Assembly (NCBI RefSeq): GCF_041886205.1
Contig: NZ_CP169029.1
Direction: 5' to 3' (one strand)
Length of the DNA stretch: 64,000 nt
DNA from: Escherichia coli
GTDB taxonomy: Bacteria; Pseudomonadota; Gammaproteobacteria; Enterobacterales; Enterobacteriaceae
Part shown: one piece after another, positions 1 through 64,000 of the stretch
How positions within the stretch are numbered: the first letter of the stretch is position 1
Layout: every line of letters begins with the position of its first letter
Position numbers and translations under genes: made by a program
The notes under the pieces: generated by a model
Databases searched by the model: none
Seen by the model: the letters and a program-made list of their open reading frames with translations, nothing else
Told to the model about the DNA's origin: nothing

Positions 1-16068: not shown

Positions 16069-16490
16069 CCTCGCGCATACAGCCGGGCAGTGACGTCATC
16101 GTCTGCGCGGAAATGGACGAACAGTGGGGCTATGTCGGGGCTAAATCGCGCCAGCGCTGGCTGTTTTACGCGTATGACAGGCTCCGGAAGACGGTTGTTG
16201 CGCACGTATTCGGTGAACGCACTATGGCGACGCTGGGGCGTCTTATGAGCCTGCTGTCACCCTTTGACGTGGTGATATGGATGACGGATGGCTGGCCGCT
16301 GTATGAATCCCGCCTGAAGGGAAAGCTGCACGTAATCAGCAAGCGATATACGCAGCGAATTGAGCGGCATAACCTGAATCTGAGACAGCACCTGGCACGG
16401 CTGGGACGGAAGTCGCTGTCGTTCTCAAAATCGGTGGAGCTGCATGACAAAGTCATCGGGCATTATCTGAACATAAAACACTATCAATAA
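15987..16490 (+). CDS. insB: IS1 InsB frame
   Basis: Identical 167-aa translation to copy A InsB. Confidence 0.95.
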
Positions 16491-16505
16491 GTTGGAGTCA
16501 TTACC

Positions 16506-16569
16506 CCGCTTCCTGTGCCGACAGGACCGGCACTCGTCCATTAATACGAGGTGGTTTTACAGGTTTCAT
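16506..16569 (-). pseudogene. ydiF: ydiF 5' remnant (first ~21 codons), truncated by IS1 copy B
   Basis: Reverse complement of 16506-16569 reads atg aaa cct gta aaa cca cct cgt att aat gga cga gtg ccg gtc ctg tcg gca cag gaa gcg = MKPVKPPRINGRVPVLSAQEA, matching the YdiF N-terminus from memory. Confidence 0.7.
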
Positions 16570-16714
16570 TGTTAATTCCTGATTCAGGTGTGATTTTCCC
16601 TACGCCAGATGGAGAATTAGCGCACAGAGACTCACGAAATATTTTTATTAAATACGGTTAACTATATTTTTTTTAGTTCGGCGGGGGAGGGTATTCCCGC
16701 CGAAATATTATTGC

Positions 16715-17473
16715 TTATGCCTGATGTAAAATAGTTAATACAGTGCGCAAATCATTTACCGAGATTTGCCCTGGTGCAGAGGCTTTTTTTACCGCACCAA
16801 AAGTTGCCGCCGAGCCAAATACTTCACCAGCCAGACGAGAAATTACGCCAGTTTTTGCCATCGACATCGTGATGATTGGACGATCGGCATACTGCTCCTG
16901 CATCTCCAGGGTCGCGGCAAGCAACGTCAGCACATCGCTGGTACTTTGCGGCATCAGCGCAATCTTAGGAATATCGGCGTCGAAGGACTGCATTTTGCGC
17001 AGACGGGCAATGATTTCTTCGGCTTCCGGCGTTTTATGGAAGTCATGGTTGGACATGACAACTTTCACATCATGCGCGTGGGCGTAGGCGACGGTTTCTT
17101 TAACCTGATCATCGCCGGTAAATAACTCCAGATCGATCATATCAACCAGGCCGCTGTCGATGGCTGCACGATTGAGAGCAATATAAGCCTCGGTGGAAAT
17201 CGCCTGCTCGCCGCCTTCTTTGGCACTGCGGAAGGTAAACAGCAGCGGTTTTTCTGGCATGGTTTCACGGAGAATTTTTGCCGCCGCCATGACAGACTCC
17301 ACATTGGAGAGGTCGGCAAAGTGGTCCACACGCCATTCCAGAATATCAAAGTCCGCTTCACGATAGGCGAGAGCTTCGGATTTCACGCGGGCGATATCTT
17401 TCGCCATCAGCGAGACGATGATTTTAGGTGCGCCCGTACCAATGACGAGATCTTTTACAGTTACGGTTTTCAT
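16715..17473 (-). CDS. aroD: 3-dehydroquinate dehydratase (type I)
   Basis: 252-aa [55 protein letters not shown]... Confidence 0.95.
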
Positions 17474-17503
17474 TTTTTACCCTTTCTGCACGCGGTCAGC
17501 CTG

Positions 17504-18370
17504 TCAGGCACCGAACCCCATGACCTGTTTAACATATTCCAGAGGGAAATCTTTGCCAGTCCATAACGTGAACTGTTCAGCCCCTTGCCACAACAACATG
17601 CCGTATCCATCAATCGTTTTGCAACCAGCTTGTTGCGCCTGCTGCAATAACTTCGTCATATGCGGGTTATACACGCATTCAGTGACCAGAAGTCCCGGAT
17701 GTAACAGACTGATATCATTAACTAATGATTCATTCTCAAGGGGTTTCATACCCACTTTTGTGCCATTGGTTAAAATGTCGGCGGAAGCCAGGGCTTCAGC
17801 AAAGGCTTGCTGATCGGCGAGATCGGTAACCGTGACGACACAATCGGTGTTTTCGTTAACCCGCTGCGCGAAGGCGAGGGCTTTATCGAAGAACTCATCC
17901 CGACGGTTAAAGAGTTTAATTTCTTTTAAACCTTCAATTGCCCCCTGCGCGCCAATCGCCGTTGAGGCACCTCCGGCCCCTAACAGCACCATTGTTTTGC
18001 CTTTGATATCAAAACCGCTCTCTTTAATGGCGCGAATATGGCCCGTGCCATCGGTGTTATAGCCGCGCAGGTAGCCATCATCATTAACGATGGTGTTGAT
18101 GGCACCCACCAGTTTGGCTGCCGGCGTTAATTCATCAACATATTCACACGCCAGTTGTTTGTTCGGCATTGATACACCAGTTCCGCGCATTTTTAGAGCT
18201 TTTAATCCTTCAATTGCTCCGGGAAAGCTATCGTTATCCACTTCGAAGGCCATATAGGTAAATGGCAATCCCGCTTTTTCTAAGGCTTTATTCTGCATTT
18301 CAGGCGATAAACTGTGGCGGATAGGATAAGCCATCAACCCAATCAATTCGTATTTTGCGGTAACATCCAT
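17504..18370 (-). CDS. ydiB: Quinate/shikimate dehydrogenase
   Basis: 288-aa ORF, shikimate-DH fold with GAGGA nucleotide motif ([12 protein letters not shown]). Confidence 0.9.
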
Positions 18371-18381
18371 AATTAACTCCT

Positions 18382-19647
18382 TTAACCTCTATGCTTAATT
18401 GTGTTTAACCGGGTGCTAAATTTGCGCTCGCCAAACCGCACATCATTCTCAGGAATAATAAAAACGCGGTAATAGCGGATAAAAACAATAATTGCGGTAA
18501 TCAGGGCCAGCAGCGCGAAAGTAAAATCGAGAACAATGATATATTGCAGGCCGATGTTCGACAGATAACCGGTAATCAGCGGAATAACAAAGTTAGCCAG
18601 TCCACCCATCATCATATAAATACTGGTGACTTTGGCTTTGCTTTTTGGGAAAAACTCTGACATGACCGAAACACCGAGCTGTAAAATGCCGCCAGCTGCT
18701 GAGAAACCGATAACAAAGGCGCCGGCATTACACACCAGTGGAGAAGGGTACAGGTAGATAATGGCTGCTGTTATTGTTGCCAGTGCAGAGTTAAATACAT
18801 TAGCCCAGATGGGCCGGACCATTTTTTTCAGTAGTGCGGCAAAAATAAAGACACAGACCAACGAGCCCATACTGTAATAAGAGATGGTTTTTAATGCCTC
18901 AGCTTCTGACATACCAGCAAAAGCCATCGCATATTTGGGCATCCACACCACAATCACATAAAAGGTCGAGAATGCGGCTACACCGAACAGTACCGATGAA
19001 ACACCTTCCAGCCAGACTAACGGTTTGCTGTTCATTTGCGGTAATTCATTAGCTACGCTGGCGTCCACCAACTGGCTGGGGAATTTGCTTTTCAACAGCA
19101 TCAGCGTGATCAGTACAAACAGAATACCCGGAATAATCAGCCCATAGCCGTACCAGATATTATTGAGCAACATATAGCTCACCAGCATTGGGTAGAACAT
19201 TTGCCCGAATGACACCATCGCTTTAACCAGTATGACCGCCGAACCAGAGGCTTTCGGAAAGCATTCCATGAGCGCGGGGTAGCCACCCGTATCCAGCGCT
19301 GAGTTAGCGATACCTACGCACACTGCCAGACCGTAGGCGAGAGTTAAATTCGGGCAAGCGGGAATACCAAAGAAGAATAGCAGATACATTATTACTGCCA
19401 TTAATATCACCGCCCGACGACCAAACTTATCGGAGATCACACCGAAGAATAAAATACTGATCAATCGCCCCAAACCGATACCGGAAATTAAGTAGGCAAT
19501 GCCCGCGTTGTCAGTGGAAAACTTTTCCGCCAGAGATGACATATTTTGGGCAAGCGTAATAACACTAATGCCGTGCAGGAAGTAGCTGAAGTAAATACAA
19601 AGAACAGCCAGGATAAATGGTGTGCTGAAAGCCTTATTTTGAGACAT
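18382..19647 (-). CDS. ydiN: MFS transporter YdiN
   Basis: 12-TM-like hydrophobic ORF; ORF track gives 19653 as the first Met, the start chosen here is the second Met. Confidence 0.8.
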
Positions 19648-19873
19648 TTTCACAGCTCCTTGCTGAAAGATTATTTCGTTACCGTACGTATTGTTCTCCG
19701 ACGGTTTACATAATTACTATACTGAAGATGATTATCCCTGGGTATATGGCATAAAGTTTATGTTTCCAGGAATATTGCATGTCATAGTTTGTTTTTGATC
19801 GCGATTTTCCTTAGTTAGCGCAGAAAGAGTTATTTATCCGTAAGATCTTGCATGACATGAAAAGAATATTGCA

Positions 19874-21088
19874 TTACCCACCCGAAGCGACATTTTCCTT
19901 TAGCGAGTGATGCCGCGTTTTTTTGCGGCTGCGTAAGCCGATAAACAGTGCCAGTAAAAAACCGATGGCAGCGATGGCGGTATCGAACCACATAATATCG
20001 GCAATACTTCTTTGGGACAGATGAGCCGTAATCAACGGAATAGTAAAGGTCGCAATACTGCCCGCACTGTAATAGATCCCTGTAGCTTTACCTTTAGCGT
20101 AAGGGAAACGTTCAGCCATTAACGTCAAGCCAATTTGCACAACACCTCCAGCAGAGGTAAAACCAATGACAAAAGCAAATATTATCACCACATAAAATGT
20201 GGGATGCAGGCAGACGGTAAACAGACCAATAAATGAGATAAAGGTGTACAGCATCAGTAATGTTGTTGGGCGAACGGTATTACGAATGAGTGGAGCGGTA
20301 ATAAATACACAAAGCAGCGAACCCACGGTGTAGATACTGAGTAGTTTGATCGACATAGTGTATGACATGCCTGTAACAAATTGTCCGTACTGTGCCAGCC
20401 ACTGGCTAACCAGATAAAACGTTGCCATTGAGATATAGCCATATAAGGTATAACTGGCTAAATCGATAATTGAACAGCGATGTTCCGTAGAGCTGGTGGT
20501 TTTCTTTATGACAGGTAAGCGACGACCCGGATGGGGTGGGAACGTACAACGGTATAAAAACAGAGCGTTAATAAACATAATGCCTGCAGCAATCATAAAA
20601 GACCAACCGAACCACAGTTCAGCCCACACTAACAGGCTAATGATTAGCGGTAATAAAAATTGTCCGCTGGAAACAAATGCTTTAATTAAAATATTGGCTG
20701 TCCCAGGTGAGCGTGGAAAAGCTTCCATCAAACTGGGATAAGTGCCTGCATCGAGAAAACTGTTTGCCATTCCCGCCAGAAAGCCAAAAACATAAGCGAT
20801 AATGATGTTATTGGTCTGCAGGATGCCAAAAAAGAAGGCCATATAGCAGCACATCCCGAGCATGATAAAAGGGCGGCGACCAAAGCGATCGGATAATAAT
20901 CCTGCAAAAAGCAAGACACTTAATCGACCAATGCCCAGCGATGAGATAACTATCGAGACGCCCGCGGCATTAGTCTGCCAAAGTGTCTCCAGCGAGGCCA
21001 TATTCAGGCTCATCAAAATGACGCCCATACCATGCACCAGGTAATTAAAATACAACCCAAGTGCGGTAGGGTAATAGGGATTTTTCAT
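19874..21088 (-). CDS. ydiM: MFS transporter YdiM
   Basis: 404-aa hydrophobic ORF, paralogous architecture to YdiN. Confidence 0.8.
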   Translation of the reverse strand: MKNPYYPTALGLYFNYLVHGMGVILMSLNMASLETLWQTNAAGVSIVISSLGIGRLSVLLFAGLLSDRFGRRPFIMLGMCCYMAFFFGILQTNNIIIAYVFGFLAGMANSFLDAGTYPSLMEAFPRSPGTANILIKAFVSSGQFLLPLIISLLVWAELWFGWSFMIAAGIMFINALFLYRCTFPPHPGRRLPVIKKTTSSTEHRCSIIDLASYTLYGYISMATFYLVSQWLAQYGQFVTGMSYTMSIKLLSIYTVGSLLCVFITAPLIRNTVRPTTLLMLYTFISFIGLFTVCLHPTFYVVIIFAFVIGFTSAGGVVQIGLTLMAERFPYAKGKATGIYYSAGSIATFTIPLITAHLSQRSIADIMWFDTAIAAIGFLLALFIGLRSRKKTRHHSLKENVASGG

Positions 21089-21187
21089 AGGTTCTACTTA
21101 GCAAAGGTGCTTTAAAAAGTGTAGCGATGTTGTGTCAGTATCCATTCATTATTGTTGTAACAACGACAATTCCTTTCTGTGGAAAAA

Positions 21188-21544
21188 TTAACAAAGCCGC
21201 TCCAGATCGTGTGCATATAATTCAGCGGCTACCGATTGATAGATCTTCCAGTCAATAAAATTGCCATCAGGGTAGACTCGTTGAAATGCGGTTAAGTCGG
21301 GGAAAAAACGCATGGTGTTGTTGCCGATGCGGTTATTTATTTTCTCTATGATGGCATGAAGATGTTTTTTTCTTTGCTGACGCATAGCCAACAGTTGCTC
21401 GACTACACGATCAGGAATGGCACACTTGCCATTTTCCCATTGACGCCAGCTTTCACTGTCACCGGTCTGGGCAATCCAGGTCGCGCATTCATCAATAGTC
21501 ATGGCAAAAATATGGCGGAGTGCCTGGAGTTCATAAGCGTTCAT
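21188..21544 (-). CDS. ydiL: Uncharacterised protein YdiL (DUF1870-like)
   Basis: ORF MNAYELQALRHIFAMTIDECATWIAQTGDSESWRQWENGKCAIPDRVVEQLLAMRQQRKK...; start chosen at the internal Met (118 aa), the alternative start at 21571 gives 127 aa. Confidence 0.7.
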   Translation of the reverse strand: MNAYELQALRHIFAMTIDECATWIAQTGDSESWRQWENGKCAIPDRVVEQLLAMRQQRKKHLHAIIEKINNRIGNNTMRFFPDLTAFQRVYPDGNFIDWKIYQSVAAELYAHDLERLC

Positions 21545-21682
21545 CGTGTAATGGCTGCATGAAATAAACAATAAAATATAAATAACATTATCAGCCTGCT
21601 GACGGCTTGAAGAGAGTCACAGTATCTTGTGCAACATTATTGGAAAGAGTGAGGGGCGAGGTAGCGAAGTGGAAAAATGTTA

Positions 21683-21787
21683 AAAAAAAGCCCATCGTGG
21701 GAGATGGGCAAAGACTACACACAGCAATTCGTTGTTTCACTCAGGGGATTTCCATGCTTATAAATCAATATGTTGATTTATAACCGT
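21683..21787 (-). ncRNA. rprA: RprA small RNA (RpoS translational activator)
   Basis: Reverse complement reads ACGGTTATAAATCAACATATTGATTTATAAGCATGGAAATCCCCTGAGTGAAACAACGAATTGCTGTGTGTAGTCTTTGCCCATCTCCCACGATGGGCTTTTTTT, recognised as RprA with its terminator; lies between ydiL and ydiK as in K-12. Confidence 0.8.
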
Positions 21788-21972
21788 GAGCTAATAGTAG
21801 GCATACGGACTTTTTGCGTCGATCAGATTCGTCTCATTAGTTTAAAAACTGTAAAGAATTTGCGACAGGTACTACCAGCTGAATGGCGGTAAGCAGGAAA
21901 ATATGGGGAAGAGCAAGCAAATATCAATTAGCGGGGGTTAACAATCAGGCGGCAGAGCCGCCTGATGAGAAA

Positions 21973-23085
21973 TTACTTATTCGGTTTCTCGATTTCGCCA
22001 AGTTCTTCGAGAATTTCTTCCGGTTGGTCCGTCGGCGGCGGGACTTCTTCCACCCACGCGGCAAACAGACGCCAGGAAACGGCTAACAGAACCGGACCAA
22101 TAAACAGACCGATCATCCCGAAAGCAATCAAACCACCAATAACACCAGAGAGGATCAGGATCAGCGGTAAATCGGCACCCATGCGAATTAACATTGGGCG
22201 GATGACGTTATCCAGCGTGCCAACCACACCGCTCCACACTAACAATACCGTTCCCCAGGTGGTATCGCCAGTCCAGTAGAGCCAGATAATCGCCGGAATC
22301 AGTACCGGCAACGGGCCAAGCTGGACAAGGCAGGAGAGGATCATTAACACCGTTAGCAACGTTGCATAAGGTACGCCGGATACGGCGAGGCCGATACCGC
22401 CAAGCACTGCCTGTACTAACGCCGTCACCACCACACCCAGCGCCACCGCGCGGATAGCCTGTGCCGCCAGCAGCACGGCGGCATCTCCGCGAACGCCTGC
22501 CAGACGGGTTGCAAAATGGCGAATGCCTTGTGCCACCTGTTCACCGCGCCAGTACAGCAGGGCACTGAAGAGAAGCATCAGCGCACAATGCACCATAAAG
22601 CGCCCGATATGCGCCGCCTGCCCAACGAACCAGGTGGTGGTGGTGCCAATATAAGGGCGGACTTTCGCCATGATCGCCGTCCCCCCCATATCCAGCAAGT
22701 TGTGCCAGCCTGCATACAGCTTCGCGCCAATCACCGGAATGGTATTAAGCCACGCCAGATCGGGTAACGTCATGTCACCGCTGGAAATGGCTTTAATTAG
22801 CGGGCCGCTGCCGTCGACGATACTGTTAACCAGCAAAGCAATAGGGATGATAAACACCATCACTAATAACAGCGTCATCACCAGAACGGCGAGAGAGCGG
22901 CGACCAAACATGATCTTTTGCAAACGTAACAATACCGGCCAGGTGGCGATAACCACCGTACCGGCCCATGCAAAGCCGAGAATAAAGGGTTGAACAATCC
23001 ACAGACATGCCACAATCATGATGGCTAAAAACAGCACCGAAAGCAGAATTTGTGCGACATCCCTGGGCTGACGAACATTTACCAT
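21973..23085 (-). CDS. ydiK: AI-2E/UPF0118-family membrane transporter YdiK
   Basis: 370-aa polytopic membrane ORF. Confidence 0.85.
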   Translation of the reverse strand: MVNVRQPRDVAQILLSVLFLAIMIVACLWIVQPFILGFAWAGTVVIATWPVLLRLQKIMFGRRSLAVLVMTLLLVMVFIIPIALLVNSIVDGSGPLIKAISSGDMTLPDLAWLNTIPVIGAKLYAGWHNLLDMGGTAIMAKVRPYIGTTTTWFVGQAAHIGRFMVHCALMLLFSALLYWRGEQVAQGIRHFATRLAGVRGDAAVLLAAQAIRAVALGVVVTALVQAVLGGIGLAVSGVPYATLLTVLMILSCLVQLGPLPVLIPAIIWLYWTGDTTWGTVLLVWSGVVGTLDNVIRPMLIRMGADLPLILILSGVIGGLIAFGMIGLFIGPVLLAVSWRLFAAWVEEVPPPTDQPEEILEELGEIEKPNK

Positions 23086-23473
23086 AACTACTTTTCACCT
23101 TTTTTGTGCGTCAAATCGTCGACGCGACGTGAACACGCGAAACTCACCTGCATAATGATGAGCAATTTCAGCGGTTTTTAACAGGCCGATTCTGCCCTTA
23201 ATTCTGATGGGCGTGTTAGAAAAAAATGTGGTACAACAACTCAGGCAACACGCAAACGATTTACTCGTCGTATTTCAAGTTGCATGTGCTGCGGCTACGT
23301 TCGTTCACCCCAGTCACTTACTATTGTAAGCTCCTGGAGTTCACTCGCTTGCCGCCTTCCTGCAACACGAAATCCATAGAGTAAACAAACATCACCTTTC
23401 AGTGCGCTATTGCAGCAGCCTGAAAGAATAGTGTATCGACCTACATCACAGACCGCAGGAAAGGGTCAATATA

Positions 23474-26400
23474 ATGATTCCACAGATTTCCCAGGCACCC
23501 GGCGTCGTTCAACTGGTGCTTAATTTTTTGCAAGAGCTGGAGCAACAAGGTTTTACCGGCGATACGGCGACAAGTTATGCCGATCGTCTGACAATGTCGA
23601 CCGACAACAGTATTTACCAACTTCTCCCCGATGCGGTGGTATTTCCGCGTTCAACCGCAGATGTGGCGCTGATCGCCCGTCTTGCCGCGCAGGAACGCTA
23701 TTCATCGCTGATCTTTACCCCCCGCGGCGGCGGCACCGGCACTAACGGTCAGGCGCTCAACCAGGGGATTATTGTTGATATGTCCCGCCATATGAACCGC
23801 ATCATCGAAATTAACCCTGAAGAGGGCTGGGTGCGCGTTGAGGCCGGGGTGATAAAAGATCAACTCAATCAGTACCTGAAACCGTTCGGCTACTTTTTTG
23901 CGCCGGAACTTTCGACCAGCAACCGGGCAACGCTCGGTGGGATGATCAATACCGATGCATCCGGTCAGGGATCGCTGGTCTATGGCAAAACGTCAGATCA
24001 CGTACTTGGCGTACGCGCGGTGTTGTTGGGGGGCGATATTCTCGATACGCAACCTTTACCCGTCGAATTGGCGGAAACGCTGGGTAAATCCAATACCACA
24101 ATCGGGCGAATTTATAACACGGTTTATCAACGTTGCCGTCAGCAACGCCAGTTAATTATCGACAACTTCCCCAAACTTAACCGCTTTCTTACCGGTTACG
24201 ATCTGCGTCATGTCTTTAACGATGAGATGACCGAGTTCGACCTGACGCGCATTCTGACGGGTTCAGAAGGGACGCTGGCCTTTATTACCGAAGCGCGGCT
24301 GGATATTACACGCTTGCCTAAAGTGCGCCGTCTGGTGAACGTCAAATATGACTCTTTTGACTCTGCGCTGCGTAACGCGCCGTTTATGGTTGAGGCGCGG
24401 GCGCTTTCGGTAGAGACGGTGGACTCAAAAGTGCTGAATCTGGCGCGGGAAGATATTGTCTGGCATTCCGTCAGCGAGTTGATTACCGATGTGCCTGACC
24501 AAGAGATGCTCGGGCTGAACATTGTGGAATTTGCTGGTGATGATGAGGCGCTGATTGATGAGCGGGTAAATGCACTCTGTGCGCGGTTGGATGAGCTGAT
24601 CGCCAGTCATCAAGCAGGTGTCATCGGCTGGCAGGTGTGCCGTGAGCTGGCGGGGGTTGAACGTATCTATGCAATGCGCAAAAAAGCCGTTGGTCTGCTT
24701 GGCAATGCCAAAGGTGCCGCTAAGCCAATTCCGTTTGCTGAGGATACCTGCGTACCGCCGGAACACCTGGCGGATTATATTGCTGAATTTCGCGCGCTGC
24801 TCGACAGCCACGGCTTAAGCTACGGTATGTTCGGTCACGTCGACGCAGGTGTCTTGCACGTCCGTCCAGCGCTGGATATGTGCGATCCTCAACAAGAGAT
24901 TTTGATGAAGCAAATCTCTGATGACGTGGTGGCGCTGACTGCGAAATACGGTGGTTTGTTGTGGGGCGAGCACGGCAAAGGTTTTCGCGCTGAATACAGC
25001 CCGGCGTTTTTCGGTGAGGAACTTTTTGCAGAACTGCGCAAAGTGAAAGCGGCATTTGACCCGCATAACCGACTCAACCCAGGGAAGATTTGCCCGCCAG
25101 AAGGTCTCGATGCGCCGATGATGAAAGTGGACGCGGTGAAGCGCGGTACATTCGATCGGCAGATCCCCATTGCGGTACGCCAGCAGTGGCGCGGTGCGAT
25201 GGAGTGTAACGGCAACGGTTTATGCTTCAACTTTGATGCCCGTAGTCCGATGTGTCCGTCGATGAAGATCACCCAGAACCGGATTCATTCACCGAAAGGG
25301 CGCGCAACGCTGGTGCGTGAATGGCTGCGTTTGTTGGCGGATCGCGGCGTTGATCCACTCAAACTGGAACAAGAACTGCCTGAATCCGGCGTCAGTTTGC
25401 GGACGTTAATTGCCCGCACGCGCAATAGCTGGCATGCGAATAAAGGCGAATATGACTTCTCACACGAAGTCAAAGAGGCGATGTCGGGCTGTCTGGCCTG
25501 TAAAGCGTGTTCGACCCAGTGCCCCATCAAAATTGATGTGCCGGAGTTTCGCTCTCGTTTTCTGCAGCTCTATCACACCCGTTATTTACGCCCGCTGCGC
25601 GACCACCTCGTCGCTACGGTCGAGAGCTACGCGCCGCTGATGGCACGCGCGCCGAAAACCTTTAACTTCTTCATTAACCAGCCGCTGGTGCGCAAACTCT
25701 CGGAAAAACATATCGGCATGGTTGATTTGCCGCTGCTGTCGGTCCCCTCGCTACAACAACAAATGGTGGGGCATCGCTCGGCAAACATGACGCTGGAACA
25801 GCTTGAATCTCTCAATGCAGAGCAGAAAGCGCGCACAGTGTTGGTGGTGCAGGACCCCTTTACCAGCTATTACGATGCGCAAGTGGTGGCGGATTTTGTC
25901 CGTCTGGTCGAAAAATTAGGTTTCCAGCCTGTGTTACTGCCATTTTCGCCAAATGGCAAAGCCCAGCATATTAAAGGTTTTCTTAATCGTTTTGCGAAGA
26001 CGGCGAAAAAGACGGCGGATTTCCTCAACCGTATGGCGAAGCTGGGTATGCCAATGGTGGGCGTCGATCCGGCGCTGGTACTTTGTTATCGCGATGAATA
26101 TAAACTGGCGCTGGGCGAGGAGCGTGGCGAGTTTAACGTCTTACTGGCGAATGAATGGCTGGCAAGCGCACTTGAGTCACAGCCAGTGGCTACAGTCAGC
26201 GGTGAATCATGGTATTTCTTTGGTCACTGTACCGAAGTTACCGCCTTGCCGGGTGCGCCAGCACAATGGGCCGCGATATTTGCCCGTTTTGGCGCGAAAC
26301 TGGAAAATGTCAGCGTGGGTTGCTGCGGCATGGCAGGGACTTACGGACATGAAGCGAAAAACCATGAAAATTCGCTCGGGATCTATGAGTTATCCTGGCA

Positions 26401-26530
26401 TCAGGCTATGCAGCGACTGCCGCGTAACCGCTGTCTGGCGACCGGATATTCCTGCCGTAGCCAGGTAAAACGGGTTGAAGGCACGGGGGTACGCCATCCT
26501 GTGCAGGCTTTACTGGAGATTATTAAATGA
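23474..26530 (+). CDS. ydiJ: FAD-linked oxidoreductase with C-terminal Fe-S/cysteine-rich domain, YdiJ
   Basis: 1018-aa ORF; FAD-binding PCMH-type N-domain, cysteine clusters (CxxCxxC...CP) in the C-terminal half. Confidence 0.88.
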   Translation: MIPQISQAPGVVQLVLNFLQELEQQGFTGDTATSYADRLTMSTDNSIYQLLPDAVVFPRSTADVALIARLAAQERYSSLIFTPRGGGTGTNGQALNQGIIVDMSRHMNRIIEINPEEGWVRVEAGVIKDQLNQYLKPFGYFFAPELSTSNRATLGGMINTDASGQGSLVYGKTSDHVLGVRAVLLGGDILDTQPLPVELAETLGKSNTTIGRIYNTVYQRCRQQRQLIIDNFPKLNRFLTGYDLRHVFNDEMTEFDLTRILTGSEGTLAFITEARLDITRLPKVRRLVNVKYDSFDSALRNAPFMVEARALSVETVDSKVLNLAREDIVWHSVSELITDVPDQEMLGLNIVEFAGDDEALIDERVNALCARLDELIASHQAGVIGWQVCRELAGVERIYAMRKKAVGLLGNAKGAAKPIPFAEDTCVPPEHLADYIAEFRALLDSHGLSYGMFGHVDAGVLHVRPALDMCDPQQEILMKQISDDVVALTAKYGGLLWGEHGKGFRAEYSPAFFGEELFAELRKVKAAFDPHNRLNPGKICPPEGLDAPMMKVDAVKRGTFDRQIPIAVRQQWRGAMECNGNGLCFNFDARSPMCPSMKITQNRIHSPKGRATLVREWLRLLADRGVDPLKLEQELPESGVSLRTLIARTRNSWHANKGEYDFSHEVKEAMSGCLACKACSTQCPIKIDVPEFRSRFLQLYHTRYLRPLRDHLVATVESYAPLMARAPKTFNFFINQPLVRKLSEKHIGMVDLPLLSVPSLQQQMVGHRSANMTLEQLESLNAEQKARTVLVVQDPFTSYYDAQVVADFVRLVEKLGFQPVLLPFSPNGKAQHIKGFLNRFAKTAKKTADFLNRMAKLGMPMVGVDPALVLCYRDEYKLALGEERGEFNVLLANEWLASALESQPVATVSGESWYFFGHCTEVTALPGAPAQWAAIFARFGAKLENVSVGCCGMAGTYGHEAKNHENSLGIYELSWHQAMQRLPRNRCLATGYSCRSQVKRVEGTGVRHPVQALLEIIK

Positions 26531-26937
26531 TATGGAAACGGAAAATCACCCTGGAAGCACTGAATGCTATGGGTGAAGGAAACATGGTGGGGTTCCTGGA
26601 TATTCGCTTTGAACATATTGGTGATGACACCCTTGAAGCGACAATGCCAGTAGACTCGCGGACAAAGCAGCCTTTCGGGTTGCTGCATGGAGGAGCATCC
26701 GTGGTACTGGCCGAAAGTATCGGTTCCGTTGCCGGTTATTTATGTACCGAAGGTGAGCAAAAAGTGGTTGGTCTGGAAATCAATGCTAACCACGTCCGCT
26801 CGGCACGAGAAGGGCGGGTGCGCGGCGTATGCAAACCGTTGCATCTCGGTTCGCGTCACCAGGTCTGGCAGATTGAAATCTTCGATGAGAAAGGGCGTTT
26901 GTGCTGTTCGTCACGATTGACGACCGCCATTTTGTGA
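26527..26937 (+). CDS. menI: Hotdog-fold thioesterase (1,4-dihydroxy-2-naphthoyl-CoA hydrolase)
   Basis: 136-aa ORF overlapping ydiJ stop by 4 bp; PaaI-type thioesterase signature (LHGGASVVLAESIGS). Confidence 0.85.
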   Translation: MIWKRKITLEALNAMGEGNMVGFLDIRFEHIGDDTLEATMPVDSRTKQPFGLLHGGASVVLAESIGSVAGYLCTEGEQKVVGLEINANHVRSAREGRVRGVCKPLHLGSRHQVWQIEIFDEKGRLCCSSRLTTAIL

Positions 26938-27036
26938 CGTTGTCACCAGAAAAGTGTGACGCATATTGCTTTTGGTCATTATCTGCACAGTAAACGGTGG
27001 TATACTGTGCAGGTCTTGTCTAAAAGCGAGGATGCT

Positions 27037-27225
27037 ATGTCTACTCAACTTGATCCCACCCAGCTGGCCATTGAATTTTTACGCCGTGACCAGAGCAATC
27101 TTTCACCTGCCCAATATCTCAAACGTCTGAAACAACTAGAACTTGAATTTGCTGACCTGCTTACTCTCTCTTCTGCTGAATTAAAAGAAGAAATCTACTT
27201 TGCCTGGCGTCTGGGCGTGCATTGA
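27037..27225 (+). CDS. ydiH: Small protein YdiH (62 aa)
   Basis: MSTQLDPTQLAIEFLRRDQSNLSPAQYLKRLKQLELEFADLLTLSSAELKEEIYFAWRLGVH, from the internal Met of ORF 26956..27225. Confidence 0.65.
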   Translation: MSTQLDPTQLAIEFLRRDQSNLSPAQYLKRLKQLELEFADLLTLSSAELKEEIYFAWRLGVH

Positions 27226-27419
27226 TCCTGACTTAATGCCGCAAGTTCGCCAAATCGACCTGGATTAACCTCCGTCCAGGTTCGATGACCTTCTTAATAC
27301 TGCTTATCTACCGCCTGATATTGTTCAAAAATAATACTAATCGCAGTTTGTGTTAAAACGGCGGGTTAGCTTTATGAGATTATTCTTATCGCCCCTTCAA
27401 GAGCTAAGCCACTGAGAGT

Positions 27420-27490
27420 GCCGGAGATAAGCGCCGGATGGGGTAGAAACCCTTAAGCCTGTGTCGCACAGACTTAAGGGTTTTCTTATT
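27420..27490 (+). ncRNA. Candidate small RNA ending in an intrinsic terminator (possibly rydB)
   Basis: Hairpin aaacccttaag ... cttaagggttt followed by tcttatttc at about 27451-27489; K-12 encodes RydB between ydiH and sufA. The RydB sequence itself is not recalled, so identity is inference. Confidence 0.35.
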
Positions 27491-27710
27491 TCTGAACGCT
27501 GCACTTTTTTACCTATCTCTTAAATAGTCATTTTCAATACAACTTTTTCTTTTTCATCACAGCCTTAATGCTCCTTAGATAATAACCATTATCTAACAAT
27601 GAGATACCTAATTCTTAGCGTGCCTGTTAACCCACACATCAGGGTCTATGCTTATTAAAAGCAGGCAAAAAGCATGTTTTACGGTAAAGCCCCTGCGTTT
27701 GCTGGGTTGA

Positions 27711-27729
27711 ACTGATAATCATTATCACT
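27711..27729 (+). promoter_or_regulatory. Fur box in the suf promoter
   Basis: actGATAATCATTATCac about 50 bp upstream of sufA ATG, close to the Fur consensus GATAATGATAATCATTATC; the suf operon is a known Fur target. Confidence 0.55.
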
Positions 27730-27772
27730 AACATGCTGTTATACGCTGAAAGCGATGAAGTGAGGTAAATCG

Positions 27773-28141
27773 ATGGACATGCATTCAGGAACCTTTAACC
27801 CACAAGATTTCGCCTGGCAAGGCTTAACGCTGACACCCGCAGCGGCGATACACATCCGTGAGCTGGTGGCAAAGCAGCCGGGTATGGTCGGCGTGCGCTT
27901 AGGCGTGAAGCAAACGGGCTGCGCGGGCTTTGGCTATGTGCTCGACAGTGTTAGCGAGCCGGACAAAGACGATCTGCTGTTTGAACACGACGGCGCGAAG
28001 CTGTTTGTCCCGCTGCAAGCGATGCCGTTTATTGATGGCACGGAAGTCGATTTCGTTCGTGAAGGACTTAATCAGATATTCAAATTTCACAACCCTAAAG
28101 CCCAGAATGAATGTGGCTGTGGCGAAAGCTTTGGGGTATAG
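27773..28141 (+). CDS. sufA: Fe-S cluster A-type carrier SufA
   Basis: 122-aa ORF with C-terminal CGCGESF motif. Confidence 0.95.
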
Positions 28142-28149
28142 GCGGTACT

Positions 28150-29637
28150 ATGTCTCGTAATACTGAAGCAACTGACGATGTCAAAACCTGGACCGGCGGC
28201 CCGCTGAATTATAAAGAAGGATTCTTCACCCAGTTAGCCACCGATGAGCTGGCAAAGGGGATAAACGAAGAGGTGGTGCGCGCAATTTCGGCGAAGCGTA
28301 ATGAGCCGGAGTGGATGCTGGAGTTTCGTCTAAACGCCTATCGCGCATGGCTGGAGATGGAAGAACCGCACTGGTTGAAAGCGCACTACGACAAGCTGAA
28401 TTATCAGGATTACAGCTACTACTCAGCACCATTGTGCGGTAATTGTGACGACACTTGCGCGTCTGAACCTGGCGCGGTGCAGCAAACTGGCGCGAACGCC
28501 TTTTTAAGTAAAGAGGTGGAGGCGGCGTTTGAGCAGTTGGGCGTTCCCGTGCGGGAAGGCAAAGAGGTGGCGGTGGATGCCATTTTCGACTCAGTTTCGG
28601 TTGCCACTACTTATCGCGAAAAACTGGCGGAGCAGGGAATTATTTTCTGTTCCTTTGGTGAGGCGATCCACGATCACCCGGAACTGGTGCGTAAATATCT
28701 CGGCACCGTGGTGCCGGGGAATGACAACTTCTTTGCCGCGCTTAATGCGGCGGTAGCCTCTGACGGTACGTTTATTTATGTGCCTAAAGGCGTGCGCTGC
28801 CCGATGGAACTTTCCACCTATTTTCGCATTAACGCAGAAAAAACCGGGCAGTTTGAGCGCACCATTCTGGTGGCCGACGAAGACAGCTACGTCAGCTACA
28901 TTGAAGGCTGTTCCGCTCCGGTGCGTGACAGCTATCAGTTACACGCGGCAGTGGTGGAAGTCATCATCCATAAAAACGCCGAGGTGAAATATTCCACGGT
29001 ACAAAACTGGTTTCCTGGCGATAACAACACCGGCGGTATTCTCAACTTCGTCACCAAGCGTGCTTTGTGCGAAGGCGAAAACAGCAAAATGTCATGGACG
29101 CAATCAGAAACCGGGTCAGCGATTACGTGGAAATATCCCAGCTGCATTTTGCGCGGCGATAACTCCATTGGTGAGTTTTACTCAGTGGCGCTGACCAGCG
29201 GTCATCAGCAAGCGGATACCGGCACCAAGATGATCCACATCGGTAAAAACACCAAATCGACCATTATCTCGAAAGGGATCTCTGCCGGACATAGTCAGAA
29301 CAGTTATCGCGGCTTAGTGAAAATCATGCCGACGGCAACCAATGCGCGCAATTTCACTCAGTGCGACTCAATGCTGATTGGCGCTAATTGTGGGGCGCAT
29401 ACCTTCCCGTATGTCGAATGTCGCAATAACAGTGCACAACTGGAGCACGAGGCAACGACATCACGTATTGGTGAAGATCAACTGTTTTACTGCCTGCAAC
29501 GCGGGATCAGCGAAGAAGACGCCATCTCGATGATTGTTAACGGTTTCTGCAAAGACGTGTTCTCAGAACTGCCGCTGGAATTTGCCGTTGAAGCACAAAA
29601 ACTCCTCGCCATCAGTCTTGAACACAGCGTCGGATAA
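28150..29637 (+). CDS. sufB: Fe-S cluster scaffold SufB
   Basis: [26 protein letters not shown]...; start chosen at the conserved Met 13 codons inside ORF 28111..29637. Confidence 0.95.
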
Positions 29638-29646
29638 GGAATAAAT

Positions 29647-30393
29647 ATGTTAAGTATTAAAGATTTACACGTTAGCGTGGAAGATAAAGCTATCCTGCGC
29701 GGATTAAGCCTCGACGTTCGTCCCGGCGAAGTTCACGCCATTATGGGGCCAAACGGTTCGGGCAAAAGTACCTTATCGGCAACGCTTGCCGGGCGCGAAG
29801 ATTATGAAGTGACGGGCGGCACGGTTGAGTTCAAAGGCAAAGATTTGCTTGCACTGTCGCCGGAAGATCGTGCAGGCGAAGGCATCTTTATGGCCTTCCA
29901 GTATCCGGTGGAGATTCCAGGTGTCAGTAACCAGTTTTTCCTGCAAACGGCACTTAATGCGGTGCGCAGCTATCGCGGCCAGGAAACGCTCGACCGCTTT
30001 GATTTTCAGGATTTGATGGAAGAGAAAATCGCTCTCCTGAAGATGCCGGAAGATTTATTAACCCGTTCGGTAAACGTTGGTTTTTCCGGCGGCGAGAAAA
30101 AGCGCAACGATATTTTGCAAATGGCGGTGCTGGAACCGGAGTTATGCATTCTTGATGAGTCGGACTCCGGGCTGGATATTGACGCATTAAAAGTGGTCGC
30201 CGATGGCGTGAACTCGCTGCGTGATGGCAAGCGCTCATTCATCATTGTTACGCACTACCAACGCATTCTCGACTACATCAAGCCTGATTACGTTCATGTG
30301 CTATATCAGGGACGAATTGTGAAATCCGGCGATTTCACGTTGGTCAAACAACTGGAGGAGCAGGGTTATGGCTGGCTTACCGAACAGCAGTAA
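29647..30393 (+). CDS. sufC: Fe-S assembly ATPase SufC
   Basis: 248-aa ABC-type ATPase (GPNGSGKST, LDESDSGLD). Confidence 0.95.
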   Translation: MLSIKDLHVSVEDKAILRGLSLDVRPGEVHAIMGPNGSGKSTLSATLAGREDYEVTGGTVEFKGKDLLALSPEDRAGEGIFMAFQYPVEIPGVSNQFFLQTALNAVRSYRGQETLDRFDFQDLMEEKIALLKMPEDLLTRSVNVGFSGGEKKRNDILQMAVLEPELCILDESDSGLDIDALKVVADGVNSLRDGKRSFIIVTHYQRILDYIKPDYVHVLYQGRIVKSGDFTLVKQLEEQGYGWLTEQQ

Positions 30394-31639
30394 CGCGCTG
30401 CAACAGTGGCATCACTTGTTTGAAGCTGAAGGGACAAAACGCTCCCCGCAAGCACAGCAGCATTTACAACAATTGCTGCGTACCGGACTGCCGACACGTA
30501 AACATGAAAACTGGAAATATACGCCGCTGGAAGGGCTGATCAATAGCCAGTTTGTCAGCATTGCGGGAGAGATATCCCCACAGCAGCGTGATGCCTTAGC
30601 GTTAACGTTAGACTCCGTGCGGCTGGTGTTTGTCGATGGGCGTTACGTGCCCGCACTGAGCGATGCAACTGAAGGCAGCGGATATGAAGTGAGCATTAAC
30701 GACGACCGTCAGGGTTTACCCGACGCTATTCAGGCGGAAGTGTTTCTGCATTTGACGGAAAGCCTGGCACAAAGCGTGACGCATATCGCCGTGAAGCGCG
30801 GTCAACGGCCGGCAAAGCCATTGCTGTTAATGCATATCACCCAGGGCGTGGCAGGTGAAGAGGTGAACACTGCCCATTACCGACATCATCTGGATCTGGC
30901 GGAAGGTGCCGAAGCAACGGTGATCGAACATTTTGTCAGCCTGAATGATGCTCGTCATTTTACCGGGGCACGGTTCACTATCAACGTCGCAGCGAATGCC
31001 CACTTGCAGCATATCAAGCTGGCGTTTGAAAACCCGCTCAGTCACCACTTTGCTCATAACGATTTGTTGCTGGCTGAGGATGCCACCGCATTTAGCCACA
31101 GTTTCCTGCTGGGTGGCGCAGTGTTACGACACAACACCAGTACGCAACTCAATGGCGAAAACAGCACGCTGCGGATCAATAGCCTGGCGATGCCGGTGAA
31201 AAACGAGGTGTGTGATACCCGTACCTGGCTGGAACACAATAAAGGTTTTTGTAACAGCCGACAGTTGCACAAAACTATCGTCAGCGACAAAGGCCGCGCG
31301 GTATTTAACGGTTTGATCAACGTCGCGCAGCACGCCATCAAAACGGATGGTCAGATGACCAACAACAATCTGCTGATGGGCAAACTGGCGGAAGTGGATA
31401 CGAAACCGCAGCTGGAAATCTATGCAGATGATGTGAAATGCAGCCACGGCGCGACGGTGGGGCGTATTGATGATGAACAGATATTCTATCTGCGCTCGCG
31501 CGGGATCAATCAGCAGGATGCCCAGCAGATGATCATTTACGCCTTCGCTGCCGAACTGACGGAAGCACTGCGTGATGAGGGGCTTAAACAGCAGGTGCTG
31601 GCCCGAATCGGTCAACGGCTGCCAGGAGGTGCAAGATGA
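30368..31639 (+). CDS. sufD: Fe-S assembly protein SufD
   Basis: 423-aa ORF overlapping sufC by 26 bp. Confidence 0.93.
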
Positions 31640-32856
31640 TTTTTTCCGTCGACAAAGTGCGGGCCGACTTTCCGGTGCTTTCGCGTGAGGTAAACGGTTT
31701 GCCGCTGGCTTATCTCGACAGCGCCGCCAGTGCGCAGAAACCGAGCCAGGTGATTGACGCCGAGGCCGAGTTTTATCGTCATGGCTACGCGGCGGTGCAT
31801 CGTGGTATTCATACCTTAAGCGCCCAGGCGACCGAGAAAATGGAGAACGTGCGCAAGCGGGCATCGCTGTTTATTAATGCCCGTTCGGCGGAAGAGCTGG
31901 TGTTCGTCCGCGGCACGACGGAAGGGATCAATCTGGTCGCCAATAGCTGGGGCAACAGCAACGTGCGGGCGGGCGATAACATCATCATCAGTCAGATGGA
32001 GCACCACGCTAACATTGTTCCCTGGCAGATGCTTTGCGCACGCGTTGGCGCAGAGCTGCGTGTGATCCCGCTCAATCCCGATGGTACGTTGCAACTGGAG
32101 ACGCTGCCTACGCTGTTTGATGAGAAAACTCGCCTGCTGGCAATTACTCATGTCTCCAACGTGCTTGGCACAGAAAATCCACTGGCGGAAATGATCACGC
32201 TTGCGCACCAGCATGGCGCAAAAGTGCTGGTGGATGGCGCTCAGGCGGTGATGCATCATCCGGTGGATGTTCAGGCGCTGGATTGCGACTTTTACGTGTT
32301 CTCCGGGCATAAACTGTATGGCCCCACCGGAATTGGCATTCTTTATGTGAAAGAAGCCTTGTTGCAGGAGATGCCGCCGTGGGAAGGGGGCGGTTCTATG
32401 ATCGCCACCGTCAGCCTGAGTGAAGGCACTACCTGGACCAAAGCACCATGGCGGTTTGAAGCCGGTACACCCAATACCGGGGGCATCATTGGTCTTGGCG
32501 CGGCGCTGGAGTATGTTTCGGCGCTGGGGCTTAATAACATAGCCGAGTATGAACAGAATCTGATGCATTACGCGCTATCACAGCTGGAATCTGTACCGGA
32601 TCTCACTCTCTATGGCCCACAAAACAGGCTTGGCGTTATTGCTTTTAATCTCGGTAAACACCACGCCTATGATGTTGGCAGTTTTCTCGATAATTACGGC
32701 ATTGCTGTGCGTACCGGACATCACTGCGCTATGCCATTAATGGCCTATTACAACGTCCCTGCGATGTGTCGGGCGTCGCTGGCCATGTATAACACCCATG
32801 AAGAAGTGGATCGTCTGGTGACCGGATTGCAACGTATTCACCGTCTGCTGGGATAA
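31636..32856 (+). CDS. sufS: Cysteine desulfurase SufS
   Basis: 406-aa PLP-dependent class V aminotransferase-fold ORF, active-site Cys region (RTGHHCA). Confidence 0.95.
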
Positions 32857-32868
32857 CAGGGAGGCACT

Positions 32869-33285
32869 ATGGCTGTATTGCCGGATAAAGAAAAATTGCT
32901 GCGTAATTTTTTACGCTGCGCCAACTGGGAAGAGAAATATCTCTACATTATTGAGCTGGGCCAGCGTCTGCCAGAATTACGCGACGAAGACCGAAGCCCA
33001 CAAAATAGCATTCAGGGCTGCCAGAGTCAGGTGTGGATTGTCATGCGCCAGAATGCGCAGGGAATTATTGAATTGCAGGGCGACAGCGATGCGGCGATTG
33101 TGAAAGGGCTTATTGCGGTCGTCTTTATTCTCTACGATCAGATGACGCCGCAGGATATTGTCAATTTCGATGTGCGTCCGTGGTTTGAAAAAATGGCGCT
33201 CACCCAACATCTCACCCCATCTCGTTCACAAGGTCTGGAAGCGATGATTCGCGCAATTCGCGCCAAAGCCGCTGCACTTAGCTAA
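32869..33285 (+). CDS. sufE: Sulfur acceptor SufE
   Basis: 138-aa ORF. Confidence 0.95.
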
Positions 33286-33433
33286 ACTAAAGGGACAGCT
33301 TTCATCCGGTTGGCTCACATTGCCGGATGGTCAATGTTTACACTGACCTGCACAGGAGTGTTTTGGTTTCAGGTGAACATAAGCGCCATCCGACGTTTCA
33401 GCGTGAGTCTCCGGCAAATACAGGAGGTTTACA

Positions 33434-34438
33434 ATGAAACGCGCGTCTTTGCTTACACTCACGCTTATCGGCGCTTTTAGCGCCATCCAGGCTGCCTGGG
33501 CGGTTGATTATCCGCTACCACCAACCGGAAGCCGACTGGTTGGGCAAAATCAAACGTATACGGTGCAAGAAGGGGATAAAAACCTTCAGGCTATTGCCCG
33601 ACGTTTTGATACTGCGGCAATGTTGATCCTTGAAGCCAATAACACTATCGCCCCGGTGCCAAAGCCCGGTACGACGATAACTATTCCTTCGCAACTGTTA
33701 TTACCTGATGCGCCGCGTCAGGGGATTATCGTTAACCTTGCAGAGCTGCGCCTTTATTATTATCCGCCGGGAGAAAATATCGTGCAGGTTTATCCGATAG
33801 GTATTGGCTTGCAGGGGCTGGAAACGCCGGTGATGGAAACGCGTGTGGGGCAGAAAATCCCTAACCCAACCTGGACGCCTACGGCAGGCATTCGTCAACG
33901 TTCGCTGGAGCGTGGCATTAAATTACCGCCAGTCGTTCCTGCCGGACCAAATAACCCGCTAGGACGTTACGCACTGCGCCTCGCGCATGGTAATGGCGAA
34001 TACCTCATTCATGGCACCAGTGCGCCGGACAGCGTTGGTTTGCGCGTCAGTTCAGGGTGTATTCGCATGAATGCACCGGATATTAAAGCCTTGTTCTCCA
34101 GCGTGCGGACGGGAACGCCGGTGAAAGTGATCAACGAACCGGTGAAATATTCCGTGGAACCTAACGGGATGCGTTATGTTGAAGTACATCGACCACTATC
34201 AGCAGAAGAACAGCAAAACGTTCAGACAATGCCATACACACTGCCAGCAGGCTTTACGCAATTTAAAGACAATAAGGCTGTAGATCAGAAGTTAGTCGAT
34301 AAAGCGTTGTATCGTCGGGCAGGGTATCCGGTTTCGGTGAGCAGTGGAGCAACTCCCGCAGCCAGCAATGCGCCTTCAGTAGAGTCAGCGCAGAATGGTG
34401 AACCAGAGCAAGGGAATATGTTACGCGCGACGCAGTAG
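33434..34438 (+). CDS. ldtE: L,D-transpeptidase LdtE (YnhG) with LysM domain
   Basis: 334-aa ORF, signal peptide, YkuD catalytic motif ([20 protein letters not shown]). Confidence 0.9.
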
Positions 34439-34453
34439 CGGTAAACGGCAAAC

Positions 34454-34485
34454 AAAAAAAATGGCGCACAATGTGCGCCATTTTT
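34454..34485. terminator. Bidirectional terminator between convergent ldtE and lpp
   Basis: A-run, palindrome tggcgcaca-a-tgtgcgcca, T-run. Confidence 0.65.
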
Positions 34486-34501
34486 CACTTCACAGGTACT
34501 A

Positions 34502-34750
<249 letters not shown>

Positions 34751-34993
34751 CTAGATTGAGTTAATCTCCATGTAGCGTTACAAGTATTACACAAAGTTTT
34801 TTATGTTGAGAATATTTTTTTGATGGGAAGGCACTTATTTTTGATCGTTCGCTCAAAGAAGCATCGAACGCTGGGTTTTAGATAAAAAAATTGAGAGAAA
34901 ACAGGATGCTTCCATCGGATTCATCTTAGATAAAGTGAGATTATATAGTGAAATCCGATTTGATTTTTTATTGCTTCTGGTTATCGATTAAAT

Positions 34994-35017
34994 AAAAAAA
35001 GCGCCCATCAGGGCGCT
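34994..35017 (-). terminator. Rho-independent terminator after pykF
   Basis: agcgccc-atca-gggcgct preceded on the + strand by an A-run (T-run on the coding strand). Confidence 0.6.
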
Positions 35018-35048
35018 TCGATATACAAATTAATTCACAAAAGCAATA

Positions 35049-36461
35049 TTACAGGACGTGAACAGATGCGGTGTTAGTAGTGCCGCTCGGTACCAGTGCA
35101 CCAGAAACCATAACTACAACGTCACCTTTGTGTGCCAGACCGCTCTGCAGAGCCAGTTCTTTACCCAGACGGTAGAAATCATCAGTAGAAGTGATCTCTT
35201 TAACCAGCTGCGGCACAACGCCTTTGCTCAGTACCAACTGATGAGCCGTTTTTTCGTTGGTGGTCAGTGCCAGGATGGTGGCATCCGGGAAGTATTTACG
35301 TACTGCGCGAGCAGATTTACCGCCCTGAGTAGCAACCACGATCAGCGGAGCATCCAGTTTTTCAGCAGTTTCAACGGCACCACGGCATACCGCTTCGGTA
35401 ATGCGCAGTTTACGGTTGTCATTGTTGAACTCGAGACGGCTGTTCATCACGCGGTCGGTACGTTCGCAGATGGTCGCCATGATAGAAACCGCTTCCAGCG
35501 GGTATTTACCTTTTGCGGATTCACCAGACAGCATCACTGCGTCAGTACCGTCGAGGATGGCGTTTGCAACGTCACCGGCTTCTGCGCGAGTCGGGCGTGG
35601 GTTTTTGATCATGGAATCCAGCATCTGGGTCGCAGTGATAACGACTTTACGTGCACGGATACATTTTTCGATCATCATCTTCTGGGCGAAGATAACTTCT
35701 TCTACCGGGATTTCTACACCCAGGTCGCCACGCGCAACCATGATGCCGTCAGAGGCTTCGAGGATTTCGTCGAAGTTGTTGAGGCCTTCCTGGTTTTCGA
35801 TTTTGGAGATGATGTGGATGTTTTCGCCGCCGTGCGCTTTCAGGTGCTCACGGATTTCGATAACGTCAGAACGCTTACGAATAAAGGAAGCAGCAACAAA
35901 GTCTACGCCTTGTTCGCAACCAAAGATCAGGTCCTGTTTGTCTTTTTCAGCCAGTGCTGGCAGAGCAATGGAAACGCCAGGCAGGTTCACACCTTTGTTT
36001 TCGCCCAGGTCACCGTTGTTCAGCACTTTACAGATAACTTTGTTACCTTCAATGGCGGTAACTTCCATACCGATCAGACCATCGTCAACCAGTACGGTGT
36101 TGCCAACAGACAGGTCAGTAGTGAAACCTTCATACGTTACCGCAACCATTTCGCTGTTGCCGATAACAGATTTATCAGTGGTGAAAGTAAAGGTCTGACC
36201 AGCTTTCAGAGAAACGTCGTTACCGCCTTCCAGTTTCATGGTGCGGATTTCCGGACCTTTGGTATCAAGCAGGATAGCGGCGGTTTTACCAGTTTTGCTC
36301 ATCACGTTGCGCAGATTCTGAATGCGCTGACCGTGTTCTGCATAGTCACCATGAGAGAAGTTCAGACGCATAACGTTCATGCCAGCGTCCAGCATTTTAG
36401 CTAACATCTCTTCAGATTCGGTTTTCGGTCCGATGGTGCAAACAATTTTGGTCTTTTTCAT
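35049..36461 (-). CDS. pykF: Pyruvate kinase I
   Basis: 470 aa from [40 protein letters not shown]...; ORF track extends 72 codons further upstream, not used. Confidence 0.95.
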
Positions 36462-37017
36462 GACAGTCTTAGTCTTTAAGTTGAGAAGGATGGGAGAAAC
36501 TTGCTTTCTGGGCGCACTGCCGGAAAGCGAATCCGGTATTACGAAAGTGGTGGTGCCTCGCTCTAAGGATAGGTGACATCGAAAAAGCGTGCAGAGGAAT
36601 GTGTGCTTGTGTCTCAGCCCAACGTGAGTGCCTGTTTTTGAGTCGTTGAGTTCTACAGTCCAAAGTGCTGAAACCATTCAAGAGTCAATTGGCGCGCATT
36701 ATACGCTGAAATTAATCCAAAAGGAAAACAAAAACAGCGTTTCAAAAAATATACAACTTGTTAGACAATAAATTGTTATCAAAGATTTAACGTTCCAGGG
36801 AAAAGGTTACGCAAAAACTTCACTGTTTGCGCAACGTCTGGTGCCGAAGTTGTCAGTGTGAGGATAAGTGAAAGTTCATCCGGTGTATAAATATATCATC
36901 GCTCAATTGCTACAGTTAAAATAATTTATCGCGTTATTTGTCTGATTTTGTTTGATTTTTGTTTAATTGGTTAGATTGATATATGCTGATAGTTGGCATG
37001 ATAAATAGGTATAAAGA

Positions 37018-37227
37018 ATGGGAAATCGGACAAAAGAGGATGAACTGTACCGAGAAATGTGCAGAGTTGTCGGTAAAGTTGTGCTGGAAATGCGCGATCT
37101 GGGGCAGGAACCAAAGCATATTGTTATCGCAGGCGTATTACGTACAGCATTAGCCAATAAACGCATTCAGCGCAGTGAGCTGGAAAAGCAGGCGATGGAA
37201 ACCGTCATTAACGCACTGGTAAAATGA
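37018..37227 (+). CDS. fumD: Small protein YdhZ (fumarase D)
   Basis: 69-aa ORF MGNRTKEDELYREMCRVVGKVVLEMRDLGQEPKHIVIAGVLRTALANKRIQRSELEKQAMETVINALVK. Confidence 0.75.
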   Translation: MGNRTKEDELYREMCRVVGKVVLEMRDLGQEPKHIVIAGVLRTALANKRIQRSELEKQAMETVINALVK

Positions 37228-37467
37228 CCATTCAGGATGAGGCGGTAAGCTTCATCCTGATATTCTTGCTTCAGTTGCGGTCCAGTTAATCATTCTAAAT
37301 AACAACTGCTGAAATTATACGAATTGCGGTATGTATTTTAATTTATAACGATAATATTATTTTTATTTTCTGCAATGAACGTCACAAATAATTGTCGCTT
37401 AAGTTAAATTTATTTTAAATGATAATAAATATCAGTTCACTTATAATTTCTTGCTTTGTAATTTTAA

Positions 37468-37481
37468 TTGATAACGATCAA
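37468..37481. promoter_or_regulatory. Perfect FNR-box palindrome upstream of ydhY
   Basis: TTGATAACGATCAA matches the TTGAT-N4-ATCAA consensus; the ydhYVWXUT operon is reported to be FNR-activated. Confidence 0.65.
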
Positions 37482-37682
37482 TGTTAAGGGTTCAGAATAA
37501 TTACATTATTTTTTCTCCTAACCATAAAGGATTAGTTTATCGGCGTTAAATCTTTTCTCATACACTATCGGGTTAGGGAAAATATCTGGTGTTGGGGACA
37601 GAGTCAGCAGCGTATTAGTTGAATGCTTAATATCAGGCTGCTGAATTGTCAGCACTGTGTTTGCGAAGAGGATGCGAAATAA

Positions 37683-40432
<2,750 letters not shown>

Positions 40433-40435
40433 GGA

Positions 40436-41083
40436 ATGGGTAAGATGAACCATCAGGATGAATTGCCGTTAGCGAAAGTCAGCGAAGTTGACGAGGCGAA
40501 GCGGCAATGGTTGCAGGGGATGCGTCACCCCGTTGATACGGTAACCGAACCAGAACCTGCTGAAATCCTGGCTGAGTTCATTCGCCAGCATTCTGCGGCT
40601 GGGCAGCTGGTGGCGCGCGCCGTGTTTCTCTCGCCACCCTATTTGGTTGCAGAAGAGGAACTGTCAGTTTTGCTGGAAAGCATTAAGCAGAACGGAGACT
40701 ACGCGGATATCGCTTGTTTGACGGGAAGCAAGGATGATTACTATTACTCAACGCAGGCCATGAGTGAAAACTACGCGGCGATGTCTTTGCAAGTTGTGGA
40801 GCAGGACATTTGTCGCGCCATTGCACACGCCGTTCGTTTTGAGTGCCAGACGTATCCTCGTCCTTACAAAGTCGCCATGCTGATGCAAGCGCCATATTAC
40901 TTCCAGGAAGCGCAGATTGAAGCCGCGATCGCCGCGATGGATGTTGCACCTGAATATGCCGATATACGGCAGGTGGAGTCATCGACGGCGGTGTTGTACT
41001 TGTTTAGCGAGCGATTTATGACCTATGGCAAGGCTTATGGCTTATGCGAATGGTTCGAGGTAGAGCAGTTTCAGAACCCCTGA
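40436..41083 (+). CDS. ydhW: Uncharacterised protein YdhW
   Basis: 215-aa ORF in conserved position. Confidence 0.85.
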   Translation: MGKMNHQDELPLAKVSEVDEAKRQWLQGMRHPVDTVTEPEPAEILAEFIRQHSAAGQLVARAVFLSPPYLVAEEELSVLLESIKQNGDYADIACLTGSKDDYYYSTQAMSENYAAMSLQVVEQDICRAIAHAVRFECQTYPRPYKVAMLMQAPYYFQEAQIEAAIAAMDVAPEYADIRQVESSTAVLYLFSERFMTYGKAYGLCEWFEVEQFQNP

Positions 41084-41146
41084 AATTTCAGGGAGATGTC
41101 ATGGATAGGGTGGACAGTTGCAGCCACTGCATTAGGGGATAATCAG

Positions 41147-41815
41147 ATGTCCTTCACTCGACGCAAATTTGTTCTGGGGATGGGAACAGTAATCTTTTTT
41201 ACTGGTTCTGCGTCTTCTCTGTTAGCGAACACGAGGCAAGAAAAGGAAGTTCGGTATGCCATGATTCATGACGAGTCACGGTGCAATGGCTGTAATATTT
41301 GCGCCCGCGCATGCCGTAAAACTAACCACGTCCCCGCTCAGGGAAGCCGTTTATCGATAGCACACATTCCAGTCACCGATAACGACAACGAAACGCAGTA
41401 TCACTTTTTTCGCCAGTCATGTCAGCACTGCGAAGATGCTCCGTGCATCGACGTTTGCCCGACGGGGGCATCGTGGCGTGATGAGCAGGGGATCGTGCGG
41501 GTAGAAAAATCGCAGTGCATCGGCTGCAGTTATTGCATTGGCGCTTGTCCGTACCAGGTTCGCTACCTTAACCCTGTCACTAAAGTGGCAGATAAATGTG
41601 ATTTCTGCGCTGAGTCCCGGCTGGCAAAAGGCTTTCCGCCCATTTGCGTCAGCGCTTGTCCGGAACACGCATTGATCTTTGGTCGCGAAGATAGCCCAGA
41701 AATTCAGGCGTGGTTGCAGGAAAATAAATACTATCAATATCAGCTACCTGGTGCCGGGAAACCGCATCTGTATCGCCGGTTCGGTCAACATTTGATTAAA
41801 AAGGAAAATGTATGA
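41147..41815 (+). CDS. ydhX: 4Fe-4S ferredoxin-like protein YdhX (Tat signal)
   Basis: Start taken at MSFTRRKFVLGMGTVIFFTGSASSLLA (twin-arginine motif); ORF track begins 17 codons earlier at 41096. Confidence 0.82.
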   Translation: MSFTRRKFVLGMGTVIFFTGSASSLLANTRQEKEVRYAMIHDESRCNGCNICARACRKTNHVPAQGSRLSIAHIPVTDNDNETQYHFFRQSCQHCEDAPCIDVCPTGASWRDEQGIVRVEKSQCIGCSYCIGACPYQVRYLNPVTKVADKCDFCAESRLAKGFPPICVSACPEHALIFGREDSPEIQAWLQENKYYQYQLPGAGKPHLYRRFGQHLIKKENV

Positions 41816-42597
41816 ACCCGTCGCAACATGCTGAACAGTTTCAGAGCCAGTTAGCGAACTATGTGCCACAGTTCACTCCCGAATTTTGGCCGGTGTGGTT
41901 GATCATTGCCGGAGTATTGCTGGTTGGGATGTGGTTGGTGCTGGGGCTGCACGCCTTGCTTCGTGCTCGTGGCGTGAAGAAATCAGCCACCGATCATGGT
42001 GAGAAGATTTATCTTTACAGCAAAGCGGTCAGATTATGGCACTGGTCGAATGCGTTACTCTTTGTATTGTTGCTGGCAAGTGGGCTGATAAATCACTTTG
42101 CGCTGGTGGGCGCAACTGCGGTCAAAAGTCTGGTTGCGTTGCATGAAGTTTGCGGATTTTTGTTACTCGCATGCTGGCTCGGCTTTGTGCTGATCAATGC
42201 TGTTGGGGGTAATGGTCACCACTATCGCATTCGTCGTCAGGGGTGGCTGGAACGAGCGGCAAAACAAACGCGATTTTATTTGTTTGGCATTATGCAGGGG
42301 GAAGAACATCCTTTCCCGGCAACAACCCAGTCTAAATTTAATCCCTTACAGCAGGTCGCCTATGTTGGTGTCATGTATGGATTGCTGCCGTTGTTACTAT
42401 TGACGGGGCTGCTGTGTCTCTATCCGCAAGCCGTGGGAGATGTGTTTCCTGGCGTAAGATACTGGTTATTGCAGGCGCATTTTGCTCTGGCATTTATAAG
42501 CCTCTTTTTTATCTTCGGTCATCTTTATCTTTGCACCACGGGGCGTACGCCACACGAAACCTTTAAAAGCATGGTCGATGGCTATCACCGGCACTAA
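41812..42597 (+). CDS. ydhU: PhsC-like membrane cytochrome b subunit YdhU
   Basis: 261-aa polytopic membrane ORF overlapping ydhX stop. Confidence 0.85.
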   Translation: MNPSQHAEQFQSQLANYVPQFTPEFWPVWLIIAGVLLVGMWLVLGLHALLRARGVKKSATDHGEKIYLYSKAVRLWHWSNALLFVLLLASGLINHFALVGATAVKSLVALHEVCGFLLLACWLGFVLINAVGGNGHHYRIRRQGWLERAAKQTRFYLFGIMQGEEHPFPATTQSKFNPLQQVAYVGVMYGLLPLLLLTGLLCLYPQAVGDVFPGVRYWLLQAHFALAFISLFFIFGHLYLCTTGRTPHETFKSMVDGYHRH

Positions 42598-42600
42598 CGA

Positions 42601-43413
42601 ATGATCATTACACGAGCAGACCTGCGAGAATGGCGTATCGGAGCGGTGATGTATCGCTGGTTCCTGCGCCATTTCCCACGCGGCGGTAGTTATGCCGATA
42701 TTCATCATGCACTGATTGAGGAAGGATATACGGACTGGGCGGAGAGTCTGGTTGAGTATGCGTGGAAAAAATGGCTGGCGGATGAAAACTTCGCGCATCA
42801 GGAAGTTTCCTCTATGCAAAAACTGGCCACAGACCCCGGAGAGATACCATTTTGCAGTCAGTTTGCCCGCAGCGACGATCATGCTCGCATCGGCTGTTGT
42901 GAGGATAACGCCCGAATCGCAACCGCTGGGTATGCCGCGCAAATTGCCAGTATGGGTTATAGCGTGCGGATTGGAAGTGTCGGCTTTAACAGTCACATTG
43001 GCAGCTCCGGTGAACGCGCACGGGTTGCTGTAACCGGTAATTCTTCGCGGATAAGCAGCGCTGGAGATAGTAGTCGGATTGCGAACACCGGAATGCGAGT
43101 ACGCGTTTGTACATTGGGTGAACGGTGTCATGTCGCCAGTAATGGTGACCTGGCGCAAATCGCCAGCTTTGGCGCAAACGCCAGAATTGCCAACAGCGGC
43201 GACAATGTACACATCATTGCCAGCGGTGAAAATTCAACGGTTGTGAGCACGGGCGTGGTCGACTCAATTATTCTCGGGCCAGGGGGAAGCGCCGCACTGG
43301 CATATCATGACGGCGAAAGAGTTCGCTTCGCCGTCGCCATTGAAGGTGAAAACAATATTCGAGCCGGAGTCCGCTATCGTCTTAATGAACAGCATCAGTT
43401 TGTTGAGTGCTGA
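42601..43413 (+). CDS. ydhT: Uncharacterised protein YdhT, with about 15 tandem 9-residue repeats
   Basis: 270-aa ORF; residues ~95-229 form repeats of the form x-[RQH]-[IV]-x-x-x-G-x-x (ARIATAGYA / AQIASMGYS / VRIGSVGFN / SHIGSSGER ...). Confidence 0.85.
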   Translation: MIITRADLREWRIGAVMYRWFLRHFPRGGSYADIHHALIEEGYTDWAESLVEYAWKKWLADENFAHQEVSSMQKLATDPGEIPFCSQFARSDDHARIGCCEDNARIATAGYAAQIASMGYSVRIGSVGFNSHIGSSGERARVAVTGNSSRISSAGDSSRIANTGMRVRVCTLGERCHVASNGDLAQIASFGANARIANSGDNVHIIASGENSTVVSTGVVDSIILGPGGSAALAYHDGERVRFAVAIEGENNIRAGVRYRLNEQHQFVEC

Positions 43414-43424
43414 TAGCTTTACCT

Positions 43425-45029
43425 TTAATCAAACGAAAGACGCCGACGTGCACGGGATGCAGGTTTTACGACCGCCCGAGCCATCGCCTCACCAATTTCT
43501 GCACATGCCGTAAGTCCCTGAACGAAAGGCTGGTCGTGCATCAACCAGGGCAACGCGCCGAACGCTACGCGTCCACGAATATCTTCGGGTTGCTGTAACG
43601 TATAATCTTCGCCAACATCAGGGATTTCATCCCCTGTTTTCTGTAATTGCTCGCGTAGCCCAGGGAAAGGAATATCTTTCACTTTAAGCGGACGCTGTCC
43701 GCGGGCATCAATAAAAACGTCAAACGAGTAGCTGTTGTCTTCCGTTTTCAGGACGGTGCGCGACTCATTAATTTCCATTTCGTAGTCTTCACCGAGGGCG
43801 AGAATATGAATGATCCCCGCTTCACGTAAGGCCAGCAGCCGACGAATAGACTCTGAAGGGATTGCCGCATAATTATCGATAAAAACCCGGGTAAGGCCTT
43901 TACTGAACCGTTTATGGTCGTGTTCATTCAGATGTGGAACAATTTCCTGTACGGCTTCATGCAGGCGCAGAATGACATAACGCCAGGGAACAGTATGTTT
44001 TTCTCGTTTATTGCGTTCGACTTCCTGGAGATTTTTTTCTGCCCAGTCAAATGGGTCGCGTTGTTTGCGCTCGGCAAACCAGGCTTGAGCAAAGGAATCG
44101 ACATTCAGGCTCTCTAAGGCTATGCGTTGGCTCCAGTCTGGATCAGCAAACTTGATTTCCTCTACTATCAATCTAAATACCCGATCCAAAAGGCCCTCTT
44201 CGCCTTTTTGAATCTCAGCATTTAATGCCTGATCGGTGACAATGTGTAAGGACTCGTAGGGAATAGGGCAATAGAAATCGGCTTCGGGTAAAATACCCGT
44301 GCGCGACATCAACGTGATATTTAGCTTTTCACTTGCGTTATCGCGGTGAAAAACGACGTGTTGTTTATCATCTTCAATGAACGAACCATGCTGAATAGCC
44401 ACTGCCATTGCCGCATCCAGTCCGCTCAAGGATGTTCCCATAATACCCACGTTACACGCATCGACCTTTGCTTCCATCAGGCCTGACCACGGGCTGGGAA
44501 AATACGTTCGGGTTGCTTCTTCTTCATCAGGCCAGACGTGACCCGTGGCAATCACCGCTAAATCAAACGTCTCGCTGGGTAAACCCTGATTTGTAGCGAG
44601 CATGACGCCAGCATTTGTAATTTGCAGATCGGTAACCTGGCATGATTCATAAACAGCCACTGCAAATTTTTGCTTTCGTGCCTGGTCTACTAATCGTAAA
44701 AATTGATCGCGGAAATATTCGCCCAGCAGAATTCGCGGTAAAAACTGACGATCGTGCAAGGTTTCTTTTTTAACGCCATAACGCTGGAGATGGCTGGCTT
44801 CTTGCTTTTGTAGCCATTCGAGATACGTACAATTAATCGGCGGTATTTCAATACTGGCAATATTTGCCAGCATCATTTTTGAGTTTTCCTCATCACTGTA
44901 TGGCATCCCGACACCGGCCTCGTCAGCCTGCTCGAAGATAGAAATAGAAAGTGGAGTTTGTTGCTGTAGAAGCGAGAATAAGGTGTAGATCCCCGTAGGC
45001 CCGGCACCCACAATAGCAATTTTTTTCAT
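43425..45029 (-). CDS. ydhS: FAD/NAD(P)-binding protein YdhS
   Basis: 534-aa ORF with N-terminal Rossmann motif (IAIVGAGPTG). Confidence 0.85.
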   Translation of the reverse strand: MKKIAIVGAGPTGIYTLFSLLQQQTPLSISIFEQADEAGVGMPYSDEENSKMMLANIASIEIPPINCTYLEWLQKQEASHLQRYGVKKETLHDRQFLPRILLGEYFRDQFLRLVDQARKQKFAVAVYESCQVTDLQITNAGVMLATNQGLPSETFDLAVIATGHVWPDEEEATRTYFPSPWSGLMEAKVDACNVGIMGTSLSGLDAAMAVAIQHGSFIEDDKQHVVFHRDNASEKLNITLMSRTGILPEADFYCPIPYESLHIVTDQALNAEIQKGEEGLLDRVFRLIVEEIKFADPDWSQRIALESLNVDSFAQAWFAERKQRDPFDWAEKNLQEVERNKREKHTVPWRYVILRLHEAVQEIVPHLNEHDHKRFSKGLTRVFIDNYAAIPSESIRRLLALREAGIIHILALGEDYEMEINESRTVLKTEDNSYSFDVFIDARGQRPLKVKDIPFPGLREQLQKTGDEIPDVGEDYTLQQPEDIRGRVAFGALPWLMHDQPFVQGLTACAEIGEAMARAVVKPASRARRRLSFD

Positions 45030-45415
45030 TGTTACTTACCTGTACGCATTCTTTCGAATTTAGTGTTATCAGATAAGTTTGGTTGAGATTTTTAGAATTT
45101 GAGAAATTTCAGACAGGGATGAAAAGGGCGCTAACCGCCCTTGATTAAATTCTGTCAGGCGAGTTTTGCCTGATTGATTTGACTCAGTGGCTCATTGACA
45201 TCGAAAACTTTGGCGACAACTTCCTCAACGCCGAGATTTTTAAGTCGGGCAGTATGTTTTTCCAGATAGGCAAGGGCGCTTTTTTCATCAGTAAAAAGAT
45301 AGATCCCACCGGCTTCGTGGTTCTTTTCACTTTCTGTCCATACCTTCCACAGAAAACCAGGTTCCTGATTAATTGAACCGCCCCGGGTTTCCTGGAGAGT
45401 GTTTTATCTGTGAAC

Positions 45416-46306
45416 TCAGGCTGCCAGATCATCGTTTCCGATGGAAGCATAATAAGCTTTTTCTGCTTCTGCCGGAGGAGTATGGCCCAGCCTTTCCAGC
45501 AATCGTCGATTGTTATACCAGTCCACCCACGTGAGTGTGGCCAGTTCCACTTCTGCACGGTTTTTCCAGCTCTTACGGTGTATTACCTCCGCTTTGTAAA
45601 GACCATTGATGCTCTCCGCCATCGCGTTGTCATACGAGTCGCCTGTACTTCCTGTTGATGCCAGTAATCCGGCTTCCTTAAGCCGCTGTGTGTAGGCCAG
45701 CGATACATACTGAGAACCTTTATCACTGTGATGGACCGTGCCGGACGGTCGACGGGCCCATAACGCCTGCTCCAGTGCATCCAGCACGAATGTCGTTTCC
45801 ATGGACGATGAGACCCGCCACCCCACGATGTATCCGGCAAACACATCAATGATGAACGCCACATAGACGAAGCCCCGCCATGTGCTGACGTAAGTAAAAT
45901 CAGCCACCCACAGCTGGTCAGGTCGTTCTGCCACGAACTGACGGTTTACGCGGTCGCCTGCGGCAACGGCTTTCCGGCTGATGGTCGTACGGACCTTTTT
46001 ACCCCGGAGAACACCGGCAAGTCCCATAACCGCCATGAGACGTGCCACAGTGCATCTGGCCACTCTGATACCTTCCCGTAACAACTGACGCCAGACTTTA
46101 CGCACACCGTATACCTTGTGATTTTCATCGTATACGCGCTGTATCTCTTTCTTCAGCCAGTCATCGCGCTGCGCACGGGCACTGCGTTTATCCGGATGAT
46201 GTCGCTGTTGCTGACAGTGGTAATACGTTGACGGGGCAATATGCAGTTCGCTGCATAGCGGTCCGACCCCGTACTGCTCACGCAGCTTATCCAGCAGTGG
46301 CATCAT
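45416..46306 (-). CDS. IS629 OrfB (DDE integrase-core transposase; normally fused to OrfA by frameshift)
   Basis: 296-aa ORF containing a DDE-type integrase core (WVADFTYV..., ...HSDKGSQY...). Confidence 0.9.
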
Positions 46307-46629
46307 TTTTTCCAGAGGCGGTCGAACTCCGCCTTCGCAAAATAAGCGGAAGCCTGGCGAAGGATATCGTTACTGCGGCGCAGTTCACGATTTTCACGTT
46401 CCAGCTCTTTCAGACGCTGACGTTCAGCGGTGGTGAGCCCTCCATCACCGCCCCCGGTATCCCGCTCATGCTGGCGAACCCAGACACGCAGAGTCTCCGG
46501 CGTACAGCCAATCTTTGGAGCAATGGAACAAATTGTCGCCCATTGTGAGTCATATTCGCTCTGACTTTCCAGAACCATACGGACTGCCCGTTGACGGACT
46601 TCGGGGGAAAAACGAGTATTTTTAGTCAT
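46303..46629 (-). CDS. IS629 OrfA (HTH transposase subunit)
   Basis: 108-aa [63 protein letters not shown]... Confidence 0.9.
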
Positions 46630-46880
46630 CCTGTTTACCTCTTTCTCAGGAAGTTTAGTCTCCAGGATTCCCGGGGCGGTTCAAATCGACTCAGCAAGCG
46701 GTTTAAGCTGCTCAGCCATTGCGTCGCCAAATGGGCCATTAAAAGCAAAATGAAGTTGTAACAAAGTTGCCATAGCGATTCTCCTTCTGATAACGCATAC
46801 GAAGACAGTGTAAATCTTTTAACGTATTGGATACAGAGAAGAAACAGAGGGAAAAAGGAGAAGACCAGATTAAGAAAATC

Positions 46881-46957
46881 TGGTGCGTCCGAGTGGACTC
46901 GAACCACCGACCCCCACCATGTCAAGGTGGTGCTCTAACCAACTGAGCTACGGACGC
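46881..46957 (-). tRNA. valW: tRNA-Val (anticodon GAC)
   Basis: rc = GCGTCCGTAGCTCAGTTGGTTAGAGCACCACCTTGACATGGTGGGGGTCGGTGGTTCGAGTCCACTCGGACGCACCA; cloverleaf and CCA end present. valV/valW assignment between the two copies is uncertain. Confidence 0.93.
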
Positions 46958-46961
46958 AGGA

Positions 46962-47038
46962 TGGTGCGTTCAATTGGACTCGAACCAACGACCCCCACCA
47001 TGTCAAGGTGGTGCTCTAACCAACTGAGCTATGAACGC
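46962..47038 (-). tRNA. valV: tRNA-Val (anticodon GAC)
   Basis: rc = GCGTTCATAGCTCAGTTGGTTAGAGCACCACCTTGACATGGTGGGGGTCGTTGGTTCGAGTCCAATTGAACGCACCA; 4-nt spacer to the second copy. Confidence 0.93.
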
Positions 47039-47345
47039 AACGTTGTAGGTGACAACGGGGACGAATATTAGCGGCAGAGTGGGAAGGTGGCAAGAGGCAA
47101 AACGTAATTTTCTGCGCTATTTCGACCGTTTGCAGAGCTTTTAAGCAAATTGGCTATATTTTGTTGATTTGCAAGGGCGATTTTTATTCAGGATCGCATT
47201 TACATCTGATACAACCCAATAATTCGTGTATCAGAGTTTAAACAGAGTTGTTTGCCACCATCTCAAATCTGTCGTGGATAAATCCTCCGTAGCCTTTACA
47301 CTTAGGTAGCAATAAAGGCACACAGATGCAGCAAAGGAATAAATC

Positions 47346-48602
47346 ATGGGATCTGATGCGAAAAACTTGATGAGCGACGGGAATGTGCAAATTGTTAAGA
47401 CCGGCGAGGTCATTGGCGCGACGCAACTTACTGAAGGCGAGTTGATTGTTGAAGCTGGCGGAAGAGCCGAAAATACCGTGGTCACGGGGGCTGGCTGGTT
47501 GAAAGTGGCAACCGGTGGGATCGCCAAATGTACACAGTACGGTAACAATGGCACGCTATCGGTCAGCGACGGTGCCATTGCCACAGATATTGTTCAGTCC
47601 GAGGGAGGCGCAATTAGTCTCTCTACGCTCGCTACGGTTAATGGCCGCCATCCCGAAGGTGAATTCAGCGTTGATCAGGGTTATGCCTGCGGTTTGTTGC
47701 TGGAAAATGGCGGTAACCTGCGTGTACTGGAAGGACATCGCGCGGAAAAAATCATTCTCGATCAAGAGGGCGGCCTGTTGGTTAATGGGACAACCTCAGC
47801 GGTCGTGGTAGATGAAGGTGGTGAATTGTTGGTGTATCCAAGTGGGGAAGCCAGCAATTGTGAGATTAATCAGGGCGGCGTTTTTATGCTGGCCGGGAAA
47901 GCCAGTGATACGTTGCTTGCTGGTGGCACCATGAATAATCTCGGTGGTGAAGACTCTGACACTATTGTTGAGAATGGATCCATTTATCGTCTGGGGACGG
48001 ATGGCCTTCAGCTCTACAGTTCCGGTAAGACGCAAAACCTGTCCGTGAATGTGGGTGGTCGGGCTGAAGTGCATGCCGGTACGCTGGAAAATGCGGTAAT
48101 ACAAGGTGGGACAGTGATCCTGTTGTCACCCACCAGCGCGGACGAAAATTTTGTCGTAGAGGAAGATCGCGCACCGGTTGAACTGACCGGGAGTGTTGCA
48201 TTACTGGACGGCGCTTCAATGATTATTGGCTATGGCGCAGATCTGCAACAATCAACGATTACTGTACAGCAGGGCGGTGTATTGATTCTCGACGGCAGTA
48301 CGGTAAAAGGTGACAGTGTCACTTTAAATGTTGGTAACATCAATCTAAATGGCGGAAAACTGTGGCTAATCACTGGTGCGGCAACGCATGTGCAACTGAA
48401 AGTGAAACGCCTGCGCGGAGAGGGAGCGATTTGCCTGCAAACCAGTGCGAAAGAAATTTCACCTGACTTCATCAATGTGAAAGGGGAAGTTACCGGTGAT
48501 ATACACGTTGAGATAACAGATGCCAGTCGGCAAACTCTGTGTAACGCACTGAAACTACAGCCAGACGAAGACGGGATTGGCGCAACGCTCCAGCCTGCGT
48601 AA
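47346..48602 (+). CDS. ydhQ: Autotransporter-adhesin-related passenger-like protein YdhQ (no beta-barrel domain)
   Basis: 418-aa Gly/Val-rich ORF with pertactin-like short repeats; matches YdhQ length and position. Confidence 0.82.
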   Translation: MGSDAKNLMSDGNVQIVKTGEVIGATQLTEGELIVEAGGRAENTVVTGAGWLKVATGGIAKCTQYGNNGTLSVSDGAIATDIVQSEGGAISLSTLATVNGRHPEGEFSVDQGYACGLLLENGGNLRVLEGHRAEKIILDQEGGLLVNGTTSAVVVDEGGELLVYPSGEASNCEINQGGVFMLAGKASDTLLAGGTMNNLGGEDSDTIVENGSIYRLGTDGLQLYSSGKTQNLSVNVGGRAEVHAGTLENAVIQGGTVILLSPTSADENFVVEEDRAPVELTGSVALLDGASMIIGYGADLQQSTITVQQGGVLILDGSTVKGDSVTLNVGNINLNGGKLWLITGAATHVQLKVKRLRGEGAICLQTSAKEISPDFINVKGEVTGDIHVEITDASRQTLCNALKLQPDEDGIGATLQPA

Positions 48603-48641
48603 AAACACAGGCGCAACCCGTGAAGGTTGCGCCTTGTCTTT
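48603..48641. terminator. Bidirectional terminator between convergent ydhQ and mdtK
   Basis: ggcgcaacc-cgtgaa-ggttgcgcc flanked by A-rich and T-rich tracts. Confidence 0.5.
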
Positions 48642-48642
48642 A

Positions 48643-50037
<1,395 letters not shown>

Positions 50038-50230
50038 TTATATGAGAGACTAAAAAGCCGCCTGAATGGGCAGCAAAAAGAAGAAGCAGGGGAAATTCAG
50101 TCTATTGTAGCGAGGATTTATTAATTCTCCAGTGAAAAAATAGTCATTCTTACCCCTTCACTGGTAAGGGCGTTTGCCACCTGCTATTGTGCTGAACAGA
50201 ATGTCTTAACTGATTTCAGGAGTTGTAAGT

Positions 50231-50872
50231 ATGTTTACGGGGATTGTACAGGGCACCGCAAAACTGGTGTCGATTGACGAGAAACCAAATTTTCGCACAC
50301 ATGTGGTGGAGTTACCCGACCACATGCTGGACGGTCTGGAAACCGGTGCTTCCGTGGCGCATAACGGTTGCTGCCTGACCGTGACGGAAATTAACGGCAA
50401 CCATGTCAGTTTTGACCTGATGAAAGAAACGTTGCGCATTACCAATCTTGGCGATTTAAAAGTGGGGGATTGGGTAAACGTTGAGCGTGCGGCGAAATTC
50501 AGTGATGAAATTGGCGGACACTTAATGTCAGGTCATATTATGACTACCGCTGAAGTAGCGAAAATATTAACCTCGGAAAATAATCGCCAGATCTGGTTTA
50601 AAGTCCAGGATAGTCAGTTGATGAAATATATTCTGTACAAAGGATTTATTGGCATCGACGGTATTAGCCTGACCGTCGGCGAAGTCACGCCAACGCGTTT
50701 TTGCGTCCATTTAATTCCGGAAACACTGGAACGCACGACTCTTGGGAAGAAAAAACTTGGCGCACGCGTCAACATTGAAATCGATCCACAAACTCAGGCA
50801 GTGGTAGATACGGTAGAACGTGTGCTGGCGGCACGAGAAAATGCCATGAATCAACCAGGTACAGAAGCCTGA
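50231..50872 (+). CDS. ribC: Riboflavin synthase alpha subunit
   Basis: 213-aa [54 protein letters not shown]... (gene also called ribE in some annotations). Confidence 0.93.
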
Positions 50873-50911
50873 TCTGAAATCGCCCCCGGAGAGGGGGCGA
50901 TAGAATAGCCT

Positions 50912-52060
50912 TTAGCGAGCCACTCGAAGGCCGTTTTCAACACCGCGTGAGAACACGACCTGCCAGAGCTGAATATCACGGGCGCGGAAAGCACCTGCAC
51001 AGGCATTCAGATAATAGGTAAACATTCGTTTAAAGCGTTCACTGTAGTTATCCGCAATTTCTGGCCATGCGGCGAGGAATCGTTCATACCACGCCATCAA
51101 CGTAGTATCGTAATCAGCACCGAAGTTATGCCAGTCTTCCATCACAAAGTGGGGTTCGCTGGATTGAGCAATCTGGCGTACAGAGGGCAGGCAACCGTTC
51201 GGAAAAATATATTTATTAATCCAGGGATCAACATTCAGATCGGTTTTTTTCGAACCGATAGTATGGAGCAGGAATATACCTTCCGGTTTCAAATTACGAT
51301 CCACCACCGCAAAATAGGTATCGTAATTTTTCGGTCCGACGTGCTCGAACATCCCCACAGAAACAATACGATCAAACTGGTCGTTCAGGTCACGATAATC
51401 TTGCAGCAAAATGGTGACATCCAGGCCTTCACAGCGTTCCTGAGCCATTTTTTGCTGTTCGGCAGAAATGGTGACGCCGACCACGCTTACGTCATAGTTA
51501 GATGCCATGTAGTGCGCCAGTCCGCCCCAGCCGCAGCCAATATCCAGTACGCGCATCCCTGGTTTTAACTGCAATTTTTCACAAATCATTTTGAGCTTCG
51601 CCTGCTGGGCAGATTCCAGATTATCGGCATCTTTCCAGTAAGCGCAGGAATATTGCATGAAGGGATCAAGCATGCGGCTGAACAAGTCATTACCCAAATC
51701 GTAATGCTCCTTGCCGACTATCCAGGCACGTTTTTTACTCTGCAGATTGAAGAGACGAGCGCCGGCAATACGCAGCGTGTCTTTGAAATGATGGGGGAGT
51801 TGGTTCTCGAGACCTGCGCGTAAGACTTTGCTAAAAAACATATCCAGTCGGTCACATTCCCACCAGCCATCCATATAACTTTCGCCTAACCCCAAAGAGC
51901 CTTCTTGCAGAACGCGTTTAAAAAAATCGGGGTTTTTCACACGAATATCCGCCGGGGCAGAACCGTTAATGGCTATACCGGCACGGCTAAGTAATTCGTT
52001 GGCGATACGGTACCAGTTGTCATCCGGTACACTGACTTCTTCTATACACGATGAACTCAT
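50912..52060 (-). CDS. cfa: Cyclopropane-fatty-acyl-phospholipid synthase
   Basis: 382-aa ORF with SAM-binding motif VLDIGCGWGG. Confidence 0.95.
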   Translation of the reverse strand: MSSSCIEEVSVPDDNWYRIANELLSRAGIAINGSAPADIRVKNPDFFKRVLQEGSLGLGESYMDGWWECDRLDMFFSKVLRAGLENQLPHHFKDTLRIAGARLFNLQSKKRAWIVGKEHYDLGNDLFSRMLDPFMQYSCAYWKDADNLESAQQAKLKMICEKLQLKPGMRVLDIGCGWGGLAHYMASNYDVSVVGVTISAEQQKMAQERCEGLDVTILLQDYRDLNDQFDRIVSVGMFEHVGPKNYDTYFAVVDRNLKPEGIFLLHTIGSKKTDLNVDPWINKYIFPNGCLPSVRQIAQSSEPHFVMEDWHNFGADYDTTLMAWYERFLAAWPEIADNYSERFKRMFTYYLNACAGAFRARDIQLWQVVFSRGVENGLRVAR

Positions 52061-52350
52061 AGTTTCTCCATCACTGGTCGGTGATCAGAACCTTAAAACA
52101 GCGTAGACGCTTTTTGGGCTTTGTGAGAAATCTCGCAGAAAAAACCGCGAGTCTATAATCCGACGTAGAACAGAGGGAAAGGAGGAACCCTTGCCGAAAT
52201 GACCATCCATAGTGAGTCGGGAACGATCCTGTCCCCGTAAAAACATAATATTTATCGTAGCTTTAACAACTCGAAATTAGTATAGGCCGCTAATTTCAAT
52301 CATACAACAAAATTTTGTTAGCAGCCTAAGTATAAGTATATCGATATAGA

Positions 52351-53562
52351 TCAGTGTGATTCGCTATGAGCGACTTCGGCATTGCCATGATTCTGGCAGC
52401 CAACTTCTTCACAACGTTGCATCATGTAACCCAGCGCGACCAGCACTACTGTTGATAACATCACGCTGGTGGTGGTGAGCAATGGCGTGCTGATACTGAT
52501 CAGCCAGGAAACTACCAGACTTGCGAGGAAGCACAGACCCAGTTGTAGAGTGTTCTGCAACGCTGCGGCGCGACCAGTTGCGTGTGGGAAGGGACGCAGC
52601 GCCTGGGCGACAACAATAGGGTAGATCGCGCCATTGGCAATCGCCATCACACAGAATGGGATCAGAATTTCGACCAGCGACACATGGCTAATGAAGCCCG
52701 CAGCCCAGGTCGCAATGACGCTGACAGCAAACAGCACCAGCAACCACGGTAATAACTGCTTGCCTTGCCATTTCTGCAGCGCGGCGCGACAGCCATAACC
52801 ACCAATCAGAAACGCGATAGTTTGCGGGACATAACTTAAACCAATAACTGCCGGGCTGTAGCCCATTTCACTAAGGATGAACGGTGAACCGGTCAGCCAT
52901 GCAAAAAAACTGGCTGAACAGGCCGCGTATATCAGCACGTTGCCGCGATAGGTTTTAGAACGTAGCAGGTCGGTAAAGGTCAGACCATCCTGACTATTGT
53001 TACGGGCCTTCGTCGTGGGTTTGAGCCAGAAAATAGGCAGAATCAGCACCACGGTAATGGCAAACAGGGTGGCGAAAATCGCTTGCCAGGAAAAATGGAC
53101 CAGCAGCCAGCTTCCTAACAGAGGAGCCAGGGCCGGAGATAGACCCACCAGCGGCATGATGGTCGCAAAAATTCGGTTAACTTTCTGTGAAGGATAATAA
53201 TCCGTCACTAACGCTTGCCAGATAACCGCCGCGGCGCAGACACCCACAGCCTGTACAAAACGCAATACCAGCAGCGTAGCGGCGTTTTCTACCCACAGCA
53301 TCCCCAGACTACCTAACGCAAAAATTGTCAGGCCGATTAATAATACCGGTTTACGACCATAACGGTCGGAGAGCGGCCCCCACAGAAGCTGGGCTGCGGC
53401 AAAACCGGCAAGGAACAGACTAAGGCTGGCACTGACAGCAGACGCAGGCGTTTGCAGGTCGGCCTGTATGGCGGCGAAAGCAGGCAGATACATATCGGTT
53501 GCCAGAAAACCGAGTACGCTCAAACCCGCCAGCCAGACTAAAAATCTTTTCCCAGGTTGCAT
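52351..53562 (-). CDS. ydhC: MFS transporter YdhC (PunC)
   Basis: 403-aa polytopic ORF in conserved position, divergent from ydhB. Confidence 0.85.
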
Positions 53563-53674
53563 GTATATTCTCTAAATCTCTCAATTAAACACCGCCGCAA
53601 AGTGTAGGGAGTGAAATTAGTGTTGTGAAACGGTAATATTTGATGACTGGTTTCAAAAATTTTGCAGGCAGACT

Positions 53675-64000: not shown

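What the first reader, a model, noticed from the sequence alone, without database searches (positions are those of the whole stretch)
27226..27772. Long ydiH-sufA intergenic region with two Fur-like boxes and a terminator-ended candidate sRNA
The ~550-bp spacer carries a near-consensus Fur box (GATAATCATTATC at 27714-27726) about 50 bp upstream of sufA, a second Fur-like element (agataataaccattatct around 27567-27584), and a strong intrinsic terminator at ~27451-27489 that does not obviously belong to a protein gene. K-12 encodes the sRNA RydB in this interval, so the terminator may mark its 3' end. The suf promoter is known to integrate Fur, OxyR, IscR and IHF.
Basis: partly seen in the sequence, partly recalled or inferred. 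Interest (0 to 1): 0.2.

Follow-up and report, generated by a model that had tools for sequence, protein, structure and literature searches.

The report
Known RydB sRNA and suf promoter
This spacer is the well-studied E. coli K-12 ydiH-sufA region: it holds the known small RNA RydB with its hairpin, and the known iron- and oxidant-controlled suf promoter with one real Fur site, not two.

Summary
The 547-bp spacer is 100% identical to E. coli K-12 MG1655. Rfam's rydB model (RF00118) hits 27391-27451 (+) at 81.6 bits against a cut-off of 50. The K-12 record annotates rydB at the equivalent of 27379-27446.

The hairpin is real: stem 27447-27483, U-rich tail to about 27493, -22 kcal/mol, z = -5.7. 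It follows RydB at the same place in Escherichia, Citrobacter, Salmonella, Leclercia and Silvania, and 10 of its 16 pairs show compensatory changes. Published Term-seq, however, puts the only abundant 3' end at C27451. That is 8 nt after RydB's closing stem and 5 nt inside the hairpin's 5' arm. No 3' end was called at the U-tract. The hairpin is therefore most likely rydB's terminator and an insulator for the suf promoter, removed from the mature 61-nt RNA.

The proximal Fur box (27713-27727) is a perfect 7-1-7 consensus, the best Fur match in the 64 kb, and lies between the inferred -35 and -10 of PsufA. The second "Fur-like" element is really at 27577-27594, 10 nt off the stated position. 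It scores at background level. Only its right arm is conserved, and that arm abuts the IHF core.

All of this is already known, so interest is low.

The parts
27037..27225 (+). ydiH CDS (62 aa), the upstream flank of the spacer
   Evidence: The ORF list contains MSTQLDPTQL...; the K-12 annotation names b1685 ydiH; the spacer is 100% identical to K-12.
27254..27286 (+). Hairpin 29 nt after the ydiH stop. It could be a ydiH 3' stabiliser or a weak terminator. The following sequence is not U-rich.
   Evidence: Folds at -16.5 kcal/mol, z = -4.6, 0 of 200 shuffles as good. No Term-seq 3' end is listed for ydiH.
27375..27383 (+). Inferred rydB promoter: extended -10, TG-A-GATTAT
   Evidence: The motif TGAGAtnAT is conserved 8-9 nt upstream of GCCCC in type-A RydB copies, even where the further flanks differ completely. 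This is inference only; no TSS data could be read.
27391..27451 (+). Mature RydB sRNA (61 nt). Closing stem P1 is CCCC 27392-27395 / GGGG 27440-27443, enclosing two internal hairpins, followed by the 3' tail UAGAAACC.
   Evidence: Rfam RF00118 scores 81.6 bits (gathering 50), E = 9e-18, full model 1-61. Term-seq 3' end is 1764708(-) = C27451 with 2.2-4.1 million reads. P1 covaries at all 5 pairs across 47 family members.
27379..27446 (+). rydB as annotated in the K-12 MG1655 record (b4430, 68 nt). It is offset from the Rfam and Term-seq boundaries by 12 nt at the 5' end and 5 nt at the 3' end.
   Evidence: NC_000913.3 1764713-1764780(-), mapped to the window through the 100%-identity alignment.
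27447..27493 (+). Hairpin (stem 27447-27483: 11 bp, a C·A mismatch, 5 bp, 3-nt loop) plus a U-rich tail. It is the probable rydB intrinsic terminator and an insulator in front of the suf regulatory region.
   Evidence: Folds at -22 kcal/mol, z = -5.66. 16 pairs, 10 of them with compensatory double changes in 19 orthologues. 64 of 104 RydB-like genes have a hairpin within 12 nt.
27512..27546 (.). Conserved block CCTATCTCTTAAATAGTCATTTTCAATACAACTTT. This is the far-upstream OxyR site region (ORE-I).
   Evidence: Nearly invariant between Escherichia and Citrobacter. A far-upstream OxyR site is described in PMC8593673. The position -236..-197 is recalled from Lee et al. 2004 and was not read here.
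27577..27594 (.). It is most likely the A/T-rich 5' flank of the IHF site.
   Evidence: Exact position. Fur score 11/14 and 13/19, which is background. The left arm is lost in Citrobacter while the right arm CATTAT is kept.
27594..27606 (+). Probable IHF core TAACAATGAGATA
   Evidence: It aligns column for column with AATCAATGCATTG in Citrobacter, which matches WATCAANNNNTTR at 9/9. The E. coli sequence itself scores 7/9. IHF is required for OxyR activation of suf (PMC8593673).
27640..27661 (.). Unexplained, almost invariant block CAGGGTCTATGCTTATTAAAAG, at about -100 to -80 from the sufA TSS
   Evidence: GGTCTATGCTTA is 100% conserved in all 15 Escherichia and Citrobacter sequences. I could not assign a factor to it.
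27686..27711 (.). IscR type-2 site region AAAGCCCCTGCGTTTGCTGGGTTGAA, overlapping the -35
   Evidence: GCCCCTGC...GGGTTGAA is conserved. PMC12594620 cites PsufA mutations at -56..-51 and '-50 C to G' that disrupt IscR control. With the TSS at 27741, position -50 is C27691.
27707..27741 (+). Core PsufA: -35 TTGAAC (27707-27712), Fur operator TGATAATCATTATCA (27713-27727; the 19-mer runs to 27732), -10 TAACAT (27729-27734), and the inferred TSS A27741
   Evidence: The Fur box scores 14/14 and 16/19, the best in the 64 kb. It is invariant apart from two single-base variants across 15 genomes. Fur represses suf. The TSS 32 nt upstream of the ATG is recalled from Lee 2004 and agrees with the '-50 C' check.
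27762..27775 (+). sufA Shine-Dalgarno GAGG (27762-27765) and start codon ATG (27773-27775)
   Evidence: Sequence; ORF 27773-28141 encodes [13 protein letters not shown]...; K-12 b1684 sufA.

Best explanation
The spacer contains two known, independent units.

(1) The rydB gene. An extended -10 promoter (TGAGATTAT, 27375-27383) starts transcription at about G27391. The RNA folds into a compact structure: a closing stem CCCC/GGGG encloses two hairpins, and the unpaired nucleotides are highly conserved. Transcription most likely stops at the hairpin plus U-tract immediately downstream (27447-27493), giving a precursor of about 100 nt. The hairpin is then removed, leaving the very abundant 61-nt RydB that ends at C27451, 8 nt past the closing stem. 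The same hairpin keeps transcription from the strong rydB promoter, and from ydiJ-menI-ydiH, out of the suf control region, which begins less than 20 bp downstream.

(2) The sufABCDSE promoter. OxyR binds far upstream (about 27512-27546). IHF binds at about 27594-27606 and bends the DNA towards the promoter; the A/T-rich palindrome 27577-27594 forms its flank. IscR binds at about 27686-27711. A single Fur operator (27713-27727) lies between the -35 and the -10 and blocks RNA polymerase when iron is sufficient.

Shown here: the identity of RydB, the reality and covariation of the hairpin, the quality and conservation of the Fur box, and the weakness and poor conservation of the distal palindrome.
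Taken from the literature: the 3' end position, and the roles of Fur, IHF, OxyR, IscR and NsrR.
Inferred: the rydB TSS, the precursor-processing step and the insulator role.

The confidence of 0.85 applies to the overall identification. The precursor-processing sub-claim alone would rate about 0.6.
For: -: the spacer is 100% identical to K-12.
- RF00118 scores 81.6 bits at 27391-27451 (+).
- K-12 annotates ncRNA rydB between ydiH and sufA on the same strand.
- Term-seq (Adams 2021, supplementary file 1) lists one 3' end in the spacer, 1764708(-) = C27451, at 2.2-4.1 million reads in the two entries shown. None is listed at the U-tract, ydiH or the sufA leader.
- the hairpin folds at -22 kcal/mol, z = -5.66.
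- 10 of 16 hairpin pairs have compensatory changes, and three species carry a different hairpin at the same position.
- 64 of 104 family members have a hairpin within 12 nt of the closing stem.
- RepRanger tags rydB with a Rho-independent terminator, and Salmonella rydB is annotated at 105 nt.
- the Fur box scores 14/14 and 16/19, the best in the window. The distal element scores 11/14 and 13/19.
- the Fur, IscR and OxyR blocks are conserved across two genera. The palindrome's left arm is not, and a perfect IHF core occupies the aligned position in Citrobacter.
- literature on Fur, IHF, OxyR, IscR and NsrR control of suf.
- the genes downstream of RydB-like copies are heterogeneous and about half are on the opposite strand, so RydB is a stand-alone gene rather than a leader.
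Against: - No RNA 3' end was called at the hairpin's U-tract in the one Term-seq data set I could read. Termination there is therefore inferred and not shown.
- The U-run is interrupted (UUUUCUUAUUU), and the consensus terminator scan missed the site.
- The nuclease that would remove a -22 kcal/mol hairpin is unknown.
- No TSS data for rydB or sufA could be read, because Thomason 2015, Lee 2004/2008 and Outten 2004 are not held.
- The coordinates of ORE-I, ORE-II and ORE-III, and the sufA TSS, rest on my memory of Lee et al. 2004.
- The E. coli IHF core is only 7/9 by consensus, which is background level in this window.
- Fur binding to the palindrome was not tested experimentally.
Confidence: 0.85

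Rival explanations
1. RydB's 3' end at C27451 is made directly, by a pause or a non-canonical termination or release event at the foot of the hairpin, without any longer precursor. On this view the hairpin serves only as a backstop that protects the suf promoter from read-through.
For: Term-seq lists only the 27451 end, at very high counts. The U-tract is imperfect and the consensus scan did not call a terminator. Some family members (Pantoea type D, Mangrovibacter) have no convincing hairpin within 50 nt, so these RNAs can evidently get a 3' end without one.
Against: No known mechanism releases RNA polymerase 5 nt into a not-yet-formed hairpin. The distance of 8 nt from a stable stem is what 3'-exonuclease trimming typically leaves (established knowledge; I could not read the supplement of Dar & Sorek 2018). 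The tight positional conservation and covariation of the hairpin suggest that it is transcribed.
Confidence: 0.15
2. The palindrome at 27577-27594 is a second, low-affinity Fur site. It would cooperate with the proximal operator, for example by Fur polymerisation or looping, or it would compete with IHF and so damp OxyR activation when iron is plentiful.
For: It contains GATAAT and ATTATC hexamers in inverted orientation as a perfect 7-bp inverted repeat. It is kept within most Escherichia species. It overlaps the IHF region, so competition is geometrically possible.
Against: The half-site spacing is 4 bp, not 1 (7-1-7 model) or 7 (19-mer). It scores 11/14 and 13/19, inside the window's background. 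E. albertii breaks three of the symmetric positions and Citrobacter loses the left arm entirely, while the proximal box stays invariant. The papers I read mention a single Fur binding site in PsufA.
Confidence: 0.1
3. RydB plus the hairpin is a cis-acting attenuator or riboswitch-like leader that tunes read-through into suf, rather than a free-standing sRNA gene.
For: The arrangement is an aptamer-like fold with invariant junction nucleotides directly abutting a terminator hairpin. The hairpin's 5' arm ACCCTTAAG resembles RydB's 5' end CCCCTTCAAG, so alternative pairings can be drawn (by eye). Other 'sRNAs' such as SroA turned out to be riboswitch fragments (established knowledge).
Against: sufA has its own complete promoter about 250 nt downstream of the hairpin. 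RydB-like copies sit next to unrelated genes, about half on the opposite strand, and at variable distances from any hairpin. The 3' end is not at the U-tract.
Confidence: 0.03
4. The hairpin is unrelated to rydB. It would be a REP-like or other extragenic palindrome, or a DNA-level protein-binding inverted repeat that happens to sit there.
For: The lower stem AACCCTTAAG/CTTAAGGGTT is almost invariant in sequence across genera, more than a plain terminator needs.
Against: The distance between the two arms varies from 13 to 19 nt, which argues against a fixed dimeric DNA site. The upper stem covaries, which indicates selection at the RNA level. Three species carry an unrelated hairpin at the same place. 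The spacer occurs once per genome at the median (highest 2) in the 5,421 E. coli genomes with a match, so it is not a dispersed repeat.
Confidence: 0.04

Closest known systems
RydB sRNA of E. coli K-12 (b4430; Rfam RF00118; also called tpe7 or IS082)
   Same: The sequence is identical, with the same flanking genes and strand, and it matches the full length of the Rfam model. This is that gene.
   Different: There is no biological difference. The database boundaries disagree: GenBank gives 27379-27446, whereas Rfam and Term-seq give 27391-27451. Salmonella annotates 105 nt, which includes the hairpin.
PsufA regulatory region of E. coli (Fur, IscR, IHF, OxyR, NsrR)
   Same: The sequence is the same. 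A single promoter-overlapping Fur operator, an IscR type-2 site, a far-upstream OxyR site and an IHF-mediated bend are present, as described in PMC8593673, PMC12594620 and PMC4207228.
   Different: Nothing new was found.
sRNAs matured by removal of 3' sequence or derived from longer precursors (for example ArcZ and 3'-UTR-derived sRNAs; established knowledge)
   Same: The abundant species is shorter than the transcription unit implied by the promoter and terminator.
   Different: In those cases the stable product usually keeps the terminator hairpin, which also binds Hfq. Here the terminator is the part that is lost, and RydB is classed as Hfq-independent (PMC3933206).

Membership tests
RydB RNA (Rfam RF00118) | Covariance-model score at or above the curated gathering threshold (50 bits) over the full model | tested here: met
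   81.6 bits, E = 9.2e-18, model positions 1-61 of 61, at 27391-27451 (+).
RydB RNA (Rfam RF00118) | Located between ydiH and sufA on the same strand as both, and matching the K-12 rydB gene | tested here: met
   K-12 features are in the order sufA, rydB, ydiH, all on one strand. The spacer is 100% identical.
RydB RNA (Rfam RF00118) | Closing stem and internal hairpins supported by covariation | tested here: met
   All 5 P1 pairs show compensatory changes in 47 diverse members, and the P2 GCU/AGU stem is conserved. P3 is uninformative because my search pattern fixed its sequence.
RydB RNA (Rfam RF00118) | Expressed as a discrete RNA of about 60 nt | not testable with these tools
   Literature only. 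A Term-seq 3' end lies at C27451 with millions of reads on the identical K-12 sequence. The northern data of Wassarman 2001 could not be read.
Intrinsic (Rho-independent) terminator | Stable stem-loop in the RNA | tested here: met
   -22.0 kcal/mol, z = -5.66, 0 of 200 shuffles as good. Covariation is seen at 10 of 16 pairs.
Intrinsic (Rho-independent) terminator | Uninterrupted U-tract directly after the stem | tested here: inconclusive
   E. coli has UUUU-C-UU-A-UUU, and the first three U residues pair with AAA at the stem base. The consensus scan did not call it. Citrobacter and Salmonella orthologues have 5-7 consecutive U.
Intrinsic (Rho-independent) terminator | RNA 3' ends map to the U-tract | tested here: not met
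   No 3' end at 17646xx(-) appears in any of the three conditions of Adams 2021 supplementary file 1. The only end is 30-40 nt upstream, at C27451. This may reflect rapid processing, so the evidence is weak and does not exclude termination there.
Fur operator (proximal, 27713-27727) | Match to the Fur consensus (7-1-7 TGATAATnATTATCA, or the 19-mer GATAATGATAATCATTATC) | tested here: met
   14/14 and 16/19, the top-scoring site in the 64 kb.
Fur operator (proximal, 27713-27727) | Overlaps core promoter elements and is conserved in orthologous promoters | tested here: met
   It lies between TTGAAC (27707-27712) and TAACAT (27729-27734). Across 15 Escherichia and Citrobacter sequences only two single-base variants occur. 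The promoter hexamers are inferred.
Fur operator (distal palindrome, 27577-27594) | Match to the Fur consensus with correct half-site spacing | tested here: not met
   11/14 and 13/19, within background: 18 positions reach 11 or more of 14, and it is not among the 17 positions that reach 14 or more of 19. The spacing between GATAAT and ATTATC is 4 bp.
Fur operator (distal palindrome, 27577-27594) | Conservation comparable to that of the true operator | tested here: not met
   The left arm is absent in all 9 Citrobacter sequences, and the symmetry is broken in E. albertii.
IHF site (27594-27606 with its A/T-rich 5' flank) | Core WATCAANNNNTTR preceded by an A/T-rich tract | tested here: inconclusive
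   E. coli TAACAATGAGATA scores 7/9, which is background level. The aligned Citrobacter sequence AATCAATGCATTG scores 9/9. The flank ATAATAACCATTATC is A/T-rich. IHF involvement comes from PMC8593673. The footprint coordinates are recalled from memory and were not read.

The most novel reading that the evidence does not exclude
RydB may not be a conventional base-pairing sRNA. On this reading it is one member of a widespread, often multi-copy family of compact structured RNAs in Enterobacterales with invariant junction nucleotides. It would be made as a precursor whose own terminator hairpin is cut off about 5 nt into the stem, leaving an extremely abundant, Hfq-independent 61-nt core. That core would act by binding a protein or small ligand, in the manner of 6S, CsrB or Y-RNA-type RNAs. 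The unusual sequence invariance of the lower hairpin stem would then be a processing signal.
Probability: 0.2. Interest if true: 0.5.

Novelty: already known. Interest (0 to 1): 0.1.

Why it matters
For the scan it matters little. Every element here (rydB, its hairpin, the Fur operator, and the OxyR, IHF and IscR sites) lies in the most studied E. coli strain and is either annotated or published.

The useful outcomes are corrections:
- There is one Fur operator, not two.
- The palindrome is mis-located by 10 nt and belongs with the IHF site.
- Mature RydB ends at the foot of the hairpin, not after it.
- The GenBank rydB coordinates are shifted relative to the Rfam and Term-seq boundaries.

The residual biological question lies outside the finding as written. 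RydB is one of the cell's most abundant small transcripts, belongs to a broad multi-copy family, and still has no established target or partner. How it is matured and what it binds remain open.

Tried and rejected
- The consensus promoter/terminator scan found no terminator and neither real promoter. I set it aside as too strict, because folding and covariation show that the hairpin is real.
- PGAP-annotated E. coli records list no feature in the spacer. Only the curated K-12 record names rydB.
- Two literature searches were wasted: 'rydB' as a word start matched 'Rydberg', and as a whole word it matched the botanical author abbreviation 'Rydb.'.
- The primary papers are not held: Thomason 2015, Wassarman 2001, Lee 2008, Mettert & Kiley 2024 and Seo 2014. 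I therefore read no TSS data, no footprint coordinates and no Fur ChIP-exo peaks.
- The supplements of Beauchene 2015 and Dar & Sorek 2018 are not held.
- A search for Fur + ChIP-exo + sufA returned nothing.
- My automatic closing-stem finder often picked a G·U-rich artefact, UCUUAU/AUGGGG, instead of CCCC/GGGG. I used RNAalifold for the stem instead, and I treat the hairpin-distance numbers as rough.
- I tested the riboswitch/leader idea by clustering the genes downstream of 86 copies. No common family emerged, so I rejected it.
- I considered a bidirectional terminator. The minus-strand hairpin is stable (-26 kcal/mol) but is followed by UUUCUACCCC, and no convergent gene is present, so I rejected this too.
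Full report
**What is in the sequence**

The interval 27226-27772 is the 547-bp spacer between the stop codon of ydiH (62 aa, 27037-27225) and the ATG of sufA (27773). It is 100% identical, base for base, to the ydiH-sufA spacer of E. coli K-12 MG1655. It is present in 5,421 of 5,426 complete E. coli genomes, once per genome at the median and at most twice.

The palindrome AGATAATAACCATTATCT is at 27577-27594, not 27567-27584. The hairpin stem runs 27447-27483: 11 bp, a C·A mismatch, 5 bp and a 3-nt loop. It is followed by UCUUAUUUCU. On its own it folds at -22.0 kcal/mol, against a shuffle mean of -7.6, z = -5.66, with 0 of 200 shuffles as stable. The simple terminator scan did not report it, probably because of the mismatch in the stem and the interrupted U-run.

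**RydB**

A gathering-threshold scan of the whole window against Rfam 15 finds rydB (RF00118) at 27391-27451 on the + strand. The score is 81.6 bits against a cut-off of 50, E = 9e-18, and the hit covers the full model.

The K-12 record annotates ncRNA rydB (b4430) at 1764713-1764780(-), between sufA and ydiH on the same strand as both. Through the identity alignment this maps to window 27379-27446. The gene is there.

**Where RydB ends**

Supplementary file 1 of Adams et al. 2021 (eLife, PMC7815308) lists curated Term-seq 3' ends for MG1655 in three growth conditions. Its only entries for this spacer are at 1764708(-), classed as 'primary' for rydB. The read counts of the two entries shown are 2,174,030 and 4,136,120. 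In the same table the lpp terminator has 0.08-0.18 million reads and the aspV tRNA 3' end has 3.5 million. I checked the table's format against sgrS: the 51st base of each listed sequence is the 3' end.

Position 1764708 is window C27451. This is the last position of the Rfam model. It lies 8 nt after the closing-stem GGGG (27440-27443) and 5 nt inside the 5' arm of the hairpin. No 3' end with a coordinate of 17646xx (the U-tract), 17648xx-17649xx (after ydiH) or 17644xx-17645xx (the sufA leader) appears in any sheet. The supplementary file was stored uncut.

The abundant RydB species is thus about 61 nt and does not carry the hairpin.

**Is the hairpin nevertheless part of rydB?**

Of the 121 matches, 105 are RydB-like, and about 35 lie in the ydiH/menI-sufA context.

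In all suf-linked orthologues (Escherichia, Citrobacter, Salmonella arizonae and diarizonae, Leclercia, Silvania) a hairpin begins 3-5 nt after the closing stem. RNAalifold on 19 of them predicts 16 hairpin pairs, of which 10 have compensatory double changes. The upper stem reads CCUGUG/CACAGA, UCUGC/GCAGA, GCUGU/ACAGC, GUUGU/ACAAC or AUUAU/AUAAU in different species. C. koseri, Citrobacter sp. R56 and Pseudenterobacter carry a completely different long hairpin at the same position. Citrobacter and Salmonella have cleaner U-tracts, with 5-7 consecutive U.

Across the whole family, 64 of 104 copies have a hairpin within 12 nt of the closing stem. This count comes from a rough heuristic. RepRanger's table lists rydB with a Rho-independent terminator (PMC12306157). 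Sittka et al. 2008 annotate Salmonella rydB at 105 nt (PMC2515195), which equals the distance from E. coli's annotated 5' end to the end of the hairpin.

The hairpin is therefore selected at the RNA level and travels with rydB. The most economical reading is that it is rydB's terminator and that the mature RNA has lost it. I could not show the precursor. A tail of 8 nt is the length that 3' exonucleases typically leave beyond a stable stem. That point is established knowledge, not something I tested.

**Likely second role of the hairpin**

The conserved far-upstream OxyR block of PsufA starts at 27512, less than 20 bp after the U-rich tail. RydB is one of the most abundant transcripts in the cell, whereas suf is tightly repressed. 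An efficient stop at this position would keep rydB and ydiJ-menI-ydiH transcription out of the suf control region. This is inference.

**What kind of RNA RydB is**

RNAalifold on 47 diverse family members recovers the Rfam fold. All five pairs of the closing stem P1 show compensatory changes (CCCC/GGGG, UCCCU/AGGGA, AUCCUU/AAGGAU, GUCCCG/CGGGAC). P2 (GCU/AGU) is conserved. P3 is fixed by my search pattern and so is uninformative. The unpaired stretches AGAGCUAA and GAGU and the loop AGAUAAG are nearly invariant.

Rfam's model recognises every non-suf copy I tested above its threshold, so this wider family is already covered. Several genomes have two or more copies (Pantoea, Erwinia, Rouxiella, Serratia, Enterobacter sp. 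JUb54, Raoultella). A -10-like element sits about 7-8 nt upstream of P1 in most copies. In E. coli it is the extended -10 TGAGATTAT at 27375-27383. This implies a start at about G27391, the first position of the Rfam model, rather than the GenBank 5' end at 27379.

The genes downstream of 86 copies fall into many unrelated families, and about half are on the opposite strand. This argues against a cis-acting leader or riboswitch.

The literature describes RydB as:
- Hfq-independent (PMC3933206), with only 2.5-fold enrichment in a Salmonella Hfq co-immunoprecipitation based on 10 reads;
- ppGpp-repressed in Salmonella (PMC3963941);
- paraquat-responsive (PMC2064960);
- a negative regulator of rpoS;

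**The Fur boxes**

The proximal element is a perfect match (14/14) to the 15-bp 7-1-7 consensus at 27713-27727 and matches the classical 19-mer at 16/19 (27714-32, minus strand). It is the best Fur match in the 64 kb by both measures.

It fills the spacer between TTGAAC (27707-27712) and TAACAT (27729-27734). With a TSS 32 nt upstream of the ATG (A27741), recalled from Lee et al. 2004, position -50 is C27691. This agrees with the '-50 C to G' IscR-site mutation cited in PMC12594620. The box and the adjacent CTAACATG are invariant in 15 Escherichia and Citrobacter sequences apart from two single-base variants. Fur repression of suf and a single 'Fur binding site' in PsufA are described in the papers I read.

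The distal palindrome scores 11/14 and 13/19. It is one of 18 positions in the window that reach 11 or more of 14, and it is not among the 17 positions that reach 14 or more of 19. Its GATAAT and ATTATC halves are 4 bp apart, not 1 or 7. Within Escherichia it is mostly kept, but E. albertii breaks three of the symmetric positions.

In all nine Citrobacter sequences the left arm is gone. The right arm CATTAT and the following bases remain and read AATCAATGCATTG, a 9/9 match to the IHF core WATCAANNNNTTR. The aligned E. coli sequence TAACAATGAGATA (27594-27606) matches at 7/9. IHF is needed to bring the far-upstream OxyR site to the promoter (PMC8593673). By my recollection of Lee 2004, its footprint (ORE-II, -156 to -127) spans 27585-27614.

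The palindrome is therefore best read as the A/T-rich flank of the IHF site. A weak Fur interaction is not excluded, and I give it about 0.1.

**Verdict**

It is only half right about the terminator and wrong about a second Fur box. Everything present is already known, so I score interest at 0.1.

The most novel reading that the evidence leaves open concerns RydB's biogenesis and mode of action, not the finding as written: the terminator is removed, the mature RNA is extremely abundant, and the family is broad, multi-copy and has riboswitch-like conservation of its junction nucleotides.

Noticed in passing
L002-L121 (e.g. L020/L021, L028/L029, L033/L034, L055/L056, L061/L062, L083 3518-3587 and 6747-6812): RydB-like RNAs form a broad family across Enterobacterales with several sequence subtypes. 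About two thirds of the copies found are not next to suf, and several genomes carry two or more copies. Rfam RF00118 already recognises them.
   Followed up: partly
window 27451 (K-12 1764708, minus strand): The Term-seq read count at the RydB 3' end (2.2-4.1 million) is comparable to a tRNA 3' end and more than 10 times that of the lpp terminator. RydB is therefore among the most abundant small transcripts, yet it has no established target.
   Followed up: partly
window 27379-27446 versus 27391-27451: The GenBank/K-12 rydB coordinates are shifted by 12 nt at the 5' end and 5 nt at the 3' end relative to the Rfam model, the Term-seq 3' end and the inferred extended -10 promoter.
   Followed up: partly
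window 27640-27661: The block CAGGGTCTATGCTTATTAAAAG, about 80-100 bp upstream of the sufA TSS, is almost invariant between Escherichia and Citrobacter. It does not correspond to any factor site I could assign. An NsrR-like half-site, AAAAGCATGTT (27669-27679, 9/10 on the minus strand by eye), lies just downstream but is not conserved.
   Followed up: no
window 27392-27401 and 27449-27457: The hairpin's 5' arm ACCCTTAAG is a near-repeat of RydB's 5' end CCCCTTCAAG. The hairpin's 3' arm could therefore pair with RydB's 5' end as an alternative. In addition, GGGGU (27440-27444) could pair with ACCCU (27449-27453). No test of alternative folds was done.
   Followed up: no
window 27254-27286: A stable hairpin (-16.5 kcal/mol, z = -4.6) lies 29 nt after the ydiH stop codon and has no U-tract. 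No Term-seq 3' end is listed for ydiH.
   Followed up: partly
window 27556-27583: A sigma-70-like match (ATCACA, 16-nt spacer, GATAAT; 9/12) uses the left arm of the distal palindrome as its -10 hexamer. It is a consensus match only (3 found against 1.5 expected) and is not conserved in Citrobacter.
   Followed up: no
window 37420-37434: A near-perfect Fur 7-1-7 box, TGATAATAAATATCA (1 mismatch), lies in the fumD-ydhY intergenic region upstream of ydhY. It is the second-best Fur match in the window.
   Followed up: partly
L002, L008, L023, L031, L047 and others (Citrobacter); L057, L117: Citrobacter has an insertion of about 1.85 kb between ydiH and rydB. C. braakii and S. enterica subsp. diarizonae have about 1.5-2 kb inserted between the rydB hairpin and sufA. 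The rydB-plus-hairpin unit stays intact while both of its flanks accept insertions.
   Followed up: no
L042 3936-4000 and 4271-4416: In Atlantibacter a RydB-like gene sits about 270 nt from the SraC/RyeA-SdsR/RyeB sRNA locus.
   Followed up: no
L006, L040, L041, L083, L088, L115: Subtype-C RydB copies (Sodalis, Acerihabitans and relatives) are followed by a terminator and then by a conserved stretch, CTCAGAAAAGCGCATCGGCTACTTACCTCCTCG..AGAGGGAGTACAGCAAAGGTTGTCGG, of unknown nature. Rfam reported only rydB in the two of these loci that I scanned (L041, L083).
   Followed up: no
window 8425-8549, 12389-12547, 21680-21787, 46232-46348, 46757-47038, 55630-56020: Other Rfam hits in the window are the Phe leader, STnc540, RprA (minus strand), an ALIL frameshift pseudoknot (insertion-sequence type), two tRNAs with an overlapping HPnc0260 hit that is probably driven by the tRNA, and STnc550.
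   Followed up: no

Follow-up and report, generated by a model that had tools for sequence, protein, structure and literature searches.

In E. coli, the commonest spacing among co-directional gene pairs is an overlap of 4 nt (-4), genes for subunits of heteromeric complexes are enriched for short overlaps and very short gaps, and coupling between neighbors drops steeply as the distance grows (PMC10666635). Termination-reinitiation at -4 or -1 overlaps has been tested for pairs such as hyfH-hyfI and menD-menH, and spacings of +9 to +12 nt occur in 203 E. coli pairs (7%), a '+10' class in which independent initiation, at a Shine-Dalgarno (SD) sequence lying between the two genes, is considered likely (PMC10666635). 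Unfolding and reinitiation are both established modes of coupling; unfolding is exemplified by rpmI-rplT, and the coat-lysis pairs of phages MS2 and fr (-38 to -50 nt) include documented backward reinitiation over -38 and -50 nt in phage fr (PMC12548453). The closest described locus to the one studied here is the Fe-S cluster operon sufABCDSE of E. coli K-12 (b1684-b1679), three products of which assemble at a SufB:SufC:SufD ratio of 1:2:1 (PMC5571166).

The DNA analyzed is a 64,000-nt stretch of an E. coli chromosome, referred to as the window, and all suf features given below lie on its plus strand. It carries six co-directional genes in the order sufA-B-C-D-S-E, all of which pass the curated NCBIfam equivalog cutoffs essentially over their full length: sufA (27773-28141, 122 aa; 248.6 bits against a cutoff of 161), sufB (28150-29637, 495 aa; 890 against 717), sufC encoding the ABC-type ATPase (29647-30393, 248 aa; 541 against 400, aligned 1-248/248), sufD (30368-31639, 423 aa; 798 against 489, aligned 1-422), sufS encoding the cysteine desulfurase (31636-32856, 406 aa; 873 against 661, aligned 1-406/406) and sufE encoding the sulfur acceptor (32869-33285, 138 aa; 268.7 against 160, aligned 1-138/138). 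The chromosomal neighbors, ydiH-(rydB)-suf-ldtE-lpp, are those of E. coli, and the locus as a whole is the standard sufABCDSE operon of that species. From the ORF listing and direct reading, the junction distances are +8 (sufA/B), +9 (sufB/C), -26 (sufC/D), -4 (sufD/S) and +12 nt (sufS/E). A preliminary description of this DNA had given the last four of these, including the ATGA-type overlap of sufD and sufS, and had called them the expected arrangement; the coordinates bear out all four. PGAP places the same boundaries on an E. coli chromosome that is 100% identical, and the published start coordinates of K-12 MG1655 agree with them. The 8-nt sufA/sufB gap was absent from the list in the preliminary description. 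The window and K-12 have the same six genes, order, lengths and all five junction distances. Identity to a K-12-lineage strain is 99.4% across 5.9 kb, and SufD and SufS have the same protein accessions in both; the 33 substitutions, none of which alters any junction distance, include one giving SufB Ser95Leu (28433) and a T/C difference at sufC position -1. At least 80% of the 5.9-kb region was found in 5413 of 5426 complete E. coli genomes. The layout of the junctions is already known biology, being present in every E. coli annotation. A consensus scan of 27000-34600, using the sequence alone, found no excess of promoter-like sites (8 vs 7.2 expected from shuffled sequence) or terminator-like sites (11 vs 8.5 expected).

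Since the coordinates are exact, chance is not a suitable yardstick for these spacings, and E. coli spacing frequencies were used for context. The +8, +9 and +12 gaps fall in the '+10' class. Among the suf junctions, only sufD/sufS has the classic stop/start-overlap (-4 or -1) geometry of termination-reinitiation; it shares with hyfH-hyfI and menD-menH the ATGA overlap and an SD inside the upstream gene, whereas the other suf junctions depart from that class. The -26 overlap of sufC and sufD is of an uncommon, longer type, and it is the sole overlap of more than 4 nt among approximately 40 annotated same-strand neighbor pairs around the window.

Longer overlaps are rarer than those of -4 or -1 nt and are sometimes mis-annotations. 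If this were the case here, the true start of sufD (or of sufS) would lie downstream and the overlap would disappear; an in-frame TTG is available for sufD at 30416, but it has no SD. The annotated sufD ATG, by contrast, lies in the 26-nt overlap (30368-30393) within the Tyr241-Gly242 codons (TATGG) of the SufC GYGW motif, and it is preceded at a distance of 7 nt by the SD GGAGGAG (30354-30360), which is encoded by SufC Glu237-Glu238 and forms the fifth strongest SD duplex (-9.3 kcal/mol) of the 42 starts in the window. In 39 species of Enterobacterales and Vibrio the sufD ATG is found inside the Tyr-Gly codons of GYGW. In 37 of these, an ATG at -26 follows an AGGAG-type SD by 7-9 nt (mostly 7 nt) without exception, and the other two have the same ATG with shorter SufC tails, giving overlaps of -23 and -17. 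Across the 37 species, 127 sufC codons specify an invariant, degenerate amino acid and just two of them are themselves invariant: Glu237 GAG, the core of the sufD SD, and Tyr241 TAT, which holds the sufD ATG (each fixed in 37/37); other conserved Glu codons vary. The N-terminal MAGL of SufD is conserved, residues 1-423 of SufD match PDB chains 2ZU0, 5AWF, 5AWG and 11MP at 100% identity, alignments to the NCBIfam SufD, SufS and SufE profiles begin at residue 1, and the annotated sufD start is weakly detected by INRI-seq (2/5 replicates above 5 CPM). A misplaced start therefore has next to no probability in our judgment. The preliminary description had pointed to start-codon reassignment as what would remove its overlaps; the invariance of the sufD ATG and SD and the alignment of the profiles from residue 1 leave the starts where they were. 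The 26-nt overlap is real, not an annotation error, and, judged from the species alignment, the sufD SD and ATG embedded in sufC are under strong selection. The layout with these signals in the SufC LEEQGYGW codons is specific to Enterobacterales and Vibrionaceae.

The region around the sufD start (30351-30407) is predicted to form a hairpin in which the SD and AUG are paired with the sufC stop codon region (MFE -41.9 kcal/mol, z = -3.4, in a 121-nt context). More structure is to be expected of any start region that lies within coding sequence, whatever its function. When the E. coli hairpin was placed on the 37-species alignment, 76% of cells were paired vs 69% with the partners slid by +3 columns, with little covariation, and RNAalifold on the same junction and species returned a weak alternative fold of -5.2 kcal/mol with 0 compensatory pairs; because of this weak covariation a conserved structure is not claimed. 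What sufD shares with the MS2, fr and rpmI-rplT pairs is a start placed 26 nt before the stop of sufC and, by prediction, hidden in a hairpin that would be melted by a ribosome terminating there; unlike those pairs, the suf case draws on computation and one in vitro data set, with a hairpin that lacks covariation support.

The other junctions carry start signals of very different quality. Each downstream suf ATG has an SD, 4-8 nt before it by the general count, and those of sufS, sufE and sufD rank first, second and fifth in the window. The sufS SD AGGAGGT (31624-31630), 5 nt upstream of the ATG and inside the last sufD codons, has the strongest duplex of the 42 starts (-11.6 kcal/mol), and the start itself is part of the 4-nt ATGA overlap (31636-31639, from direct reading and the annotation). 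Spacing at sufD/S is -4 in most relatives, and -1, -8, -17, +1 and +13 also occur. Antisense ORFs of 246 and 250 aa opposite sufD and sufS were taken as chance products of codon composition. The second strongest duplex (-11.1 kcal/mol) is that of the sufE SD GGGAGG (32859-32864), 4 nt before the ATG in the 12-nt sufS/sufE spacer (32857-32868). The sufB/sufC spacer is 9 nt (29638-29646), and the sufC SD AAGGA (29636-29640) overlaps the sufB TAA stop (stop and spacer together, 29636-29646). Genes share a reading frame at both the sufB/C and the sufS/E junction. Relatives have sufB/C gaps of +3 to +120 nt and sufS/E gaps of +3 to +202 nt; tightness at these two junctions is therefore not conserved.

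At sufA/sufB, where the spacer is 8 nt (28142-28149), the SD is weak and poorly spaced; it is AGGCGG, which overlaps the sufA TAG stop (duplex -7.0 kcal/mol, 2-nt spacer), and in most relatives sufB has no SD core of at least 4 nt. An alternative, longer sufB ORF begins at an ATG at 28111 and would give a 31-nt overlap with sufA. We rejected it because it lacks an SD, because this ATG falls out of frame in relatives in which the gap is +7, +10 or +13, because its extension is junk-like, Trp-rich and derived from the sufA ECGCG codons, and because the family profile and PDB sequences begin instead at MSRNTE.

Predicted opening energies (-18 to +12) were 14.1 kcal/mol for sufD, 12.7 for sufB, 12.5 for sufE, 9.8 for sufS, 7.8 for sufA and 6.0 for sufC, against a median of 8.3 for the 42 starts of the window, among which sufD is the second highest. 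The start region of sufC is AT-rich and its value is the lowest of the operon; among sufB-sufE, sufC also ranks lowest in 22 of the 28 complete loci, and the 37-species medians are 7.0 (sufC), 14.2 (sufD) and 13.3 kcal/mol (sufS), so that the high value at sufD is conserved. For initiation itself, we used published INRI-seq data, in which start regions of K-12 genes, each isolated with 30 nt of leading sequence and 153 nt of CDS and free of any upstream cistron, were translated in a cell-free system with retapamulin in five replicates. Within the construct spans of sufA, sufB, sufD and sufS the window does not differ from the K-12-lineage strain, and transcript abundances in the pool were similar among the suf constructs (117-236 CPM). 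Ribosome-protected fragment counts were 618-975 CPM for sufA, 251-388 for sufE, 55-70 for sufS and 41-67 for sufC; sufB gave 0 in all five replicates and sufD gave 0, 0, 6, 0 and 10. The good initiation of sufE despite its high predicted opening energy indicates that opening energy alone is a poor predictor. Approximately 30% of all genes give no signal in this assay and truncated RNAs may misfold, so that the zeros of sufB and sufD are suggestive, not decisive. No alternative start for any suf gene appears in the INRI-seq lists, and Table S3 has no suf entry. Ribo-RET values in the INRI-seq table are 0 for every suf gene, which is attributed to the operon being off in rich medium. A literature search returned nothing specific on translational coupling in suf, in vivo measurements included, and no in vivo synthesis-rate or abundance figures for Suf proteins.

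Taken together, the comparisons among relatives and the in vitro data suggest that sufB and sufD alone depend on translation of the preceding gene; the INRI-seq pattern makes such dependence plausible for sufA to sufB and for sufC to sufD, and does not demonstrate a need for it elsewhere. The preliminary description had read the spacing as consistent with stoichiometric, coupled expression. As a full model, every junction would be tightly coupled by termination-reinitiation, and one ribosome stream would set fixed amounts of the Suf proteins. This fits the fact that every junction is at most 12 nt, as well as the enrichment of short overlaps and gaps among heteromeric-complex genes and the fall of coupling with distance (PMC10666635). 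It is at odds, however, with the 1:2:1 ratio of SufB:C:D, which uniform 1:1 coupling cannot set (PMC5571166), with the self-initiation of the sufC, sufS and sufE start regions in vitro, with the long sufB/C and sufS/E gaps of other Enterobacterales (up to 120 and 202 nt) and with the reading of the +9 to +12 class as mostly independent initiation (PMC10666635). We regard coupling at all junctions as improbable; what stands of the earlier description is its identification of the genes and their spacing, and what the evidence speaks against is uniform coupling.

It is also rather unlikely, in our estimate, that there is no functional coupling at all, in which case the spacing would reflect genome economy, each gene would be initiated de novo at its own SD, and the overlaps would be neutral by-products of start-signal placement. 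The recognizable SD of each downstream gene, with three of the five strongest in the window among them, fits this reading, and the synonymous-site constraint in sufC proves selection on start signals, not on coupling. Against it, the isolated sufB and sufD starts show almost no initiation in vitro, yet both proteins are made in vivo in an isolable complex, and the -26 layout is kept across Enterobacterales and Vibrio while the other junctions drift. Moreover, the sufD initiation site lies within the stretch occupied by ribosomes ending sufC, so that the two events cannot be independent.

We therefore consider it likeliest, though well short of certain, that translation of sufB depends on that of sufA and translation of sufD on that of sufC, and that ribosomes enter autonomously at the remaining four genes. 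The suf genes would then be read as one polycistronic mRNA whose compact junctions act in a mixed way and not as a uniformly coupled chain. Efficient loading at sufA would provide the main entry point, and sufB, with its weak SD 8 nt past the sufA stop, would be translated mostly by ribosomes coming straight from the end of sufA. The open, AT-rich start of sufC may let ribosomes load independently, which would fit a complex that takes two copies of SufC. The start of sufD, 26 nt inside sufC, would be locked in the predicted hairpin, its AUG paired with the stop codon of sufC, and, given this lock, would be used mainly when a ribosome on the end of sufC melts the hairpin; melting may either expose the SD to a new 30S subunit or permit re-initiation after a short backward movement. 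With the two strongest SDs of the window, sufS (ATGA) and sufE (+12) could self-initiate, reinitiation from upstream being a likely extra contribution. A bolder proposal, which we hold to be doubtful, is that the sufC-to-sufD arrangement is a selected ratio-setting device: a fixed fraction (approximately half) of the ribosomes finishing sufC would make SufD and so hard-wire the 2:1 SufC:SufD ratio of SufBC2D, with sufA-to-sufB coupling likewise limiting SufB.

As a finding on operon architecture this matters little, compact junctions being the norm in heteromeric-complex operons, and tight spacing is not to be equated with uniform 1:1 coupling. In practice, the start signals of sufD, encoded in SufC codons 237-242, would be lost on refactoring of suf, codon optimization or separation of sufC and sufD. 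Elsewhere, the window also has a 16.3-kb deletion linked to IS1 and, in ydhR, an insertion of the size of IS629.

The suf operon of the window was delimited from the ORF list and the junction sequences, and comprises sufA (27773-28141), sufB (28150-29637), sufC (29647-30393), sufD (30368-31639), sufS (31636-32856) and sufE (32869-33285), all on the + strand. All six Suf proteins scored above their curated NCBIfam equivalog cutoffs, with alignments over essentially the full length, and residues 1-423 of SufD were identical to the E. coli SufD chains of 2ZU0, 5AWF, 5AWG and 11MP. Of 5426 complete E. coli genomes, 5424 matched a 5.9-kb suf query (5413 over at least 80% of its length); strain wlxctx60 showed 100% identity, and the gene boundaries were the same in its PGAP annotation and in a K-12-lineage strain. 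On one side the operon is flanked by ydiJ-menI-ydiH and the rydB sRNA (27391-27451, +; Rfam RF00118, 81.6 bits), located between ydiH and sufA and co-directional with suf; ldtE, lpp and pykF also flank it. These genes form the already known E. coli suf operon, with no departure from known kinds of system. Codon 95 of sufB (window position 28433) is TTG (Leu) in the window and wlxctx60 versus TCG (Ser) in the K-12-lineage strain, a difference that results in two distinct RefSeq SufB accessions; the residue adjoins Cys96 in the N-terminal Cys-rich stretch YYSAP[L/S]CGNCDDTC. Two long ORFs of 246 and 250 aa opposite sufD and sufS (31124-31864 and 31816-32568, both -) were regarded as side effects of codon composition.

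The four junction distances of the preliminary description were correct (gaps positive, overlaps negative): sufB/C +9, sufC/D -26, sufD/S -4 (ATGA) and sufS/E +12; the sufA/B junction, missing from that list, is +8. Among co-directional E. coli gene pairs -4 is the most frequent spacing and +9 to +12 forms a small E. coli-specific peak (203 pairs, 7%) (PMC10666635), while longer overlaps are rare (PMC10666635, PMC12548453). The junction sequences showed a Shine-Dalgarno (SD) element at every downstream suf start, and its computed anti-SD duplex energy was ranked among 42 gene starts of the window. The strongest element was that of sufS (AGGAGGT, 31624-31630, within sufD, spacer 5; -11.6 kcal/mol, 1st), followed by that of sufE (GGGAGG, 32859-32864, spacer 4; -11.1 kcal/mol, 2nd), with sufD 5th (GGAGGAG, 30354-30360, within sufC, spacer 7; -9.3 kcal/mol) and sufC at the median (AAGGA, 29636-29640, overlapping the sufB TAA stop, spacer 6; -6.2 kcal/mol), all on the + strand. 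The sole element of sufB, AGGCGG, is weak and badly spaced (-7.0 kcal/mol, spacer 2 nt). Two of the gene pairs share a reading frame, being separated by TAA and three sense codons, GGA ATA AAT, for sufB and sufC (29635-29649) and by TAA and four codons for sufS and sufE (32854-32871), so that stop-codon readthrough would give SufB-SufC or SufS-SufE fusions.

The preliminary description had named start-codon reassignment as the event that would remove the overlaps. Suf genes were therefore located in 80 loci, each surrounding a SufC homologue in a species-representative genome. Of these, 37 from Enterobacterales (Escherichia to Arsenophonus) and one Vibrio share an ATG placed exactly 26 nt ahead of the sufC stop and preceded at 7-9 nt (mostly 7 nt) by an AGGAG-type SD; in two further species, Vibrio sonorensis and Ca. 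Pantoea edessiphila, this ATG is retained but the SufC tail is shorter, so that the overlap becomes -23 and -17. The sufD ATG is made by the Tyr-Gly codons (TATGG) of the conserved SufC GYGW motif and the SD by Glu-Glu codons. Across the 37 species, 127 sufC positions hold an invariant degenerate amino acid and only two of them hold an invariant codon, Glu237 GAG and Tyr241 TAT; synonymous codons are mixed at all of the other conserved Glu (six) and Tyr (four) positions. Together with the SufD N-terminus MAGL, conserved at the protein level, these invariant codons refute reassignment of the sufD start, and they show that this start and its SD are under selection independent of the SufC sequence. 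Elsewhere (Thiotrichales, Methylococcaceae, Xanthomonadales-like lineages, Bacteroidota, Acidobacteria and others) sufC/D is mostly -4, -1 or a small positive gap, so the -26 layout is lineage-specific. A Thiomicrorhabdus locus has an ATG 35 nt before the sufC stop, within Gly-Tyr codons of the C-terminal SufC motif and with an AGGAG SD 7 nt upstream; two related loci are without such an embedded ATG, and it may be an independent case of the layout. The other junctions ranged from -4 to +52 (sufA/B), +3 to +120 (sufB/C) and +3 to +202 (sufS/E) across the relatives' loci, with sufD/S mostly -4 (-1, -8, -17, +1 and +13 also occur). Of the tight geometry reported earlier, the sufC/D overlap is deeply conserved, but the short sufB/C and sufS/E gaps belong to Escherichia and near relatives and not to the suf system. 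That the 26-nt overlap is so deeply conserved and leaves a footprint at synonymous sites is one of only two mildly instructive points.

The preliminary description had further taken the spacing to fit stoichiometric, coupled expression of SufBC2D and SufSE. Two coupling mechanisms are established and compatible, in which the upstream ribosome unfolds an inhibitory structure or the same ribosome reinitiates (PMC12548453); reinitiation efficiency falls steeply with distance (PMC10666635). Within the operon, the energy predicted for opening the -18 to +12 region was highest at sufD (14.1 kcal/mol, 2nd of the 42 starts), sufB (12.7) and sufE (12.5), intermediate at sufS (9.8) and sufA (7.8) and lowest at sufC (6.0), against a window median of 8.3. 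The pattern recurred over the 37 species, with medians of 7.0 for sufC, 14.2 for sufD and 13.3 for sufS; of 28 complete loci, 22 had their lowest value among sufB-sufE at sufC. In E. coli the sufC/D junction has an unusually stable predicted fold (-41.9 kcal/mol, z = -3.4), and a hairpin at 30351-30407 is predicted to pair the sufD AUG with the sufC UAA region. Because a consensus fold and pair counts in the species alignment gave no convincing covariation for this hairpin, the specific helix is no more than a prediction.

Among experimental data, published INRI-seq is the most informative on the suf starts; in it, an isolated RNA per K-12 gene (153 nt of CDS preceded by 30 nt) is translated cell-free with retapamulin, so that only de novo initiation without the upstream cistron is seen (PMC9825163). 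The window and the K-12-lineage strain are identical over the construct spans of sufA, sufB, sufD and sufS. RPF counts in five replicates were 975, 680, 908, 682 and 618 CPM for sufA (pool abundance 166 CPM), 358, 285, 388, 255 and 251 for sufE (155), 55, 63, 70, 70 and 66 for sufS (236), 41, 67, 43, 56 and 56 for sufC (211), 0, 0, 6, 0 and 10 for sufD (134), and 0 in all five for sufB (117) (PMC9825163); about 30% of all genes go undetected in this assay, zeros are frequent for operon-internal genes (e.g., ydhX, ydiT, rsxC) and the shortened RNAs may misfold (PMC9825163). In vivo Ribo-RET is zero for the entire suf operon, as it is repressed in rich medium. SufB and SufD are produced in vivo within the 1:2:1 SufBC2D complex (PMC5571166). 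The claim of coupled expression is thus partly supported: sufB and sufD scarcely initiate in isolation though their proteins are made in vivo, but sufC, sufS and sufE initiate alone. In the simplest reading, sufB would depend on ribosomes translating sufA, and sufD on those translating sufC, while sufC, sufS and sufE would be able to recruit ribosomes on their own; a sufC start that is open and independent would also fit the need for twice as much SufC. This hint of coupling-dependent plus autonomous starts within one operon is the other mildly instructive point.

Outside suf, collinearity of the window with its closest suf match is broken. A single IS1 (15738-16505) stands in place of 16,311 bp of the reference strain, so that ~58 nt from the 5′ end of ydiV are joined through it to ~64 nt from the 5′ end of ydiF (junction region 15680-16569). 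Most of ydiF and ydiV is lost, together with selO, hemP, aroH, ppsR, ppsA, fadK, ydiT, ydiS, ydiR, ydiQ, ydiP and ydiO. Among 5,426 complete E. coli genomes, none reached 80% coverage of a 2-kb query spanning the junction; the source of the window is therefore an IS-rich strain whose IS1-associated deletion is apparently unique. A second exact IS1 left-end repeat (4494-4516, -) implies another copy at ~3749-4516 (-), upstream of the thrS-infC-rpmI-rplT-pheMST region. An IS3-family element of 1310 bp (45374-46683) interrupts ydhR with a 3-bp target duplication and terminal repeats TGAACCGCCCCGGG...; it carries orfA (46303-46629, -), orfB (45416-46306, -) and an ALIL frameshift pseudoknot (46232-46348, Rfam), and by size and ends it presumably resembles IS629/IS1203. 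Further Rfam matches were RprA (21680-21787, -), the Phe leader (8425-8549, +), STnc540 (12389-12547, +), STnc550 (55630-56020, +) and an HPnc0260 'antisense RNA' match (46757-46919, +) overlapping a tRNA gene of the other strand. The lhr gene of the closest reference strain (record NZ_AP045833.1), equivalent to ~59750-64000 (-) of the window, has a pseudogene annotation with an internal stop.

Follow-up and report, generated by a model that had tools for sequence, protein, structure and literature searches.

YdhT of Escherichia coli carries a predicted nonapeptide beta-solenoid common to many phage proteins and may be a captured phage adaptor at the end of the ydh operon

The last gene of the ydhYVWXUT operon of Escherichia coli encodes a protein whose predicted repetitive rod and C-terminal domain recur in a large, mostly phage-borne protein family, and the most likely reading of this is that ydhT is a phage-derived, lineage-specific addition to the operon. 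We tentatively propose that YdhT is a captured phage adaptor, serving as a lineage-specific and dispensable accessory of the Ydh system, and not a core assembly factor; a role as core maturation factor is unlikely. The gene was studied in a window of 64,000 nucleotides of E. coli DNA, to which all coordinates below refer. That YdhT is repetitive can be seen in any public structure prediction, and its head is already in Pfam; our literature search, however, turned up no account that treats the nonapeptide repeat as a family or separates it from RTX repeats, and none of the phage distribution of the family or of its lineage-specific capture by the ydh operon. YdhT is among the remaining E. coli K-12 proteins without a function.

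The ydhT coding sequence lies at positions 42601-43413 on the plus strand and specifies 270 amino acids plus a stop codon. A reading of this DNA made from the sequence alone had placed it at the end of ydhYVWXUT, as annotation confirms in E. coli: upstream, on the same strand, are ydhY (37683-38309), ydhV (38330-40432), ydhW (40445-41083), ydhX (41147-41815) and ydhU (41812-42597), the last of which stops 3 nt before ydhT starts. No promoter-like site was found near ydhT. The gene in the window is 100% identical to annotated ydhT genes, 5417 of 5426 complete E. coli genomes carry ydhT, and the product matches the NCBIfam equivalog NF007410 ('protein YdhT') at 490.4 bits (E = 1.5e-147, cut-off 300), with residues 2-270 on profile positions 1-269. 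Neither a signal peptide nor a hydrophobic segment was found in YdhT, where the maximum 19-residue Kyte-Doolittle hydropathy is 1.23. Residues 1-80 (42601-42840, plus strand) make up a helical head in the AlphaFold2 (AF2) model, with the motif YRWFLRxFPxGGxY (RWFLxxFPxGG), which is invariant in our orthologue alignment (A1). The head is assigned to the Pfam family YdhT_N (PF27195) by precomputed matches on the 98%-identical cluster representative (P0001) and on all orthologues; our own Pfam scan of YdhT, made with a set of models that does not include YdhT_N, returned nothing at E <= 1 except DUF6876 (0.034).

The head is followed by the array. The sequence-only reading had described about 15 tandem nine-residue units, and all 15 read as written, from residue 95 to residue 229 (42883-43287, plus strand). 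Repeat detection agrees: the BLOSUM62 self-similarity of residues 86-235, set against 1000 shuffles, peaks only at multiples of nine (z = 11.5 at lag 9, 10.1 at lag 18, 10.3 at lag 27 and 9.2 at lag 36), with z no higher than 0.7 at all other lags. The finer pattern had been drawn too strictly. Glycine at position 7, described as invariant, is found in 13 of the 15 units, with Glu in unit 1 and Pro in unit 15, and these 13 consecutive units form the canonical core of the array (residues 104-220; 42910-43260, plus strand); of the pattern given for positions 2 and 3, Ile or Val at position 3 does hold in every unit, but [RQH] at position 2 holds in 13 of 15. The array consensus is [AS]-[RQH]-[IV]-[AG]-S-x-G-x-x, and the segment is basic (pI 8.5; 11 Arg, 3 His). 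Residues 86-94 (SQFARSDDH; 42856-42882, plus strand) probably form a further degenerate unit, unit 0, that opens the solenoid, as they contain a model strand at 87-90 and carry a Gly in Citrobacter amalonaticus. The only DNA-level repeat found in the array is a 14-nt direct pair on the plus strand, GCGCAAATTGCCAG at 42937-42950 and GCGCAAATCGCCAG at 43153-43166, which begin units 3 and 11 respectively, encode AQIAS in both and lie 216 nt (eight units) apart, so that the periodicity exists at the protein level only.

A beta-solenoid had been suggested from this periodicity, and structure prediction supports it. The AF2 model, calculated from a 17-sequence alignment, has a mean pLDDT of 84.7 (85-96 in the repeats) and a pTM of 0.66, and confidently shows a repetitive fold with one beta-strand per unit, giving sixteen short strands at nine-residue spacing. 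This spacing runs on into the C-terminal domain (residues 221-270; 43261-43410, plus strand) through strands 230-236 and 241-247, to about residue 247; the domain is modelled as all-beta at pLDDT 90-96 and contains invariant columns. In the head, helices are placed at residues 5-11, 15-24, 31-41, 44-60 and 63-77, with residues 61-83, including the last of these helices, at low confidence. Folded domains are strongly predicted by the model to cap both ends of the rod. Fold matches and the residue pattern suggest a coil of 18 residues, or two units, from which it would follow that the rod has about 7.5 coils and a length of roughly 3.5 nm. In this arrangement, the inward-facing residues would be the small ones at positions 1 and 5 and the Ile or Val at position 3, while the Arg, His or Gln at position 2 would face outward as ladders and Gly7 would sit in the turn. 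A Foldseek search of YdhT against the PDB gave no solved structure below E = 0.1, a sequence profile of the whole protein reached only CyaA (E = 0.14) among solved structures, and a profile of the C-terminal domain had no credible match in the PDB. The same fold as that of YdhT is found in 13 phage proteins in BFVD.

The relatives of the rod and C-terminal domain form a large family. A family profile search, covering 1.84 billion representatives, retrieved 1193 representative clusters with E <= 1e-3, of which 493 also reach E <= 1e-10. In 114 representatives the unit consensus is [AS][QKR][IL][AG][SA]SG[DNY]x, Gly7 is present in 97% of 1733 units, and members carry 4-28 units with a median of 15; many arrays are near-perfect, such as that of P0081, in which SQLAASGDG occurs 21 times. 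The C-terminal domain, of about 55 amino acids and ending a median of 58 residues past the last anchoring Gly, shows the strongest conservation in the family and reads LGxGG...YHDGxRxRF...EGExxI.AGV.Y.L...FVE in the family alignment (A4). The heads differ: among the 114 representatives, 32 have a YdhT_N-like head and at least 45 a DUF7666-like head (CxxGFHxC), and PcfJ-like, collagen-like and DarG-like Macro heads also occur, one of the last (in P0071) matching DarG in PADLOC at E = 1.9e-20. A modular family with interchangeable heads can be regarded as shown or strongly predicted. We considered whether YdhT_N might be a degenerate DUF7666, given the resemblance of 'C..G..WF' to 'C..GFH.C', but rejected this at an hhalign probability of 0.6%. 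Pfam models cover the heads only (YdhT_N, DUF7666), with an occasional DUF3060 match to the rod at most, and no Pfam family was found on the C-terminal domain in 42 members. In PADLOC-DB, neither YdhT nor the rod and C-terminal domain of phage members had a match, the P0071 Macro head alone matching DarG. No literature on DUF7666 or DUF3060 was found.

Most family members are phage-borne. A member is encoded in 67 cultured phage genomes, several Pseudomonas phages are among the carriers, and relatives are assigned to phrog_4433, phrog_18079 and phrog_27197, all of unknown function. Residues 110-270 of YdhT match phrog_4433 themselves (E = 1.8e-6), and the family profile recovers DUF7666-headed phage proteins at E = 1e-25 to 1e-50. 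Three phage contexts were examined, and in all of them the family member occupies an early, non-structural accessory position. A full-length relative with a YdhT_N head (P0058) is encoded in a phage genome together with other small accessory ORFs, upstream of the gene for the large terminase, and in a temperate phage (L051) the member is flanked by the repressor gene on one side and by the exonuclease, Gam and integrase genes on the other. Salmonella phage ES18 carries gp53, which has a DUF7666 head, as the gene immediately behind the N-like antiterminator gene of its P_L operon; a putative terminator comes next, then cIII, kil, erf and abc2. In lambda and P22, this slot belongs to ral and sieB. 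No ydh genes were found at the viral and non-Enterobacterales loci that carry family members.

On the chromosome, the setting of ydhT is uniform. One genome per species was surveyed, with tblastn as a second step, and wherever an Enterobacterales locus has enough upstream DNA to show it, ydhT comes directly after ydhY-V-W-X-(U), in 8-9 genera (Escherichia, Citrobacter, Limnobaculum, Brenneria, Serratia, Proteus, Symbiopectobacterium, Edwardsiella and Musicola); the Edwardsiella operon is without ydhU, yet keeps ydhT. Outside the order, tblastn and HMM searches found no ydhT in two Y-V-W-X-U operons, those of Telmatospirillum (YdhV 78% identical) and of a metagenomic contig (L057; YdhV 68% identical), which indicates that ydhT was added to a five-gene operon in one lineage and leaves YdhW as the conserved protein of unknown function in that operon. 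Since ydhT joined the oxidoreductase operon only in Enterobacterales, its role there would be accessory, not core. Within the order, the individual units of orthologues pair off one-to-one all the way from E. coli to Proteus (for example ...GNS xRISSAGxG xRIAxxGMR), and the chromosomal array is therefore old and frozen, not homogenised.

The gene is under purifying selection. Within Escherichia, dN/dS of ydhT is 0.05-0.06 overall, similar to ydhU and lower than ydhW, and it differs between parts of the gene, at 0.009-0.014 for the C-terminal domain, 0.03-0.05 for the repeats and 0.05-0.08 for the head. Between E. coli and Proteus, YdhT is 34-35% identical as against 41% for YdhW and 80% for YdhV, making it the fastest-diverging product of the operon. 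Frameshifted alleles number in the hundreds, a minority of E. coli sequences. Rare in-frame length variants of ydhT lose whole units; a deletion of 54 bp (two units) is reported for 'ydhT_1' of Serratia symbiotica, and an E. coli variant (P0009) has an in-frame deletion of 72 aa (eight units), equal to the 216-nt spacing of the 14-nt pair. A published 'phage-host interaction' feature involving ydhT (PMC12579225) was also considered and set aside, as it reflects a marker separating the species E. coli and Salmonella in a combined pangenome.

The enzyme encoded upstream is periplasmic via Tat signals and has no known function, substrate or physiology (PMC13328260), and YdhV has no known chaperone (PMC9103625). 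YdhY and YdhX have Tat-type N-termini. An accessory role in cytoplasmic handling is conceivable for YdhT on these grounds, an exported enzyme of no known function with no chaperone for YdhV. We modelled YdhT together with YdhW, for which a sequence search gave no solved relatives, as a fusion from paired sequences of 18 genomes (alignment A3), and AF2 returned a pTM of 0.52, compared with 0.66 for YdhT alone; the pLDDT of YdhT helix 63-77 rose from about 45 to about 84 in the fusion model, a change confounded by the different alignment.

Several other accounts of YdhT must be weighed against a captured adaptor. In one, ydhT is a phage conflict gene that has been domesticated and works in superinfection exclusion, in counter-defence or in some other phage-host function; it would only ride on the FNR-controlled ydh transcript, with an activity unrelated to the oxidoreductase. 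The overwhelmingly phage-borne family, its early and accessory slots of the ral/sieB type and its DarG-like and PcfJ-like heads, typical of conflict systems, all speak for this account, as do the operons outside Enterobacterales that are otherwise identical and without ydhT, the rapid divergence of the gene and the tolerance of frameshifted alleles. We nevertheless judge it somewhat unlikely, because the place behind ydhX or ydhU is strictly kept across nine genera, even in Edwardsiella with its ydhU-less operon, the 3-nt gap to ydhU is consistent with translational coupling, and a dN/dS of about 0.05 gives no sign of diversifying selection. The chromosomal units are also frozen where phage copies are homogenised, PADLOC gives no match for YdhT, and the published 'phage interaction' feature is only a species marker. 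The converse account, in which the YdhV/YdhY/YdhX enzyme depends on YdhT as a dedicated factor for its assembly or maturation, by Moco or Fe-S insertion or as a Tat proofreading chaperone, draws on the same conserved and co-transcribed operon, on the strict synteny with ydhYVWX(U), the short spacing behind ydhU and the purifying selection, and on the Tat-type N-termini of YdhY and YdhX, by which the enzyme would need maturation in the cytoplasm, and on the absence of a known chaperone for YdhV (PMC9103625). A core role is, however, hard to reconcile with orthologous operons that have no ydhT at all: with YdhV 68-78% identical, they keep ydhW, and the conserved unknown of the operon is YdhW, not YdhT. 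In addition, YdhT has no similarity to chaperones of the TorD/DmsD/NarJ type, a match to SufD is of the kind that beta-helices give in general, phage proteins share the conserved C-terminal domain, and the YdhW-YdhT fusion model gave no confident complex. By the account given in PMC13328260 of Reschke et al. (2019), recombinant YdhV over-expressed without the rest of the operon gains its bis-Mo-MPT cofactor, which likewise counts against a dedicated factor. Taken together, these points make such a factor distinctly unlikely.

The rod itself invites two structural alternatives. Open-ended solenoids can polymerise, and YdhT could by that route be a self-assembling filament or scaffold, bactofilin- or curli-like and stacked end to end, that organises the enzyme at the membrane. 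This would sit well with the 'nanowire' filaments formed by class I-IV tungsten oxidoreductases (WORs) (PMC13328260), but folded domains cover both rod ends in the AF2 model, no bactofilin or curlin Pfam match is seen, and a fixed number of individually conserved units fits a defined length better than a polymer, so that we consider a filament very improbable. Least credible of all is that the repeats form a trimeric beta-helical fibre of the type seen in phage tail fibres and spikes, which would make the family a structural one. Some members do match tail-fibre PHROGs through their repeats (phrog_8745, E = 8e-9), and some relatives have collagen-like segments; against this, the YdhT monomer is modelled confidently by AF2, the phage members lie in early or regulatory regions and not in tail modules, and YdhT is a chromosomal, cytoplasmic protein in a redox operon.

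The captured-adaptor reading, which we favour tentatively, would account for YdhT as follows. YdhT would be a cytoplasmic, non-catalytic protein of three modules, a YdhT_N head, a rigid beta-solenoid rod of some 15-16 nonapeptide units, resembling an RTX beta-roll without its Ca2+ sites, and an all-beta C-terminal domain. The rod and C-terminal domain would represent a module that is common among the early and accessory genes of phages, in combination with interchangeable heads, and one copy with a YdhT_N head would have been captured, in an ancestor of the Enterobacterales, at the 3' end of a pre-existing ydhYVWXU operon, which encodes a class V tungsten/molybdenum oxidoreductase. The captured copy would have been kept ever since under purifying selection. 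In essence, the rod may act as a spacer of fixed length, with the head and the C-terminal domain as binding ends that hold their partners at a set distance, and a possible role in Enterobacterales would be cytoplasmic handling before Tat export. As the C-terminal domain is common to phage proteins whose hosts lack the operon, its ligand is probably not specific to Ydh. A bolder extension, which we regard as quite doubtful, is that the rod and C-terminal domain are a universal phage 'carrier' that delivers variable effector heads (DUF7666, DarG-like macrodomain, PcfJ-like) to a conserved host target, or positions them against it, early in infection, with YdhT a copy that was exapted, more than one bacterial order-depth in the past, to be an accessory of a periplasmic molybdo/tungsto-enzyme. 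Were this carrier idea true, YdhT would be a phage host-takeover protein rewired into the biogenesis or regulation of a respiratory enzyme. Apart from that extension, the practical consequences are that YdhW is now a better candidate than YdhT for a core maturation factor, that YdhT becomes a candidate for an accessory or phage-related function, and that an uncharacterised family of early genes, with more than 1,000 clusters, is now defined for phage biologists to study.

Among known systems, the chaperones TorD, DmsD, NarJ and NapD resemble YdhT in context only, as small cytoplasmic proteins encoded in the operons of Tat-exported molybdo/tungsto-enzymes. The all-helical fold of TorD and the ferredoxin fold of NapD differ from the beta-solenoid of YdhT, no sequence match links them, and YdhT is missing from the orthologous operons outside Enterobacterales. 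Among solenoids, curli CsgA and the bactofilins have repeats whose length and motif are unlike those of YdhT, which is moreover capped at both ends; YdhT has no Pfam match to the bactofilin, curlin, pentapeptide or hexapeptide repeat families and shows no period of 5 or 6. The nonapeptide period is held in common with RTX repeats (GGxGxDxUx), such as those of CyaA blocks IV-V and of the RIV antifreeze domain of MpAFP. However, YdhT is without the GGxGxD Ca2+ motif, its units having just one Gly each and the RTX position no conserved Asp; its strand is longer (five residues) and its turn shorter (four residues), it has no signal peptide, and its setting is a redox operon, around which the annotation shows no gene for type I secretion. 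Because YdhT is cytoplasmic, its folding must be Ca2+-independent. The closest counterparts are the phrog_4433 and phrog_18079 proteins, for example ES18 gp53, which have the same nonapeptide repeat and C-terminal domain as YdhT and are clearly homologous to it, with profile E-values to 1e-40 and beyond. These proteins differ from YdhT in their head, which is DUF7666 (CxxGFHxC) instead of YdhT_N (YdhT has no Pfam match to DUF7666), in their arrays, which are near-perfect and homogenised where that of YdhT is degenerate and frozen, and in their location in early operons, whereas ydhT belongs to a redox operon. By these comparisons, we rate YdhT as a Ca2+-independent, cytoplasmic, phage-associated nonapeptide beta-roll.

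The ydhT gene contains a 14-nt direct repeat at window positions 42937-42950 and 43153-43166, where one copy lies at the start of each AQIAS unit (units 3 and 11 of the nonapeptide array) and the distance between copies is 216 nt. An E. coli variant of 198 aa (P0009) carries an in-frame deletion of 72 aa, or 8 units, and because this matches the 216-nt spacing of the repeat pair, it suggests that P0009 arose by repeat-mediated deletion. An experimentally evolved line of Serratia symbiotica CWBI gained a 54-bp in-frame deletion in 'ydhT_1', a gene of 1413 nt encoding 470 aa (PMC12505973). This deletion corresponds to exactly two nonapeptide units. The '_1' suffix implies that paralogues exist, and these are possibly prophage-borne.

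Truncated ydhT alleles are also recurrent among E. coli sequence clusters (P0006, P0026, P0033, and P0035, with 169, 56, 156, and 30 members, respectively, versus 6294 for intact ydhT). Three of the four (P0006, P0026, and P0035) contain a frameshift, and in P0006 the entire conserved C-terminal domain is replaced. In the symbiont Candidatus Symbiopectobacterium sp. 'North America', ydhT (locus L047, 7974-8882) is frameshifted after unit 7, while ydhX is likewise degraded (49% identity), a combination that would fit decay of the operon as a whole.

The sequence-only reading had proposed that YdhT could be an assembly or maturation factor for the oxidoreductase; as a core maturation factor, YdhW is the better candidate. 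The ydhW gene (window 40445-41083; orthologues at loci L034, L038, L030, and L033) is kept in Y-V-W-X-U operons, including those outside Enterobacterales, and encodes an acidic protein (pI 4.5) for which searches of a local copy of Pfam and of the PDB returned no match. In an AF2 model of a paired-orthologue YdhW-YdhT fusion, YdhW is predicted with confidence (pLDDT 82-91) to form two similar helix-helix-strand-strand halves. Near the N-terminus, YdhW orthologues carry a twin-arginine-like motif (ISRRRWLLPLS in Proteus, SKRRLLLPLS in Brenneria, and AKRQWLQGM in E. coli), and no hydrophobic region follows it in the orthologues. The N-terminus of YdhY (window 37683-37810) reads LTRLEFLRISGKGLAGLTIAPALLSLLGC, a Tat-like motif with a single Arg followed by an apparent lipobox (LLGC). 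In Edwardsiella tarda, the operon (locus L002, 4690-9954) is ydhY-V-W-X-T, is missing the cytochrome b gene ydhU, and adjoins a nap nitrate reductase cluster.

At its 3′ end, ydhT is convergent with ydhS, with stop codons 11 nt apart (ydhT stop to ydhS stop, window 43411-43425) and no terminator-like element found between them. This pair has been named a candidate transcriptional-overlap 'excludon' (PMC12288877). On the minus strand, an antisense ORF of 248 aa (window 42466-43212) spans most of ydhT and is probably a by-product of its repetitive, stop-poor codon composition.

Family members also occur in phages. Salmonella phage ES18, which is cultured and genetically tractable, encodes one as gp53 (locus L055, 4986-5834) in the P_L operon, with an N-like antiterminator on one side, cIII/kil on the other, and a putative terminator after gp53. 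Related genes in other phages were annotated by their depositors as 'putative ADP-ribosyltransferase', 'c-type lectin precursor', or 'collagen-like protein'. A metagenomic member of 546 aa (P0071) has a DarG-like macrodomain at its N-terminus (PADLOC E = 1.9e-20); next come a DUF7666-like domain, then 22 perfect nonapeptide units, and finally the C-terminal domain. This protein may serve phages in counter-defence against DarT-type ADP-ribosylation.

Follow-up and report, generated by a model that had tools for sequence, protein, structure and literature searches.

Insertion of an IS629 element into the ydhR gene of Escherichia coli and the clustering of IS629-family elements around ydhR and valVW

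A complete IS3-family element of 1310 bp (positions 45374-46683) interrupts ydhR in the 64,000-nucleotide stretch of E. coli DNA analysed here, referred to as the window. The arrangement almost certainly arose when an intact IS629 inserted at codon 30/31 of this chromosomal gene, in a simple and recent event. The event is of an already known kind and ordinary in nature: a common, well-characterised insertion sequence in a dispensable gene. The only part of the analysis worth further attention is the clustering of related insertions around the same gene in other E. coli genomes.

The span 45371-46686 corresponds exactly to the element and the two copies of its target-site duplication. Its components and the neighbouring genes are the following:

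45374-46683, minus strand: complete IS629 (IS3 family), with transposase genes in the same direction as ydhR
45371-45373, no strand: left copy of the target-site duplication AAT; the 3-bp overlap at the empty site of E. coli 6EVA
46684-46686, no strand: right copy of the target-site duplication AAT; read on the minus strand, it is the ydhR codon ATT (Ile30)
46659-46683, minus strand: left inverted repeat (IRL) TGAACCGCCCCGGGAATCCTGGAGA, upstream of orfA
45374-45398, plus strand: right inverted repeat (IRR) TGAACCGCCCCGGGTTTCCTGGAGA, 23/25 identical to IRL
46303-46629, minus strand: orfA, 108 aa, helix-turn-helix DNA-binding protein (Pfam HTH_Tnp_1, E = 7e-13)
45416-46306, minus strand: orfB, 296 aa counted from its ATG and read in the -1 frame with respect to orfA (Pfam rve, E = 8e-28; HTH_21; rve_3)
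46303-46311, minus strand: frameshift site, in which an A6 run (46306-46311) borders directly on the TGA that ends orfA (46303-46305), with overlap of the orfB ATG (...CUCUGGAAAAAAUGAUGCC...)
46232-46348, minus strand: ALIL (apical-loop/internal-loop) pseudoknot (Rfam RF01497, 120.2 bits for a gathering score of 50, E = 6.6e-32, full model 1-117)
46684-46773, minus strand: 5' fragment of ydhR, codons 1-30, closed by the TGA at the end of the IS (46681-46683) to give a 30-aa ORF (46681-46773)
45155-45370, minus strand: 3' fragment of ydhR, codons 31-101 and the stop (71 codons), with no in-frame start codon
46881-47038, minus strand: valW and valV, an intact tRNA-Val(GAC) pair upstream of ydhR and outside the element (ARAGORN; Rfam tRNA, 69.6 and 70.1 bits)

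The two ends share the sequence TGAACCGCCCCGGG (14/14), and as an imperfect inverted repeat they match at 23/25 positions over 25 nt. At the left junction CCTGATTAAT is followed by TGAACCGCCCCGGGTTTCCTGGAGA and at the right junction TCTCCAGGATTCCCGGGGCGGTTCA is followed by AATCGACTCAGC. The length lies within the 1.2-1.5 kb of the IS3 family, the imperfect repeats end in 5'-TG...CA-3' (TGAACC...GGTTCA) and AAT is present on both sides, as a direct duplication within the 3-4 bp observed for this family. Element type, size, termini and duplication had all been given in the original prediction and are exact to the base.

The empty site is found in E. coli 6EVA (NZ_CP138428.1), where ydhR is intact and annotated. 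Window positions 26370-45373 align with positions 1-19003 of this locus (L004) with 8 mismatches and 1 gap, while positions 46684-64000 align with 19001-36317 with neither mismatches nor gaps. The two flank alignments overlap inside ydhR by exactly AAT. These three bases therefore represent a true duplication and not a chance 3-mer.

The name of the element was assigned from annotated records and the literature, with DNA identity of roughly 95% upward taken as isoform level. Over its 1310 bp the window copy matches, at 100% identity, copies from many E. coli chromosomes and plasmids (hundreds of copies) as well as one in a phage 21 int fragment. It shares 99.5% identity over all 1310 bp with the mobile_element 'insertion sequence: IS3 family IS629' of LC567824.1 (Stx2a phage Stx2_499), whose genes are labelled 'IS629 transposase OrfA/OrfB', a close rather than a distant similarity. 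A variant labelled 'IS3-like element IS1203 family transposase' by RefSeq/PGAP is 96.3% identical, and a four-way alignment of variants shows no gaps across 1310 columns. Judged from these comparisons, 'IS629-type' appears to be the right designation. The window copy shares with IS629 (isoforms IS1203, IS1203v and IS3411, from Shigella sonnei and E. coli) the 1310-bp length, the termini TGAACCGCCCCGG...CA, the 3-bp duplication, the orfA/orfB organisation with its putative -1 frameshift, the ALIL pseudoknot and the DDE transposase, its nucleotide sequence being 99.5-100% identical to that of annotated or RefSeq copies. Nothing structural separates them; the difference lies solely in where the element has inserted (ydhR codon 30/31, in the orientation of the window). 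IS911, IS2, IS3 and IS150 also share two ORFs, a -1 frameshift, a DDE transposase, TG...CA ends and a presumed copy-out/paste-in transposition via a circle, but their sequences are different. The frameshift stimulator is an ALIL-type pseudoknot in IS629, in contrast to the stem-loop or classical pseudoknot of, for example, IS911 and IS150.

It is unlikely that the element should be treated as an insertion sequence different from IS629 and named IS1203 or IS3411. The RefSeq name 'IS1203 family' carried by the 96.3%-identical variant would favour this, as would the ALIL pseudoknot, which was defined on IS3411. However, the window copy is nearer to the copy annotated IS629 (99.5%) than to the IS1203 type (96.3%), and both IS1203 and IS3411 are counted as isoforms of IS629 (PMC3271280; bioRxiv 10.1101/2023.06.07.543989). 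The choice between these names is a matter of naming, not of biology. IS629 itself comprises three subtypes 4-5% apart, generates duplications of 3-4 bp and has no sequence-specific target (PMC3271280). It transposes via a circular intermediate and its excision is enhanced by IEE (bioRxiv 10.1101/2023.06.07.543989).

The two overlapping transposase frames that had been matched to IS629 correspond to orfA and orfB. They overlap by ATGA, with orfB in the -1 frame, and no frameshift or stop was seen inside either. Against the NCBIfam model NF033516 (IS3 family transposase, cutoff 160), the conceptual OrfAB fusion of 404 aa reaches 365 bits. It includes the catalytic residues D244, D303, E339 and K346, and the spacing D303-(35)-E339-(6)-K346, with a lysine seven residues past the glutamate, corresponds to the DD(35)E-K signature of the IS3 family. 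Where orfA ends, the transcript would read CUC UGG AAA AAA UGA UGC. The -1 frameshift window is intact, with the A6 run, the TGA and the ALIL match. RefSeq genomes containing DNA 100% identical to the element label it 'IS3 family transposase, programmed frameshift' (WP_151327001.1) and also mark this pseudoknot; the joined CDS of 1214 nt yields 404 aa. Two overlapping ORFs with predicted -1 frameshift signals, a helix-turn-helix OrfA and a DDE OrfB are the organisation expected of the IS3 family. Because this sequence integrity has been kept, the copy in ydhR is apparently functional.

It is therefore very improbable that the copy is a dead relic whose transposase is inactive, or that it belongs to some larger structure, composite or rearranged. 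IS copies tied to deletions do exist, both in the window (the IS1 at 15738, without a target-site duplication and next to a 16.3-kb deletion) and elsewhere (IS629-adjacent deletions in VR50 and OkiPb01713). Here, however, the target-site duplication is perfect and the two flanks align colinearly to the empty site, while integrity is retained by the two ORFs with their DDE residues, by the frameshift signals and by the inverted repeats at either end. The element is identical to hundreds of copies elsewhere, and the 64-kb window holds no second IS629 copy with which it could form a composite.

Removal of the IS and one AAT restores a minus-strand ORF of 101 aa, which is YdhR. This protein is identical at 101/101 positions to the E. 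coli PDB chains 2ASY, 1WD6 and 2HIQ, and matches the YdhR family over its full length (PF08803 / NF008333; 169.9 bits on NCBIfam NF008333, cutoff 103), in agreement with the earlier proposal that joining the flanks restores the gene. The ydhR interval is uninterrupted in 5391/5425 complete E. coli genomes. The idea that ydhR naturally ends or starts at the insertion point, the IS lying between two genes, has only the small size of the fragments in its favour and a negligible probability, since the joined flanks encode the full crystallised protein and homologues, including the intact 6EVA gene, continue past this point.

A simple insertion after codon 30 (ATT, Ile) thus remains the preferred explanation, and family knowledge suggests how it may have occurred. 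IS629 would encode OrfA and, by programmed -1 frameshifting on the A6 run, the OrfAB DDE transposase, the downstream ALIL pseudoknot stimulating the frameshift. OrfAB would excise a circular copy of the element (copy-out). The circle would then be pasted into its target through staggered cuts 3 bp apart, whose repair would generate the AAT duplication. The expected outcome is a ydhR stub of 30 aa that stops at the TGA with which the IS ends, with valV-valW left intact.

The allele is predicted to be null, with this 30-aa stub as its product. The 3' fragment is probably not expressed as a protein because it has no in-frame start codon. A consensus scan for outward hybrid promoters or terminators at the IS junctions found none above shuffled expectation. 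YdhR is a structural-genomics protein with the NCBIfam label 'monooxygenase' and a poorly defined role. At least 10 other natural E. coli carry an IS-disrupted ydhR, which suggests that its loss has a low phenotypic cost, consistent with the small cost proposed from the sequence.

The tRNA-Val pair that had been noted next to ydhR is recovered by both ARAGORN and Rfam. The individual tRNA-Val(GAC) genes occupy 46881-46957 and 46962-47038 on the minus strand. Northern data indicate that valV-valW is terminated in a Rho-dependent manner and is not co-transcribed with ydhR (PMC2190699). An effect of the insertion on tRNA-Val supply is therefore unlikely, the two genes being intact and separate from the ydhR transcript. 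A match to the Rfam family HPnc0260, a Helicobacter 'antisense RNA', covers window positions 46757-46919 on the plus strand (112 bits, gathering score 59). The 3' third of this match aligns to the reverse complement of tRNA-Val, and the match is probably driven by this tRNA antisense sequence and does not correspond to a real sRNA.

Both junction queries failed to find the same ydhR codon 30/31 junction in the window orientation among 5,426 complete E. coli genomes. An exact 28-mer junction had 0 matches in 100,044 species-representative genomes and a 30-mer junction had 0 matches in JGI metagenome contigs. The ydhR::IS629 allele of the window is probably private and recent. A private insertion site is unremarkable for an active IS.

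IS629 had been described as typical of Shigella and of some pathogenic E. coli lineages. This part of the original prediction calls for correction. An IS629-type match occurs in 4263/5426 complete E. coli genomes (79%), and the flanks of the insertion are near-identical to those of ordinary faecal and animal E. coli, which makes a Shigella origin of the window seem unlikely. Near-full copies (at least 80% of the element) are present in 3042/5426 of these genomes, and the number of IS629-type places per genome has a median of 4 and a maximum of 53. A further 3392 plasmids have a match; the majority come from Escherichia, and Shigella, Salmonella and Klebsiella are represented too. With such a frequency among E. 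coli genomes, the presence of IS629 says little on pathotype.

The two IS1 copies mentioned alongside IS629 lie at 3749-4516 and 15738-16505. They are 100% identical and inverted relative to each other. The first is flanked by a 9-bp duplication (GCTCTGATG) within a pseudogene of espL1 (type III effector-like) and is absent from 6EVA and HS. The second has no target duplication. It abuts a deletion of 16,311 bp relative to 6EVA, which extends from within ydiF to within ydiV and takes out ydiO, ydiP, ydiQRST, fadK, ppsA, ppsR, aroH, hemP and selO; this looks like an IS1-mediated adjacent deletion. The IS629 in ydhR, both IS1 copies and the IS1-adjacent deletion are all lineage-specific relative to 6EVA. 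These four IS-related differences, despite only 17 mismatches over about 61 kb, support recent IS activity in the lineage of the window. The suggestion of an IS-expanded genome thus gains support as regards recent activity, but expansion itself is not something that a single window can show. The main use of the ydhR::IS629 allele is as a strain marker and, together with the IS1 copies and the deletion, as evidence of this activity.

About 25 distinct site/orientation combinations of IS629-family insertions (20 verified and ~5 inferred) occur in other E. coli within a ~1.1-kb interval around ydhR. This interval covers the 5' end of ydhS, ydhR and the valV-valW operon up to just upstream of ydhQ (L004 18485-19618, window 44855-47301). 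Four chimeric queries, each composed of 250 bp of ydhR flank and 250 bp of IS end (both sides, both orientations), were searched against complete E. coli genomes and joined flank and IS in 9, 11, 12 and 16 genomes. Two control queries with the same IS end and the cfa-punC or fumD-ydhY intergenic flanks, 5-9 kb away, were joined in 0 and 0 genomes. The twenty verified combinations, all from other genomes, are given below in L004 coordinates, which are converted to window positions by adding 26370 to the left of the IS and 27683 to its right:

18637: IS629-family, window orientation, AREA_504
18698: IS629-family, window orientation, ERL05-1306
18707: IS629-family, window orientation, TB354
18829: IS629-family, window orientation, MA11
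18896: IS629-family, window orientation, XPFI_3_2
18932: IS629-family, window orientation, 582 and TUM9812
18943: IS629-family, window orientation, F3398
18989: IS629-family, window orientation, 23AR0151
19500: IS629-family, window orientation, HCP4S3_I4
19581: IS629-family, window orientation, 210221272 and 14EC001
19615: IS629-family, window orientation, CEC01302
19281/19379 (junctions): IS629-family, window orientation, CEC96047, with one tRNA-Val copy lost and one left beside the IS
18485: IS629-family, opposite orientation, NCTC9699
18586: IS629-family, opposite orientation, Z1815
18761: IS629-family, opposite orientation, UPEC-245U
18932: IS629-family, opposite orientation, VR50
19001: IS629-family, opposite orientation, 2013C-4974 and OkiPb01713
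19090: IS629-family, opposite orientation, B2 and APEC 102026
19102: IS629-family, opposite orientation, NCTC11151
19549: IS629-family, opposite orientation, FDAARGOS_1300

Match spans alone point to ~5 further sites, in F3113, FORC 064, WCHEC050613, RIMD 0509939, and F8798 with DEC5E. The clustered variants are 94.9%-100% identical to the window copy. Among several O157:H7 strains in the cluster, the site differs from one strain to the next. The alleles located in ydhR itself (2013C-4974, 23AR0151, F3398, 582, TUM9812, XPFI_3_2 and MA11) have the gene, the element family and the 3-bp duplications in common with that of the window. They differ in their positions, or in their orientation at the same position, and involve variants 95-100% identical, which argues that they arose as independent events.

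In 2013C-4974, a variant of 95.0% identity sits in the same AAT target as the window copy and is oppositely oriented (L020 2251-3560). OkiPb01713 (L026) has the same right junction as the AAT site together with an adjacent deletion of 238 bp that removes the 3' part of ydhR. The hits on this one trinucleotide in the window, 2013C-4974 and OkiPb01713 are independent. Other trinucleotides have been re-used by different variants or orientations: GAT at 18932, TAG at 19090 and CAA at 19581.

In VR50 (L025), ydhV is joined directly to the IS at the GAT site of ydhR with the loss of ~5 kb. A genome encoding the same YdhS protein (GCA_052260635.1, L034 8895-9605) has a 404-aa IS3-type transposase gene within the ydhV region, ~3 kb from ydhR. 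None of the mapped sites lies within the tRNA genes or their promoter, these genes being presumably spared through selection.

An IS629-family element lies within ~1.5 kb in 37/5,426 complete genomes, where a uniform spread of ~25,000 chromosomal places predicts ~7.5, these being per-genome counts in which related strains are not merged and which are set beside two control loci. The expectation for the chromosomal backbone would be lower than ~7.5 because most IS629 copies sit in prophages (PMC3271280). The central interval is interrupted in 34/5425 genomes.

No target consensus emerged from 19 aligned 3-bp sites, in agreement with PMC3271280. AT-richness was rejected as the cause of the cluster: the interval has 38-46% GC, yet the AT-rich intergenic control flanks had no insertions. 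A decoy resembling the inverted repeat was also rejected. Nothing in the interval lies within 4 mismatches of the 14-nt terminus, and the one match found, of 8 nt, cannot account for sites spread over 1.1 kb. This match (AACCGCCC, to the IS629 terminus TGAACCGCCCC) is held by the terminator-like hairpin of ydhR (GGGCGCTAACCGCCC, window 45131-45141, L004 18761-18771). The adjoining CTA is the junction of the UPEC-245U insertion and the end of the deletion in OkiPb01713. The occurrence of AACCGCCC beside a re-used target could reflect targeting to sequences resembling the inverted repeat or could be a coincidence.

Among main texts, and in the supplements of PMC3271280, no literature was found that ties IS629 to ydhR, ydhQ or ydhS or describes the cluster. 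Tentatively, and at slightly short of an even chance, the ydhS-ydhR-valVW-ydhQ interval may be a true regional hot spot for IS629-family insertion, brought about by targeting and not by tolerance of insertions. If so, a local determinant would influence target choice, for example a bound host factor, or DNA topology or R-loops around the valVW operon, which is highly transcribed and Rho-terminated. Targeting would also call for caution in IS629-based strain typing, since one site can be struck independently more than once. The interval would then provide a natural, compact and non-essential locus for studying the target choice of an IS3-family transposase regarded as having 'no sequence specificity'.
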